Part shown: piece after piece, positions 1-42,363 of the stretch
How positions within the stretch are numbered: the stretch's first letter is position 1
Layout of the letters: each line of letters opens with the position of its first letter
Assembly: GCA_022790685.1 (NCBI GenBank)
Contig: JAAVXQ010000039.1
Location: 1-42,363 of the forward strand
Length of the DNA: 42,363 bases
Direction of reading: 5' to 3'
From: Clostridia bacterium
GTDB lineage: Bacteria; Bacillota; Clostridia; TANB77; CAG-508
Made by a program: the position numbers and the translations under genes
Notes under the pieces: generated by a model
The model's input: only the letters and a program-made list of their open reading frames with translations
The model's database searches: none
Told to the model about the DNA's origin: nothing

Positions 1-72
1 AATAAAAATAAATAATAAAAAAATAATAAATAAATATTTAATATAAACTTTAATAAAAATAGTACAAATATG

Positions 73-102
73 TTGACAAGACTCCTATAAATATGCTAAT
101 AT
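73..102 (+). promoter_or_regulatory. Putative sigma-70-type promoter for the tRNA-Ser pair
   Basis: TTGACA at 73-78 and TAATAT at 97-102 with an 18-nt spacer, about 30 nt upstream of the first tRNA. Confidence 0.5.
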
Positions 103-133
103 ATATGTGTTGCTAAAATATTAGCAAATTCTT

Positions 134-225
<92 letters not shown>

Positions 226-267
226 AAGAAATATGCTAGATAGAAATATCTAGCATTATATATATAT

Positions 268-360
268 GGAGATTTACCCAAGTGGTTGAAGGGGACGGTT
301 TGCTAAACCGTTAGGGTTGCGTAAGTGGCCGCGAGGGTTCAAATCCCTCAATCTCCGCCA
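268..360 (+). tRNA. tRNA-Ser (anticodon GCU)
   Basis: Acceptor GGAGATT/AATCTCC, anticodon stem ACGGT/ACCGT with loop TTGCTAA, long variable arm, GGTTCAAATCC T-loop, encoded CCA. Confidence 0.9.
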
Positions 361-362
361 AA

Positions 363-390
363 ATACTAGAATAATCTAGTATTTTTTTTT
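363..390 (+). terminator. Rho-independent terminator after the tRNA-Ser pair
   Basis: Stem ATACTAGA/TCTAGTAT followed by a run of 9 T. Confidence 0.7.
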
Positions 391-1319
391 GCATAAGTAT
401 AAAAAGTATGGATATAAATTAAAATTTTGCTGTGACTTTTTTTGTGTAAAATACAAAATATAAATTTAAGGAATAAGTTTGTATAATGTAAAAAAAGTAG
501 TTTTTTTAGAATGGAAATTAAAAATATAAACCAAGCAAATGATTAGGTAAATAAAGAAAAAAGGAGATTGTTAAAGGGCAAAAAAACATCAAAACACAGT
601 TGACATAAGCTTCTAAAAATCTGTTTTTTTAAACTAAGCAAAAGTGAAATATGGGTATAAAAATGGGAATTAATATTATTTTTAAGATTTTACAAAAAGG
701 ATGTTTTTTGTAGTTAAAATGACTAAAATATATTAAAATTTATTTTTTTTGCCTTAAAAAGATAAATTTTTTGAATAAAATAATAAAAAAATGTTATTTT
801 TGTATAAAAAATAGAAAAAATATTAAAAAAAAGTGACAAAAATTAAGGTAAAAATTTTTCAACAATATAACTATCATGCAGATAAAAAAAGATTGAATTT
901 TAAAATTATTTTTTTTATTTTTAATAATTATCGATAATTTTTATTAAAAAAAATGTAATAATCTAAATTGTTAGATACAAAAGGATTTCCAAGAAAATGA
1001 CATTGATAAAAATAATGTTATTTGAGCAAAAAAAGTAGAAAAACACATAACCTTTAAGACAAACTACAATATAGAAGTTACAATTTCTTATACATAAAAA
1101 TAATATGTGGAAAGATTTTTGACTAATGTTAGTTTTGAAAATAAGAAAAAGGAAATAGGAAAAAAGAAATAAGCAATATAAAATAATTTAATTTTATCTA
1201 TTTTATATATTTATAATAAATAAAAAAATTTTTAAGAAAATAAATATAGCGAATCATTGATTTATTAAGAGTAAATTTTATAAAATCTTAGATTCGCTAT
1301 ATTTATTTATTATTAAAAA

Positions 1320-1979
1320 TTAAATAATTAGTACATATCTTAGCATAAACCAATAGTGACAAGCACTACCCAGCATAACAAATATATGAAATATTTCATG
1401 AAACCCAAAATGCTTGAAATTAAGTTTTGGCCATTTTAGTCCATATATAATACCACCAATTGTATAAAAAATTCCACCTAAAAGTAGCCAAAGTAATGAG
1501 TATAGCATACCAGCATTATTAAAGGTTTTTATAAGAGGAAAGATGGCAATTAAAACAGTCCAACCCATAGAAATATAAATACTTGTAGTTAATGCTCTTG
1601 GTGCTTTAATCCATACAGCAGTTAAAATAGTACCTAAAACAGCAAAGCCCCAAATTATTCCAAAGATTGACCATCCCCAAGCACCTCTTAAAGGTCCTAA
1701 GCAAATAGGAGTGTAGCTAGCTGCTATTAATATATAAATCATTATATGATCAAATTTTTTAAAAACTGTTAAGCCTTTTTCACTTATATTTAGCCAATGA
1801 TATAAGGTGCTAAATAAATATAATAAGAATAATCCTACTCCAAATATAGTGAAAGATACTATATCAAAGGCATCTCCTTTTAAGGATGCAAATACAATTA
1901 AAACTACTAAGCCAGCTAATGACAAAACCGCACCGATGCAATGTGTTAAACCACTAACTAAATCTCTAACTTTTGCCAT
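1320..1979 (-). CDS. Hemolysin III / PAQR family membrane protein
   Basis: Multi-pass membrane protein with the C-terminal HxxxH-type motif FGFHEIFHIFVMLGSACHY. I place the start at the MAKVRDLV Met (1979) because AGGAGA lies just upstream; the ORF-track start at 2042 has no SD. Confidence 0.8.
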   Translation of the reverse strand: MAKVRDLVSGLTHCIGAVLSLAGLVVLIVFASLKGDAFDIVSFTIFGVGLFLLYLFSTLYHWLNISEKGLTVFKKFDHIMIYILIAASYTPICLGPLRGAWGWSIFGIIWGFAVLGTILTAVWIKAPRALTTSIYISMGWTVLIAIFPLIKTFNNAGMLYSLLWLLLGGIFYTIGGIIYGLKWPKLNFKHFGFHEIFHIFVMLGSACHYWFMLRYVLII

Positions 1980-2144
1980 ATAAAAATCTCCTTTCTGTTT
2001 AAATTCAATTAATATAATACTATGAAAATATGTAAAAGTCAATACAAATAGAGTTTAAAAACAAACAATCTAGTTTTTAAAACTAGTACACATTTGTCAT
2101 ATTTACATTGTACAAGAATAGTATTGTACCAAGGAGGTAAAATT

Positions 2145-2687
2145 ATGCAAAAAAAGATAATTATATTGGTAATTATAGGTATAATAATTTTGGCAGGTGT
2201 GGTTATTTATAATGTGAGTATTGAAACAGAATATATACCACAAGAAGAAATAAGTAATATTGATTTAAGAAAAACGATGGTAACATTATATTATAGAAAT
2301 AAAAATACTAAAGAAATACAAGCAGAAAGTATGTTAATTGATTCAAAAGAACTTTTAAAAGAACCATATTTAAAATTAATAGAAATATTACTTAAAGGAC
2401 CTAATTCAGATGAATTAGAAAAAATAATACCAGATAATGTAAAAATACTTGAAGCATCCTTTGAAAAAAATACAGTAAAGTTAAAGTTTAGTAAGGAAAT
2501 ACTAGTAAATAATGAAATTGAAGGAGTGGTTGTGGATAGTATTAGTAGAACCTTAATGCAATTAAATGAAGTAGAAAGTGTTGTTGTTGAAGTAGAAAAA
2601 GATGTGGATAAAACAAATAATATAGTTAATAATGATATAAATAATATACTTCAGAATGAGATTTTAGCCGAAAATACTAATAGTTAG
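2145..2687 (+). CDS. GerMN-domain (germination protein M-like) membrane-anchored protein
   Basis: AAGGAGG SD before ATG 2145, N-terminal TM segment (IIILVIIGIIILAGVVIY), then a GerMN-like region (TLYYRNKNT...EPYLKLIEILLKGP...VKILEASFEKNTVKLKFSKE). Confidence 0.55.
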   Translation: MQKKIIILVIIGIIILAGVVIYNVSIETEYIPQEEISNIDLRKTMVTLYYRNKNTKEIQAESMLIDSKELLKEPYLKLIEILLKGPNSDELEKIIPDNVKILEASFEKNTVKLKFSKEILVNNEIEGVVVDSISRTLMQLNEVESVVVEVEKDVDKTNNIVNNDINNILQNEILAENTNS

Positions 2688-2766
2688 AAATTATAAACTA
2701 AATTTTACTTTTTAAGAGAAATATAGTATAATACTAGTCTAATATAAAGGTAAGGTTAAAAGAAAA

Positions 2767-3504
2767 ATGAAGATAAATAACAATGAAAGAATAGATGATT
2801 TAGAATATGAAAATTTAAAAATAATACAAAATAAAGAAGGATTTTGCTTTGGAATAGATAGTGTGCTTTTATCAGATTATGCAAAAAACATAAAAAAGGA
2901 CGCTATTGTAGTAGATATAGGAACAGGAACAGGAATTATTGGTCTACTATTATGTAAAAAAGCTAAACTTAAAAAAATATATGGAGTAGAAATACAAGAA
3001 GATGTTGCAAAAATGGCAGAAAGAAGTATACAGTTAAATAGTTTAGAAGATAAATTTCAAATTATAAATATAGACATTAATAATATATCAGATAAATTAG
3101 ATAATAATTCAATTGATGTTATAGTAACAAATCCACCATATAAAAAAAAGAACACAGGATTATTAAATGAAGAAGAGAAGAAATTAATTTCTAGACATGA
3201 GATAAAATGTACATTAGAAGATATAGTAAAAACCAGCTATAAATTGCTAAAGAGTAAAGGCGAATTTTATATGGTACATAGAGCAGAAAGATTAGTTGAT
3301 ATATTATATACATTAAGGAATAATAAGCTAGAACCAAAGAATATTAGATTTGTTCATTCTAAAGCAGGAGAAAAACCTAAACTTATATTAATAAGATGTG
3401 TAAAAGATGCAAAGGAATATTTAAAAATAGAAAATCCACTTTTTATATATGATAATAATGGGGAATATACAGATGAAATACTAAAAATATATAATAAAAA
3501 ATAA
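2767..3504 (+). CDS. SAM-dependent methyltransferase, tRNA (adenine-N6)-methyltransferase (YfiC/TrmN6)-like
   Basis: SAM-binding VVDIGTGTGIIGLLL and catalytic NPPY (VTNPPYKKK). Sits directly upstream of rsmI, as in many Firmicutes. Confidence 0.75.
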   Translation: MKINNNERIDDLEYENLKIIQNKEGFCFGIDSVLLSDYAKNIKKDAIVVDIGTGTGIIGLLLCKKAKLKKIYGVEIQEDVAKMAERSIQLNSLEDKFQIINIDINNISDKLDNNSIDVIVTNPPYKKKNTGLLNEEEKKLISRHEIKCTLEDIVKTSYKLLKSKGEFYMVHRAERLVDILYTLRNNKLEPKNIRFVHSKAGEKPKLILIRCVKDAKEYLKIENPLFIYDNNGEYTDEILKIYNKK

Positions 3505-3519
3505 GAATGAGGAGTAAAA

Positions 3520-4356
3520 ATGAACGGGAAATTATATATAGTAGCAACTCCAATAGGAAATTTAGAAGATATAACGTTAAGAGCTCTTAAAGTACTTAAA
3601 GCTGTGGATATTATTGCAGCAGAAGATACAAGGCATACACTTAAATTACTTAATCATTTTGAAATTTCAAAAAAATTAATAAGCTATTATAAGCAAAATG
3701 AAAAATCTAAAAGTGATGTAATAATAGCTGAACTATTAGCAGGAAAAGATGTGGCGGTAGTATCAGATGCAGGAACACCAGGTATATCAGATCCAGGTGA
3801 AGAAGTAATAAAACTAGCAATAGAAAACAATATAGAGATTATTCCAATACCTGGTTGTGTGGCATTTGTTAATGCTCTTATAGCTTCAGGAATGTCTACA
3901 AAAGAATTTTGTTTTCAAGGTTTTTTAGAAACTAATAAAAAAAATAAAAAAGAAAAATTGTCTAGTTTAATATATGAAACAAGAACTATTATTCTATATG
4001 AAGCGCCACACAAAATGAAAACAACATTACAAGATATTTTTGATATTTTGGGAGATAGAAATATAGTACTTGCAAGGGAACTTACTAAAATACATGAAGA
4101 ATTCATTAGAGATAAAATAAGCAATATTTTACAAAGTAATCAAGAATTTAAGGGAGAATTTGTAATAATTATCGAAGGTAGTAAAATATCTAAGCAAGAA
4201 AAAGATACAAAGGAATTAACTAGCTTAACACTTGAAGAACATTATAATTATTATAACGAACAAGGATTAGATAAAAAAGAAATAATAAAAAAAGTAGCAA
4301 AAGACAGAAATGTAAACAAAAATGAAATATATAAACACTTTCTAAATAAAGAGTAA
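3520..4356 (+). CDS. rsmI: 16S rRNA (cytidine1402-2'-O)-methyltransferase
   Basis: N-terminus LYIVATPIGNLEDITLRALKVLKAVDIIAAEDTRHT is the RsmI/tetrapyrrole-methylase signature. A hairpin terminator follows at about 4372-4402. Confidence 0.9.
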   Translation: MNGKLYIVATPIGNLEDITLRALKVLKAVDIIAAEDTRHTLKLLNHFEISKKLISYYKQNEKSKSDVIIAELLAGKDVAVVSDAGTPGISDPGEEVIKLAIENNIEIIPIPGCVAFVNALIASGMSTKEFCFQGFLETNKKNKKEKLSSLIYETRTIILYEAPHKMKTTLQDIFDILGDRNIVLARELTKIHEEFIRDKISNILQSNQEFKGEFVIIIEGSKISKQEKDTKELTSLTLEEHYNYYNEQGLDKKEIIKKVAKDRNVNKNEIYKHFLNKE

Positions 4357-4453
4357 AATATTATATACATTAAAAAGATGCAAGAAAAGAGCATCTTTTT
4401 TTGTATATATTTTTTTGAAAAGCATATATTGGAATAAAGAAGAGGTTAAAGGT

Positions 4454-5045
4454 ATGCTAAATTTTATTTGGTGCTTATTTATAATAATTTCAGTATTTTT
4501 TTCTATAATAAATGGAAACTTTCAAAAGGTTAATGATTCAATTTTTATATCAATACAAAATACAGTAGAATTATGTATAAAATTATTAGGAGCAATGTGT
4601 TTTTGGAATGGAATAATAAATATTATCACAAATACTACTTTAAAGGATAAAATACAAAAAATTATAAATCCATTAAATAAATTTTTATTTCCAAAAGTTA
4701 ATCAAAAATCAAAAGCCTATGAATATATGTCTATAAATATGGTAACGAATTTATTGGGATTAGGAAATGCGGCAACTCGGAGCAGGTTTAAATGCAATTT
4801 CTGAATTAAAGGAAGCTACACCAAAAGAAAAAAGTCATTTGAGTGATGAAATTTTAATGTTCTTGGTTATAAATACTGCATCACTTCAAATAATACCAAC
4901 AAATATTATTGCAATAAGAAGTAGCTTAGGTTCTAAAAATCCAGGAGGCATTATAATGGGAGTTTGGTTTTCTAGTATTATTACATTTGCATTTATTACT
5001 ATAATGACTAAAATTTATTTAAAAATAAGAAAAGAGTCAGGCTAA
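4454..5045 (+). pseudogene. spmA: Spore maturation protein A, split by an apparent +1 frameshift near 4778 (or a sequencing error)
   Basis: ORFs 4415-4804 and 4767-5045 together read as one nucleoside-recognition (Gate) domain protein. GLGNAAT ends the first frame and GAGLNAISELKE continues in the next frame. SD GAGGT precedes ATG 4454. Confidence 0.7.
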
Positions 5046-5055
5046 AGGAGAAAAA

Positions 5056-5586
5056 ATGCATTTTTTTGAATATTTAGGAAAAGTTATTACACCTATTATT
5101 TTAGTTTCAGTAATAATATATGCAATAATTGAGCATAAAAATGTTTTTGAACTATTTATACAAGGGGTTATTGAAGGGGAAAAAATAGTTATAAAATTGT
5201 TTCCAACATTATTAGCTTTATTAGTAGCTGTTGGAATGTTAAGTGCATCAGGAATTACAGAATTTATAGCAAAAGGTATTATAAAAATATTTCCTGCTAT
5301 GGAAGAATATAAAAGTTTAGTACCTTTCATTTTATTAAGACCTATATCAGGAAGTACATCAAATGCAATTGGAACAAATATAATGCAAAATATAGGTGTA
5401 GATACTAAAATAGGAATATTAACATCATTAATAATAGGTTCAACAGAAACAACTATATATGTAATTTCTGTATATGGTTCAAAATTAGAAGGAAAAAACA
5501 TGAAACCAGCTTTAATATTAGGCCTGCTAGCAGATTTTATATGTGTAGTTTCATGCTTTGTTTTTATTAATTATTTATATTTTTAA
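5056..5586 (+). CDS. spmB: Spore maturation protein B
   Basis: Gate-domain membrane protein immediately after spmA, with AAAGGAG SD. Confidence 0.8.
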   Translation: MHFFEYLGKVITPIILVSVIIYAIIEHKNVFELFIQGVIEGEKIVIKLFPTLLALLVAVGMLSASGITEFIAKGIIKIFPAMEEYKSLVPFILLRPISGSTSNAIGTNIMQNIGVDTKIGILTSLIIGSTETTIYVISVYGSKLEGKNMKPALILGLLADFICVVSCFVFINYLYF

Positions 5587-5641
5587 ATAAAAAAGCCATA
5601 AATTTTAAATAATATAAATTAAAATTTATGGTTTAAACAAA

Positions 5642-6430
5642 TTATAGATTAATTAATTTTGTTGGATTAGATCTATTGGCTACATTTATGTTTATGGTAT
5701 TAGTATCAATATTTGCGTCCATAAGTTCATTTAAAACAGTTTGATATGCAAGTTCAGGAAAGTTATTTTCTTTACTTAAGTGACCTAGCATTACTGATTT
5801 CAAATTTTTGTTAATTAAAGCAGAAATTGTTTTTCCAGCAGTAGAGTTAGAAAGATGACCATTAGGACCTTTAATACGTTCTTTTAAAAGATATGGATAT
5901 TTAGAAAGTTTAAGAATTTCAGGATCATAATTAGATTCTAAAAGTAGAAATGAGCTATCTTTTAAAGTATCTAAAATTCTATTATCCATATGCCCTAAAT
6001 CTGTTGCAATACTAAGTTTTCTTTTACCATTATGTATATTAAATCCACAAGGATTTGCCGCATCATGTGGGGTTGAAAATGGATGAATAGTTAAGTCATT
6101 TAAAACAAAATCTTTATCATTTTCAAAAATCTTTATATTATTTTCTGAAATTTTTTTCTTTTGAGCTTCCATAGCGTTCCAAGTTTCTAAGTTTGCATAT
6201 ACAGGAATATTGTATTTGCTAGATATAAGTCCAAGACTTTGTATATGATCAGAATGTTCATGAGTAACTAAAATAGCATCAATTTCTTCTATTGATGAAT
6301 CAATTGATGCTAATGCTTCTGTAACTTTTTTTCCACTTGTTCCGCAGTCTACTAAAAGCTTAGTATTATTAGAATTTATAAATAAGCAATTTCCAGAACT
6401 TCCACTATATAAACTACAAAATTTTAACAT
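5642..6430 (-). CDS. MBL-fold metallo-hydrolase (YycJ/WalJ-like)
   Basis: HxHxDH motif (VTHEHSDHIQ) and N-terminal LYSGSSGNC typical of this family. Confidence 0.8.
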   Translation of the reverse strand: MLKFCSLYSGSSGNCLFINSNNTKLLVDCGTSGKKVTEALASIDSSIEEIDAILVTHEHSDHIQSLGLISSKYNIPVYANLETWNAMEAQKKKISENNIKIFENDKDFVLNDLTIHPFSTPHDAANPCGFNIHNGKRKLSIATDLGHMDNRILDTLKDSSFLLLESNYDPEILKLSKYPYLLKERIKGPNGHLSNSTAGKTISALINKNLKSVMLGHLSKENNFPELAYQTVLNELMDANIDTNTININVANRSNPTKLINL

Positions 6431-6451
6431 AATAATTATCCTTAAATTTAA

Positions 6452-7726
6452 TTATTCAGAAACTCTTTCTATTTTTGCTCCAAGTTTTCTAAATTTTTCT
6501 TCTATGTTTTCATAACCACGATCAATATGATTTAGGTTATATATTTCTGTTTTTCCTTTAGCTACAATACCCGCTATAATAAGGGCTGCTCCAGCTCTTA
6601 AGTCTGTTGCATAAACAGGAGAAGCATTTAAGGATTTAACACCTTCAAAAACAGCTGATTTACCCTGAGCAGTTATTTTAGCTCCCATTTTATTTAATTC
6701 AGCTGTATATTGGAATCTAGACTCCCAAATACTTTCATTTATAATGCTTGTACCATCAGATATTGATAAAGCAACACCCATTTGAGGTTGAAGATCTGTT
6801 GGGAAACCAGGATAAGGTAAGGTTTTAATAGTTGCTTTTGTTGTTCTTTTTGAACACCATACTCTTAAATGATCACCATTAGCATCTACATTTCCACCAA
6901 TTTCTACTATTTTTGCTATAATTGATTCTAAGTGTTTTGTTATACAATTTTTTATTACAACATCACCTTTTGATGCAACAGCAGCTAGCATAAAAGTACC
7001 AGCCTCGATTTGATCAGGTACAATGGAATATGTAGCATTTCCTTTTAGTTCTTTAACTCCATTTATTTTTATAATATCTGTACCAGCTCCACGAATATCT
7101 GCTCCCATAGTATTTAAGAAATTAGCCACATCAACAATGTGAGGTTCTTTTGCAGGGTTATCAATAATTGTAGTTCCTTCTGCTAAAACGCTTGCAAGCA
7201 TAATATTTATTGTTGCACCAACAGAAACAACATCCATATATATTGAAGTTCCCACTAATTTTTTTGCACTAGCAGCAATATTTCCATTAGAAACATCAAC
7301 AGTAGCTCCTAAAGCTTCAAAACCTTTGATGTGCTGATCTATAGGTCTAGCACCTAAATTACAACCACCAGGACTTCCTACAATAGCATGTTTGCATCTT
7401 CCAAGTAAAGCTCCAATTAAATAATAAGAAGCTCTAAATTTTCTTGTAACATCTAAAGGTGTTTTATGAGAATCTATTTTTCTTGTATCAATAGTAACTT
7501 CATGTTCAGAATTCCAAGTAACTATTGCTCCTAAATCTTTTAATATATCACAATATAATTTTACATCACTTATATTTGGTAAATTTTCAATTGTACAAAT
7601 TCCATTAACTAGTAAAGTTGCTGGTATAATTGCAACTGCTGCATTTTTTGCACCACTTATTACAACTTCACCTTTTAAAGGAGTTCCTCCAGTAATGACT
7701 AATTTTTCCAAAATATATACCCCCAT
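6452..7726 (-). CDS. murA: UDP-N-acetylglucosamine 1-carboxyvinyltransferase
   Basis: EKLVITGGTPLKGEVVISGAKNAA N-terminus and the overall EPSP-synthase/MurA pattern. The true start may be TTG 7711, which gives MEKLVITGG and has GGGGGT 8 nt upstream. Confidence 0.9.
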   Translation of the reverse strand: MGVYILEKLVITGGTPLKGEVVISGAKNAAVAIIPATLLVNGICTIENLPNISDVKLYCDILKDLGAIVTWNSEHEVTIDTRKIDSHKTPLDVTRKFRASYYLIGALLGRCKHAIVGSPGGCNLGARPIDQHIKGFEALGATVDVSNGNIAASAKKLVGTSIYMDVVSVGATINIMLASVLAEGTTIIDNPAKEPHIVDVANFLNTMGADIRGAGTDIIKINGVKELKGNATYSIVPDQIEAGTFMLAAVASKGDVVIKNCITKHLESIIAKIVEIGGNVDANGDHLRVWCSKRTTKATIKTLPYPGFPTDLQPQMGVALSISDGTSIINESIWESRFQYTAELNKMGAKITAQGKSAVFEGVKSLNASPVYATDLRAGAALIIAGIVAKGKTEIYNLNHIDRGYENIEEKFRKLGAKIERVSE

Positions 7727-7789
7727 ATTTTTGTATTAGTAATGAGCATAAATTTACTCAATATGGAATATATCACAAAAAGAAAATAT

Positions 7790-8416
7790 TTACAATATAT
7801 TTTTTTCATTTAAAAATTCGATGATTTTAAATTTTAAATGGATATCCTCTGAATCACTAGATATTATAGCAAAATCTTCTTCTGAAAGATTTTCTTTTAA
7901 TACATTTTCAGAAGTTTCATCAATAATTCCAGAAGACATATCTACAAAGCATAATGGTGGAAAAAGACTACACCACCAATTTTGTCCATTTGCTGCCCCA
8001 ATTTCAATTCTTAAGGCATCATAATTACCAGCTGGAAGAGAAATATTTCCATAATGTTTTGTAGGAAATTTAAAATTACCAATATTTACATTTACACTAT
8101 AATCAAAACCTTCTTCCTGAATAGTTTTTTGTGCAATTTCTTTAAAGTTTTCTAAATTAGAATTACATATATTAATAGCTTCATTTTTAGAAGAGATATT
8201 TTTAGTTATTTCTCTCATATATTCTAACACATTATCTCTTACTTTTAATTTTAATTCTTGATCGATTTGGTTGTCACTATTTGCTAGTATATGAAGTCTA
8301 AAGAAACTTTCACTTAAATCGTTAAAAACAGTAGTTGCATAAGAATTTATTGTAATAATAATGAAAATTATGAATAAAAGTAATAATAGTATATAAGATT
8401 TTATTTTTTCTTTCAT
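7790..8416 (-). CDS. spoIIR: Stage II sporulation protein R
   Basis: Signal/TM N-terminus followed by FRLHILANSDNQIDQELKLKVRDNVLEYM, the SpoIIR signature. Confidence 0.85.
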   Translation of the reverse strand: MKEKIKSYILLLLLFIIFIIITINSYATTVFNDLSESFFRLHILANSDNQIDQELKLKVRDNVLEYMREITKNISSKNEAINICNSNLENFKEIAQKTIQEEGFDYSVNVNIGNFKFPTKHYGNISLPAGNYDALRIEIGAANGQNWWCSLFPPLCFVDMSSGIIDETSENVLKENLSEEDFAIISSDSEDIHLKFKIIEFLNEKNIL

Positions 8417-8589
8417 AGTAATCTCCTTTTTATTAAAGTTTAAACAATTTTGTAAAATTTATCTATAAAATAGAGTATTTGCAAAATTTTAAAAATTATT
8501 CATGTCGAAAAAGAATAGACGATTTGAATTGACTATTGAGATGCAGAATAATAAAATTAGTATACAAAAAATATATGGAGGGATAAAAA

Positions 8590-9078
8590 ATGAATACAAA
8601 TATGTTTTGCAGTTTTTATGTCAGTGAAGCTCATTTAGTAACAATGCTTTTACCATATATGAAACAAAAGATGGAAGAAGAATATGATGTTTATCCTTTT
8701 TTTGAAAAGGACTTAAATAACATAGCACACAGAATTATTGATAGTATAACAAGTGTAGAAGAAAAAACAAATTTAAGAAAAATAGAATGGAAAAATAATA
8801 AAATAAAACTAAACAAGAAAAGAAAAAAACTTATAGTAATTATGGGAACAGAAGAATATATCAAAAAAAAGAAAAAAGATTTAGAAGAACAATTAAATAA
8901 TGAAGATATAGTAATAGAATGTTTTGAATTTTGCCAAACACAAGAAAAAATAAAGGAAATCTTAGATACACACTCTAAGATTATAAATACAAAAGGAGAA
9001 GTTTTGAAAGAAGAATTATTCACACAATTTACACAAAAGGCAGAAAAAGATAACAAAGAAATCACAATTATGAAATAG
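8590..9078 (+). CDS. Hypothetical protein
   Basis: GGAGGG SD 8 nt before the ATG. Lys/Glu-rich 162-aa product with no family I can name. The overlapping minus-strand ORF 8691-9065 is low-complexity antisense. Confidence 0.5.
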   Translation: MNTNMFCSFYVSEAHLVTMLLPYMKQKMEEEYDVYPFFEKDLNNIAHRIIDSITSVEEKTNLRKIEWKNNKIKLNKKRKKLIVIMGTEEYIKKKKKDLEEQLNNEDIVIECFEFCQTQEKIKEILDTHSKIINTKGEVLKEELFTQFTQKAEKDNKEITIMK

Positions 9079-9242
9079 TATAAGCTTATTATATTAAAAA
9101 TAAAAATCTATATAAAATAGGTAGCCGTAAGAGATTAGATGTACTTTATTGACTTAAGCTAAAAAATGATATAAGATAAGTAAAAATTTAATTTTAGATT
9201 TAATATAAGTGATGAAATATAGAAAGGAGCATATATACTAAA

Positions 9243-12206
9243 ATGAATGAAAGATTAGAAAAAATAAAAGAATTACTTGGAAAGTATAATCAGGAACATC
9301 TACTTGTAAATTATGATAAGTTAGATGATCAAAAGAGGGAAGAACTATTAAATCAAATAGAAAATATTGATTTCAACCTTATGAAAGAATTATATGAACA
9401 AACACAAAAACCTGTTGATTTAGGAACAGTTACAATTGAGCCAATAGAACATGTAGATAAATCTAAATTAACTGTTAGTGAAAAAGAAATGTACAGAAAA
9501 AAGGGTATTGAAGCCATAAAATATAATAAATTTGCTACAGTAACAATGGCAGGTGGACAAGGAACAAGACTTGGTCATTCAGGACCTAAAGGAACATATA
9601 TATTTGATCCTGTATTAAATAAATCTATTTTTGAAGTATTATGTGATACCTTAAAAGAAGCCTGGAAAACATATGATACAGTAATTCCATGGTATTTAAT
9701 GACAAGCAAAGAAAATCATGATGCTACAGTTAAATTTTTTGAAGAGAAAAATTATTTTGGATATCCAAAGGAAGCTGTGAAATTTTTTAAACAAGGTCAA
9801 TTACCAATGTTAGGAATTGATGGAAAAATATTACTTACAGAAGAGGGAATGGTAAAAGAAGCTGCAAATGGTCATGGTGGAACACTTCAATCTATGGATA
9901 GAGCAAATGTTATAAGTGAAATGAAAGAAAATGGTATAGAATGGGTATTTATTAATGGTGTTGATAATGTATTAGTAAAACCAGTTGACCCATTATTAAT
10001 AGGAATGTCTATTCATAATAAAGTATTAGGAGCTGTTAAGTCTATAGAGAAGACAGATCCTAAAGAAAAAGTAGGTGTATTTTGTAGAAAGAATAAAAAA
10101 GTAGGAGTTGTTGAGTACACTGAAATTTCAGAAGAAATGGCAAATTTAAGAGATGATGATAGATCTCTTGTATATGGAGATGCAAATGCAATATTCCATT
10201 TATATAATATAAAAGGATTAGAAAAAGTAAGCGAACTTAGTCTTCCTTATCATACAGCAGTAAAAAAAGCAAACTATATGGATGAAAATGGAAAAATAGT
10301 AACAGCAGATAAACCAAATGCTTATAAATTTGAAATGTTTATATTTGATTCATATGAAATGTTTGATGATGTGGTTGTACTAAGAGTAAAAAGAGAAGAA
10401 GAATTTGCACCAATAAAAAATGCAGAAGGTCAAGATAGTCCAGAAACAGCAAGAAAATTATATAAAGACTACATGAATAAAGTAGAATATCATAAGAAAT
10501 ATAAAGAATGGTCAACAAATCCAATTTTTGATGAAGAAACCAGAAAAGAGTTATTATTAATAACAGGAAATGAAGAAGAAATAAAAGATAGATTTTATAA
10601 AGACTTAGAATTTGGAACAGCAGGTCTAAGAGGCGTTATTGGAAATGGTACAAATAGAATGAATATTTATACTGTTACAAAAGCAACTCAAGGATTAGCA
10701 AATTTTATATTAAAAGAAGGAACAGAAAACAAAGGTGTAGTAATAAGTTATGATTCAAGAAATATGTCACCAGAATTTGCAGAAGCAACAGCACTTTGTT
10801 TAAATGCAAATGGTATAAAAACATATATTTTTGAGTCTCTAAGACCAGTTCCAGAATTATCTTTTGCAGTAAGAGAACTTGAATGTACAGCTGGTATTAT
10901 GATTACAGCAAGTCATAATCCACCAGAATATAATGGATATAAAGTATATTGGGATGATGGAGCACAAATAGTTTCACCAGTAGACAAAGAAATAATTGCA
11001 GAAGTAAATAAAGTAAAAGATTATTCATTAATTAGAAAAATAAGCTTAGAAGAAGCTAGAGCTCAAAGATTATATAATGTAATAGGAAAAGCGATGGATA
11101 AACTATACTTAAGAGCAATAAAAAAGCAAGTATTAAATCTAGATATAATAAAAGAGGTAGAAAAAGACTTAAATATAGTATATACACCACTACATGGAAC
11201 TGGAAATGTTCCAGTCCAAGCAGTACTATCAGATTTAGGATTTTCAAATGTATATGTAGTACCAGAACAAGAATTACCAAATGGAAGTTTTCCAACAGTA
11301 GATTATCCTAATCCAGAAGATGTAAAAGCTTTTGATTTAGCCTTAAAACTTGCAAACAAAGTTGATGCAGATGTTGTTTTAGCAACAGATCCAGATGCTG
11401 ATAGATTGGGAGTTTTTGCAAAAGATAGTAAAACAGAGGAATATAAAGCATTTACTGGAAATATGTCGGGGTTATTAATAGCAGAATATGTTTTATCACA
11501 AAAACAAGAAAAAGGATTACTTCCAAAAAATGGAGCATTAATTTCAACAATAGTTTCTTCAAATTTAGCAATAGCGATAGCTAAAGAATACGGTGTAGAC
11601 TTTATAGAAGTTCTTACAGGATTCAAATACATAGGTGAGCAAATAAGAAATTTTGAAAGCTCAGGAAGTCATGAATATTTATTTGGATATGAAGAGAGTT
11701 ATGGATGTTTAGTTGGAACACATAGCAGAGATAAAGATGCAATAACAGCAGTTATGATGCTTTGTGAAGCAGCAGCATACTATAAGAAAAAAGGATTAAC
11801 TTTATGGGATCAAATGATAAAGATATATGAAAAATATGGATTCTATAAAGAAGGTATTTCAACAATTACATTAAAAGGTGCAGATGGAGCAGAAAAAATA
11901 AAAGAATTAATGGAAAATATTAGAAAAAATCCACCTAAGAAATTAGGAGACTATAATGTTATTAGTGTAAGAGATTATAAAACTGGAAAGATTGTAGATA
12001 TTAAAACTGGTAAAGAATCAGAAACAGGACTTCCAGAATCTAATGTATTATATTTTGATTTAGAAGATTCTGCATGGTGCTGTGTAAGACCATCTGGAAC
12101 AGAACCAAAGGTTAAGTTCTATATGGGAGTAAAAGGAAATTCAATGAAAGATAGTGAAGATAAATTAAATACTTTAAGAAGAGCTATGACAGGATTATCA
12201 GAATAG
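9243..12206 (+). CDS. Bifunctional fusion: UDP-sugar pyrophosphorylase (UDPGP family) fused to phosphoglucomutase/phosphomannomutase
   Basis: The N-terminal ~410 aa carry UDPGP motifs (MAGGQGTRLGHSGPKG, WYLMTS, NGHGG, VDNVLVKPVDP, VGVVEYTEIS). The C-terminal ~575 aa form an alpha-D-phosphohexomutase (DLEFGTAGLRG, active site TASHNPPEYNGYK). It is one uninterrupted frame. Confidence 0.85.
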   Translation: MNERLEKIKELLGKYNQEHLLVNYDKLDDQKREELLNQIENIDFNLMKELYEQTQKPVDLGTVTIEPIEHVDKSKLTVSEKEMYRKKGIEAIKYNKFATVTMAGGQGTRLGHSGPKGTYIFDPVLNKSIFEVLCDTLKEAWKTYDTVIPWYLMTSKENHDATVKFFEEKNYFGYPKEAVKFFKQGQLPMLGIDGKILLTEEGMVKEAANGHGGTLQSMDRANVISEMKENGIEWVFINGVDNVLVKPVDPLLIGMSIHNKVLGAVKSIEKTDPKEKVGVFCRKNKKVGVVEYTEISEEMANLRDDDRSLVYGDANAIFHLYNIKGLEKVSELSLPYHTAVKKANYMDENGKIVTADKPNAYKFEMFIFDSYEMFDDVVVLRVKREEEFAPIKNAEGQDSPETARKLYKDYMNKVEYHKKYKEWSTNPIFDEETRKELLLITGNEEEIKDRFYKDLEFGTAGLRGVIGNGTNRMNIYTVTKATQGLANFILKEGTENKGVVISYDSRNMSPEFAEATALCLNANGIKTYIFESLRPVPELSFAVRELECTAGIMITASHNPPEYNGYKVYWDDGAQIVSPVDKEIIAEVNKVKDYSLIRKISLEEARAQRLYNVIGKAMDKLYLRAIKKQVLNLDIIKEVEKDLNIVYTPLHGTGNVPVQAVLSDLGFSNVYVVPEQELPNGSFPTVDYPNPEDVKAFDLALKLANKVDADVVLATDPDADRLGVFAKDSKTEEYKAFTGNMSGLLIAEYVLSQKQEKGLLPKNGALISTIVSSNLAIAIAKEYGVDFIEVLTGFKYIGEQIRNFESSGSHEYLFGYEESYGCLVGTHSRDKDAITAVMMLCEAAAYYKKKGLTLWDQMIKIYEKYGFYKEGISTITLKGADGAEKIKELMENIRKNPPKKLGDYNVISVRDYKTGKIVDIKTGKESETGLPESNVLYFDLEDSAWCCVRPSGTEPKVKFYMGVKGNSMKDSEDKLNTLRRAMTGLSE

Positions 12207-12229
12207 ATTTCATACAAGAAATAGTTATT

Positions 12230-12281
12230 AAGCCACTTTTAGAAATATAGTATAAATATTTCTTTAAAAGTGGCTTTTTTT
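12230..12281 (+). terminator. Rho-independent terminator after the fusion gene
   Basis: Stem AAGCCACTTTTA/TAAAAGTGGCTT followed by a T run. Confidence 0.7.
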
Positions 12282-12387
12282 ATATATGAATTTACTATTT
12301 TAGCAATATCTATAAATACTTTTATGAGTAAAAAATTAACTTTTAGGGAAAATTAAAATAAAAATATTAAAAAATTTTTGAAAAAGG

Positions 12388-12416
12388 TTGACATATATAA
12401 AAAAATGTTGTATCAT
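12388..12416 (+). promoter_or_regulatory. Putative sigma-70-type promoter for the tRNA-Lys/Glu/Thr cluster
   Basis: TTGACA 12388-12393, 17-nt spacer, TATCAT 12411-12416. Confidence 0.55.
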
Positions 12417-12458
12417 ATAAAGGCAGTCGCAAATAAACGACTGATCCATATTTTTAAT

Positions 12459-12534
12459 GGGCTATTAGCTCAGGTGGTAGAGCACTTGACTTTTAATCAA
12501 GTTGTCCCGCGTTCGAGTCGCGGATAGCTCACCA
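12459..12534 (+). tRNA. tRNA-Lys (anticodon UUU)
   Basis: Acceptor GGGCTAT/ATAGCTC, anticodon stem CTTGA/TCAAG with loop CTTTTAA, GTTCGAGTC T-loop, CCA. Confidence 0.9.
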
Positions 12535-12560
12535 AGAATACTTTATAAGTATTCTTTTAT

Positions 12561-12635
12561 GGCCCCTTGGTCAAGCGGTTAAGACATCGCCCTTTCACGG
12601 CGGAGACATGGGTTCGATTCCCGTAGGGGTCACCA
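12561..12635 (+). tRNA. tRNA-Glu (anticodon UUC)
   Basis: Acceptor GGCCCCT/AGGGGTC, anticodon loop CTTTCAC, GGTTCGATTCC T-loop, CCA. Confidence 0.9.
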
Positions 12636-12656
12636 ATTAAAATATGGAAAATATAT

Positions 12657-12732
<76 letters not shown>

Positions 12733-12735
12733 CAG

Positions 12736-12765
12736 AAAATCGAGTAAAAAATACTCGATTTTTTT
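12736..12765 (+). terminator. Rho-independent terminator after the tRNA cluster
   Basis: Stem AAAATCGAGTA/TACTCGATTTT followed by a T run. Confidence 0.75.
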
Positions 12766-12862
12766 GATGTAAAAATTAAATTAATAAAAAAGAGCAATAT
12801 ATAAAGTGAAAAAATAGATATGTTTTGAATTTAAACAATATTATATATATAAAATAATAACA

Positions 12863-12885
12863 ATGCATATAAGTTATATACACCA
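12863..12885. repeat. Left copy of the imperfect direct repeat flanking the GC-rich islet
   Basis: ATGCATATAAGTTATATACACCA. It shares ATGCAT at its start and TATACACCA at its end with the copy at 13444-13468. Confidence 0.4.
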
Positions 12886-12929
12886 ACTAAAACGAGGCCA
12901 TTTCTTTCGAAACGGCCTCGTTTTAGTTG
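12884..12929 (-). terminator. Perfect 16-bp inverted repeat, a terminator-like hairpin at the islet edge
   Basis: CAACTAAAACGAGGCC (12884-12899) pairs with GGCCTCGTTTTAGTTG (12914-12929) around a 14-nt loop. It lies just downstream of the minus-strand ORF stop at 12945. Confidence 0.6.
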
Positions 12930-13443
12930 CGTCTGTTAGGTACATCAGCAGAGATTGAGGGTTTTCTCCCAGACCATCATTTGCTCATTGTCTGAGAAAA
13001 ACAGAATGAGTCGATACTCGCTGTCGGACACTTTGATTTCCCGCAGTACGCAGCCCTTGTGCTGGTTAAGAAGCTCCTTGGCCCGTTGACACTTTGCCTG
13101 AGCGCTGGGACCATCTCCTTCATCATCCTTTACTTCCAAGATTTTGGTACAGGTGATTTCTGTCATGATGTCCCTTCTTCCAAGAGTCATTTCCCAAGCC
13201 GACATCAGTGCACTGGAATCAAGGGACGGCATGATGAAATAAACTCCGTCAAGCAGCTTTCTTTCTACCAGCATCTCGCCACCGTATTTTGCCAGCAAGT
13301 CTTTTGCCTTTCCGCAGAAAGTTAGTGCGAAGCATCATCTACGTCCCGGACCATGAAGTTTTTGACTACGAGACCTTCATTGTTGCTAAGATAATTCATT
13401 GTTACCATATGCTGTGACCCTCCTAAAGTCAAATAAAAATAAT
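12886..13443. mobile_element. GC-rich foreign DNA islet, possibly a remnant of an integrated element, next to the tRNA cluster
   Basis: Hand counts: line 13021-13080 has 32 of 60 G+C, while flank line 12781-12840 has 9 of 60. The transitions are abrupt, the islet lies about 150 bp downstream of tRNA-Thr, and it is flanked by imperfect direct repeats. Confidence 0.5.
12945..13298 (-). CDS. Hypothetical protein encoded in the GC-rich islet
   Basis: 117-aa ORF with TTG start and GAAAGG 8 nt upstream. Its composition is foreign to the host. A 28-codon ORF (13322-13408, strong GGAGGG SD) lies upstream in another frame, so the two may be halves of a frameshifted gene. Confidence 0.45.
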   Translation of the reverse strand: MLAKYGGEMLVERKLLDGVYFIMPSLDSSALMSAWEMTLGRRDIMTEITCTKILEVKDDEGDGPSAQAKCQRAKELLNQHKGCVLREIKVSDSEYRLILFFSDNEQMMVWEKTLNLC

Positions 13444-13468
13444 ATGCATCACTATATATTATACACCA
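13444..13468. repeat. Right copy of the imperfect direct repeat flanking the GC-rich islet
   Basis: ATGCATCACTATATATTATACACCA; compare 12863-12885. Confidence 0.4.
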
Positions 13469-13605
13469 TATTTTATAATTTGTAAACTGATAGCATTATA
13501 ATAATTTGATAAGTAGATTATATTTAAATTCAAGAGCTTTTGGTATTGAGAAAAATAGACAATGATGATATAATAAAATATATTTTTATGAAAGTAAGGA
13601 AAAAA

Positions 13606-14337
13606 ATGAAAAATAAAGTGGTATTGATAACAGGTGCTTCAAAAGGAATTGGAAGAAATATAGCTAAATCACTTGCAATAGAAGGATATACTATAATAGC
13701 AAATTATAATAATTCCGAAAAATTAGCAATGGAGCTAAAAGAAGAACTTAAAAAAGATGAGATAGATATAGAAATATTTAAAGCAGATGTTTCTAAAAAA
13801 GAAGAATCTCAAAGGCTAGTAAACTATTGTCTTGAAAAATATGGAAAGATAGATATTTTAGTTAATAATGCAGGAATTGCACAAAGCAAATTATTTACAG
13901 ATATAACATATGAGGAATTTGATAATATAATGAAAACAAATGTATATTCTGCATTTTTTATAACACAAGAAGTTGCTAGAAATATGATAAACAATAAAAG
14001 TGGATGTATAATAAATATTTCTTCAATTTGGGGATTAGTGGGTGCATCTTGTGAAGTACATTATTCGATGACAAAAGCAGCAATAGATGGAATGACAAAG
14101 TCACTAGCCAAAGAATTAGGATTATCAAATATTAGAGTAAATTCAGTTGCTCCTGGCTGTATACAAACAGATATGACTAAAAATTTAAGTGAAGAAGATT
14201 GGAAAGGAATATTAGAAGAAAGTGCTTTATATAAAAAAGGTAAGCCTGAAGATATAACAAGATGTGTTAAATGGCTTATAGAAGATGAATTTACAACAGG
14301 TCAGGTCATATCACCAAATGGTGGTTTAGTAATTTAA
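13606..14337 (+). CDS. Short-chain dehydrogenase/reductase, 3-oxoacyl-ACP reductase (FabG)-like
   Basis: TGASKGIG cofactor motif, NNAG, and catalytic S...YxxxK (SSIWG...YSMTKAA). I chose the start at MKNKVVLITG, which has AAGGA upstream. Confidence 0.8.
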   Translation: MKNKVVLITGASKGIGRNIAKSLAIEGYTIIANYNNSEKLAMELKEELKKDEIDIEIFKADVSKKEESQRLVNYCLEKYGKIDILVNNAGIAQSKLFTDITYEEFDNIMKTNVYSAFFITQEVARNMINNKSGCIINISSIWGLVGASCEVHYSMTKAAIDGMTKSLAKELGLSNIRVNSVAPGCIQTDMTKNLSEEDWKGILEESALYKKGKPEDITRCVKWLIEDEFTTGQVISPNGGLVI

Positions 14338-14395
14338 AAAACATAGAATTAATAATATAAATTTACATCAAAAAATCCTAGACTACTCTAGGATT

Positions 14396-14866
14396 TTACA
14401 CGTTAGTATCTGCTTTGCGTTTCTTTTTATAGTTTCCAGAAATAAGTCTAGGAACATATATAAGCATTTTATATATGGCAAGTTTTATTTTTTTTGAGAT
14501 AATGTAAGATTTTCTAAGTCTTCTTATAGTAGGTACATCAAAGTCTTCTAATAAAACTAAAGAAGCTTCTGGATGTTCTATTAAGAAAATATAATTGTGA
14601 TTATTGTTATTATCCCATTCATTTTTTTCATTTTTTAAGCAAAAATTAAAAGTATCTTTATCTAAAAGATCAACTTCTATTTGAAAACCTAGTTCTGTTT
14701 TTACCATTTCACCATCTACTAAATTATCCCATGAATTCCCAAAACCATAATGAATGTATACATTAGTAGAGCCATCTTGAAAAAACTTACCAGTATATGA
14801 AATTTTTACCTTTGTATTAGGCGTTAATTTATCTGTATTAAAGAATATGTTTTTAACTAATTCCAT
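14396..14866 (-). CDS. Hypothetical protein with a possible CBM25/CBM53-like carbohydrate-binding fold
   Basis: GAGGAG SD. The pattern VKISYTG...VYIHYGFGNSWDN...FNFCLKNEKNEWDNNNNHNY resembles starch-binding modules. The functional call is weak. Confidence 0.4.
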   Translation of the reverse strand: MELVKNIFFNTDKLTPNTKVKISYTGKFFQDGSTNVYIHYGFGNSWDNLVDGEMVKTELGFQIEVDLLDKDTFNFCLKNEKNEWDNNNNHNYIFLIEHPEASLVLLEDFDVPTIRRLRKSYIISKKIKLAIYKMLIYVPRLISGNYKKKRKADTNV

Positions 14867-15041
14867 TTATTTCTCCTCTTAAGTAAATAACTGTAAATAT
14901 TATATATTTAAAAGGAAACATATTCAAGTGGAAAACTCAAATGTAATGAAAATGTAAAAGAAAAAAGCGTACAAGTCATATAGCCCATACACTTTACTAT
15001 TTTGTTATATTTATAAAAAGTATTTTAAACAGAAAAAATAT

Positions 15042-15608
15042 CTATACATAAATTTTTCCAATAATTTGAAAATCAAAAGTATTGTTAATTTGAATATCAT
15101 CAAATTCCTTATTATCTGCTCTTAAAACAAATTTTCCTCTTTTATAAATTAAACGTCTAATAAGAATCTGATCTTGAAATTTAAAAATACCAATATCTTT
15201 ATTTGAAAGTAATCCACAAAGTTCTACATAAACATATGTACTTTCTTTAATAATAGGAGCCATAGAATTATCATTTACTTTGTATGCAAAACTTGCATTA
15301 GAATATTCAGCAGGACAGTTAATGTAAGCATCTATTTGTGATATAGCTGGTATTGTATTATAAGAAATTTTATCTATATAATTATAAGTTTTTTGTTCTT
15401 CTGTTAGATTTTTATCATATGTATATAGTAGTTGTTGGTAAGGAATATTCAAAGCTGAACAAATAGACTTTAATGCTTTATGACTAGGGTTTCTTTCACC
15501 TTTTTCAATATGAGTTAAATGCCCAATATTTATATCTGTTACTTCTGCTAGTTTTGTTTTAGTAATACCTTTTTCTTTTCGAATTCTTGATATCATTTCA
15601 CCTATCAT
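15042..15608 (-). CDS. XRE-family HTH repressor fused to an S24 (LexA-like) peptidase domain
   Basis: N-terminal HTH (IRKEKGITKTKLAEVTDINIGHLTHIEKGERNPS). C-terminal S24-like region with NDNSMAP and LIRRLIYKRGKFVLRADN. Confidence 0.8.
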   Translation of the reverse strand: MIGEMISRIRKEKGITKTKLAEVTDINIGHLTHIEKGERNPSHKALKSICSALNIPYQQLLYTYDKNLTEEQKTYNYIDKISYNTIPAISQIDAYINCPAEYSNASFAYKVNDNSMAPIIKESTYVYVELCGLLSNKDIGIFKFQDQILIRRLIYKRGKFVLRADNKEFDDIQINNTFDFQIIGKIYV

Positions 15609-15747
15609 AGTTTCTTACCTCACTTAAAATATTTGTCAAATTAATTATATATATAAAAATTTTTATTGTCTAGTACAATTTTTTATTGCAGAAAAATAGT
15701 ACATATGATAATATTGTTAATAATTAAAGTACGGAAGGAAGAGTGGC

Positions 15748-17571
15748 ATGGCTTCTAACAATAAAAAAAATGCAAATAAAAAAATAGAAATTATAGAAGA
15801 AAATTTAAAAATAGCAGAAGTAAAAGAAGTTGAAGAAAAATTAATAGAAGAAAATAAAGAACCTCAAAAAACTATAAATAAACAAATAGATAAAAGAAGC
15901 GATATTACAAATAAGGATAAACCAATTGAAAATAAACAACCACAAAAAAGAGAAAAAATAAACATAGAGGAAGAGCAAAAAGCTCTTATAGAAAAAAAAG
16001 AAAATAGTAAAAAGAAAAGAACATATATAGCTATAAATATTTTTTTAATGCTTGTAATAATTTTATTATTTTCAACAGTATTTGCAATTATGAATATAAA
16101 TAATACAAATATTGTAAAAGGTGTAAAAATTAAAAATATAGATATATCAAATTTATCAGTAGAAGAGGCAAAAAACAAAATTACAGAAGCAATAAATATT
16201 GAGTTAATTCCAGAAATTAAACTAAAGTATGAAGAATATGAAACAACTATAAAACCAAAAAACTTTGAATATAATTATAAAATAGATTTTGCCATAGAAG
16301 AAGCAAAAAGTATAGGAAGAAAGGGAAATGTATTAGAAAATAATTATGAACTTCTTTTAGTTGCTTTTTGGGGAAAAGATATTGATATAAATGCAGAATA
16401 CAATGAAGAGCTTTTAAATTCGGCTGTAGATAGTATTGCATCTTCAGTACCAGGAGTTGTTGTTAACCCAAGTTATTATATAGAAAACAATGAGCTTATA
16501 ATAAATAGAGGAACACCAGGAATAAAAGTAGAGAAGGAAAAATTAAAAGAAAATATATTAAACTTAATAAAAAATAGAAATGCTTCAGACATATTATTAA
16601 ATAATAAAATTTCGGAAGAATTAAATATACCTATACAGCAGGTTAATCCTGAAGAAATTGATATTGATAAAATTTATAGTGAAATACATAAAGAACCACA
16701 AGATGCATATTTTATAAAAGAACCTTTTAAGATTGTATCAGAATCAGATGGAATAGATTTACAAAATAGTTTAGAAGAAGTAAGAAATATAATAAAAAAT
16801 GAAAACAAAGATGAATATAAGTTTGCATTAACAATAACAAAACCACAAAAAACAGTTAAAGATTTAGGAGCAGAAGCATTTCCATATACAATATCAAAAT
16901 TTTCAACAAGATATGATGCAAGTAATATTGATAGAAGTAAAAATTTAAAAATTTCTGCTGATAAAATAAATGGAACAGTTCTTATGCCAGGAGAAACCTT
17001 TTCCTTTAATAAAGTTGTTGGAAAAAGAACTATAGAAGAGGGTTATAGAAATGCAAAAATATATGCAAATGGTGGAGTTGTAGATGGTTTAGCAGGAGGA
17101 ATATGCCAAATATCTTCGACTCTATATAATGCAGTATTAATTGCAAATTTAAAAATAGAAGAAAGAAGAAATCATGCATTTAAAACTTCGTATGTAGCAG
17201 CAGGAAGAGATGCTACAGTTGTTTATGGAACGATAGATTTTAAATTTACAAATTCAAGATCATATCCAATAAAGATAGCAGCAACAGTGGAAAATGGTGT
17301 AGCAGAGTTTTCTATAAATGGAATTCAAGAAGAAGTAGAATATGAAGTAAAAATATTGCCATCAGTAACTCAAACAATACCGTATACTACTGAAGAAATA
17401 ATAGATCCTACTTTAGCACCAGGAACTAGAATAACAACTCAAAAAGGAAGTAGTGGTTGTAAAGTAACAACATATAAAGAAACGAGACTAAATGGAGCTG
17501 TGGTATCAAAAGAAATTCTTTCAAATGATACATATAGACCTCTAAAAGCAATTGTAAGAGTTGGACCATAA
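15748..17571 (+). CDS. VanW-family protein with an N-terminal TM anchor and a C-terminal G5 domain
   Basis: Lys/Glu-rich N-terminus, TM segment (IAINIFLMLVIILLFSTVFAIM), VanW core (GGGICQISSTLYNA) and a G5-like end (TTQKGSSGCKVTTYKETRLNGAVVSKE). Confidence 0.8.
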   Translation: MASNNKKNANKKIEIIEENLKIAEVKEVEEKLIEENKEPQKTINKQIDKRSDITNKDKPIENKQPQKREKINIEEEQKALIEKKENSKKKRTYIAINIFLMLVIILLFSTVFAIMNINNTNIVKGVKIKNIDISNLSVEEAKNKITEAINIELIPEIKLKYEEYETTIKPKNFEYNYKIDFAIEEAKSIGRKGNVLENNYELLLVAFWGKDIDINAEYNEELLNSAVDSIASSVPGVVVNPSYYIENNELIINRGTPGIKVEKEKLKENILNLIKNRNASDILLNNKISEELNIPIQQVNPEEIDIDKIYSEIHKEPQDAYFIKEPFKIVSESDGIDLQNSLEEVRNIIKNENKDEYKFALTITKPQKTVKDLGAEAFPYTISKFSTRYDASNIDRSKNLKISADKINGTVLMPGETFSFNKVVGKRTIEEGYRNAKIYANGGVVDGLAGGICQISSTLYNAVLIANLKIEERRNHAFKTSYVAAGRDATVVYGTIDFKFTNSRSYPIKIAATVENGVAEFSINGIQEEVEYEVKILPSVTQTIPYTTEEIIDPTLAPGTRITTQKGSSGCKVTTYKETRLNGAVVSKEILSNDTYRPLKAIVRVGP

Positions 17572-17788
17572 AATAAAGCTAGTTTAAATACTAGCTTTAT
17601 TTTTTTAAATAATATATAAATGGTTTAAGCTCAAATAATATATATAAAATAAATTAAAAGTATTTGAAAATTATTAAGTTTATGATATCATATTTAGGTA
17701 AAAAAGTGAGAGAAGGATATTTTAATAGCAAAGCTAATGGCAGCCATTAGTAAAAAAAGAATACAACTTAATTGTATTCTTAAAATAG

Positions 17789-17866
17789 TGGTGCGCCATA
17801 GAGGAATTTAAGCCTCCAGGCCATTTGATTAAGAGAGGGCTGCTCTACCAACTGAGCTAATGGTAA
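17789..17866 (-). pseudogene. Decayed copy of tRNA-Lys(CUU)
   Basis: It shares the 3' acceptor/CCA and D-arm with the intact copy. The T-arm (GAATTTAAGCCTCCAGGCC against GAATCGAACCTCCGACC), the anticodon stem (GAGAGGGC against GAGTCAAC) and the 5' acceptor (TTACCA against GCGCCA) are disrupted. Confidence 0.65.
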
Positions 17867-17872
17867 CTATTA

Positions 17873-17903
17873 GTAAAAAAGAATACAACTTAATTGTATT
17901 CTT
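17873..17903 (-). terminator. Rho-independent terminator after tRNA-Lys(CUU)
   Basis: On the minus strand, stem AAGAATACAA/TTGTATTCTT followed by a T run. Confidence 0.7.
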
Positions 17904-17910
17904 AAAATAG

Positions 17911-17986
17911 TGGTGCGCCATAGAGGAATCGAACCTCCGACCATTTGATTAAGAGTCAACTGCTCTACCAACTGAGCTAATGGCGC
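17911..17986 (-). tRNA. tRNA-Lys (anticodon CUU)
   Basis: The reverse complement folds with acceptor GCGCCAT/ATGGCGC, anticodon loop CTCTTAA, GGTTCGATTCC T-loop and CCA. One G-A mismatch closes the anticodon stem. Confidence 0.85.
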
Positions 17987-18013
17987 ATATTAAATTCCCT
18001 AGAAACTTAATAT

Positions 18014-18042
18014 ATTATAAAACAAGGATAATATTTTGTCAA
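18014..18042 (-). promoter_or_regulatory. Consensus sigma-70-type promoter for tRNA-Lys(CUU)
   Basis: On the minus strand, TTGACA (18042-18037), 17-nt spacer, TATAAT (18019-18014). Confidence 0.7.
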
Positions 18043-18067
18043 CAAATTTTAGAAAGGAAAAGTTAAA

Positions 18068-18826
18068 ATGATAGATTTACATACACATATTTTACCAAAT
18101 ACAGATGATGGATCAAAAAGCACGAGGCAATCTCTTAATATGTTACGTGAAGCTAAAAATGCAGGCTTTAATATTATTTGTTGTACACCACACTATTTAG
18201 AACAAAAATGCTTAAAAACGAGAAAAGAAAATATACCAACAATAAGAAAATTAAGAGAAGATGCATTAAAAAATAATATAGATGTAAAAATAGTGTTAGG
18301 GAATGAAATATATATAAATGAAGGCATATTAGAAGAAATAGAAGAAAAAAAAGTTTCATGTATAGGAAAATCAAATTATCTACTAGTGGAATTACCAATG
18401 AAACAAGAATTAAAATATTTAGATGAGATATTTTTAAGAATAATAGAAAAAGGATATAGAATTGTTATTGCTCATCCAGAAAGATATACATATGTACAAA
18501 AAGATCCTAATTATCTAGTAGATTTTATTAAAATGGGAATCTATTTTCAAGGAAATTATGGAAGTGTAATTGGAAGATATGGAAAAACAGCAGAAAAAAC
18601 TATAAAAACTTTATTAAAAAATAACTTAATACATATATTATCAACTGATGCACACACAGATAATTCTATGTATTTAGAGATGGACGAGATAAATAAAAAA
18701 ATACTTAAAATAATAGATGAGGAATATTTAAATTTACTTAGTAGCTTAAATCCAAAATTACTTTTAAAAAATGAAAATTTACTAGTTCCAAAGCCAAAAA
18801 TTAAAAAAGATAAATTTTTTAAATAA
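18068..18826 (+). CDS. Tyrosine-protein phosphatase, CpsB/CapC PHP family
   Basis: MIDLHTHILPNTDDGSKS N-terminus, plus CTPHY and AHPERY motifs typical of Mn-dependent PHP tyrosine phosphatases. Confidence 0.85.
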   Translation: MIDLHTHILPNTDDGSKSTRQSLNMLREAKNAGFNIICCTPHYLEQKCLKTRKENIPTIRKLREDALKNNIDVKIVLGNEIYINEGILEEIEEKKVSCIGKSNYLLVELPMKQELKYLDEIFLRIIEKGYRIVIAHPERYTYVQKDPNYLVDFIKMGIYFQGNYGSVIGRYGKTAEKTIKTLLKNNLIHILSTDAHTDNSMYLEMDEINKKILKIIDEEYLNLLSSLNPKLLLKNENLLVPKPKIKKDKFFK

Positions 18827-18834
18827 AAATAGTA

Positions 18835-18863
18835 TTGATTAAAATTAAAATCAAAGGTATAAT
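18835..18863 (+). promoter_or_regulatory. Putative sigma-70-type promoter upstream of the tyrosine kinase gene
   Basis: TTGATT 18835-18840, 17-nt spacer, TATAAT 18858-18863. Confidence 0.5.
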
Positions 18864-18949
18864 ATAATAGAAATTATATTTTACTACGGAAATGTAAGAC
18901 ACAGAAGAAAAAATGGAAGGATAGAGGTAACACTTTAAAGGTAAAAACG

Positions 18950-20845
18950 ATGGAAGAAATTGATTTAAGAAGATTATCAAAAACAGCATATACAATGAAA
19001 TGGTACATTGTATTAATTATGATATTATTTATTTCTGCAGGTTCAGCTTATTCTTTTGTATATAATCAGCCTAAGTATAAATCATATACAAAAATAGCGC
19101 TTACACAGATTGCTACAGAAGGAGAAGGAGACTCTACAAATTCAATAACACAGACAGATATAACAATGAATAAGAACTTGGTGGATACTTATAATGAAAT
19201 TATAACCAGTAAGACTGTTTTAAAAGAAGTAAGAGAAAATTTATCTTTGGATATAACAGATACAGAACTTACTAAAATGATATCTACAACTTCAGCAGAT
19301 AATACTACTATTTTGAAAATAGAAGTTGCAAGTCGTAATCCAGAACTTTCAAAAAATGTAGCAAATGAAATAGCAAAAGTTTTCTCAAAACAAGTAAAAG
19401 AAATGTATAACATAAGCAATGTACATATTCTAGATGAAGCTGAAAAATCAGAGAATCCATATAATATAAATCATGTTAGAGATATAGCAATATTTTCTGC
19501 ATTAGGAATTGCAGTATCAACAGCGTTAGTATTAATTATGTATTTGTTAGATACTACTATTAAAACAGAAGAAGATATTGAAAATATTACAAAACTACCT
19601 GTTCTTGGAACAGTACCTTTATTAGATAAAGAAGATATAAAGAAAAAATTAAAAAACAATAAAATGTTAGATACTGTAAATATGCCAACTACTGAGGCTT
19701 TTAGAACCTTAAGAACTAATCTTACATTTGCAAGAAAGAATAAAAAGTTTAAAAATATATTAGTTACAAGTAGTTTTAGTGCGGAAGGAAAAAGTTATGT
19801 TTCATCAAACCTAGCAGTAGCACTAGCTAGATCAAATAAAAAAGTATTGATTATAGATGCAGATATGAGAAAAGGAAGACAAAATACTATTTTTAAGGTT
19901 CCTAATGCAAAAGGTTTATCAAACTTTTTAGCAGAAGTTAGTAATGTTACACCTAGCAATGTAGCTAAATATATAAAAACAACCAGCATTTCTGATGTTC
20001 ATGTAATGACATCTGGAGACAGACCTACAAATCCATCAGAACTTATATCATCAAAGAAAATGATAAAATTAATTCAGCTATTAGATGAAATATATGATAT
20101 TGTTATAATTGATGGAACACCATCACTACTTGTTTCAGATAGTATTGCGGTTTCAAAATATGTTGATAATGTTATTATAGTTGTTGCTCATAAAATTACA
20201 AAAATAGATAGTTTAAAAAAGGTTAAAAAACTTGTTGAGAATGTTGGTGCTAAAATAACAGGAGTTGTACTTAATAAATATCCTATAAAAGAAAGTGCCT
20301 ATGGAGAAAAATATTATTATAGTGATCAAAAAGCAAGAATGTTAGAAGAAAATCGTGTTAATAAAGAAATAAAAACAGTAGAACAAGTTTTTGCAGAAGC
20401 AGAAAAAGGAAAAGAAGAAAAATTTAGAAATAATGAATTTGAAATTTTAGAAGAAGAATTTGCAGAAGAGGAAGAAGAAAACTTAGAAGAAAATAATAAT
20501 TTAGCTTTGCAAAATCAATTTGAAAATGAAAATCTTCCAGATATGAGTTTAATGCAGTATAAAATGGAAAATATAAGTAGCGAAGTAAGCAATATAAGAA
20601 ACTTATTTATACAATATATGATGAATAATAAATCAATAACTGTGGAAGAATATAATGACCTTAAAAACGAACTAGAATATATTAAAAGTGCTGTAGATGG
20701 AACAAACACAAGTGAACTAACAAAAGAGCTAAGAGAAGAAGTAAACAACATAAGAGAATTAACATCAGATTTAATGAAACAACAAAAAGCTAATAGTGAA
20801 AAAGTTAAAACATTTATTAAAGAATATAGAAAAAAATTATCATAA
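18950..20845 (+). CDS. Fused Wzz-like chain-length modulator and BY-kinase (CpsC-CpsD type) with a long C-terminal extension
   Basis: Two TM segments flank a Wzz-like region. Walker A SAEGKS, A' LIIDADMRKG, B DIVIIDGTP and Tyr cluster YGEKYYY follow, then a Glu/Lys/Asn-rich tail of about 170 aa. Confidence 0.85.
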   Translation: MEEIDLRRLSKTAYTMKWYIVLIMILFISAGSAYSFVYNQPKYKSYTKIALTQIATEGEGDSTNSITQTDITMNKNLVDTYNEIITSKTVLKEVRENLSLDITDTELTKMISTTSADNTTILKIEVASRNPELSKNVANEIAKVFSKQVKEMYNISNVHILDEAEKSENPYNINHVRDIAIFSALGIAVSTALVLIMYLLDTTIKTEEDIENITKLPVLGTVPLLDKEDIKKKLKNNKMLDTVNMPTTEAFRTLRTNLTFARKNKKFKNILVTSSFSAEGKSYVSSNLAVALARSNKKVLIIDADMRKGRQNTIFKVPNAKGLSNFLAEVSNVTPSNVAKYIKTTSISDVHVMTSGDRPTNPSELISSKKMIKLIQLLDEIYDIVIIDGTPSLLVSDSIAVSKYVDNVIIVVAHKITKIDSLKKVKKLVENVGAKITGVVLNKYPIKESAYGEKYYYSDQKARMLEENRVNKEIKTVEQVFAEAEKGKEEKFRNNEFEILEEEFAEEEEENLEENNNLALQNQFENENLPDMSLMQYKMENISSEVSNIRNLFIQYMMNNKSITVEEYNDLKNELEYIKSAVDGTNTSELTKELREEVNNIRELTSDLMKQQKANSEKVKTFIKEYRKKLS

Positions 20846-20978
20846 AGGTAAATAACCTAAGAATATTAAAATGAAATTAATATTGCTTAGGTTATTTTTT
20901 GTTTAAAAGCAAAATAAATGAATAAAAGCAGAGTTAAAAGTTAATAATAATTAAAGAATTGTAAAAGGGAGGAATAAA

Positions 20979-21164
20979 ATGGGAACTTTAAATCAAATTG
21001 AATTACAAAACTTAAGACATTTTATAGGAGCGAAAGAGACTAGTTATAATAAGCTTACTAATTATGCAGATTCTGCTGTTGATCCACAAATAAAACAGGT
21101 GTTAAATAAAGCAGCGCAAGATACATTAAATTCAAAACAAAAATTATTATCATTTTTTAATTAG
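20979..21164 (+). CDS. Small protein paired with the CotF-like gene (putative spore coat-associated)
   Basis: GGGAGG SD. The 61-aa product ends 8 nt before the next gene. The function is inferred from the pairing only. Confidence 0.45.
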   Translation: MGTLNQIELQNLRHFIGAKETSYNKLTNYADSAVDPQIKQVLNKAAQDTLNSKQKLLSFFN

Positions 21165-21172
21165 GAGGAAAT

Positions 21173-21418
21173 ATGGAAGAAAAAAGTATAGTAAATGATG
21201 TTTTAGCAAGTGTAAAAAATTCAATAAAAGATTATTCAAGTGCTATTACAGAAACAGCTAACTTAGAACTTAGACAAACATTTCAAAATTTAAGAAACTC
21301 AGATGAAAGTTTTCAATATGAACTTTTTAAATTAGCTGAGTCAAAAGGGTATTATGTTCCAGCTGAAAATTCAAAGCCAGAAGAAATTGAAAAAGTTAAA
21401 AATGAATTAAAATTTTAG
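21173..21418 (+). CDS. Spore coat protein F-like (Coat_F domain)
   Basis: NDVLASVKNSIKDYSSAITETANLELRQTFQNL...FQYELFKLAESKGYY matches the Coat_F pattern. AGGAGG SD. Confidence 0.65.
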   Translation: MEEKSIVNDVLASVKNSIKDYSSAITETANLELRQTFQNLRNSDESFQYELFKLAESKGYYVPAENSKPEEIEKVKNELKF

Positions 21419-21675
21419 GAAAAAGGATTAATAAAAGTAATTGTTTAAATATTTGCTTTTATTAATCTTTTTTTGCTAAAAACCACATTTTTAGCAAAGT
21501 AATTAAATAAAATGTTACAAAAATGTAAAAAAGTAAAAAACAAGAAAATGGAAATATAAGAGAGCATAATTAAGATATAAAGGAAAAAAATAGTAAAAAA
21601 AACTCTATTTTGATATTGAAATTATTTTGAAAAATATATAAAATAATAAAAGCAAAAGAAAAGGTTTAAAAAGGA

Positions 21676-22660
21676 GTGTTTATCATAACTAGTATATTTA
21701 AAAATGTTGTAATTCATTTAAGAATGTGGACTAAGTTTATAATACTTTTATTAATTGCATTAGGGCTAATAGCATTTCTATTATTTGTAGTATACAAACC
21801 GATGTATTTAGTTAAAATTCGGTGGAGAAGAAATAGGATATACAGAAAATAAAAGTGAATTACAAAAGAGAATTAAAAATTATATAACTAATGGTGATAG
21901 TAAAACAGTAGCCTTTGTAGAAATAGATACTATGCCAGAATATAATATGTGTTTCTTAAAAAAGGGTATAGAGCCAAATGATAATGAAATATTTGATACA
22001 GTTATTGCCTCTGGTATACCATTTTATAAATATTATGCAATAATGGAAAATAATCAAGAAAAATTTTATGTAGCCACATATGAAGAGTGTGAAAATGTAA
22101 TTCAAACATTGAAAGATAAAAATAGTAATAATAAAGATAGTGTTACATATGCTTTAAAATATGAAACTGAATTAAAAGAGCTTACAACAACAGAGCTTGC
22201 AATAAATGGTTTATATGTAGAAAAACCAAAAACTTCAGCTAATAAAAAGGTTAATACTATGAAAACAATGGATTATTCTAATACAGCATTAGGTATTAAT
22301 CTTATAAGACCAATATCAGGAACGATAACTTCAAGATTTGGTAGAAGATCAAGAGGAACACATACAGGTTTAGATATAGCTACATCAAAAGGTGTACCAA
22401 TAAAAGCAGCAGCTAGTGGAACAGTTATCTATTCAGGAACTAAAGGTGCATATGGAAAAATGGTAGTAATAGACCATGGAAATGGAATTCAAACATATTA
22501 TGCACATTGTAGCAGATTAGATGTTTCATCAGGTACATATGTAAATCAAGGAGAGGTAATTGGAGCAGTAGGATCTACAGGAAATTCAACAGGACCACAC
22601 TTACATTTAGAAGTTAGAGTAAATGGAGTTGCAAAAAATCCACAAAACTATGTATATTAA
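21676..22660 (+). pseudogene. M23 family metallopeptidase, with the N-terminal TM region split off by an apparent +1 frameshift near 21820 (or a sequencing error)
   Basis: The catalytic domain has HTGLDIA, VIDHGNG and GPHLHLEV. The upstream frame encodes a TM anchor (WTKFIILLLIALGLIAFLLFVVY) and stops at 21850. The downstream frame is open from 21812 (GGEEIGYTENKSELQK...). Confidence 0.7.
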
Positions 22661-22757
22661 AATAAATTGGAAATAGAGTTTAAGTAAAACTTAAACTCTA
22701 TTTTTTATATAAAGATTTATATGAAAAGTAAATATGGCAAGTGCTTAACCTAATTGA

Positions 22758-23348
22758 TTATATAAATAAAGTTTCTAAATTAATTTTATCTCCATATTCA
22801 GCAAGCTTAATATAAAAATTATTAGGCTTATTTACTTTGAAAGTAAATTCAGAAAGATATTTATCTATAGAGGTATATATAATTTCTGAAATACCATTTT
22901 GAGAAAGTATAAGAAAATATATGCCATTATAAAAATATAAAGGACAATTTAACAAAGTATTATAATATAAATTTGAAGTAGAAGAAATGAAATTAAAGAA
23001 AACATTTAATTCATCTTTACTACAAAATTTATACACATTAAAAGTATCTATATCTTTATAGGAACTTCTACTAACAGTTACACGAGGAATATTTTCAGTT
23101 TCATTTTCCAAACTAGATATAATCATAATAAAATCTCTATTACATACATAAAAAGTATCGACTAAAAGATTTTTACAATCAATAAAAAAGTTATAATCTG
23201 TTTTAAGTTTAATTAATATTTTTTTAAGTATTTCTTGATTTTCCATATTAGAAGCCATAAAAGAATGAATATTAATATTTTCTTCTTCTAAATCCTTAAG
23301 AGAGAGTAAAATTTTAAATTTGTTTTCTTTAATTTTTTCAATTACCAT
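22758..23348 (-). CDS. mecA: Adaptor protein MecA-like
   Basis: N-terminus MVIEKIKENKFKILLSLKDLEEENINI resembles the MecA family. GGAGG SD. Confidence 0.65.
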   Translation of the reverse strand: MVIEKIKENKFKILLSLKDLEEENINIHSFMASNMENQEILKKILIKLKTDYNFFIDCKNLLVDTFYVCNRDFIMIISSLENETENIPRVTVSRSSYKDIDTFNVYKFCSKDELNVFFNFISSTSNLYYNTLLNCPLYFYNGIYFLILSQNGISEIIYTSIDKYLSEFTFKVNKPNNFYIKLAEYGDKINLETLFI

Positions 23349-23571
23349 AAAAAGCCTCCTAAAAAGATATATATAAATTAATTATAGTAGTTATAATTTA
23401 AAAGTAAATGTCAAAAAATGTATTATATAAATTTATAAATCTATTACTTATAAATTCTATTCATAAACAAGAAAAAAATGTATATAAATTACTTGAAAAA
23501 AAAGTCATTGCAAGATATAATAGTTAAGTAAAAAAATACAAAGTTCCGTAAGAAAAAATGGAGGTAAATAG

Positions 23572-23829
23572 ATGGCAACTAAAGATAAAAATATTTGGAT
23601 ACTATTAATATTTATTTTGTCAGGACTAGTAGTAGGGGGATTACTTGGAGAACTTGCAACAAAAATATCTTGGCTATGGTGGTTAGGATATGGACAAGAG
23701 TTTGGGTTATCAAGCCCTGTAACTTTAGATATTAATATACTAAAAGTAACTTTTAGTGTGATTTTTAGAATAAATATAGCAAGTATAATAGGAATGGCAA
23801 TTTCAATATTTATATATAGAAAAGTTTAA
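23572..23829 (+). CDS. Small membrane protein (DUF4321-like)
   Basis: 85-aa product with two TM segments. Its position upstream of radC-mreB is as commonly seen in Clostridia. GGAGG SD. Confidence 0.55.
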   Translation: MATKDKNIWILLIFILSGLVVGGLLGELATKISWLWWLGYGQEFGLSSPVTLDINILKVTFSVIFRINIASIIGMAISIFIYRKV

Positions 23830-23864
23830 TAATTAAAGGCATAAAGTAAGCGGAAAGGATTTTT

Positions 23865-24539
23865 TTGATACGATTAAAAAATTTACCAATATCAGAAAGA
23901 CCATATGAAAAATGTATTTTATATGGTGAAAAAAGTTTGAGTATTGTAGAACTAATAGCTATTATTATACATACAGGAATGAAAGAAAAAAGTGCAATTG
24001 ATATAGCTATGGAATTAATTAATAAAAACACAGAGCAATATAATAATATAAGATTTTTACAAGATATGTCTATAAAAGAATTTATGAAAATAAAAGGAAT
24101 TGGACTTAAAAAGGCTGTTAGATTAAAGGCAGTAGGAGAACTTTCCAAAAGAATGTCAGTACCATTAGAGATAAATAAAGTTCAAATAAAAAGTAGTGTA
24201 GATGTTTCAAATATTTTAATGGAAGAAATGAGATATGAAAAGCAAGAAGTCATAAAAGTAATTTTACTAAATTCGAATAATAGACTTATGAAAATCGTAG
24301 ATATAGCGTCTGGGAATAGCAATAAAGTAGTTTTTGATATAAAACAAATATTATCAGAACCAATTAAATTAGAAGTACCAAAGATAATATTAGTACATAA
24401 TCATCCTAGTGGAAATCCAAAACCTAGTAGTGAAGATATATTGATAACAAGAAAAATCAAAGAAGCAGCAGGTATTTTAGGAATAGATTTGATTGATCAT
24501 ATAATAATTGGTGATGGAGAGTACAAAAGTATAATTTAA
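23865..24539 (+). CDS. radC: RadC-family JAB-domain protein
   Basis: HhH-like N-terminus and the JAMM motif HNHPSGNPKPSSED. TTG start. Confidence 0.85.
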   Translation: MIRLKNLPISERPYEKCILYGEKSLSIVELIAIIIHTGMKEKSAIDIAMELINKNTEQYNNIRFLQDMSIKEFMKIKGIGLKKAVRLKAVGELSKRMSVPLEINKVQIKSSVDVSNILMEEMRYEKQEVIKVILLNSNNRLMKIVDIASGNSNKVVFDIKQILSEPIKLEVPKIILVHNHPSGNPKPSSEDILITRKIKEAAGILGIDLIDHIIIGDGEYKSII

Positions 24540-24551
24540 GCAGGAGGAAAT

Positions 24552-25572
24552 ATGAAATTTAATTTCGGTAAGGATATAGGAATTGATTTAGGTACAGCGA
24601 ATATTTTAGTAGCAATTAAGGGAAAAGGAATTATATATAGAGAACCCTCTGTTGTAGCTATAGATATTAAAACGAATGAAGTTATAGCATATGGATTAGA
24701 AGCAAGAGAAATGCTACGGGAGAACACCTACTAATATAAAAGCAATTAGGCCCTTAAAAGATGGAGTAATTGCTGATTTTACAGCAACTAAATTAATGCT
24801 TAAAGCAATAATGAATAAAATTTGTAGTAAATATAGAGTAATAAAACCAAGAGTAGTAGTTGGAGTTCCATCAGGAATAACAGAAGTTGAAGAAAGAGCA
24901 GTAGAAGAGGCAATTATTTCTAGTGGGGCAAGAAATGTTTTTGTAATAGATGAACCAATGGCTGCAGCAATAGGAGCAGGATTAGAAGTGTCTGAAGCAA
25001 AAGGAAATATTGTTGTAGATATTGGAGGAGGAACTACAGAAGTTGCTGTAATATCGTTAGGTGGAGTAGTTATAAGTGAATCTTTAAGAATTGCAGGAGA
25101 TGAAATAACAGAAAATATTATAAATTATATAAAAAGAAGGTATAATTTAACAATAGGGGAAGTAACTGCTGAAAATATAAAACAAGAGTTAGGCTGTGCA
25201 ATGCCACTTATGACAGAAACTGAGATGGAAATAAGAGGAAGAGACTTAAGTTCTGGATTCCCAAGTAGTGTAATAGTTACTTCAAGTGATATAGAACTTG
25301 CAATTAAAGAGCCAATAGAAAAAATAATAGAAACAGTAAAAACTACATTAGAACAAACACCACCAGAACTTGTTTCAGATATATCTGAGACAGGTATTAC
25401 TTTAACTGGTGGAGGTGCTTTAATAAAAAATTTAGATAAATTAATGAGTGAAAAGATGGAAACACCAGTATATATAGCAAATGAGCCATTAGATACAGTA
25501 GTAAATGGAACACTTGCTATGCTAGAAGATCTTGATAACTTAAAAAATATTTTAAAAAGGAATGTGATTTAG
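24552..25572 (+). pseudogene. mreB: Rod shape-determining protein MreB, split by an apparent +1 frameshift near 24717 (or a sequencing error)
   Basis: ORF 24552-24734 ([12 protein letters not shown]...EAREML) continues in the +1 frame as [21 protein letters not shown] and joins ORF 24796-25572. Deleting one base at 24716-24718 restores a full-length MreB. Confidence 0.85.
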
Positions 25573-25573
25573 A

Positions 25574-26389
25574 GTGAATAGAAATAAGCAAACTGAATTA
25601 TTAGGAGGAATAATTACATTAATTATACTTATATTATTAGTTTTTCTTTCTAATGTAGAAGTTAATAAGCTTTCTTATTTTGAAACAGCAGTAAATACAA
25701 TAATATCTCCAATTCAAAGAATAATAACAGATTTAAAAAACAAAATACAAGGAAATAGTGAATATTTTGCTAATATGGAGAAAATTCAGCAAGAAAATGA
25801 AGAATTAAGAACTCAAAATAGTGAACTAGAAACAAAATTAAGAGAGCTAGAAAGAATAAAAGCTGATAATATAACTCTTCAAGAATATATGAATTTAACA
25901 CAAAAATATGCCTCTTATACAACCATTCCAGCTTATGTTATAAATAAAGATGTAAGTAATTATAGTAGCAATTTAGTTATAAATGTAGGTACAAATGATG
26001 GAGTTCAGAAAAATATGACAGTAATTGCAGATAAAGGCTTAGTAGGACATGTTATTTCTGTAACTGAAAAAACAGCAAAAGTTCAAGTAATTATAGATCC
26101 AGCAAGTACAGTAAGTTCACAAATGAGCACATCAAATGAAAGTATTATTTGTAAAGGTACTTTAGATAATGATCAAGTTTTAAGAGCAAGCTATATACCA
26201 ACAGATGCAGAATTGATTAAAGGATATAGCTTAGAAACATCTGGACTTGGCGGAATATATCCAAAAGGAATTCATATAGGAACAATAGAAGAAATAATAA
26301 CAACAAGTAATATTATAGATAGATATGCTATAGTAAAGCCAGCTGTTGATTTTTCAAAGCTAAATACAGTTCTTGTAGTAACAGAGTAG
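25574..26389 (+). CDS. mreC: Rod shape-determining protein MreC
   Basis: TM anchor, coiled-coil segment (QQENEELRTQNSELETKLRELE) and a beta-rich C-terminal domain. It immediately follows mreB. GTG start. Confidence 0.85.
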   Translation: MNRNKQTELLGGIITLIILILLVFLSNVEVNKLSYFETAVNTIISPIQRIITDLKNKIQGNSEYFANMEKIQQENEELRTQNSELETKLRELERIKADNITLQEYMNLTQKYASYTTIPAYVINKDVSNYSSNLVINVGTNDGVQKNMTVIADKGLVGHVISVTEKTAKVQVIIDPASTVSSQMSTSNESIICKGTLDNDQVLRASYIPTDAELIKGYSLETSGLGGIYPKGIHIGTIEEIITTSNIIDRYAIVKPAVDFSKLNTVLVVTE

Positions 26390-26442
26390 TTTTAGAAAGG
26401 GAAAAGTATAATGGAGATTACATTATACTGTAAGGAAAGGGT

Positions 26443-26976
26443 ATGAAGAAACTTTTCATAATATTAGGACTAATATTAACGTTTTTTTTAATATATTTTT
26501 TACAAATTAACATATTTGCAAATCTTACAATAGCAGGAATTATGCCGAATTTATTTGTTATTTTTGTTTTGTTTGTGGGATTGTTTGCAAATTCTACACT
26601 AGGAATTATGACAGGAGTTTTTGTAGGCTTAATGTTAGACTTTATGTATGGAAAAGTTATAGGCATAAGTGCAGTAATGTACTGTATAGTAGGATATTTA
26701 GGAACATATTTTGATAAAAATTTCTCAAAAGAAAATAAACTTACAATTATATTAATGTGTGCAGGTGCAACATTAATATATGAAATAGGATATTATTTAT
26801 TAAGTTCTATAATAATAAATTTTGAGAGAGAATACATTTTATTTATAAAAAAGGTAGTAGTAGAAGTGATTTATAATATACTTCTTACAATTATACTATA
26901 TCCACTAATTCAAAAAGTAGGATTTAGTATGGATAGAATATTTAAAAGAAACAATGTGCTTACAAGATATTTTTAA
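26443..26976 (+). CDS. mreD: Rod shape-determining protein MreD
   Basis: Polytopic 177-aa membrane protein directly after mreC. Confidence 0.75.
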   Translation: MKKLFIILGLILTFFLIYFLQINIFANLTIAGIMPNLFVIFVLFVGLFANSTLGIMTGVFVGLMLDFMYGKVIGISAVMYCIVGYLGTYFDKNFSKENKLTIILMCAGATLIYEIGYYLLSSIIINFEREYILFIKKVVVEVIYNILLTIILYPLIQKVGFSMDRIFKRNNVLTRYF

Positions 26977-26997
26977 AAGAAAAGAGGGTGAAATATT

Positions 26998-29133
26998 CTG
27001 AAAAAGACAGAAACAGAAAAATCGAATTTTAGATATAACCTTATAACAACAATTGTATATTTGATAGGAATAATAATATTAATTCAGTTATTTAACCTTC
27101 AAATAGTGCATGGAGAAGAATATAGAGAAGATTCAAACACAAGGCTTACAAGAGAAGCTAAGATAGAGGCAGCAAGAGGAAGTATAATGGATAGAACAGG
27201 AAGCTTACTTATAAGTACAGAACAAGGTTTTTCTCTTGAAATGTATAAAACAAAAGTTGAAGATGAAGACTTAAATAATTCCATATTAATAATGACTGAT
27301 ATATTAGAAAAGAATCAAGATGAGTATATAGATGAATTTCCAATAAGTATAGATCCATTTGAGTATCATTTTGATTCAGAAGAAAAGTTAGCAGAATGGA
27401 AGAAAAAGAATAAGATACCAGAAGCTGCATCAGCAGAAGAAGCTTTTTATTTATTTAGAGATAAATATAAAATAAAAACAGAAGATATTAAACAAATAAG
27501 ACAAATATTAGCAATAAGATATTCAATTTCAACAGTTGGATATTCAAGTAAAAGATCAATACAAATATCAAAAGAGATAAAAAGAGAAACAGCAGTACAA
27601 TTGCAAGAAATGTCTAATGATTTAATTGGTATAACAATAGTTACAGAGCCAATAAGAAAATATCATATGGGAAGTTTAGCATCACACATCTTAGGATATA
27701 CTAGTAAAATAACAAAAGCCAATAAAGATGAATTTACATCCAGAGGAGATAGCTATGAATATGAAAATGATGACAAAGTAGGACAAACTGGAATAGAAAA
27801 AGTTTTTGAAGAGTACTTAAGAGGCGAAGATGGAGAAAAGCAAATAGATATGTCTGTTGATGGTACAATTACAGGAGAATATACTTCTAAAGAGGCAATA
27901 GGAGGAGCTAATATTGTTTTAACTATAGATGCTAATTTACAAAGAATTGCAGAACGAGCATTAAGAGATAATATAGAGAAAATCAGGTCAGGAGGATTTG
28001 CAGAACAAGCAGAAACAAAAGGAGGAGCCGTTGTAGTAGCTAATGTAAATACAGGTGAAGTATTAGCAATGGCAAGCTATCCAGATTATGAGCCAGAACT
28101 TTTCTATAATGGAATAAGTCAAGAAAAATATGATGAATATAGAAATAATCCATATTTTCCATTTATGAATAAAGCTATAAGTCCATATCCACCAGGTTCA
28201 ATTTTCAAAATGGTAACAGCAATTGCTGCATTAGATTCTGGAGTTACAACAACAACAGAAAAAATTAATGATAATGGACCTTATTATGGAATAACAGATG
28301 AACATGCTAATCCACCTGCATGTTGGTTATATAATACTTATGGAAGAGGACATGGAAGACTAGATATTTCAGGAGCAATACAAAATTCATGTAACTACTT
28401 TTTCTATGAAGTAAGTACAAGAATGGGAATTGATACTTTTAATGAATATTCAAAATTCTTTGGACTTGGAAGAAAAACAGGAATAGAACTTCCAGCTGAG
28501 ACCTCGGGAACATTAGCAGGAAAAGAAGCTGCGCAGAATACTTCAGAAAAATGGTGGTCTCCAGCAAAAACAGCTTATGCATCAATAGGTCAAAGTTTAA
28601 ATAGTTTTTCACCACTTCAAATGGTAAGATACATTTCAATGATAGCAAATGGCGGACATAAAGTAGATATGACTCTTGTAAAAAATGTAGTGACAGCAAA
28701 TGGAACTCAAATATCAAAAAATGAAATTGAAGAATTTGTAAATAAAAAATTACAAGTACCAGAAGACACGTCACAAAATTTTGAATTTAGCCAAGAGCAT
28801 ATAGAAGCAGTAAAAATGGGAATGAGAGCTGCAACAGACGAGCCGGGAGGTACAGCATATTCTGTATTTAAGAACTTTGATATAGAAGTAGCTGGAAAAA
28901 CAGGATCAGCAGAAACTGGAAAATCAAAAGAAGCAGATGTATACGCATGGTTTGCAGGATTTGCACCATATGATAATCCAGAAATAGCAGTTGTAGTAAT
29001 GGTTGAAAATGGAAGACATGGTTCATATACAGCAGAAGTAGTAAGAGATATAATTTCAGAATATTTTGGAATGAATGTTAAAGATGTAGTTGAAAATATG
29101 TCAGCAAGAAGTGAAATAGAATCATTTAGATAG
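26998..29133 (+). CDS. mrdA: Penicillin-binding protein 2 (elongasome transpeptidase)
   Basis: PBP dimerisation region plus a transpeptidase domain with SIFK (SxxK), SCN (SxN) and KTGS (KTG). The start is uncertain; see the finding on a non-canonical start (CTG 26998 or ATT 26995). Confidence 0.85.
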   Translation: MKKTETEKSNFRYNLITTIVYLIGIIILIQLFNLQIVHGEEYREDSNTRLTREAKIEAARGSIMDRTGSLLISTEQGFSLEMYKTKVEDEDLNNSILIMTDILEKNQDEYIDEFPISIDPFEYHFDSEEKLAEWKKKNKIPEAASAEEAFYLFRDKYKIKTEDIKQIRQILAIRYSISTVGYSSKRSIQISKEIKRETAVQLQEMSNDLIGITIVTEPIRKYHMGSLASHILGYTSKITKANKDEFTSRGDSYEYENDDKVGQTGIEKVFEEYLRGEDGEKQIDMSVDGTITGEYTSKEAIGGANIVLTIDANLQRIAERALRDNIEKIRSGGFAEQAETKGGAVVVANVNTGEVLAMASYPDYEPELFYNGISQEKYDEYRNNPYFPFMNKAISPYPPGSIFKMVTAIAALDSGVTTTTEKINDNGPYYGITDEHANPPACWLYNTYGRGHGRLDISGAIQNSCNYFFYEVSTRMGIDTFNEYSKFFGLGRKTGIELPAETSGTLAGKEAAQNTSEKWWSPAKTAYASIGQSLNSFSPLQMVRYISMIANGGHKVDMTLVKNVVTANGTQISKNEIEEFVNKKLQVPEDTSQNFEFSQEHIEAVKMGMRAATDEPGGTAYSVFKNFDIEVAGKTGSAETGKSKEADVYAWFAGFAPYDNPEIAVVVMVENGRHGSYTAEVVRDIISEYFGMNVKDVVENMSARSEIESFR

Positions 29134-29146
29134 AAAGGAAATTAAA

Positions 29147-29752
29147 ATGTTAAACAATATTAAAATTAGCCAAACTACAGAAGAAATAATATTAAATGTT
29201 AATGTTATAGCAGATATGCAAGACATATTAGCTGAATTAGAAACAAAAATACCAAAGCTTAGAGATTTTTATCAATCTTCTAAAATACCGATTAGAGTTA
29301 AAGGTAAATTATTTACAGAAACAGAAATGGAAATGATAAAAAAAGTAATTAATTCAGAAATCGATGTAGAAATAAAATTTGATGATGTGTCAGATTTACT
29401 AGGGCTACATGCAATAAAGAAAACTTTTGAAACAAATACTGAAATATCTGAAACTAAATTTATACAAAATTCTATAAGATCAGGACAAAAGGAAGAATAT
29501 ACGGGAAGTTTAGTAATATGTGGAGATGTAAATGCAGGTGCCGAAATAATAGCTGGTGGAAATATAATAATAGTAGGAACTTTAAGAGGGCTTGCACATG
29601 CAGGAGCAAATGGAAATAAAAAAGCTATAATCTCAGCAAACTCTATAGATATAACTCAAGTTAGAATAGCTAATCTTGTAAAGGAAGTTGGAGAAAAAAT
29701 AGATAAATGTCCGATATGTAAAATAGATGTAAATGAAATTGTAATATCATAA
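29147..29752 (+). CDS. minC: Septum site-determining protein MinC
   Basis: C-terminal beta-helix motif GDVNAGAEIIAGGNIIIVGTLRGLAHAG. Confidence 0.85.
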   Translation: MLNNIKISQTTEEIILNVNVIADMQDILAELETKIPKLRDFYQSSKIPIRVKGKLFTETEMEMIKKVINSEIDVEIKFDDVSDLLGLHAIKKTFETNTEISETKFIQNSIRSGQKEEYTGSLVICGDVNAGAEIIAGGNIIIVGTLRGLAHAGANGNKKAIISANSIDITQVRIANLVKEVGEKIDKCPICKIDVNEIVIS

Positions 29753-29760
29753 AAGAGATA

Positions 29761-29788
29761 AAAACCATTCAATTTGAATGGTTTTTTT
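29761..29788. terminator. Bidirectional hairpin terminator between minC and the convergent gene
   Basis: AAAACCATTCAA/TTGAATGGTTTT palindrome with T runs on both strands. Confidence 0.7.
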
Positions 29789-29811
29789 ATACTTATGTAT
29801 ATTTAAGTATG

Positions 29812-30198
29812 CTATAAGATAAGTAGAACAAGAATGATTATTAGTATAAAGTCATAATCAGAGTTTTTAAAACTTTGAAAATTATTCATAGATTCTAGAG
29901 CAGTTAAAAGATTAGCAATCTTTACGTACTGCTCTAATTTTTCCTTTTTTGTATTCTCAAGATAAGGTTTTAAAGAATATAGAAGCTTATTTCTAGGAGA
30001 ATCTTTACTTTTGTTCATAGCAGTAAAGATATCTTTCATTTTTAATATAGTATCCATATCAAAAGAAAAATCGGAATTATTACTTTCTTCCGCATTTTCA
30101 CTATTATCAGAATTATTCATTATATTATTTAAATCTATATTTTTTTCTTTTAAAATATCTGAAAATTTATTTAAAACCTCTGAGAAATCTTCATTCAT
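29812..30198 (-). CDS. Hypothetical protein
   Basis: 128-aa product with an acidic Asn/Ser-rich N-terminal half and a hydrophobic C-terminus (FILIIILVLLIL). SD TGAGG. No family recognised. Confidence 0.5.
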   Translation of the reverse strand: MNEDFSEVLNKFSDILKEKNIDLNNIMNNSDNSENAEESNNSDFSFDMDTILKMKDIFTAMNKSKDSPRNKLLYSLKPYLENTKKEKLEQYVKIANLLTALESMNNFQSFKNSDYDFILIIILVLLIL

Positions 30199-30209
30199 TC
30201 TTTAAAACC

Positions 30210-30348
30210 TCATTTATTATTTTCTAAATTTTTTTTAATATCAGAATTCTCCAATATTTGTTGTGCTTTGTAGATGTTTTTTTCTAATTCTTCTTTATCC
30301 ATTTTAGAAATAACAGACAAAAGTTTATTAATATCCATGTTATTCAAT
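30210..30348 (-). pseudogene. Possible small ORF (~45 aa) broken by a +1 frameshift in a C run
   Basis: GGAGG SD 9 nt before TTG 30348. The frame reads (M)NNMDINKLLSVISKMG then stops. After dropping one C of 30299-30301 it continues DKEELEKNIYKAQQILENSDIKKNLENNK to TGA 30212-30210. Confidence 0.3.
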
Positions 30349-30497
30349 AGAAAATACCTCCTTTAGAAATACTTTGTATTATTAGTATATGAAAGGTAAA
30401 GAAAAAAGTTGACAATATAAAATATATTAAAAAAAACAATACAAAAGTCACAGATATTTAAATATATGCAATAAAAATAAAAATAGCACTCAGAAAG

Positions 30498-30526
30498 TTT
30501 ACATAAAAACAAAAAAGTGATATAAT
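30498..30526 (+). promoter_or_regulatory. Putative strong sigma-70-type promoter for the giant surface-protein genes
   Basis: TTTACA 30498-30503, 17-nt spacer ending in TGA (an extended -10 TG), TATAAT 30521-30526. Confidence 0.55.
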
Positions 30527-30789
30527 AATATTATGGATAAGTGCGCCTATTTTCCACAAACGGTATAAAAAAAGTGGATAACTACACATAAACAAAAATG
30601 TAATGAAAACTTAATAAAATAAAAAAGGACATCGAAAGGTAGAATTTCCGTAAAAAAGTTTAATTAAAAACTCTGTAACAATTGAAAATAGAGGAACTTT
30701 ACCTATGTACAAAGAAAAATAATTGTCGTATATTATTATATATAATATAAAAATAGGTCGTATTATGTCTAAAACTAAAGAAAAGGAGT

Positions 30790-33700
30790 ATGGAGAAAAT
30801 GGAAACAAAGTTAAGAAAAGTCTTAATATTAATAATTATTTTCATGATGATGTTTTCAAATTTTGGATTTACCATAAAAGCAATAGCTACATCAGATGAA
30901 TTCCAAGTAATTTCAAATGGATTTTTCAGAAAAGACGAAGTAAAATTTTCTGGATATTTTGAAAACGAAGATGGAAAGCAAACAAATGAAGTAATTAATA
31001 ATGCAAAACAAAGAGCAATTCTAAAATTTAATATTAAGCCTCAAGTAGAAGGGTATTTGAAAAACGCAAATATAAAGGCAGTAGCCACAGATGGCACTGA
31101 CTTAAATTTTAGATTTGTGTCTGCTAAAAACATGCTTGATGAAATAAATCAAGAAGAAGAGAAAGAAGATACACAGTTTGAAGTGAAAAATGAAAATAAA
31201 GATTTATCAGAAATTTCTGCTATGAACGAAATAGAAAATACAAGTTTAGAAAATTCTGTAAATGAAAATCAAGCATCAAATGTAATAAATGAGATTTCAA
31301 ATGATGCAAATGAAATATCAAACAGTGTATCAAAGGAATTAAATTCTAATACGGTGGAAAACAGTATTGCAAATGAGATAAGCAACAATACTGTTTCTAA
31401 TGATGTGCCTTTAGAAGAGGAAGAAGAATTTATAGATGAAGAGGAATATATAAAACAAGAACAAGAGACAGAAACAGAAGTAGAAAAAGAAAAACTAGTT
31501 TCTGATGTTAAACTTGTTAATGATAATGAAATTAGTCTTGTAAATATTCTAGAAGATACAACTTTAGAAGTAGTAATAGAATTTAATCAAAAAGACGAAA
31601 TAAATATAGCAGACTTATACAAAGAGATAAGCTTTAGATTAACAGGTACATATATAAATGTAAAGTTAGAAGAAGTTGATATAGCAAAAGAACAACTAAT
31701 GAACATTGGTTGGAAATATAGTAAAGATATCGAAGTTACAAGTGAATATACAAAATTTTCTCCATTTAAAATAGGTGAAGTAACAGGTATAATTGCTGAA
31801 AATAAAATAGTACTTGCAAGAAATATAGAAGATAGTAAATATTTACCTATAAAAAATACAAATATAGAAATAATGGTTCCTACAGTTAATGGAAAAATGC
31901 CAATGAGTGTAGATGTACAAGCCACAAAGTTGATGGCAACAAAAGGACAAGATAGTGGATATGTAGAATTTACAAATAACAATTGGACATATGATCAAAA
32001 TGAAGGAAAGATTATTATAAATGTAAATAATGACATAGATGGAAAAGCAAAAAATTCTTTAGGTGAAGACGAATACGTTATTATATATAGATTTGATGAA
32101 TATACAGAAAATGAAACTGTTAGATTAGATAGAAATGTAAAAGTAACAGTAGAAGAATATAGTGCAAAAGAAAATAGCATATTAGAAAAAACAATTGATG
32201 ATAATGTAGAAATACAAACTAATAAAGGTGAATTAATAACATATAGTATTAGCTCATCAGAAGAAAAAATAAATAAAGCTAAAATATATGCAAATTATAA
32301 CTCACCTGATGCACCATATGAAACAGAATATACAAGTAATATAAGATTAAATGTACTTACAAGTGACATGCTAGAGGAACTAAAAATAGATAGTTCAAAA
32401 GAATATTTTATAGATAAGAATGGAACAGAGCTTGAGGCTTCAGGAATTAAATACAAGAAAATGACATTTAACTATAATGATATAAAATCAACATTAGAAA
32501 AAGGTGGAGCAGTAGAAATATATTCATTAGAGGGAGCACTTATATATACACTAACAAAAGATTTAGTAAAATCACAAGATGATTGTACAATAAATATGAA
32601 TAATGAACCAGGAGTTATTATACAAGTAAGAGATGTATCAGCTAATGGAAAAATAGATGTAGAAATAACAAAAGCAATAGGAAGACCAGAAATAGACAAA
32701 TCAATATTTGCAAACTTTAGAAGAATAGAAAGCAGAATTACAGCAGAAGTAAAATATGCAAATATAGAAGAAAGATTAACACTTCCACTAATAGGAACAT
32801 CAAAAGAATTTGAAGAAAGTTATACAAAAGCTACATTAAGTATAAACAAACCAAATTTAACAACAATGCAAGAAAATGAGAATGTAGAGCTTAAAATAGA
32901 ACTTAACAATGATAGTCAAAAAAGTGACTTATATGTTAATCCAACATTTGAACTTGTTTATCCAAAACATATAAAAGAAGTTGAACTTGAAAGTATAAAT
33001 GTAATATATGATAGTGGTTTAACAGTAAAACATTTTGAAACATATAGAGATGGTGAAAACTTAAAAACAAGAATAGAGCTAGATGGAATTCAAACAAGCT
33101 TTATAGAAAACTCAATGACAAATGGTACAAATATAATTTTAAATACAAGAATGAAAATAGATGAATATACACCAAGAAAAGAAGATCAAATTAAACTTTA
33201 TTACTATAATGAAGGTGTAAGTAATTATCAAACACAAACAATGTGGAAAGTAAATAAAACTATTCCAAATAATATTTTAAAACAAACAAATGGATTTGAT
33301 GTAGCATTAATTAATTATCAAGCACCAGTTGGATTAATTGCTATAAATGGAATGAGAAATTATGATGGTGAAGGTTCAGAATTAAGATCTGTAAAACAAG
33401 GAACAATGACAAGACAAATCCAAAGAGAAAGAGCAGAAGTAAATACAACAATGGATTTATTAGTTCTTAACAATACAGGAAATGAATGCTCAGACATAAC
33501 AATGCTTGGAAGAGTACCTTTTAAAGGAAATAAAGATGTAATAACAGGAGAGAACTTAGGAACTAATATAGATGTAAGATTAGTAGGTTCTATTCAAGAA
33601 GACAGTGAAAATTCAGCTAAAGCAACAATATACTATTCAGCAAAAGCTGATGCAAATAAGAATTTAAATGATTCATCAAATGGATGGACAACAGATGTTC

Positions 33701-36585
33701 AAGATATGAGCAAAGTAAAATCTTATTTAATAGTAGTTGATGGAAAAGTTGAACCAGGAGCTTTCTTAAAATATACTTATGGATTTGTAATTCCAGAAAA
33801 TCTACCATATGAAGGAAAAATTGTAGGAAGCTTTGGAGCATATTATAACAATATAACAGATGTGGCTGTAGTGTATGAGAGTATGAATGCTGACAAAACT
33901 GTATTAGAAACAGAAAAAGGAGCTAAATTAGAAGCAAGATTAAATGTTGATATAGGTGATGGAGCAGATATACTAGAAGAAAGAAGAATGATGTATACAG
34001 TTACAGTAATAAATTCAGGAAGTGTTCCTATATCAGATATAACAATAACAAATCCAGTACCTAGATATACATACTATACAGAAAAAGGACCTGTAAGATA
34101 TGGTGATTATGGCTTTGAAGTTAAGGATGAAAAAGAAATAAAAGAAACAGGTATTACATTAGAGCCAGGAGCAACAAAAGAAATGACATATTACTTAACA
34201 GCTCAAAAAATACCAAATTTATCATCATATTGTGCAAGTATGGGAAATTCTGGTGAAGATGAAAATGGTGTGTATTATGAAAAAGTAGTTGGAACAGAAA
34301 TAGAAAAAATACCAAATACATATGTTGATGAAAATGGAGTTGAACATACAGAATATCAAGAAGTAATAAAAGATAAAATTGAAAAAGTGTATGTTTCAGA
34401 AGTGCCAGATGTGTATATAGAAAATAAAGCAACAATAGAAACACCACTTATAGCAGATAAAATAGAGACAAATACTGTAAGAAATAGAATGAAAAAAGCT
34501 AACTTTAGTTCAAGTTTAGCAATAGATTATGATAGACTTCTAGTTAAAGGTAGTGTAACAAATTATCAATTAACATTAAGAAATATATCAGGTAGAGATT
34601 TAGAAAATGCACAGGCTATATTTAATATAGGAGAAGGATTAGTTTTTGTAAAGGGAGAAGTACAAGGCACTGATATTACAGCAGATTACAATCAAGAAAC
34701 ACATAAAATATCATATGATATTGGTAAACTAGATAAAGATAGTTCTGTAACTATTAGTACAGAAGTACAAACAATTTCAGTAGATGAAGGAAGAAAGCAA
34801 ATAAATTGCTATTTTGAATTAAAAGCAGATGATGTTGCTACTGAATATAGTACAGTAATACCTCAATATATTGTAAAACCAAAATTATCTGTAGAAGACA
34901 TGACAGCAATTAAAAATACATATGGAGAAGAAGAGGTATTTACAGTAACTACAAAGATTACAAATGTTGGAGCAGATAGTTGTAAAAATGCAACTATTGA
35001 ATGTGAAATACCAAATGCAGTAACAATAAGAAGTGTAAAAGTTTCAGGAGATTCTAATGGAACTTTAGATGCCAATATTTCAACAGGAAAATTAGAATCA
35101 AAATTACCACTAATACCACCAGATAGAAGTATTATAGTGGATATAAACTTTAAAACACAAAACTTAGCAGGTTCAGATCCATCAAAAGTTATATTAACAA
35201 GAATTATAAAAAATGAAAATCAAACAGATATAAAAATAAATCCAGTAGAATTAACTGTAGAGAACAACTTAAAAACTATGGAAGAAAAAGAAAAAGAAAG
35301 AGAAGAAGAAAGAAAGCAAGAAGAAGAAAAAAATAAAGAAGATAAAAAAGATCAAACAGATAATACACAAAATAATAACCAAAATACAAATAATTCAAAT
35401 AATAATAACTCAAACAATAACTCAAATAATAATAACTCAAACAATAACTCAAATAATAATAGTACAAATAACAATTCAAATAATAATAATAATAACACAA
35501 ATAATAACAACTCAAATAATAATACACCTACAGTTCAAGAAGAAAAAACATATATGATAAAAGGTGTAGCATGGCTTGATAAAAATGCAGATGGAGTAAA
35601 AGACGAAAATGAAGAGAAACTAAAAAATATAAAAGTATATTTATTAGATGCTAAAACAAATGCAATGATAAAATCTGCAATGACAAATTCAAATGGAGAA
35701 TATCAATTCAGTGACTTAAAAAATGGAAGATATATTGTTGGCTTTGAATTTGATATGGATAAATATAAAATAACGAGCTATAAGAAATCAGGAGTTTCTG
35801 AAGAATTAAATTCGGATGTAACTGAAGCAGCAAATGCTAGAGGAACAAAAGAATCAATAAAAGCTGTAACAAATGAAATTACTATAAATAATGCAGATGT
35901 ATCAAATGTAAATATAGGATTAAAAGATGCAAAACAGTTTGATATAGAAATAAATAAATATTTATCAAAAGCAACAGTAATAAACAAAAAAGAGACAAAA
36001 GAATACAAATATGACAAAGCAGATATAGCTAAATTAGAAATACATTCAAAACAAATAAATAATTCAACAGTAAAATTAGAGTATGATATTGTTGTTAAAA
36101 ACATTGGAAATCTTGAAGGAACAGTACAAAAAATAGTAGATAGTTTTAGCTCAGATGTTGAATTTGACGAAAAAGATAATAAAGACTGGTATAAAGGAAA
36201 TGACGGAAAGATTTATAGTAAAAACCAAGATGGATTAACTTTAAAGCCGGGTGAAGAGAAAATACTAAAACTTGTAGTTACAAAGAAATTAGATGGAAAC
36301 AGCACAGGTTCATTAAGTAATAAAGCAATTTTAGAGCAAACAAATAGTAGTTCGGGTGAAGAAGAAGAGACAAAAAATAATACAAGCACACAAATTACAA
36401 TTATAACAGTTTCTACAGGTGGAAGAACAATAACAACAATTTTAATAGCAATTTTTGGAATAGCAGTTATAGGATTTATGTATATAAGTCCAAAAGTAAA
36501 TATAAACCTAGGTGATATAGGTAAGAAAAGTTATAAAGCTAAAAAAGAAACACTAAAGAAAAAATTAAAGAAAATTTATAAATAA
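30790..36585 (+). CDS. Giant (1931-aa) secreted, C-terminally anchored surface protein with DUF11/CARDB-like repeats, an Asn-rich spacer and an SdrD-B-like domain
   Basis: Features in order:
- signal peptide (KVLILIIIFMMMFSNFGFTIKAIA);
- acidic low-complexity region;
- DUF11-like segments (MMYTVTVINSGSVPISDITITNPVP; VTNYQLTLRNISGRDL; EVFTVTTKITNVGADS);
- NNNSNNNS spacer;
- SdrD-B-like GVAWLDKNADGVKDENEEKLKNIKVYLLD...NGEYQFSDLKNGRY;
- C-terminal TVSTGG, then TM (ITTILIAIFGIAVIGFMYI), then a Lys-rich tail.
The likely true start is ATG 30799, which has better SD spacing. Confidence 0.85.
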   Translation: MEKMETKLRKVLILIIIFMMMFSNFGFTIKAIATSDEFQVISNGFFRKDEVKFSGYFENEDGKQTNEVINNAKQRAILKFNIKPQVEGYLKNANIKAVATDGTDLNFRFVSAKNMLDEINQEEEKEDTQFEVKNENKDLSEISAMNEIENTSLENSVNENQASNVINEISNDANEISNSVSKELNSNTVENSIANEISNNTVSNDVPLEEEEEFIDEEEYIKQEQETETEVEKEKLVSDVKLVNDNEISLVNILEDTTLEVVIEFNQKDEINIADLYKEISFRLTGTYINVKLEEVDIAKEQLMNIGWKYSKDIEVTSEYTKFSPFKIGEVTGIIAENKIVLARNIEDSKYLPIKNTNIEIMVPTVNGKMPMSVDVQATKLMATKGQDSGYVEFTNNNWTYDQNEGKIIINVNNDIDGKAKNSLGEDEYVIIYRFDEYTENETVRLDRNVKVTVEEYSAKENSILEKTIDDNVEIQTNKGELITYSISSSEEKINKAKIYANYNSPDAPYETEYTSNIRLNVLTSDMLEELKIDSSKEYFIDKNGTELEASGIKYKKMTFNYNDIKSTLEKGGAVEIYSLEGALIYTLTKDLVKSQDDCTINMNNEPGVIIQVRDVSANGKIDVEITKAIGRPEIDKSIFANFRRIESRITAEVKYANIEERLTLPLIGTSKEFEESYTKATLSINKPNLTTMQENENVELKIELNNDSQKSDLYVNPTFELVYPKHIKEVELESINVIYDSGLTVKHFETYRDGENLKTRIELDGIQTSFIENSMTNGTNIILNTRMKIDEYTPRKEDQIKLYYYNEGVSNYQTQTMWKVNKTIPNNILKQTNGFDVALINYQAPVGLIAINGMRNYDGEGSELRSVKQGTMTRQIQRERAEVNTTMDLLVLNNTGNECSDITMLGRVPFKGNKDVITGENLGTNIDVRLVGSIQEDSENSAKATIYYSAKADANKNLNDSSNGWTTDVQDMSKVKSYLIVVDGKVEPGAFLKYTYGFVIPENLPYEGKIVGSFGAYYNNITDVAVVYESMNADKTVLETEKGAKLEARLNVDIGDGADILEERRMMYTVTVINSGSVPISDITITNPVPRYTYYTEKGPVRYGDYGFEVKDEKEIKETGITLEPGATKEMTYYLTAQKIPNLSSYCASMGNSGEDENGVYYEKVVGTEIEKIPNTYVDENGVEHTEYQEVIKDKIEKVYVSEVPDVYIENKATIETPLIADKIETNTVRNRMKKANFSSSLAIDYDRLLVKGSVTNYQLTLRNISGRDLENAQAIFNIGEGLVFVKGEVQGTDITADYNQETHKISYDIGKLDKDSSVTISTEVQTISVDEGRKQINCYFELKADDVATEYSTVIPQYIVKPKLSVEDMTAIKNTYGEEEVFTVTTKITNVGADSCKNATIECEIPNAVTIRSVKVSGDSNGTLDANISTGKLESKLPLIPPDRSIIVDINFKTQNLAGSDPSKVILTRIIKNENQTDIKINPVELTVENNLKTMEEKEKEREEERKQEEEKNKEDKKDQTDNTQNNNQNTNNSNNNNSNNNSNNNNSNNNSNNNSTNNNSNNNNNNTNNNNSNNNTPTVQEEKTYMIKGVAWLDKNADGVKDENEEKLKNIKVYLLDAKTNAMIKSAMTNSNGEYQFSDLKNGRYIVGFEFDMDKYKITSYKKSGVSEELNSDVTEAANARGTKESIKAVTNEITINNADVSNVNIGLKDAKQFDIEINKYLSKATVINKKETKEYKYDKADIAKLEIHSKQINNSTVKLEYDIVVKNIGNLEGTVQKIVDSFSSDVEFDEKDNKDWYKGNDGKIYSKNQDGLTLKPGEEKILKLVVTKKLDGNSTGSLSNKAILEQTNSSSGEEEETKNNTSTQITIITVSTGGRTITTILIAIFGIAVIGFMYISPKVNINLGDIGKKSYKAKKETLKKKLKKIYK
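35401..35454 (+). repeat. Perfect tandem duplication of a 27-nt unit within the Asn/Ser-rich low-complexity spacer (about 35380-35525)
   Basis: AATAATAACTCAAACAATAACTCAAAT at 35401-35427 is repeated exactly at 35428-35454, in frame. Confidence 0.9.
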
Positions 36586-36597
36586 GGGGGTGAGAAT

Positions 36598-39500
36598 ATG
36601 AAACAAAAATTAATGAAAAAGATATTAATATTAACAATGACATTAATAAGTGTTGTAGGAATAGGATATACAATTAAAACATTAGCAACTGTACAGATAG
36701 GAGTATTTAATGCTGGATATAATGAAGCAGTTGTTGGAGAGCCTATTAAAATGACAATAACTCAAGAATATTCTCACTTAAGAGAACCAGATAAAAATAT
36801 AGTACCTAATCCAATAAGAAGTTTTCCAGTAAATAAAAATGTGTTTAATACAAGTCAAGATTACTTCTGTATACAACATGGTGTACCTTATGCAATAGCG
36901 GCAAATGGACAACAATCTAAAGGAACAGCTGGACAATATCTTTCTGATTCTGGAATTCAATATATTTCAGGAGAGGGATTAAGAAATGGTAAATTAGATA
37001 ATTATAATAATCCAGATGGAATTGGTTATGGAAACTATCATACAGGAGCATTTGATATAAGTTCTGATATAAAAATAAATGAAGATCCTTCTTTGTCATA
37101 TGATAGTAGAACAGCGAATACAACAGCACTTACTAATAAAGGTTTTCAAGGATATAGAGAAGATGAACCAGCAGAAACTCCTGTTGATACAGTATATTCA
37201 AATTATGTATATAAAACTAAAAAGTTTGAATTTGGATGTATTGAAAAATCAGGAGATCATTGTGAAAGAAAAGTAGAAGTACCAGAAACATTTAATTCAA
37301 CTCAAGGTGATGAAGGATTTGATGAAGGATTAGCATTTTTATTAGCCAGATATAAAATAACTCCAAGAGGCTCATATTCAAACGATCCTTTACAACATGC
37401 TGTATGGGCTACATTAGGACAATATAGTGGTGGAGAAGCTTATATTAAAGATTATGTACTAAAAGAAGCGAGAGAAAGCTTTGATAAATATCATAAAGAA
37501 GCAACAGAAAAGATGGTAGATGTAATACCAAGTGATGATGTTGGCACAGTATTATCAAATGGTAATTATGTAGTTGGACCATTTAAAATGAATGATTATA
37601 TTAGAGCAGAAGATTATAATTATACAGTAGGTGGTTCAATACATTCAAGTTATTTACCAGGAGACGAAGGAGAAGATGATGAAACAATAGATATTGATAT
37701 GCCAAAAACTCAGGAAAACTTACAAAAAATATTTTATAGGACTGATTCTAATAATCCAACAAGTATTACAGAAAAGAAAGAATTATATGGTGGTATATTA
37801 AGAGCTTGGGTTGTATTTAATGATGGAAGTATATATGAATTTGCAAAATGGGAAGATAAAAATGTTCCTGCACCAGGTAAAGAATTTAAAATAGAAATAC
37901 CAACATCAGCAGTTAATGATGGAGCAGATGAAATTATAGATATAGTATTTGAATATCAAATAATTCATGCATATGGTGAAGGTGAAACATATATAGGTAG
38001 ACAAATAAGAGTTAGTTGGAATAAAAAGCAAGATACAAGTGGAGGATGCACAGAATATAAAACAAACTATCCTGGAGAAACAGGTTTATGTTCTTATCAT
38101 GGGGTTAATGCAGGACCATTTACAAGTACTACAGGAGGATGGCAAGATACTACTCATAACCATATTCATGATTGCGATGATTTCTATCATGGACATGGAT
38201 GTGCAGGGGGACACTATAGTTCTTCTTGCCATGCTTGTAATTGTACAGGACATGGAACAGGTCCTGATAAAACATATTGCTCTTGTTCTGGTCATAAAAA
38301 GGCAGGATGCCATTGTTCGTGTCCAGGACATACATGTTCACATACTAAAAATATGTTATTCTTATGCGATCATAAACATGTTAAATGTCAAATGTTTGAT
38401 TGGCAAGCAAATAATATTTCATATGATGCATGTCAAGATGGTGCAACATTACAAGGAAAGCTTTCAAATGAAATTGTAGAATATTCAATAAAAGTAAATG
38501 TGCCATTAAAAACAGATATGTCTATATATAAATATATTAGTAAAGTAGAACATAATGATATAGCAGAGCATAAAACTTGTAACCATACATATAATGGTGG
38601 AACAGAAAGAAGAGATTGGGAAATTGCAGTAAAAGAAGCAGACCCAGTAAAAGTTGAAAGAGGAGATATTGTAACATATACAATTGAACTTGTAAATAAT
38701 TCAAAATTTCCAACCGAAGTTCTGGTGCAAGATACTCTGCCAGATGATATATTAGATGAAGATAGAAGTGACATTAGAATAAGATGGCATTATGAAACAG
38801 TTGCAAATGACTGGATTACAATACAACCATATAGTACAGAAACTTTTGAAGTAACAGTAGTTGTAGACTCAATGTCAGGAAAGTATGTAAACTCAGTTGA
38901 ATTTGTATCAACAAATGATAAAGAACCACATATGAGATATGAACATTGGGGAGATGGGGCAACACATGGACCACACGAACATGGTTGGATAGTAAACATC
39001 AACAATAAAATACAAGATGAAGATTGGTATGAAGTAAAAGAATATAAAGTAAATATTGACAAATATATTTCTGATGTAGAACATACAGAAGTAAAATCTT
39101 CATATGATTCTACAATGCCAGAAAGTGATGCTAGATCAAAATTCAATATGAGTGAAAGTGATAAACAAAAAGCACCAGTATATGTTGAATATGGTGATAT
39201 AGTTACATATACAATAAAAATATATAATACAACAAATAAGTATGATAGCTCATTTGATAGAACAAAAGCCCCACACTGGGAACCAGAAGTTGTATATGTA
39301 GATATTGAAGACACTTTACCAGTAAACTGTATATTACAATCAATAGATGTAGATGATACATATACACAAAGAGAAGCAACAAATGAACATGTATACTTAG
39401 ATGATGTTAGAGTTGAAGAAGATGCAGTTACAACAATAACAATAAAAGTAATGGTAAATGATGTAAAAAGAACAACAGTAAGAGAAAATAATGTAATAAT

Positions 39501-42363
39501 ACTAAATGATAAAATTGAAAATATAAACAGAGAAATAATCCTAAATCATACAGATAAAGACGATACAAGTGATTGGTATAAATTAAATGATTATGACATA
39601 GATATTGACAAATATATAAGTGCATATAATGGTTCTATGATGAAAGAAAACAATAGAATAGGATTCACAGAAAATGAAACATCAACAATAGATGATAAAG
39701 GATTTACAAATACTGGAGCAACAAATCAAGCAGATAGAGAAGATTTAGACAGAGTTGATTTGACAGATGCATACAAAAAAGATTATCCAGTAGAAGTTGA
39801 AAAAACAGAAGAAGTTATTTACTCTATAAAATTAGAAAATCATAAAACCAAATTAGGAAGTCAAGATGCAGTAGCAACAGGTTCACAACCAGGCACACAA
39901 GTTAGACCAACAAAGATAACTGATACTTTACAAACAGGTTTAGAGTTCCAAGAAGTAAAAGGCGTAAAATATGAAGCTGATGGAACTAAAGTAGCAGATG
40001 TACAAGTAACAGCAACACCAATAGGAAATAATACATATGAATTTACAATAGGAAATGGAAACGAAACAATATTAGATCCTGGACAATTTATGGTTTACTA
40101 TGTAAGAGTTAAAATAACAGAAAGCAATATGTATTTATTAACACTAGAAAATTCAGCAGTTATAACAACACTAACAAATATAAATCATAATCCAGATATA
40201 GAGGAAAGAATTGTAAAAGACCCAGATAATCCAAATATTGATGAGAATATCTCTCCTCAAAAAGAATCAAAAGAATATGTAAAACTAAAAGAGTTAATAA
40301 TGGCAGGTAAAGTATTCTTAGATGCAGATAAAAATGGATATATGGAAACAGAAAATGATAAAAACAGATTTAATAATATAACAGTTAAATTGTATAGAAG
40401 AGATGGAGATGGAACAGCAAAACAAGTAGGAGAGAAAAAGACAGGAACTAATAAATTAGGAGAAAACGGTTTCTATACATTTGAAAGAGTTGACAAAGCA
40501 GATGATAAACAACATGCAACAAAAGTTAATGACTACTATGAAAAAGATGGCGTATATACAGCAAACAGTAAACTTTATGAATATTATATAGAATTTGAAT
40601 ATGATGGTGTAGCATATAAAGCAACAGAAGTATATGGAGGAAGAACAGAAGATGTTAATCCAAACTTTGGAGATAATAATATAACAGAAAAATGGCTTCC
40701 AACAGACCCTGATGCAGAAAAATATATCACAGATTCAAATGCATATGAATTTACAGATATAAGAGATGCATTTAATAGAAATTATGAGACAATAGGATAT
40801 AACAAGGCATATAAATCAGGAGAAGATACAAATAATAAGACTGAAACTGCAGCTCTAACATACACAAAGAAAGGCCATACATCACTATTAGATGTTGTTG
40901 AAGCTCCAAATGCACAAAATCATCCAGAAAGAGTAATGACATCAAGAACCTTTATAAAGAAAGAAGTTGTACCAGTAGATGGAGAACCATCAAGCTTTAA
41001 AGATAAAGGAATAGAACAAGACCTAGGATATCCTGGAAGTTTAGGCTATGGTAAAAATTTAGGAAATACAAAAACTTTATGGCTATATAAACAAGGAGCA
41101 GACTATAAATTACCAGAAACAGAATATTTAAAATATATGAACTTAGGTTTAGTTGAAAGAGAAGATGTTAATATATCACTTGTAAAAGATGTATACTCAG
41201 TAACAACAACAGTAAATGGTGAGCAGATAACATATGACTATAATAAAAACGGTGTAAAGAATAATGAAATATTAATAAAAGGAAATGCACCTGTAACATC
41301 AGAAGAAGCACAAGGAGCGACAGGAACAGAATTTAATGAATCAAATGGAAAATATATTGACAATCAAAAATATGGCTTAGAATTATATGAATCAGATTAT
41401 TACTATAGAGTTGAGCAATATGAGCATCAAGCAGTAAGAGATTATAAAACAATATACAGTGAACTTAATATTGAAGTAACATTTAGAATTACAATAACAA
41501 ATGAAGAAATTATACAAGATGAATTAAACATGAGAGATGTTGATAGAGAAGTTATTGTAACTATAGATGAAATTGCAGATTACTATGATGAAAACTTTGT
41601 TGAATATACAGATAACATTGAATCAGCATACAAAGCAAAACTTGGAACACCAAATGAAGATTCAGATTATAAATATATGACACAAGAAGAGGCTGATACT
41701 TTAGATGATTCTGTAGCAGTTAAAATAAAAGTAAAAGTACCGGATGAGGAAAATATTGCAAGAGATCCAGGTTCAACAAAATTAATAGACAGAAAGCTAG
41801 AAGTTGTAAAAGCATGGTACTATAAAGATGGAACAACAAATCCAACAGGATTAATTGTAACAAATAAATCAAACTATAATCCAGAACGTGTAAGTAAAAA
41901 TGGAGAGGCAGATGGATATAGAAAACTATATATTAGAGGCTTTAATAAAGTTCAACTACATGAAGGAGAAAGCATAGATTTATATGTAAAATATATAGTG
42001 GATAAAGAAGCAGCTGGAAATATTTTAAGTATGACATCAGGTGATTCAAGAAACTTAAAAATAGCAGAAAGATTAACAAAAGGTGAATTTGGTAGAGGAC
42101 AAGAAGGAATTGCAGAAATAAGTGCATACTCTACTTGGTATCAAGAATATGATACAACAAAGAGTCCAGCAACAAATAAAGGAAATGAACTAAAACCAGC
42201 AGGACTTGTTGACAGAAATTCAAATCCAGATAACTTAGGGGATGACAATTCAGGAGCAGAGGTATCTGTAGACGAAATAGGATTCTATGAAGATGATACA
42301 TATAAAACAGGTATAGAAATGACAGTTCCTAAACCAGAAAATCCACCAAATAAACCAAATCCA
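36598..42363 (+). CDS. Second giant secreted protein (at least 1922 aa, 3' end outside the window): thioester-domain adhesin-like head, Cys/His-rich module, three ~180-aa repeat modules and an SdrD-B-like domain
   Basis: Not in the ORF track. GGGGG SD lies 7 nt before ATG 36598. I read every codon to 42363 without a stop. Signal peptide MKQKLMKKILILTMTLISVVGIGYTIKTLA. The motifs are detailed in the findings. Confidence 0.85.
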   Translation, partial: MKQKLMKKILILTMTLISVVGIGYTIKTLATVQIGVFNAGYNEAVVGEPIKMTITQEYSHLREPDKNIVPNPIRSFPVNKNVFNTSQDYFCIQHGVPYAIAANGQQSKGTAGQYLSDSGIQYISGEGLRNGKLDNYNNPDGIGYGNYHTGAFDISSDIKINEDPSLSYDSRTANTTALTNKGFQGYREDEPAETPVDTVYSNYVYKTKKFEFGCIEKSGDHCERKVEVPETFNSTQGDEGFDEGLAFLLARYKITPRGSYSNDPLQHAVWATLGQYSGGEAYIKDYVLKEARESFDKYHKEATEKMVDVIPSDDVGTVLSNGNYVVGPFKMNDYIRAEDYNYTVGGSIHSSYLPGDEGEDDETIDIDMPKTQENLQKIFYRTDSNNPTSITEKKELYGGILRAWVVFNDGSIYEFAKWEDKNVPAPGKEFKIEIPTSAVNDGADEIIDIVFEYQIIHAYGEGETYIGRQIRVSWNKKQDTSGGCTEYKTNYPGETGLCSYHGVNAGPFTSTTGGWQDTTHNHIHDCDDFYHGHGCAGGHYSSSCHACNCTGHGTGPDKTYCSCSGHKKAGCHCSCPGHTCSHTKNMLFLCDHKHVKCQMFDWQANNISYDACQDGATLQGKLSNEIVEYSIKVNVPLKTDMSIYKYISKVEHNDIAEHKTCNHTYNGGTERRDWEIAVKEADPVKVERGDIVTYTIELVNNSKFPTEVLVQDTLPDDILDEDRSDIRIRWHYETVANDWITIQPYSTETFEVTVVVDSMSGKYVNSVEFVSTNDKEPHMRYEHWGDGATHGPHEHGWIVNINNKIQDEDWYEVKEYKVNIDKYISDVEHTEVKSSYDSTMPESDARSKFNMSESDKQKAPVYVEYGDIVTYTIKIYNTTNKYDSSFDRTKAPHWEPEVVYVDIEDTLPVNCILQSIDVDDTYTQREATNEHVYLDDVRVEEDAVTTITIKVMVNDVKRTTVRENNVIILNDKIENINREIILNHTDKDDTSDWYKLNDYDIDIDKYISAYNGSMMKENNRIGFTENETSTIDDKGFTNTGATNQADREDLDRVDLTDAYKKDYPVEVEKTEEVIYSIKLENHKTKLGSQDAVATGSQPGTQVRPTKITDTLQTGLEFQEVKGVKYEADGTKVADVQVTATPIGNNTYEFTIGNGNETILDPGQFMVYYVRVKITESNMYLLTLENSAVITTLTNINHNPDIEERIVKDPDNPNIDENISPQKESKEYVKLKELIMAGKVFLDADKNGYMETENDKNRFNNITVKLYRRDGDGTAKQVGEKKTGTNKLGENGFYTFERVDKADDKQHATKVNDYYEKDGVYTANSKLYEYYIEFEYDGVAYKATEVYGGRTEDVNPNFGDNNITEKWLPTDPDAEKYITDSNAYEFTDIRDAFNRNYETIGYNKAYKSGEDTNNKTETAALTYTKKGHTSLLDVVEAPNAQNHPERVMTSRTFIKKEVVPVDGEPSSFKDKGIEQDLGYPGSLGYGKNLGNTKTLWLYKQGADYKLPETEYLKYMNLGLVEREDVNISLVKDVYSVTTTVNGEQITYDYNKNGVKNNEILIKGNAPVTSEEAQGATGTEFNESNGKYIDNQKYGLELYESDYYYRVEQYEHQAVRDYKTIYSELNIEVTFRITITNEEIIQDELNMRDVDREVIVTIDEIADYYDENFVEYTDNIESAYKAKLGTPNEDSDYKYMTQEEADTLDDSVAVKIKVKVPDEENIARDPGSTKLIDRKLEVVKAWYYKDGTTNPTGLIVTNKSNYNPERVSKNGEADGYRKLYIRGFNKVQLHEGESIDLYVKYIVDKEAAGNILSMTSGDSRNLKIAERLTKGEFGRGQEGIAEISAYSTWYQEYDTTKSPATNKGNELKPAGLVDRNSNPDNLGDDNSGAEVSVDEIGFYEDDTYKTGIEMTVPKPENPPNKPNP
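36850..37410 (+). other. Putative Cys-Gln thioester domain (TED/TQXA-like) of the second giant protein
   Basis: DYFCIQHG (Cys91, TGT 36868-36870) and DPLQHAVWATLG (Gln266, CAA 37393-37395) fit the two conserved TED motifs with appropriate spacing. Confidence 0.6.
38047..38433 (+). other. Cys/His-rich module: 16 Cys and 15 His in 129 residues
   Basis: Counted codon by codon. It includes three C-x-C-x-G-H motifs (CNCTGH, CSCSGH, CSCPGH). Confidence 0.9.
40300..40755 (+). other. SdrD-B-like domain in the second giant protein
   Basis: AGKVFLDADKNGYMETENDKNRFNNITVKLYRRDGDG...GENGFYTFERV...YYIEFEYDGVAYKATEVY...TDSNAYEF. Confidence 0.6.

What the first reader, a model, noticed from the sequence alone, without database searches (positions are those of the whole stretch)
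30498..42363. Two back-to-back giant surface-protein genes form an operon-like locus where minD/minE would be expected
Seen in sequence:
- A single predicted promoter (30498-30526) precedes gene 1 (30790-36585, 1931 aa).
- Gene 2 starts only 12 nt after gene 1's TAA, with its own SD and signal peptide, and no terminator hairpin lies between them.
- Together they occupy at least 11.6 kb, more than a quarter of the window.
- Both share an SdrD-B-like domain and a module that begins D-I-x-I-x-K-Y-[IL]-S (35941 in gene 1; 38515, 39049 and 39595 in gene 2). Their N-terminal regions are unrelated.
- Gene 1 ends in a TM anchor with a Lys-rich tail. Gene 2's C-terminus is unseen.

Established knowledge: in many Clostridia the cluster reads mreB-mreC-mreD-PBP2-minC-minD-minE(-rodA). 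Here minC (29147-29752) is followed by a terminator, two small convergent ORFs and this locus.

Inference: the locus, possibly 29.8 kb onward, may be an insertion into the mre-min cluster. The two products may work as an anchored partner plus a covalent-binding partner.
Basis: partly seen in the sequence, partly recalled or inferred. Interest (0 to 1): 0.7.

Follow-up and report, generated by a model that had tools for sequence, protein, structure and literature searches.

The report
Paired giant surface-protein gene cluster
The two huge genes are the first half of a four-gene, 26.7-kb cluster of giant cell-surface, adhesin-like proteins that uncultured gut Clostridia have kept between minC and spoIIE across many species, so it is an old lineage trait and not a recent insertion.

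Summary
Gene 1 (30790 or 30799 to 36585) and gene 2 (36598 to the window end, 2777 aa in full) are real, secreted, 12 nt apart and have no terminator between them.

A second pair follows (G3 1741 aa, G4 2210 aa), then a strong terminator, then spoIIE. No minD, minE or rodA resumes downstream.

The order PBP2-minC-small ORF-G1-G2-G3-G4 recurs in about 25 species-level MAGs whose G2 proteins are only 30-40% identical. Base composition does not shift at the locus. A recent insertion is therefore not supported.

- **Type A (G1, G3):** SdrD-B and DUF11/CLIPPER stalk domains, then an invariant xxTG motif, a membrane helix and a basic tail.
- **Type B (G2, G4):** an N-terminal head with an invariant FCxxH cysteine and a QxxΦW motif (thioester-domain-like), a Cys/His-rich insert, DUF11-like modules and an LPXTG-like TPPTG sorting signal.

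Thioester chemistry stays unproven. HMM searches, AlphaFold plus Foldseek, and hhalign against real thioester domains all gave no significant match.

Strains of the window's species carry very divergent alleles from mid-G1 onward.

Verdict: an uncharacterised, clade-specific variant of Gram-positive fibrillar adhesins. Interest is moderate.

The parts
29147..29752 (+). minC, the conserved upstream flank of the cluster
   Evidence: Pfam MinC_C 96 bits. The identical protein was found in 640 blocks of the collection.
29760..29786 (.). Bidirectional intrinsic terminator after minC
   Evidence: 12-bp stem followed by a T run, found on both strands; 13-nt perfect inverted repeat.
29812..30198 (-). 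s128, a conserved small protein with a C-terminal hydrophobic segment. It travels with minC, not with the giant gene pairs.
   Evidence: Present next to minC in nearly all related loci. Absent from G1-G2 pairs that lie in other genomic contexts (L018, L020, L028). No Pfam hit.
30210..30347 (-). 45-aa small ORF, called as a gene in some strains
30498..30526 (+). Distal sigma-A-like promoter P1 (TTTACA-17-TGxTATAAT), about 265 nt before the start codon
   Evidence: Best hit in the region. A paralogous site lies the same distance before G3 (L086:4465-4493). A site matching the same strict pattern lies 271-308 nt upstream of G3 in L009, L014, L019, L022, L030 and L037, and 294 nt upstream of G1 in L014.
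30596..30654 (+). Leader blocks shared by the G1 and G3 leaders (AAATGTAATnAAAAnTTnATA and an invariant TTCCGTAAA). Possible operator sites; function unknown.
   Evidence: Alignments A3 and A6. No Rfam family matched.
30706..30734 (+). Proximal promoter-like site P2 (TGTACA-17-TATATT). Its counterpart before G3 is TTGACT-16-TAAAAT.
30755..30769 (+). Conserved near-palindromic element AGGTCGTATTATGTC, about 35-45 nt before the start codon of G1 and G3
30790..36585 (+). G1, type A giant surface protein (1931 aa; more likely starts at 30799, giving 1928 aa)
   Evidence: The family has at least 188 members of about 1850-2000 aa, named only 'DUF11 domain-containing protein'.
30790..30888 (+). G1 signal peptide (cleavage predicted near AIA/TS)
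   Evidence: Read from the translation.
34026..34026 (.). Recombination breakpoint between strains. Other strains are 98.6% identical to the left of it and about 63% identical or unalignable to the right.
   Evidence: blastn of the window against L005 and L007.
35352..35522 (+). Asn/Ser-rich linker of G1, encoded by a tandem repeat (period 27 and 12). Strains differ in G1 length (1921-1931 aa), but whether the indels fall in this repeat was not checked.
   Evidence: TRF. G1 lengths of 1921-1931 aa among strains that are over 99% identical.
35563..35841 (+). G1 SdrD B-like domain (aa 1592-1684)
   Evidence: Pfam PF17210 61.2 bits. PDB SdrD 6e-22 and UafA 8e-14.
35938..36354 (+). G1 DUF11/CLIPPER-like module with candidate isopeptide residues K1723, D1784 and N1844
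   Evidence: DUF11 20 bits in G1 and up to 77.8 bits in homologues. K1723, N1771, D1784 and N1844 are invariant in 30 homologues. Domain definition from PMC12617251.
36409..36582 (+). G1 C-terminal signal: VSTGG, membrane helix, Lys-rich tail
   Evidence: T1876 and G1877 are invariant in the family. Tails compared. No LPXTG_anchor HMM hit.
36586..36594 (+). Shine-Dalgarno sequence of G2 (GGGGGTGAG) inside the 12-nt spacer
36598..42363 (+). G2, type B giant surface protein. The window is cut at aa 1922; the full length is 2777 aa (P0001).
   Evidence: 1921 of 1922 residues are identical to P0001.
36715..37497 (+). G2 head region with thioester-domain-like motifs: FCIQHG (Cys91, nt 36868-36870) and PLQHAVW (Gln266 and Trp270, nt 37387-37407)
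   Evidence: C91, H94, P264, Q266, A268 and W270 are invariant in the nine-sequence alignment A2; C91, Q266 and W270 remain invariant in the wider A4. Motif definitions from PMC4450167 and PMC6194298. The fold was not verified.
37465..38022 (+). G2 beta-sandwich (aa about 290-475), ending in the strand FEYQ454IIH, the candidate thioester Gln
   Evidence: AlphaFold pLDDT 85-94 for this part. The Gln is replaced by Arg or Lys in about half of the family.
38134..38403 (+). G2 Cys/His-rich insert (aa 513-602), possibly metal-binding and hypervariable in the family
   Evidence: Some homologues carry CxxCxGxG or CxKxEHTH arrays at this position.
38518..40272 (+). Three DUF11/CLIPPER-like modules of G2, starting at aa 641, 818 and 1000
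   Evidence: Module 1: DUF11 30.6 bits and TIGR01451 34.6 bits. Modules 2 and 3 were assigned only by their shared sequence pattern.
40303..40632 (+). G2 SdrD-B-like motif region (GKVFLDADKNG ... YYIEFEYDG)
   Evidence: Motif only; no Pfam hit in the window protein. PF17210 is precomputed for the orthologue P0003.

Best explanation
The finding is the first half of a conserved chromosomal cluster of four genes (about 26.7 kb, 8659 codons). The genes form two tandem pairs, G1-G2 and G3-G4, and encode giant secreted cell-surface proteins of the fibrillar-adhesin kind.

**Shown**
- Each pair has one type A and one type B gene, 1-14 nt apart.
- Each pair is preceded by a sigma-A-like promoter and a leader of about 265-280 nt. 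The two leaders are paralogous.
- No terminator lies between G2 and G3. A strong one follows G4.
- All four proteins have Sec signal peptides.
- Type A carries SdrD-B and DUF11/CLIPPER stalk domains, then xxTG, a membrane helix and a basic tail.
- Type B carries DUF11-like modules and a TPPTG (LPXTG-like) motif, a helix and a basic tail. In distant relatives this tail passes the LPXTG-anchor model.
- The cluster lies between minC and spoIIE in a whole clade of uncultured gut Clostridia.
- Strains of one species differ by allele replacement from mid-G1 through at least the first 3.4 kb of G2, where the fetched sequence ends.

**Inferred**
- A and B are made together and displayed on the cell envelope. 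Cross-linked Ig-like domains act as stalks. The large unannotated N-terminal parts act as ligand-binding heads that attach the bacterium to host mucus, food particles or other cells.
- The allele diversity reflects diversifying selection on an exposed surface.

**Possible only**
- The type B head uses its invariant Cys (FCxxH) in thioester-like covalent binding.
- The Cys/His-rich insert binds metal.

The absence of minD and minE next to minC is an old trait of the lineage and was not caused by these genes arriving recently.
For: - **Gene structure, spacing and signal peptides:**
- **Second pair and downstream genes:** G3 1741 aa and G4 2210 aa, then SpoIIE, a WG-repeat protein, AcpS and TatD.
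- **Paralogy:** G1 and G3 match at the N-terminal 110 aa (32%) and the C-terminal 320 aa (37%). G2 and G4 match over about 1200 aa at 24-31%.
- **Synteny:** conserved in about 25 species-level MAGs. More distant relatives have 3-5 smaller genes in the same slot.
- **Domains:** SdrD_B, DUF11, DUF7507, DUF7619 and DUF5979. DUF11/CLIPPER, DUF7507 and DUF7619 are isopeptide stalk domains of fibrillar adhesins (PMC12617251).
- **Invariant candidate isopeptide residues in G1:** K1723, D1784 and N1844.
- **C-terminal signals:** compared. The LPXTG_anchor HMM scores 17.9 and 17.2 bits (cut-off 15.9) for distant type B tails and 10.6 bits for the window species' G4.
- **Transcription signals:** promoters and terminators; paralogous leaders.
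- **Strain mosaicism:**
- **Composition:** uniform across the locus.
Against: - No experiment shows surface location or binding.
- About 1300 aa of G1 and about 1500 aa of G2 have no detectable relative of known function.
- Adhesins are usually accessory and variable in position. Here the cluster is fixed between morphogenesis and sporulation genes in every species, which would also fit a structural envelope role.
- G1, G2 and G3 tails do not pass the LPXTG model.
- No sortase gene lies in 1.9 Mb of fetched loci.
- In four species G2 ends right after PPTGL with no membrane helix.
- Thioester-domain homology could not be shown. The candidate thioester Gln is Arg or Lys in about half of the family.
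Confidence: 0.6

Rival explanations
1. Recent insertion. A horizontally acquired island landed in the mre-min cluster and displaced or separated minD, minE and rodA.
For: - minC is followed by a terminator and then by genes unrelated to cell division.
- By established knowledge, many Clostridia have minCDE-rodA at this position.
- G1-G2 pairs also occur in other genomic contexts in some MAGs (L018, L020, L023, L028, L036). The pair can therefore move or duplicate.
Against: - The same order recurs in about 25 species with only 30-40% G2 identity.
- The minC and spoIIE flanks are conserved even in distant relatives.
- There is no GC or skew shift.
- No integrase, transposase or tRNA lies at the borders.
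- minD and minE do not resume downstream.
Confidence: 0.07
2. A structural envelope or cell-cell component rather than an adhesin. The four proteins would build a surface layer, sheath, inter-cell connector or spore appendage that this lineage needs. That would explain why the cluster is universal and fixed beside the mre/min/spoIIE genes.
For: - The cluster is present in every member of the clade, at one chromosomal position.
- It represents a very large coding investment (26.7 kb).
- The host is a spore former (SpoIIR, GerM-like protein and CotF in the window).
- mreB is frameshifted and minDE is not adjacent, which hints at unusual morphogenesis.
Against: - No SLH, CWB2 or other S-layer anchoring domains were found.
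- The domain set is that of fibrillar adhesins.
- The promoters look sigma-A-like.
- Alleles within one species are as low as about 63% identical. That is typical of exposed, ligand- or immune-selected proteins, although S-layer proteins also vary.
Confidence: 0.2
3. A sortase-assembled covalent fibre (pilus-like). The type B TPPTG threonine would be joined by a sortase to a lysine of type A, or of another B, to build a heteropolymer anchored through type A.
For: - The genes are adjacent, and both types carry xxTG, a helix and a basic tail.
- Distant type B tails pass the LPXTG model.
- Thioester-domain tip adhesins exist in streptococcal pili (PMC4450167).
Against: - No sortase gene lies in or near the cluster in any locus.
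- No pilin-type YPKN motif was recognised.
- The subunits are 10-20 times larger than pilins.
- Four species have a G2 without the membrane helix that a sortase substrate needs.
Confidence: 0.06
4. A polymorphic toxin or contact-dependent competition system. Giant exoproteins would have variable parts that are exchanged between strains.
For: There is a sharp recombination breakpoint and divergent alleles. The proteins are giant and secreted.
Against: - No toxin, immunity, two-partner secretion or type VII secretion genes are present.
- The variable part is not a short C-terminal tip. It covers the last third of G1 and at least the first 3.4 kb of G2, the part that was fetched.
- The C-termini are conserved anchors.
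Confidence: 0.03

Closest known systems
TIE proteins: thioester-isopeptide-ester domain adhesins of Gram-positive bacteria (BaTIE 6FWV, CpTIE, SfbI, pLS20 TIE)
   Same: Type B has a signal peptide. Its N-terminal head has an invariant Cys in a [YFL]C-hydrophobic-hydrophilic motif (FCIQ, followed by His as in the plasmid thioester domains 'aFC[VIL][DEQ]H'). It also has a QxxΦW motif in a predicted helix, a beta-sandwich before a YQxxH strand as in class II thioester domains, isopeptide-type stalk modules and an LPXTG-like anchor.
   Different: - It is 3-5 times longer.
- No Pfam or NCBIfam thioester-domain hit was found in 30 family members.
- There is no PDB sequence or fold match.
- hhalign finds only the 11-column Cys motif (E 0.056).
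- The candidate thioester Gln is not conserved.
- Extra features are the Cys/His-rich insert, about 1500 aa of unknown conserved sequence, and an obligatory type A neighbour.
DUF11/CLIPPER fibrillar adhesins (PMC12617251)
   Same: DUF11, DUF7507 and DUF7619 modules with a Lys on the first strand (IxKY[IL]S), an Asp (DTLP) and an Asn on the last strand. The proteins are long and surface-exposed.
   Different: Each protein has only one to three such modules, not long tandem arrays. Most of the length is unannotated.
Sdr-family MSCRAMMs (SdrD and UafA B domains)
   Same: G1 and G3 have a genuine B domain next to the anchor.
   Different: There is no A-domain (dock-lock-latch) match, no Ser-Asp repeat and no canonical LPXTG. 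The linker is an Asn/Ser repeat.
Sortase-dependent pilus gene clusters
   Same: Neighbouring genes encode surface proteins with C-terminal sorting-type signals, and there may be a reactive tip domain.
   Different: There is no sortase gene in the cluster, no pilin motif, and the subunits are giant.
mreBCD-PBP2-minCDE-rodA division and shape cluster of Clostridia (established knowledge)
   Same: radC-mreB-mreC-mreD-PBP2-minC are in the usual order.
   Different: minD, minE and rodA are not adjacent in this species or in about 25 relatives. mreB carries a 1-nt frameshift.

Membership tests
Thioester domain (TED) / TIE adhesins | [YFL]C-hydrophobic-hydrophilic motif holding the thioester Cys | tested here: met
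   G2 has FCIQ (Cys91), invariant in A1, A2 and A4. G4 has FCCY. Real class II thioester domains from plasmids read aFC[VIL][DEQ]H. Definition taken.
Thioester domain (TED) / TIE adhesins | Central helical TQxxΦW motif | tested here: met
   G2 has PLQHAVW. Q266 and W270 are invariant and lie in a predicted helix in both models. The Thr is replaced by Leu, Ser or Ala.
Thioester domain (TED) / TIE adhesins | Conserved thioester-forming Gln (ΦQζΦΦ) on a beta-strand | tested here: inconclusive
   The candidate is YQ454IIH, after the beta-sandwich. It is Gln in the window protein but Arg or Lys in about half of the family, while the Cys stays invariant.
Thioester domain (TED) / TIE adhesins | Match to thioester-domain profile models (Pfam TED, TIGR TQXA_dom) | tested here: not met
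   No thioester-domain family appeared up to E = 10 when alignment members were scanned one by one: the 9 of A2 against Pfam and the 21 of A4 against NCBIfam. None appeared either among 10 more distant relatives scanned against Pfam at E up to 0.01. hhalign against a 10-sequence alignment of real thioester domains gave a probability of 1%.
Thioester domain (TED) / TIE adhesins | Thioester-domain fold (beta-barrel plus three-helix bundle, with or without the class II sandwich) | tested here: inconclusive
   Two AlphaFold runs gave mean pLDDT 39 and 59, with the Cys region below 35. Foldseek against PDB gave no hit with E below 0.1. BaTIE 6FWV ranked second with E 0.22 and probability 0.07.
Thioester domain (TED) / TIE adhesins | The Cys-Gln thioester bond itself (-17 Da, methylamine-reactive) | not testable with these tools
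   Needs mass spectrometry of recombinant protein.
DUF11 / CLIPPER isopeptide domain | Profile match above the curated cut-off | tested here: met
   G2 module 1 scores 30.6 bits against PF01345 (cut-off 24.6) and 34.6 bits against TIGR01451 (cut-off 24). G3 scores 48.2 bits. The G1 module scores only 20 bits, but its orthologues reach 77.8 bits.
DUF11 / CLIPPER isopeptide domain | Lys, Asp and Asn residues positioned to form the isopeptide bond | tested here: inconclusive
   K1723, D1784 and N1844 are invariant in 30 G1 homologues, and all four modules share the pattern. Their geometry was not modelled.
SdrD B-like domain | Profile match above the cut-off | tested here: met
   G1 61.2 bits and G3 44.7 bits (cut-off 29.7); PDB SdrD 6e-22. 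For G2 it is not met: nothing at aa 1225-1420 and 16.2 bits at aa about 2024-2056.
LPXTG sortase substrates | Tripartite signal (motif, hydrophobic helix, basic tail) that passes TIGR01167 | tested here: inconclusive
   All four proteins show the tripartite layout by eye. TIGR01167 gives no hit for G1, G2 or G3, and 10.6 bits for G4 (cut-off 15.9). Distant type B relatives pass with 17.9 and 17.2 bits.
LPXTG sortase substrates | A sortase encoded in the genome | not testable with these tools
   There is none in the window or in 1.9 Mb of loci around the cluster. Whole genomes could not be scanned.
Sortase-assembled pilus locus | A pilus-specific sortase gene within the cluster | tested here: not met
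minCDE division-site cluster | minD and minE adjacent to minC | tested here: not met
   After minC come the terminator, s128, G1-G4 and spoIIE. tblastn with E. coli MinD and MinE found nothing in any locus. Whether minD and minE lie elsewhere in the genome could not be tested.

The most novel reading that the evidence does not exclude
The A/B pairs may be a new two-component class of Gram-positive surface fibre, restricted to a clade of uncultured gut Clostridia. In this reading, an anchored type A protein and a type B protein work as an obligate unit. Type B would carry a previously unrecognised reactive-cysteine head: a very divergent or independently evolved relative of thioester domains, with an adjoining extracellular Cys/His metal-binding knuckle. 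The unit would be essential enough to be fixed beside the cell-shape, division and sporulation genes in a lineage that has also lost the adjacent minDE genes and frameshifted mreB.
Probability: 0.2. Interest if true: 0.65.

Novelty: new variant of a known kind. Interest (0 to 1): 0.42.

Why it matters
These bacteria are widespread, uncultured gut commensals of mouse, human, chicken and ruminants. The exact MinC of this species occurs in 640 blocks of the assembly collection that was searched. Nothing is known about how they hold on in the gut.

A 26.7-kb cluster of four giant surface proteins, conserved across the clade yet with very divergent alleles between strains of the window's species, is a prime candidate for their colonisation and strain-specificity determinants.

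The type B head is found in only 63 representative clusters among 1.84 billion proteins and has no structural relative. If its invariant cysteine makes a thioester, it would extend covalent adhesion chemistry to a new fold family.

The finding also corrects a tempting misreading. The gap where minDE 'should' be is an old lineage trait, not an insertion scar.

Tried and rejected
- **Riboswitch in the 265-nt leader** (for example c-di-GMP, as upstream of C. difficile adhesins). Rfam gave nothing at gathering score or up to E = 1.
- **Invertible promoter.** Only AT-rich, low-complexity inverted repeats flank it.
- **Thioester-domain homology.** All of the following were negative or non-significant:
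  - Pfam and NCBIfam up to E = 10.
  - Pfam on distant relatives.
  - PDB profile searches.
  - Two AlphaFold runs, with 9 and 21 sequences, and Foldseek against PDB.
  - hhalign against pLS20 TIE alone, and against a 10-member thioester-domain alignment built from plasmids.
- **Homologues of known function for the N-terminal 1500 aa of G1.** The PDB profile search hit only the SdrD B domain.
- **Sortase, MinD or MinE near the cluster.** tblastn of all loci found none.
- **Horizontal transfer by composition.** No shift was seen.
- **s128 as part of the system.** Rejected, because G1-G2 pairs in other genomic contexts lack it.
- **Sporulation-sigma reading of the conserved CATACTATG element.** Considered by eye only and not pursued.

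Full report
**1. What is in the window**

The window comes from a low-GC (about 26%) spore-forming Clostridia bacterium. GC and skew are uniform across the window.

Pfam confirms this gene order:
- radC (23865-24539)
- mreB, split into two ORFs (24552-24734 and 24796-25572)
- mreC
- mreD
- a PBP2-type transpeptidase (27061-29133)
- minC (29147-29752)

minC is followed by a 12-bp-stem bidirectional terminator (29760-29786). Two small ORFs follow on the minus strand: a 128-aa protein at 29812-30198 and a 45-aa protein at 30210-30347.

Then come the two genes of the finding:
- Gene 1 (G1) is 30790-36585, 1931 aa.
- Gene 2 (G2) is an open frame from 36598 to the window end.
- The spacer is 12 nt and holds GGGGGTGAG.
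- Both proteins begin with Sec-type signal peptides.
- No terminator-like site lies between them.

There is one small correction. The SD AAGGAG sits 1 nt before ATG 30790, so ATG 30799 is the likelier start. Gene callers chose 30799 in sister strains.

**2.

An exact-match look-up of MinC found this organism in 640 blocks of the assembly collection, including mouse-gut MAGs with contigs up to 573 kb.

A homology search with G2 gave only 13 proteins in 5.8 billion, all 2700-2900 aa. One was the full-length form, P0001 (2777 aa; 1921 of 1922 residues identical to the window).

The contigs that encode it show what follows G2:
- A 670-nt gap with no terminator and a strong promoter-like site (TTGAAA-17-TG-TATAAT).
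- G3 (1741 aa).
- G4, 3 nt later (2210 aa, P0134).
- A 12-bp-stem terminator.
- SpoIIE, a WG-repeat protein, a 415-aa protein, AcpS, TatD and an LRR/dockerin protein.

minD, minE and rodA do not resume. From the G1 start to the G4 stop is about 26.7 kb.

G1 and G3 are paralogues (N-terminal 110 aa 32% identical, C-terminal 320 aa 37%). G2 and G4 are paralogues over about 1200 C-terminal residues (24-31%). The cluster is thus two copies of an A-B pair.

**3. It is ancestral in a clade, not a recent insertion**

I scanned one genome per species (GTDB) with the G2 alignment. This returned 74 loci, all from uncultured Clostridia MAGs of human, mouse, chicken, deer and other guts. Several are named Candidatus Scatovivens.

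I annotated their ORFs by BLASTP against the window's proteins.
- The order PBP2-MinC-s128(minus strand)-G1-G2-G3-G4 appears in about 25 species-level genomes, although their G2 proteins are only 30-40% identical to the window's.
- More distant relatives (L044-L047) have three to five smaller giant genes of the same two types in the same place.
- In L045 these are again followed by an 805-aa protein, 506-aa and 413-aa proteins and a holo-ACP-synthase-like protein. This matches the SpoIIE / 511 aa / 415 aa / AcpS order of the window species, but these L045 ORFs were identified by length, order and N-terminal sequence only and were not scanned.
- A few genomes carry a G1-G2 pair in another context, without s128. 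The pair is therefore the mobile or duplicable unit, and s128 belongs with minC.

tblastn with E. coli MinD, MinE and S. aureus SrtA found nothing in the window or in 1.9 Mb of loci.

An insertion at the base of the clade cannot be excluded, but there is no compositional or mobile-element evidence for it. Whether minD and minE exist elsewhere in these genomes could not be tested with the tools available.

**4. What the proteins are**

Type A (G1, G3):
- A signal peptide, then a conserved domain of about 80 aa, then an acidic or Asn-rich low-complexity stretch.
- About 1300 conserved residues with no detectable relative. The PDB profile search hit only the B domain.
- In G1, an Asn/Ser linker encoded by a tandem repeat (35352-35522).
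- A genuine SdrD B domain (61.2 bits; SdrD 6e-22).
- A DUF11/CLIPPER-type module.
- A tail made of xxTG, a membrane helix and basic residues.
- Homologues and G3 also hit DUF7507 and DUF7619.

A 2025 survey renamed DUF11 as CLIPPER. It showed by crystallography that the domain is a CnaA-like fold with a Lys-Asn isopeptide bond catalysed by an Asp, typical of fibrillar-adhesin stalks. The same survey lists DUF7507 and DUF7619 as related isopeptide domains (PMC12617251).

Type B (G2, G4):
- A signal peptide and an N-terminal head.
- A Cys/His-rich insert (G2 aa 513-602).
- In G2, three DUF11-like modules. Module 1 scores 30.6 bits against Pfam and 34.6 bits against TIGR01451. Modules 2 and 3 were assigned only by their shared pattern.
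- An SdrD-B-like motif that is not significant in the window protein.
- About 1500 conserved residues of unknown nature.
- A C-terminal ...ETITLTPPTGL... motif, followed by a helix and KKRRIK (G2) or KKKVLTK (G4).

The NCBIfam LPXTG-anchor model (cut-off 15.9 bits) is passed by distant type B relatives (17.9 and 17.2 bits). G4 scores 10.6 bits. G1, G2 and G3 do not hit. Type B therefore descends from sortase-type substrates. Whether a sortase still processes these tails is open:
- No sortase gene is nearby.
- In four species G2 ends just after PPTGL with no helix.

**5. Is the type B head a thioester domain?**

The published definition has three short motifs: [YFL]CΦζ (the thioester Cys), a helical TQxxΦW, and a weak ΦQζΦΦ (the thioester Gln). 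Class II domains have a beta-sandwich inserted before the Gln strand (PMC4450167, PMC6194298).

Evidence in favour:
- G2 has FCIQHG (Cys91) and PLQHAVW. Cys91, Gln266 and Trp270 are invariant even among the most distant relatives found.
- AlphaFold places a well-predicted beta-sandwich (pLDDT 85-94) at aa about 290-475. It ends in the strand FEYQ454IIH.
- Real class II thioester domains that I collected from pLS20 and nine other plasmids read aFC[VIL][DEQ]H at the Cys and YQRL at the Gln. Both resemble the G2 motifs.

Evidence against, or missing:
- No thioester-domain or TQXA model matches any family member up to E = 10.
- PDB profile searches are empty.
- The Cys region is modelled at pLDDT below 35 in both runs.
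- Foldseek finds nothing with E below 0.1. BaTIE 6FWV ranks second, at E 0.22 and probability 0.07.
- The best local match by hhalign against the real-domain alignment is exactly the two Cys motifs, but over 11 columns only (E 0.056, probability 1%). Global alignment fails.
- Gln454 is Arg or Lys in about half of the family, although the Cys never varies.

I therefore record thioester chemistry as a lead. It is neither shown nor excluded. The head module occurs in only 63 representative clusters among 1.84 billion proteins, nearly all of them giant proteins.

**6. Regulation and expression unit**

- G1 and G3 each have a distal sigma-A-like promoter about 265-280 nt upstream.
- A site matching the same strict promoter pattern lies 271-308 nt upstream of G3 in L009, L014, L019, L022, L030 and L037, and 294 nt upstream of G1 in L014.
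- The two leaders align, with shared blocks:
  - AAATGTAATnAAAAnTTnATA.
  - An invariant TTCCGTAAA.
  - A proximal promoter-like site.
  - A near-palindrome (GTCATACTATGTC or AGGTCGTATTATGTC) about 40 nt before the start codon.
- No Rfam family matches.
- No convincing invertible-promoter repeats exist.

Co-transcription of A with B follows from the spacers of 1-14 nt. It has not been measured.

**7. Variation**

Four strains (L003, L004, L006, L008) match the window over essentially the whole compared region, at 99.6-99.8% for three of them and about 98% for L008.

Two others (L005, L007) are 98.6% identical from 19147 to 34026. Beyond that they fall to about 63% identity or become unalignable, through the last third of G1 and through the first 3.4 kb of G2, which is as far as those loci extend. 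Their G1 is 1845 aa and their G2 is 2625-2632 aa.

This is allele replacement by recombination, with a breakpoint inside G1. It is what one expects of an exposed, selected surface structure.

**8. Judgement**

The best-supported reading is a clade-specific cluster of paired giant surface proteins of the fibrillar-adhesin kind (confidence about 0.6). A structural envelope role is the main rival (about 0.2).

The cluster is a new variant of a known kind. Its stalk and anchor parts are familiar. The following are not described elsewhere:
- the obligatory A-B pairing and its duplication;
- the sizes of the proteins;
- the head module;
- the Cys/His insert;
- the fixed chromosomal position.

Interest is moderate. 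The insertion story that gave the finding its title does not hold. The locus remains a good candidate for the colonisation determinants of a widespread uncultured gut lineage, and it offers a testable case of possibly new covalent-adhesion chemistry.

Noticed in passing
window 24552-25572 (junction near 24717): mreB is frameshifted by one extra C ('gaa atg cta C ggg aga aca'). The canonical sequence [16 protein letters not shown] continues in the +1 frame. The same 60-aa plus 258-aa split was called in all six strains fetched, while mreC, mreD and PBP2 are intact. It could be a pseudogene, or the cell may rely on another MreB paralogue. Other species were not checked.
   Followed up: partly
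window 34026 onward (compared with L005 and L007): There is a sharp drop from 98.6% to about 63% nucleotide identity between strains that share an identical MinC. This marks a recombination breakpoint inside G1 and divergent alleles of the G1 C-terminus plus G2.
   Followed up: partly
window 30533-30789; L086:4494-4771: The long 5' leaders of G1 and G3 are paralogous. They share conserved blocks (an invariant TTCCGTAAA, AAATGTAATnAAAA, a proximal promoter-like site and a near-palindrome GTCATACTATGTC). No Rfam match was found. These may be operator sites of an unknown regulator.
   Followed up: partly
window 38134-38403 (G2 aa 513-602) and homologues P0164, P0166, P0167, P0174, P0176: The extracellular Cys/His-rich insert is hypervariable in the family. 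In some homologues it expands into long arrays of CxxCxGxG (DnaJ-type zinc-finger-like) or CxKxEHTHxxxCC repeats inside a secreted surface protein.
   Followed up: no
window 9243-12206: A 987-aa fusion protein combines a UDP-sugar pyrophosphorylase (UDPGP) domain with a full phosphoglucomutase/phosphomannomutase.
   Followed up: no
window 29812-30198 (minus strand): A small 128-aa protein with a C-terminal hydrophobic segment and no Pfam hit sits next to minC, usually convergent with it (on the same strand in four loci), in nearly every genome of the clade. It is absent from G1-G2 pairs located elsewhere.
   Followed up: partly
L026, L028, L034, L041 (G2 orthologues): In four species G2 ends immediately after ...ISPPTGLxx, with no membrane helix or basic tail. 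The PPTG strand is thus kept even where the anchor is lost.
   Followed up: no
L086:22667-23432: The tatD gene downstream of the cluster is called as two ORFs (66 and 201 aa), which suggests another frameshift in this species.
   Followed up: no
window 18950-20845: A 631-aa Wzz plus P-loop (CbiA/ParA-type) protein next to a CpsB/CapC-like phosphatase is a BY-kinase-type capsule regulator. It is the only MinD/ParA-fold ATPase seen in the window, and it is not MinD.
   Followed up: no

Follow-up and report, generated by a model that had tools for sequence, protein, structure and literature searches.

A giant, probably membrane-anchored surface protein of gut Clostridia with a putative, very divergent thioester-domain-like head

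Thioester domains (TEDs), which are under development as protein-ligation tools, are the only heads of bacterial adhesins for which covalent attachment to a target is known. The fibrillar adhesins form an operational class defined by a signal peptide, a terminal adhesive head, a repetitive Ig-like stalk, and an anchor. In canonical TEDs, the Cys and Gln residues that form the thioester are the only universally conserved residues (PMC4450167). The bond-forming Gln is located on a downstream β-strand, in a weak ΦQζΦΦ motif, whereas the TQxA(I/V)W sequence (now written TQxxΦW) is the central α-helical T motif, the Gln and Trp of which only form hydrogen bonds with the backbone of the Cys and are not required for the thioester to form (PMC4450167, PMC6194298). 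The thioester Gln of class I TEDs is carried by a hairpin ~10 residues past helix 3, and class II TEDs consist of a β region followed by three helices, a hairpin, and a β-sandwich (PMC6194298). Divergent TEDs that are not detected by Pfam are on record (PMC9210967). CLIPPER, an isopeptide domain of fibrillar adhesins, has been characterized by crystallography (PMC12617251).

The window analyzed here, i.e., the whole stretch of 42,363 nucleotides, ends within an open reading frame on the plus strand, to which all coordinates below refer. This frame starts at ATG 36598-36600 and comprises 1,922 codons (36598..42363) devoid of any stop up to the end of the window, whereas each of the five remaining frames across this interval contains 73 to 271 stops. 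The probability that the frame is free of stops by chance is ~1e-80 for the composition of the interval (A, 44%; T, 26%). The start codon is preceded by a ribosome-binding site (GGGGG, 36586..36590) with a 7-nucleotide spacer and is located 12 nucleotides past the TAA (36583-36585) of another giant gene. The frame was missing from the open reading frame track because it runs off the source end, as the program used for the listing omits such frames. Re-reading of the sequence thus upheld the first-pass annotation, which had reported the frame, its start region, and its length, and had presumed that it was omitted for lack of a stop. The downstream sequence, which that annotation had proposed to obtain, was recovered on an identical, publicly available contig of 36.6 kb (L001, positions 10001 to 18334). 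The complete gene encodes a protein of 2,777 residues (P0001) that is identical to the translation of the window except for a V19I difference and that ends with a membrane helix. The window therefore holds the 5′ 69% of the gene (codons 1 to 1922 of 2777). The gene is real and intact.

The product, hereafter the B-type protein, has a calculated mass of ~311 kDa in its mature form and a pI of 4.7. Residues 1 to 30 (36598..36687) are predicted to form a Sec signal peptide, as also proposed in the first-pass annotation. This prediction rests on a pattern recognized by eye and recurring in the homologues, namely an n-region rich in Lys, followed by a hydrophobic core and by TLA/T in the c-region. 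Thirteen close full-length homologues of 2,700 to 2,885 residues and, in all, roughly 40 heads of the family were found. When clustered at 50% identity, the members present among 1.84 billion proteins form only 35 groups, with lengths of 2,400 to 3,400 residues in nearly all cases. The B-type family is rare and conserved in its architecture.

The N-terminal head (residues 31 to 308; 36688..37521) is TED-like by its motifs and consists of a β region containing Cys91 followed by three predicted helices. Cys91 (codon 36868-36870) belongs to the sequence DYFCIQHG, in which F-C-I-Q (36865..36876) fits the [YFL]C-Φ-ζ motif of TEDs (PMC4450167). Gln266 (codon 37393-37395) is found in NDPLQHAVWATLG, where P-L-Q-H-A-V-W (37387..37407) fits the helical TQxA(I/V)W sequence and ends with Trp270 (37405-37407). 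Both residues are located where they had originally been placed. Alignment of 29 relatives, with identities of only 18 to 35%, revealed that Cys91, Gln266, Trp270, Gly327, and Pro328 are invariant (29/29). The Cys is preceded by Phe or Tyr and mostly followed, two positions later, by Gln or Glu, giving FC[AIV][QE] as the family form. The second motif reads Q-x-A-[IVM]-W, with Ala in 25 of the 29 sequences, and the Thr of the TED motif is replaced by Leu, Ala, Gly, or Arg. The distance between the Cys and QxAxW varies from 105 to 175 residues in the family. Within the protein, conservation is lowest in the head (0.23 to 0.35 versus 0.5 to 0.6 for the stalk), in keeping with a ligand-binding tip. 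A strand motif, [ST]-N-x-x-Y (Asn202), present in 26 of the 29 aligned sequences, is a candidate alternative partner of the Cys; a simple pattern scan missed it in some members.

A first AlphaFold run (residues 28 to 340, 10 sequences) gave a pLDDT of 30 and its model was discarded. A second model had a pTM of 0.69, with low confidence (<50) for a large part, or at least part, of the N-terminal lobe surrounding Cys91. This model placed the helices at residues 242 to 252, 264 to 272, and 289 to 304 (AlphaFold model numbering +27), the second one carrying Gln266 to Trp270. The helices are followed by a long β-hairpin and a β-sandwich (residues 309 to 475; 37522..38022) predicted with pLDDT values of 85 to 94 and containing the invariant Gly327-Pro328 pair in GPFKM. 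The predicted order of secondary structures, i.e., a β region, three helices with QxAVW on the second, a long hairpin, and a β-sandwich, is compatible with a TED fold, in which a β-barrel is combined with a bundle of three helices, and mirrors the layout of class II TEDs (PMC6194298). Assignment of the head to the cysteine proteases or transglutaminases was rejected, since the head has no invariant His, Asp, or Asn residue and Foldseek returned no papain, NlpC/P60, or transglutaminase match.

The first-pass annotation had taken the Gln of Q-x-A-[IV]-W for the partner of the Cys in the thioester. Its description of the Cys motif agrees with the literature, but that of the Gln merged two distinct TED motifs (PMC4450167, PMC6194298). 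Since Gln266 fits the T motif and is located in a predicted helix, this residue is not the canonical bond partner and would be a noncanonical one if it forms the bond. The only sequence resembling ΦQζΦΦ is FEYQIIH, in the region of residues 309 to 475, which contains Gln454. The corresponding position is occupied by Gln in 16 or 17 of the relatives, by Arg or Lys in 11 or 12 (~40%), among them P0009, and by Met in a paralogue. Gln454 was consequently rejected as a partner for the family as a whole, and thioester formation is not assured because the position varies. No conserved Gln was found across the family on the hairpin that follows helix 3, and Gln266 is the only conserved Gln; beyond Gln266 and Gln454, no Gln position was kept in at least 60% of the members. 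Judged from these alignments, the family departs from the canonical rule of a universally conserved bond-forming Gln.

Searches with the TED (PF08341), TED_2 (PF20610), and TQXA_dom profiles of Pfam and NCBIfam revealed no match in the B-type protein and 23 diverse relatives, even at E ≤ 10. The absence of a TED-family match, which had been named beforehand as refuting a TED, was thus observed. These are weak negatives, since the positive control TIEpLS20, a functionally supported TED protein, barely passes the same profiles (28.8 bits for a cutoff of 27; 23.6 for a cutoff of 22). Likewise, phmmer failed to connect this control with BaTIE. An exhaustive HMMER profile search of the 1.84 billion proteins recovered no canonical TED protein. 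The PDB was searched by sequence or profile, the queries being the entire sequence, the CLIPPER region, and the two alignments of the head; nothing was returned, or chance matches to an antibody and an RNA ligase. For profile-profile comparison, the available TED sequences were few: the search for homologues of the pLS20 TED gave 1 match, a genome scan gave 2 near-identical Bacillus loci, and a three-sequence profile gave 10 matches. HHalign against the resulting TED_2 profile of 9 sequences gave a probability of 0.5% and an E value of 0.11, which is not significant. The greedy alignment brought the C and T motifs into register and was colinear for both of them and for one strand of the sandwich, and the best local match aligned T motif with T motif over 9 columns (E = 0.021). 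The profile is too narrow for these comparisons to be decisive. Foldseek comparison of the model of pTM 0.69 with the PDB returned no match at E < 0.03, BaTIE (6FWV) being ranked 23rd with a TM score of 0.15. The top matches, staphylococcal superantigen-like proteins, were dismissed as meaningless (root mean square deviation of ~19 Å; TM score of ~0.1), as were the weak Pfam matches to Stork_head, FAM25, Fae, and Tfb4, which were below threshold and biologically irrelevant.

Among the described systems, the class II TIE proteins (BaTIE, 6FWV; SaTIE-TED, 6FX6; EfmTIE86; TIEpLS20) resemble the B-type protein, as predicted from its sequence and model, in being secreted Gram-positive surface proteins with an N-terminal head, a Cys in [YFL]C-Φ-ζ, a Gln/Trp motif on the central one of three helices, a β-sandwich thereafter, and a stalk built of isopeptide-type Ig domains. 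The same pair of C and T motifs is apparent from comparison of AFCIEP and ATQMLIWELLG of SaTIE with the B-type head, in which the second motif reads PLQHAVWATLG. Unlike the class II proteins, the B-type head has no HMM, profile, or fold match. The spacing between the Cys and the T motif is also larger than the 54 to 71 residues of the class II TEDs examined, and the protein is much longer (2,777 versus ~550 to 800 residues). In addition, it is equipped with a transmembrane anchor rather than an LPXTG motif, and it contains a Cys/His-rich insert. The pattern of conservation is the reverse of that of known TEDs, the Gln and Trp of the T motif being invariant and the candidate bond-forming Gln variable. 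The class I adhesins (SfbI, FbaB, and Cpa of Streptococcus pyogenes; CpTIE/Cpe0147 of Clostridium perfringens) are built on C and T motifs in the same way. The B-type head has a conserved hairpin at the position of the class I thioester Gln, but its sequence (YxVGPFKM) contains no conserved Gln. The B-type protein also differs from the class I adhesins by its CLIPPER-type stalk in place of ester or CnaB domains and by the lack of fibronectin-binding repeats and of an LPXTG motif.

The stalk was said in the first-pass annotation to match no architecture that could be named. This view must be revised in part, since CLIPPER/DUF11 and SdrD_B-like modules, as well as a C-terminal membrane anchor, were recognized. 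More than 80% of the 2,777 residues have no match to a curated family. Beyond the head, residues 478 to 610 (38029..38427) form a Cys/His-rich insert with 15 residues of each kind within a stretch of 120 and with the invariant sequence C590-x-H592-x-H594-x-x-C597 (CxHxHxxC) at its end. This insert matches no family and probably binds metal. The first CLIPPER/DUF11 module (residues 640 to 800; 38515..38997) contains a K645/D712/N765 triad that is invariant in 27/27 sequences. Its residues 678 to 777 scored 31.2 bits with PF01345 when scanned alone (cutoff of 24.6) and 24.5 bits in the scan of the 1,922 residues; TIGR01451 gave 31.2 to 34.6 bits (cutoff of 24). Of the profile searches that had been recommended, DUF11 thus returned a match above threshold, whereas TED/TQXA and SdrD_B did not in the protein itself. 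Two CLIPPER-like modules without any HMM match follow, at residues 815 to 995 (39040..39582; triad K822/D905/N964, present and conserved in 23 or 24 of 27 sequences) and at residues 998 to 1200 (39589..40197; triad K1005/D1109/N1185, Lys and Asn being present in 27/27 sequences and the acidic position being Asp or Glu in 27/27). The motifs DKYIS, DTLP, and N-x-[AV]-x-[IV] are repeated in all three modules. These invariant triads of Lys, Asp, and Asn are most likely the sites of intramolecular isopeptide bonds. The resemblance to CLIPPER (DUF11, PF01345) adhesins such as Acinetobacter B9T28_05395 (PDB 9IFR) extends to the tandem placement of the modules in the stalk of a protein of >2,000 residues, in addition to the scores of module 1 and the invariance of the triads. 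The B-type modules differ by a longer distance between Lys and Asp (67 to 104 versus 33 residues), which is due to insertions, and by the escape of modules 2 and 3 from HMM detection; the head and the anchor are also different.

Residues 1230 to 1525 (40285..41172) form an SdrD_B-like module with a large insertion, recognized by its motifs and invariant residues, that begins with AGKVFLDADKNG and finishes with KYMNLGLVER. As in the SdrD/Cna B-type domains (PF17210) of the staphylococcal MSCRAMMs, such modules start with GKVF/GRVW-D-D-x-(D/N)-G and end with N-x-G-L, but those of the B-type protein each hold insertions of hundreds of residues. The SdrD_B profile did not match the B-type protein itself, in contrast to its A-type partner and some homologues; the equivalent region of homologue P0002 gave a weak match, and PF17210 is a precomputed annotation of P0003 and P0013. 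The window ends with a conserved stalk region without family match (residues 1526 to 1902; 41173..42303) and the beginning of a Pro-rich linker (PKPENPPNKPNPDPDPDPDP; 42304..42363) that runs on past the window.

The C-terminus of the complete protein consists of a transmembrane helix and a KKRRIK tail. Two C-terminal motifs, PPxG and [SAK]TG, are conserved. No LPXTG motif or match to an LPXTG-anchor model was found in the protein, and no sortase gene was found in the window. The only xPxTG sequence near the C-terminus is TPPTG at position 2724, followed by 16 or 17 partly charged residues ahead of the transmembrane helix. It was rejected as a sortase signal owing to this long spacer and to the lack of conservation of its Thr, which is replaced by Gln in other members (IPPQG). 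Cleavage sites of Pro-Pro endopeptidases typically have Pro at P3′. Assignment of TPPTG to this type of site would be speculation only and was rejected, since this Pro is absent and the Thr is not conserved.

The gene located 12 nucleotides upstream of the B-type gene, with no terminator in between, encodes an A-type giant of 1,931 residues (30790..36585) with a signal peptide, an SdrD_B domain, and a C-terminus composed of VSTGG, a transmembrane helix, and a Lys-rich tail. The two genes are probably cotranscribed. A candidate promoter, TTTACA-17-TATAAT with a TG element (30498..30526), agrees with the consensus at 11 of 12 positions, a quality reached by no other match upstream of the two-gene unit. 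It can only be regarded as a candidate, since the overall number of promoter-like matches in this intergenic region is that expected by chance. The A-then-B gene order was kept in 6/6 related loci of metagenome-assembled genomes (MAGs) of gut Clostridia (human, chicken, water deer, mouse, and Hadza), and the giant genes form a conserved cluster that was found after mreBCD-PBP2-minC in the window and in all six loci. The A/B unit appears to have been duplicated and conserved at this location in the clade. The A-type and B-type proteins have C-termini of the same style (xTG, transmembrane helix, and a basic tail ending in [YI]K), but they were rejected as paralogues of each other because the similarity detected by BLASTP was limited to the level of the signal peptide. 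Identities of 33 to 48% for the giants, versus 65% for PBP2, indicate that they evolve much faster than their neighbors.

The reading that we favor, with a probability of about 0.55, is that the B-type protein is a TIE-like fibrillar adhesin with a head that is a very divergent relative of TEDs, in which Cys91 is reactive and Gln454 is a likelier partner than Gln266. The protein would be exported by its Sec signal peptide and held in the membrane by the single C-terminal helix and its KKRRIK tail rather than by sortase processing of an LPXTG motif. The head would project on a stalk made of three CLIPPER/DUF11-type Ig modules, SdrD_B-like modules, the Cys/His-rich insert, and more than 1,000 unmatched residues. 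Cys91 would be the reactive residue, and Gln266 and Trp270, on the middle helix, would line its site like the T motif of known TEDs. Should a thioester form in this protein, its Gln would more likely be Gln454, on a strand of the β-sandwich as in class II, than Gln266. By sequence and model, the protein has the head-stalk-anchor layout of fibrillar adhesins, and its head is most likely related, though very distantly, to the TEDs found in Gram-positive TIE adhesins; covalent chemistry and ligand binding by this head are putative. The earlier proposal of a covalent head on a very long stalk therefore stands for a long secreted protein with a distinct N-terminal head, but not for Cys91 and Gln266 as the bonded pair. 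That pair, acting as a canonical thioester on host amines, has in its favor the invariance of both residues in 29/29 sequences, the proximity expected from the contact between the T-motif Gln side chain and the Cys backbone in known TEDs (PMC4450167), and the lack of any other conserved Gln, which makes Gln266 the sole candidate if the whole family forms a thioester. We nevertheless consider it the least probable of the readings, since the QxA(I/V)W Gln is unbonded and dispensable in every characterized TED (PMC4450167, PMC6194298), Gln266 is in a predicted α-helix rather than on a β-strand, and TED HMMs, profiles, and folds gave no match. Were the pair bonded, the thioester would be rewired rather than canonical.

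A head unrelated to TEDs is the competing reading to which we give the most weight, although we doubt it. The head would have a new fold, and its Cys would act as a free thiol engaged in disulfide- or metal-mediated binding or as the nucleophile of an unrecognized enzyme, the resemblance to TED motifs being convergent or coincidental; the protein would still be a surface fiber. The homology tests, all negative or insignificant, speak in favor of this possibility, as do the missing bond-forming Gln and the distance between Cys and QxAxW, which exceeds that of the class II TEDs examined. It accounts poorly for the specific agreement of the head with the TED layout, namely two short motifs in the expected order, of which the second is on the middle one of three helices and precedes a hairpin and a sandwich. 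An enzyme with a triad of the Cys protease or transglutaminase type is further disfavored by the results reported above, His94 being present in only 22/29 relatives. Still more tentatively, the family may represent a third, unrecognized class of thioester-type heads on membrane-anchored, isopeptide-stabilized fibers, based on a Cys and a rewired T-motif Gln or on a Cys acting as a stand-alone warhead without thioester. It is also conceivable, but improbable, that the A-type and B-type giants are not host adhesins but structural fibers of the cell envelope (surface layer, spacer, or cell-cell cohesion) tied to cell wall growth. Strict synteny with genes for cell shape and division, which holds for the window and for all six MAG loci, anchoring to the membrane rather than to the wall, and the shared style of the C-termini would fit such a role. 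Gene neighborhood alone is weak evidence, however, and the giants evolve much faster than PBP2. The variability of the tip is a signature of surface-exposed proteins facing ligands or the immune system, and the combination of CLIPPER, SdrD_B, and a head on a stalk is typical of fibrillar adhesins (PMC12617251, PMC9210967).

The B-type family, which keeps the Cys and the helper Gln and Trp without exception but not the canonical bond-forming Gln, could show which residues are needed for thioester chemistry; it could instead reveal a different covalent or thiol-based mode of binding. Few surface structures of this clade of uncultured gut Clostridia, which was found in samples from humans, mice, chickens, and ruminants, are as large as the giants, and the fast evolution of these proteins at the tip makes them candidates for factors mediating attachment to the host, mucus, or partner cells. 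Genes truncated by the end of a sequence, such as that starting at 36598, are invisible to open reading frame listings that require a stop codon.

The giant gene that opens at ATG 36598 on the forward strand is real and intact. As the first-pass annotation had described for this unlisted open reading frame (ORF), the stop codon of the upstream giant gene (TAA, 36583 to 36585) is followed by GGGGG at 36586 to 36590 and by the ATG, from which 1,922 codons run without a stop as far as the window end. A stop-free random frame of this length has a probability of ~1e-80 at the A+T-rich composition of the region (A, 44%; T, 26%), and the other five frames contain 73 to 271 stops each. The gene is missing from the ORF track because the lister, by its own statement, leaves out ORFs that run off a source end. 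A public protein record of 2,777 residues (P0001) is the same as the window translation except for V19I, and the whole gene is present on L001, a 36.6-kb public contig overlapping the window. The mature protein has a computed mass of ~311 kDa and a computed pI of 4.7; more than 80% of it has no curated family match.

Cys91 and Gln266 lie where they had been placed, in DYFCIQHG and NDPLQHAVWATLG, respectively. Across 29 aligned heads (18 to 35% identity), C91, Q266, W270, G327, P328, and P424 are invariant. The Cys motif reads [FY]-C-x-[QE..]-[HRK]-G across the family, the Gln/Trp motif reads [DN]-P-x-Q-x-A-Phi-W, and Y-x-[VI]-G-P-[FI]-x-M follows ~55 to 65 residues C-terminal of the latter. 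All three are present in the paralogue encoded two genes downstream (YDYFCCYHGG, SDVQKAWW, and YYKIGPFSIDY). The invariant Cys, Gln, and Trp stand out as functional because conservation along the protein is otherwise lowest in the head, with mean column identities of 0.23 to 0.35 versus 0.5 to 0.6 for the stalk.

Judged by sequence, this set is arranged as are the C and T motifs of the thioester domains (TEDs) of Gram-positive adhesins. Three motifs are distinguished in TEDs. [quoted passage not shown] The first-pass annotation, in assigning the partner Gln to QxA[IV]W, had conflated the T motif with the separate motif of the bond-forming Gln (PMC4450167, PMC6194298). Gln266 matches the T motif both in sequence and in position, on the middle one of the three helices predicted (model residues 237 to 245), and a canonical thioester formed specifically between Cys91 and Gln266 is therefore improbable, in spite of the invariance of both residues. 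The Cys plus T-motif pair is shared with class II TEDs, namely, SaTIE (AFCIEP ... ATQMLIWELLG), in which the thioester Gln is 117 residues C-terminal of the T motif, and TIEpLS20 (VYCIDP ... KTYVALNNWLDG ... SYQRLM). In contrast to class I TEDs, which carry the thioester Gln on the hairpin after helix 3, the heads of the family have no conserved Gln on that hairpin. Among candidates for a Phi-Q-zeta-Phi-Phi Gln, the best is Q454 (in FEYQIIH), which is on a confidently predicted strand of the beta-sandwich after the helices, where class II TEDs would carry the thioester Gln. Position 454 is Gln in just 16 to 17 family members, Arg or Lys in the remainder, and Met in the paralogue. Thus, the family reverses the canonical TED conservation pattern, since the Gln and Trp of the T motif are invariant and the candidate bond-forming Gln is variable. 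This inversion would make the finding of interest to the field of thioester and isopeptide adhesins; the finding is not categorically new.

The TED-family profile match that the earlier proposal anticipated was not obtained, since the target and 23 diverse heads did not match TED, TED_2, or TQXA in Pfam or NCBIfam even at E values of ≤10. Sequence and profile searches of the PDB also gave no match. The profile negatives are weak evidence, because the TED of plasmid pLS20, which is backed by mutagenesis (PMC8092201), clears both Pfam TED models by <2 bits, and because several TED clusters are reported in a survey to escape Pfam (PMC9210967). As a phmmer query, the pLS20 TED was not linked to BaTIE, and as a profile it reached SaTIE only at an E value of 0.049. 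Profile-profile comparison with a small assembled TED_2 set was nonsignificant (probability, 0.5%; E value, 0.11); the alignment paired Cys with Cys, QxAVW with the T motif, and the sandwich strand FYIxIP with GQSFYFTAPL, and the best local match was between the T motifs. A first AlphaFold model of the head was dropped (pLDDT, 30). The second (residues 28 to 479; 23 sequences) had a pTM of 0.69, with pLDDT values of ~76 near the Cys, 68 to 80 for helices 1 and 2, including that of QxAVW, 85 to 94 for helix 3 and the greater part of the sandwich, and <50 in large N-lobe loops. Foldseek comparison of this model with the PDB gave no significant match (BaTIE, rank 23; TM score, 0.15). The net result is a head that is TED-like in its motifs and secondary-structure order and unconfirmed as a TED, and that fails on one defining TED feature. 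A head unrelated to TEDs would account for the null searches and leave the motif arrangement to convergence or chance; we regard this reading as unlikely, if less so than the Cys91-Gln266 bond. The reading that we favor, with a probability of roughly 0.55, is a divergent TED-like head on an isopeptide-stabilized fibrillar adhesin. The head-stalk-anchor architecture itself is well supported, and the uncertainty concerns the TED-like nature and chemistry of the head. The protein would be displayed at the surface via its Sec signal and C-terminal transmembrane (TM) anchor, and the fiber would mediate adhesion, with Cys91 as the putative reactive residue of the head. Cys91 might form a thioester with Gln454 in the target itself, or with Gln266 if the chemistry is family-wide.

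The stalk bears an isopeptide-type signature at the level of sequence motifs. Residues 678 to 777 match CLIPPER/DUF11 above threshold (PF01345, 31.2 versus 24.6; TIGR01451, 31 to 35 versus 24). CLIPPER, typical of the stalks of fibrillar adhesins, was shown by crystallography to be a CnaA-like domain in which Lys and Asn are joined by an isopeptide bond, with an Asp as the catalyst (PMC12617251). The motifs DKYIS, DTL[PQ], and N-x-[AV]-x-[IV] recur in three consecutive modules, giving the candidate triads K645/D712/N765, K822/D905/N964, and K1005/D1109/N1185, which are invariant wherever a family member has the module. Next come two SdrD_B-like modules that carry large insertions (start at 1237, ending in KYMNLGLVER; start at 1939, ending in VNFGIEYRPE); they can be recognized from motifs and invariant residues, and from matches, weak or precomputed, in homologues and the partner protein. 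Between head and stalk, a Cys/His-rich insert (residues 478 to 610; window 38029 to 38427) contains 15 Cys and 15 His in 120 residues, as in HGHGCAGGHYSSSCHACNCTGHGTG and CHCSCPGHTCSH, and has no family match. It is present in all relatives with a variable sequence and an invariant end, C590-x-H592-x-H594-x-x-C597, which suggests a metal site; the insert may be an extracellular metal-binding module.

Beyond the window, the protein continues with a Pro/Asp linker, a second SdrD_B-like start (SGRVWDD), and ~700 residues without a match. The downstream stop and anchor that had been sought are present, the protein of 2,777 residues ending in ...TFTPPTGLTRTDRAIRKVVEKSSQT-LMIVAVGAFVVAVAIFTTRFITI-KIKKRRIK, a single TM helix plus a basic tail. 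The full-length protein has no LPXTG-type signal and matched no anchor model. Its only xPxTG sequence, TPPTG, is separated from the helix by 16 to 17 partly charged residues, and the Thr is replaced by Gln in other family members, leaving only P-P-x-G invariant. The unmatched C-terminal half also contains the invariant motifs FNGQDYKSTKY, NDARDDExDR, and TGRRTNFxTT[IV]GN (P0001 residues 2070 to 2120 and 2680 to 2700, on L001 outside the window), the last a short way before the anchor; these may be further cross-link or metal sites.

The family is rare and its architecture is conserved. Twelve homologues of 2,700 to 2,885 residues, all unnamed, are 31 to 36% identical to the target across nearly the whole length. 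When 1.84 billion representative proteins were searched exhaustively with an HMMER profile of the head domain, only 35 clusters were retrieved, mostly proteins of 2,400 to 3,400 residues, with no recognized TED protein among them. Relatives located by genome scans are in metagenome-assembled genomes (MAGs) of uncultured gut Clostridia, from human, chicken (Candidatus Scatovivens, Clostridiaceae), water deer, mouse, and Hadza samples.

The upstream giant (A type; 1,931 residues; window 30790 to 36585) ends 12 nucleotides before the target (B type). The two are unrelated in sequence and are built alike: the former has a signal peptide and a long SdrD_B-bearing stalk, after which ...VSTGG is followed by a TM helix and a Lys-rich tail. 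In this A-type protein, a Glu/Lys-rich stretch precedes a long low-complexity tract of Asn and Ser (NNNQNTNNSNNNNSNNNSNNNNSNNNSNNNSTNNN...; residues ~1505 to 1590; window 35300 to 35560), which lies directly before the SdrD_B domain. On L001, the target is followed by an A-type paralogue (1,741 residues; 19006 to 24231) and by its own paralogue (at least 1,366 residues read, 2,210 called; 24235 to 28334). Alternating giants A, B, A', and B' follow mreBCD-PBP2-minC in every related MAG, and all six related loci (L003 to L008) contain PBP2, a gap, an A-type gene (1,924 to 2,045 residues), a B-type gene (2,461 to 2,963 residues), and a further large ORF. C termini are of the form [IV][ST][VI][SAK]-T-G, TM helix, and Lys-rich tail ...[FIV]YK in A-type proteins and TL[TS]PPTGL, 16 residues, TM helix, and KKRR[IY]K in B-type proteins; this common style hints that a dedicated route may exist for their sorting or anchoring. 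PBP2 is 65% identical between the window and L003, and identity is 42 to 48% for the A proteins and 33 to 38% for the B proteins; evolution of the giants is much faster than that of the neighboring genes. A terminator-like bidirectional hairpin after minC (29760 to 29786; a perfect inverted repeat of 12 bp flanked on each side by T-runs) separates minC from a convergent 128-residue ORF without a family match (29812 to 30198). The best promoter-like site upstream of the A-B pair is at 30498 to 30526, and no terminator was found between the two genes, consistent with cotranscription.

The window is ordinary chromosomal sequence of a spore-former (G+C, 24 to 31%) without a sortase gene. It encodes HlyIII, Germane, an EPSP_synthase-family protein that is probably MurA, SpoIIR, a LexA-like HTH/S24 repressor, VanW, CpsB, a Wzz/tyrosine-kinase protein, an M23 peptidase, MecA, RadC, MreBCD, PBP2, and MinC. 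A single ORF of 987 residues (9243 to 12206) joins a UDPGP (UTP-glucose-1-phosphate uridylyltransferase) domain to an entire phosphoglucomutase (PGM_PMM I to IV) and would be a fusion for two-step UDP-sugar synthesis. Finally, mreB (24560 to 25572) is split by a frameshift at 24700 to 24730, with its N-terminal 60 codons (...EAREML) and the rest in different frames; one extra C at ~24717 (ctaCggg) accounts for the shift, which reflects either a mistake in the assembly or genuine disruption of an essential gene.

Follow-up and report, generated by a model that had tools for sequence, protein, structure and literature searches.

A hypervariable, Cys/His-rich module in a giant fibrillar adhesin of uncultured gut Clostridia

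Fibrillar adhesins of the CLIPPER type consist of a signal peptide, an N-terminal head and a stalk of tandem Ig-like domains, and in the solved CLIPPER domain (PDB 9IFR) the residues K715 and D748 are separated by a Lys-Asp spacing of 33 (PMC12617251). TIE proteins, Gram-positive adhesins with thioester, isopeptide and ester domains, carry a reactive head on a cross-linked stalk, and their thioester domains (TEDs) are characterized by the signatures [YFL]C-Phi-zeta, a TQxx-Phi-W helix and Phi-Q-zeta-Phi-Phi (PMC4450167). The giant adhesin gene found at the end of the 42,363-nucleotide stretch of DNA analysed here (the window) encodes a protein that shares the overall plan of the former and has head motifs like those of the latter. 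Unlike in the CLIPPER adhesins, its Cys/His-rich cassette and the β-sandwich that hosts it match no domain listed as co-occurring with CLIPPER domains.

Metallothionein-like and zinc-knuckle sites and SlyD-type tails serve as comparison systems for this module. The hypervariable regions (HVR) of M proteins and the variable regions of Neisseria PorA and Opa evolve by allelic recombination; they are not known to be rich in Cys and His or to be scaffolded by metal, and no TED is known to have a Cys/His-rich neighbour.

The adhesin gene, its relatives and its flanking domains

The adhesin reading frame (Table 1), whose translation begins with MKQKLMKK, is truncated by the window end, and its residues 2-36 form a helix in the AF2 model. 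The C-terminus lies outside the window. Homologues are 2378-3334 aa long, and at the end of 13 full-length ones the sortase-like signal [IV]TL[TAV]PP[TQ]G precedes a TM helix and a basic tail, comparable to the sorting signal of CLIPPER adhesins. The partner gene lies upstream, separated from the adhesin gene by a 12 nt gap. Homologous loci show mreD-PBP2-minC followed by an A-then-B gene pair as in the window, and the neighbours of the adhesin genes are other giant surface proteins together with cell-shape and division genes.

Table 1. Features of the adhesin locus, with positions counted from the first nucleotide of the window
Feature	Position	Strand	Basis or remark
Upstream partner gene, 1931-aa surface protein	30790..36585	+	SdrD_B domain, Asn-rich tract, C-terminal TM anchor
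Giant secreted fibrillar-adhesin gene, 5' part, 1922 codons	36598..42363	+	Open from ATG 36598, no stop to window end
Sec-type signal peptide, residues 1-30 (...TIKTLA)	36598..36687	+	Basic n-region, hydrophobic core, TLA
Head with thioester-domain-like motifs YFC91IQ, LQ266HAVW270, NLQ376KIF	36868..37725	+	Motif match, conservation
Host β-sandwich, N-terminal strands, residues 398-477	37789..38028	+	AF2 strands 400-407, 412-417, 429-435, 445-477
Cys/His-rich module, residues 484-612, 129 residues	38047..38433	+	Translation, Cys/His counts
Hypervariable interior, residues 485-589	38050..38364	+	First conserved Cys codon to clamp; swapped part in homologues
Near-invariant interior residues	C498 38089-38091; H520 38155-38157; C526 38173-38175; C535 38200-38202	+	
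Clamp C590-D-H592-K-H594-V-K-C597-Q-M-F-D-W602	38365..38403	+	Conservation over 21 modules
Host β-sandwich, C-terminal strands, residues 603-655 (..VNVPLKTDMSIYKYISKVEH)	38404..38562	+	AF2 strands 601-611, 615-636, 641-651
First CLIPPER (DUF11) stalk domain, putative isopeptide triad K679/D712/N800	38629..39042	+	PF01345, TIGR01451
Second His cluster, residues 778-797, loop directly before Asn800 strand of CLIPPER domain 1	38929..38988	+	

No relatives came out of word-indexed protein searches, whether the query was the module, the first 700 residues or an alignment of 7 sequences, and a scan of GTDB genomes with a single protein gave no match. Among 1.84 billion representative proteins, an exhaustive phmmer search picked out six related clusters (a seventh match, P0007, is a spurious repeat protein), the GTDB scan with an alignment found 9 loci, and after the DNA scans the homologues number about 20. 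All of them derive either from MAGs of uncultured gut Clostridia or from metagenomes, and most occupy the conserved locus after minC. No module homologue was found in a scan of viral contigs, which gives no link to phages. All of the ~20 homologues have, at one and the same point of the alignment, a Cys/His-rich insert of 75-175 aa that contains 7-18 Cys and 4-15 His; it interrupts a β-sandwich located between the head and the first CLIPPER domain. The placement of the module originally given, between an N-terminal head and a repeat stalk, is upheld. Additional Cys/His-rich windows on the minus strand of two loci (L012 and L020) proved to be antisense low-complexity artefacts.

On the stalk side, the first domain scores above the thresholds of both CLIPPER profiles. 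PF01345 matches residues 678-777 of an 830-aa fragment with 26.4 bits at a cut-off of 24.6 (the match is borderline, 24.5, when the whole ORF is searched), and TIGR01451 gives 34.6 at a cut-off of 24. K679, D712 and N800, the Lys, Asp and Asn expected of a CLIPPER domain, are invariant in 19 homologues, the K679-D712 spacing of 33 is equal to that of K715/D748, and the three residues may form an isopeptide triad, with a Lys-Asn pair and a catalytic Asp. The domain differs from those of CLIPPER adhesins in an extra His-rich loop of ~30 residues. The second His cluster reported in the original prediction, HMRYEHWGDGATHGPHEHGW, is indeed present, but it is found at 38929-38988 (residues 778-797), not at 38926-38985. 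The motif WG..(A/S)THG.H..G.IVN is conserved in the subgroup that comprises the window protein and P0002-P0005, and not in the P0001 group.

On the other side of the module, the head motifs fit the TED signatures in the right order, but they are short and could match by chance. At least 90% of 19 homologues retain C91, and Q266 and W270 are invariant, whereas LQ376KIF is restricted to the window's subgroup and the P0001 group lacks the candidate thioester Gln. The AF2 model, which is of low confidence in the head (pLDDT <50 at residues 55-208 and 341-397), has three helices between β regions as in TIE proteins. Unlike TIE proteins, the head matches no TED profile: none of the 19 homologues matches Pfam TED (PF08341) at E<=1, the PDB profile search finds no TED, and Foldseek returns no match at E<=0.001. 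The head is possibly of a divergent thioester type that current profiles miss, and we treat the motifs as a lead only.

Composition, conservation and predicted structure of the module

Translation of 38047-38433 on the plus strand gives 16 Cys and 15 His, exactly as originally counted, and Cys is scarce elsewhere, with 5 Cys (and 28 His) in the remaining 1793 residues of the ORF. The enrichment in the module (hypergeometric P = 1e-15 for Cys and 3e-8 for His) is significant for both residues after correction for ~1800 window positions; the two are enriched about equally, and hydrophobic residues are few. The three C-x-C-x-G-H motifs that had been noticed are found at residues 547, 561 and 573, and no tandem DNA repeat lies beneath them. 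The peptide quoted in the original prediction matches the translation, although its first two Gly (482-483) precede the module. The overlapping ORFs at 38039-38479 (+), 38086-38331 (-) and 38150-38341 (-) are spurious, as had been suspected, being out of frame or antisense with low-complexity translations, and G+C does rise locally, to 0.37-0.38 at the module versus 0.27 in the whole window.

A comparison of 21 modules separates a conserved clamp at the base from a hypervariable interior. C590, H592 and C597, together with Y487, are invariant, with H or Y found at clamp position 594 and W or M at position 602. On its N-terminal side the clamp takes in C498, H520, C526 and C535, which at least 90% of the modules retain. 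The interior varies in length and sequence, retains 15-24% Cys+His and is otherwise rich in Gly, Ser, Thr and Asp. The expectation that the Cys/His positions are conserved is therefore borne out in part: only ~8 base positions are kept family-wide, but within an allele type Cys and His are kept far better than other residues (50-96% of positions identical versus 26-69%), a contrast that is somewhat inflated because BLOSUM62 alignments favour C-C and H-H matches. Relative to shuffled sequences, Cys and His in the 21 modules prefer the spacings i+2 (z=+5.5) and i+4 (z=+5.3) and avoid i+1 (z=-7.2). Both the spacing and the conservation statistics rest on related sequences. Such a periodicity means that the ligands all point to one side of extended segments. 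The total of Cys+His ranges from 15 to 31 per module, and alleles L010 and L011 have lost most of the interior Cys; hence, the interior ligands are individually dispensable.

The idea of a metal-binding module, put forward originally, fits the Cys/His composition, the paucity of hydrophobic residues and the period of two. Similar to metallothionein-like and zinc-knuckle sites, the module contains CxC, CxxC, HxH and CxH and has no hydrophobic core. It differs from these sites and from SlyD-type tails in being extracellular, hypervariable, inserted in an Ig-like domain and without any sequence or profile match to them. Metal binding itself, like the surface exposure and recognition role discussed below, is what we infer from these properties.

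A site that is rich in Cys and extracellular could also be a hypervariable loop knotted by disulfides in the style of cystine-knot or EGF-like domains, its His residues being incidental or pH-sensing. The solved CLIPPER domain contains a CTTC disulfide (PMC12617251), and one of the 21 modules gives a very weak EGF-like Pfam match (E=5.7). However, the enrichment of His equals that of Cys in strength, the two interleave in the i/i+2 pattern, and many modules have odd numbers of Cys (15, 13, 11, 17, 7, 9). Furthermore, the hosts are gut anaerobes, in which extracellular thiols tend to remain reduced, and the modules contain CxC pairs, which are sterically poor for disulfides and are classic metal ligands. 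We consider a disulfide-knotted loop rather unlikely.

If metal is bound, its scavenging, storage or buffering outside the cell (Zn, Ni or Cu), in the manner of pneumococcal histidine-triad proteins or SlyD-type tails, would be another use of so high a ligand density, and the composition resembles that of His/Cys/Gly/Asp-rich metal-binding tails. This part of the original prediction has fared badly. There is a single module per wall-anchored protein of 2000-3300 aa, no transporter gene is found near the adhesin in the neighbourhoods inspected, and some alleles are short of interior Cys. The window module lacks the Pht motif HxxHxH, as do 18 of the 21 modules, and in the other three it occurs as an unrepeated single copy, at odds with a histidine-triad protein. 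Moreover, hypervariability and the exchange of cassettes (see below) would be unexpected for a simple chelator. We regard scavenging as improbable.

The original prediction did not recognise the module as a described domain, and this stands, since searches of Pfam, NCBIfam and the PDB (by sequence and by profile) and Foldseek comparisons give no match and the literature search turned up no account of a module of this kind. The window module has no Pfam match at E<=10, and the matches across the 21 modules are isolated, weak and non-recurrent (zf-RING_5 at 0.023; EGF-like and AZUL at E>5), so that none of the known Zn-finger, metallothionein or Cys-rich Pfam families is matched; the PDB searches, by sequence and by profile, were likewise negative. 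A haem or c-type cytochrome module was rejected, as CxxCH is absent from the window module and present once each in only 2 of the 21 modules.

AF2 predictions from 7 sequences left the module itself without a usable model. Confident strands on both sides (block-mean pLDDT mostly 70-89 for residues 401-460 and 70-90 for residues 621-650) flank an interior with pLDDT of ~25-35. The region ..DIxFTYQxIHAxGxGT.Y.G.Q.. before the insert can be aligned across the homologues, and V633, V635, L637, T639, I643, K645, Y646, I647 and H652 are invariant in the strands that follow it. Foldseek on both AF2 models returned generic Ig-like matches only, all at E>0.001. The low pLDDT of the interior fits a fold that may need a cofactor AF2 does not model, and metallothionein-like and zinc-knuckle sites are similarly predicted poorly without metal.

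Exchange of the interior between otherwise identical genes

Three 8.6-kb genes among the homologues (P0008, P0009 and P0017) are 97-100% identical except for their module alleles, which are ~33% identical. In the proteins, the heads are 97-100% identical, the modules 31-35% and the next ~220 aa 99-100%. Between P0008 and P0009, 197 of the 219 differing columns over the 8.6 kb fall within alignment columns 1300-1800, in a divergent block of ~340 bp. The block is bordered by the first conserved Cys codon and by the clamp codons, and the 3-kb flanks differ at 1-12 nt. Several contigs represent each allele, and the same swap pattern is seen in the pairs L009/L010 and L012/L015. The window module and the P0001 allele share 48% identity, whereas the backbones of the two proteins are only 21-31% identical. 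Such sharp breakpoints with identical flanks point to recombination between old alleles and not to local drift. The module interior is thus a recombining cassette in the relatives, whereas the window's own species is represented by one allele. The original prediction was right about the composition but missed this main feature, a hypervariable interior that recombines as a cassette.

In the window, the module has no inverted or direct repeats on either side, so that exchange by an invertase or a shufflon, or from silent cassettes nearby, finds no support there. A variable region of the DGR type, which would show adenine-specific substitutions, no indels, a template repeat and a reverse transcriptase close by, was rejected: the allele differences involve all four bases and numerous indels, no repeat of the module is present within 29500-42363, and no RT domain is found among the neighbours listed.

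Poor predictability, great variation in length and sequence and the absence of any family match would also be expected of a neutral, disordered, low-complexity spacer whose composition has drifted for lack of constraint. Such a spacer should not, however, keep an invariant clamp when the backbones are just 20-40% identical, nor the same compositional constraint in 21 diverged alleles. The non-random period of two, the preferential retention of Cys and His within allele types and the sharp breakpoints between identical flanks argue against it as well, and we find a neutral spacer hard to credit.

In having a short block that holds nearly all of the divergence, sharp breakpoints and allele types common to several lineages, the module resembles the M-protein HVR and the PorA and Opa variable regions. 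It differs from them in conserving its composition and clamp but not its sequence.

A possible metal-stabilised recognition loop

Of the readings considered, we favour a metal-stabilised hypervariable loop of the fibrillar adhesin that serves in recognition or as an antigen, and we give it slightly less than an even chance. Cys and His side chains would bind metal ions, most likely Zn(II), and the metal would hold a loop that lacks a core in a defined shape. The clamp would join the two ends of the insert, with the interior knuckles (CxC, HxH and CxH) stiffening the loop. Hypervariability and position suggest that the interior is exposed and takes part in recognition; it would then be under diversifying selection, and homologous recombination via the conserved flanks would replace it as a cassette. 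The cassette would most likely set or vary what the adhesin tip recognises or, alternatively, what recognises the adhesin (an antibody or a phage).

A redox or oxygen switch would use the same chemistry differently: thiolate-metal sites would lose their metal upon oxidation near the epithelium, which would alter the conformation or activity of the tip. The many thiolate ligands on an extracellular protein of an anaerobe and the position of the module next to the head agree with such a switch. Nevertheless, a sensor is expected to be conserved, whereas the module is hypervariable, and as nothing specific speaks for it, we hold this explanation to be very improbable indeed.

The metal-stabilised recognition loop can be taken further, although more doubtfully. 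The clamp codons may double as structural anchor and homology arms of a metal-scaffolded cassette, a kind of protein module not described before, which would re-target or antigenically vary an adhesin tip that is possibly thioester-armed, or else serve kin discrimination; the old allele classes would be maintained by balancing selection and shared across genera. We offer this extended scheme as a tentative one.

Hardly any work has addressed the giant adhesins of uncultured gut Clostridia, and here a block of ~340 bp, always Cys/His-rich, holds nearly all of the strain-level variation of an 8.6-kb gene. If metal binding and recognition are both true, the module would represent a new design of variable loop, in which metal replaces the hydrophobic core or disulfides. 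It would also be a marker of selection among commensal strains, whether exerted by host IgA, by phage or through competition for ligands, and a small natural scaffold for engineered variable loops.

The Cys/His-rich insert of the giant adhesin

The 129-residue peptide singled out in the original prediction is the translation of positions 38047-38433 of the forward strand. It spans residues 484-612 of a giant ORF that starts at ATG 36598 after a stop at 36585, begins with a Sec-type signal peptide (MKQKLMKKILILTMTLISVVGIGYTIKTLA) and stays open to the end of the window (1922 codons seen). Translation confirmed 16 Cys and 15 His in this module, compared with 5 Cys and 28 His in the other 1793 residues (hypergeometric p = 1e-15 for Cys and 3e-8 for His). 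The three predicted CxCxGH motifs are indeed present, at residues 547, 561 and 573; no tandem DNA repeat was found beneath them. The proposed local rise in G+C was likewise borne out, with a peak of 0.37-0.38 at the module versus 0.27 for the window, and the overlapping ORFs (see table) look spurious.

Features of the adhesin locus, in window coordinates
Feature	Positions	Strand	Remarks
Terminator-like hairpin	29743-29803		3' of minC
Small reverse ORF	29812-30198	-	within region 29147-30790
Protein A, 1931-aa surface protein	30790-36585		SdrD_B domain; ends 12 nt before adhesin gene (gap 36586-36597)
Asn-rich low-complexity tract of protein A	35341-35549
Head with thioester-domain-like motifs	36868-37725		C91 in YFCIQ, Q266/W270 in LQHAVW, Q376 in LQKIF
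Overlapping ORF	38039-38479	+	out of frame or antisense; looks spurious
Overlapping ORF	38086-38331	-	out of frame or antisense; looks spurious
Overlapping ORF	38150-38341	-	out of frame or antisense; looks spurious
First CLIPPER domain	38629-39042		K679 38632-38634, D712 38731-38733, N800 38995-38997
Second His cluster	38929-38988		residues 778-797

Sequence, profile and structure searches agree that this is no described domain. The module had no match in Pfam, NCBIfam or a PDB sequence search, profile searches with 19 N-terminal regions and with 21 modules matched nothing in the PDB, and the 21 modules gave only four weak Pfam matches at E<=10, each single and non-recurrent. In AF2 models built with 7 sequences, residues 467-615 stayed under a pLDDT of 50 (with block means of mostly about 21-35), whereas the flanking strands mostly reached 70-90 over residues 401-460 and 621-650. 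Foldseek with these models returned nothing at E<=0.001. The confidence of the flanking strands suggests a beta-sandwich of residues about 398-477 and 603-655 into which the module is inserted as a long excursion.

Word-indexed searches found no relatives. Six true relatives (P0001-P0006, 2378-2860 aa, all from metagenome assemblies), which match residues about 360-670, emerged when 1.84 billion representatives were searched exhaustively with phmmer. GTDB genomes contributed 9 more loci in alignment-based DNA scans, each in a MAG of uncultured gut Clostridia (sources: water-deer caecum, chicken (Ca. Scatovivens faecipullorum), human and mouse), and metagenomes another 10; the viral contigs scanned gave none.

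Architecture and gene neighbourhood

The only known-family match within the giant ORF, at residues 678-777, is to DUF11, or CLIPPER (PF01345), and TIGR01451. In fibrillar adhesins, CLIPPER serves as a CnaA-like isopeptide stalk domain (PMC12617251). The Lys/Asp/Asn triad of the first such domain is invariant and its Lys-Asp spacing equals that of a solved CLIPPER domain, which points to a likely isopeptide bond within the domain. The second His cluster forms a loop inserted immediately ahead of the Asn strand, and only one subgroup conserves it. Direct DNA repeats (39022-39068/39571-39617 and 38523-38554/39054-39085) lie at the borders of successive stalk domains (DWY.(V/L)K(E/D)Y..(N/D)IDKYI...VEH); the stalk is thus made of diverged tandem units. 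As a fibrillar adhesin on a CLIPPER stalk, the protein belongs to a known class; its Cys/His module is new.

The head motifs YFCIQ, LQHAVW and LQKIF fit the three thioester domain (TED) motifs of PMC4450167 in the same order. Homologues conserve C91, Q266 and W270; Q376 is confined to the window's subgroup. AF2 placed three helices between beta regions in a poor model, and comparison of the head with TED profiles gave no Pfam match and no PDB profile match. We treat possible membership of the TED family as a lead, not a finding.

Upstream of the adhesin gene (protein B), the window carries radC, mreB, mreC, mreD, a PBP2-type transpeptidase gene and minC, followed by the small reverse ORF and protein A, which has a C-terminal TM anchor. 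The order mreD, PBP2, minC, protein A (1890-1933 aa) and insert-bearing protein B is the same in two loci, these being the two homologous loci that show upstream genes; in a third locus, further giant surface-protein genes flank the pair. From its conservation, the A-then-B pair looks like an operon, perhaps one for a surface structure made of both proteins. In the window, giant adhesin genes succeed minC instead of minD/minE, and adhesin genes also lie directly 3' of minC in two homologous loci.

Full-length homologues (read in P0001-P0005, P0027 and loci L008-L015) end in [IV]TL[TAV]PP[TQ]G, a ~20-residue spacer, a TM helix and a basic tail, KKRRYK/KRRIK. This ending is a sortase-like sorting signal, distinct from canonical LPXTG and reminiscent of the (S/P)PXTG type.

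A conserved clamp and a possible metal site

In every homologue, a Cys/His-rich insert occupies one and the same place in the alignment. Its length varies from 75 to 175 aa, and it is poor in hydrophobic residues, with 7-18 Cys and 4-15 His (15-24% Cys+His). Among 21 modules, only Y487, C590, H592 and C597 are invariant, and at least 90% retain C498, H520, C526 and C535. Two further positions are restricted, to H or Y at 594 and to W or M at 602. The family signature is thus a base clamp whose two sides, H-x5-C...C and C-x-H-x-[HY]-x-x-C-x4-W, enclose a variable interior. Cys/His conservation thus holds for the clamp, whereas interior positions vary. Cys/His spacing in the interior is nevertheless not random: compared with shuffles, pairs at i+2 (z=5.5) and i+4 (z=5.3) are enriched and those at i+1 depleted (z=-7.2). 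Within an allele type, 50-96% of Cys/His positions are identical versus 26-69% for other residues, although BLOSUM62 scoring is biased towards aligning C with C and H with H.

The module had been tentatively read as a metal-cluster, metal-scavenging or redox-sensitive device. Its metal-type character is plausible and partly supported. We favour a metal-stabilised loop over a disulfide knot because Cys and His are equally enriched, CxC/HxH/CxH knuckles run along one face of extended segments, a hydrophobic core is absent, Cys counts are odd, the hosts are anaerobic, and AF2 fails inside confident flanks. Scavenging is unlikely, given a single copy per giant anchored protein, dispensable interior ligands and the absence of a nearby transporter gene. 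In the metal-stabilised loop, the metal, most plausibly Zn, would be bound through Cys/His, and the clamp would tie both loop ends together at the beta-sandwich.

Cassette exchange

The main new result, invisible from one sequence, is that the insert interior is a hypervariable cassette that recombines within a conserved Cys/His clamp. One 90%-identity cluster (P0008, P0009/P0015, P0017) holds three unrelated-looking modules: between P0008, P0009 and P0017, pairwise identity is 97-100% in the heads, 31-35% in the modules and 99-100% over the following ~220 residues. The P0008 and P0009 genes differ in 219 aligned columns over 8.6 kb, 197 of which fall in alignment columns 1300-1800. The divergent block proper (about 340 bp) runs from just past the first conserved Cys codon (GGATGTAC) to the clamp codons (TGTGAACAT), and the 3-kb flanks on either side contain only 1-12 nt differences. 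These two alleles occur on 8 contigs each and P0017 on a single contig. Loci L009 (chicken) and L010 (human) are 93% identical overall and 20-50% in the module, where five interior Cys are lost; L012 and L015 show the same pattern. The window module shares 48% identity with the P0001 allele, against only 21-31% for the backbones, and the P0017 and L018 modules are 42% identical versus 22-32% for the backbone.

A neutral spacer might vary as freely as this interior, but it is an unlikely explanation of conserved clamp and composition and of such sharp recombination blocks. Since differences hit all bases and include many indels, DGR mutagenesis was rejected as the source of variation. Within the window, the module has neither repeats nor silent copies at its sides.

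On contig AUXO015519719.1, the paralogous adhesin genes L018 and L025 share a stretch of about 10 kb; both have a Cys/His module of their own, and L025 and L021 have identical clamps. Such tandem paralogues could be donors in cassette exchange. A second, far smaller variable patch occurs in the head (KTDHNGSYDMD vs TTDHDTNIYGKSYDMD between otherwise identical alleles), at gene nt 301-360 of L004/L026/L027 and residues about 100-120 of P0008/P0017.

The simplest reading of the module variation is homologous replacement between old, divergent alleles via conserved flanks, which implies long-term diversifying or balancing selection acting on an exposed surface. The variable knuckled interior would then display a changeable surface next to the adhesive head.
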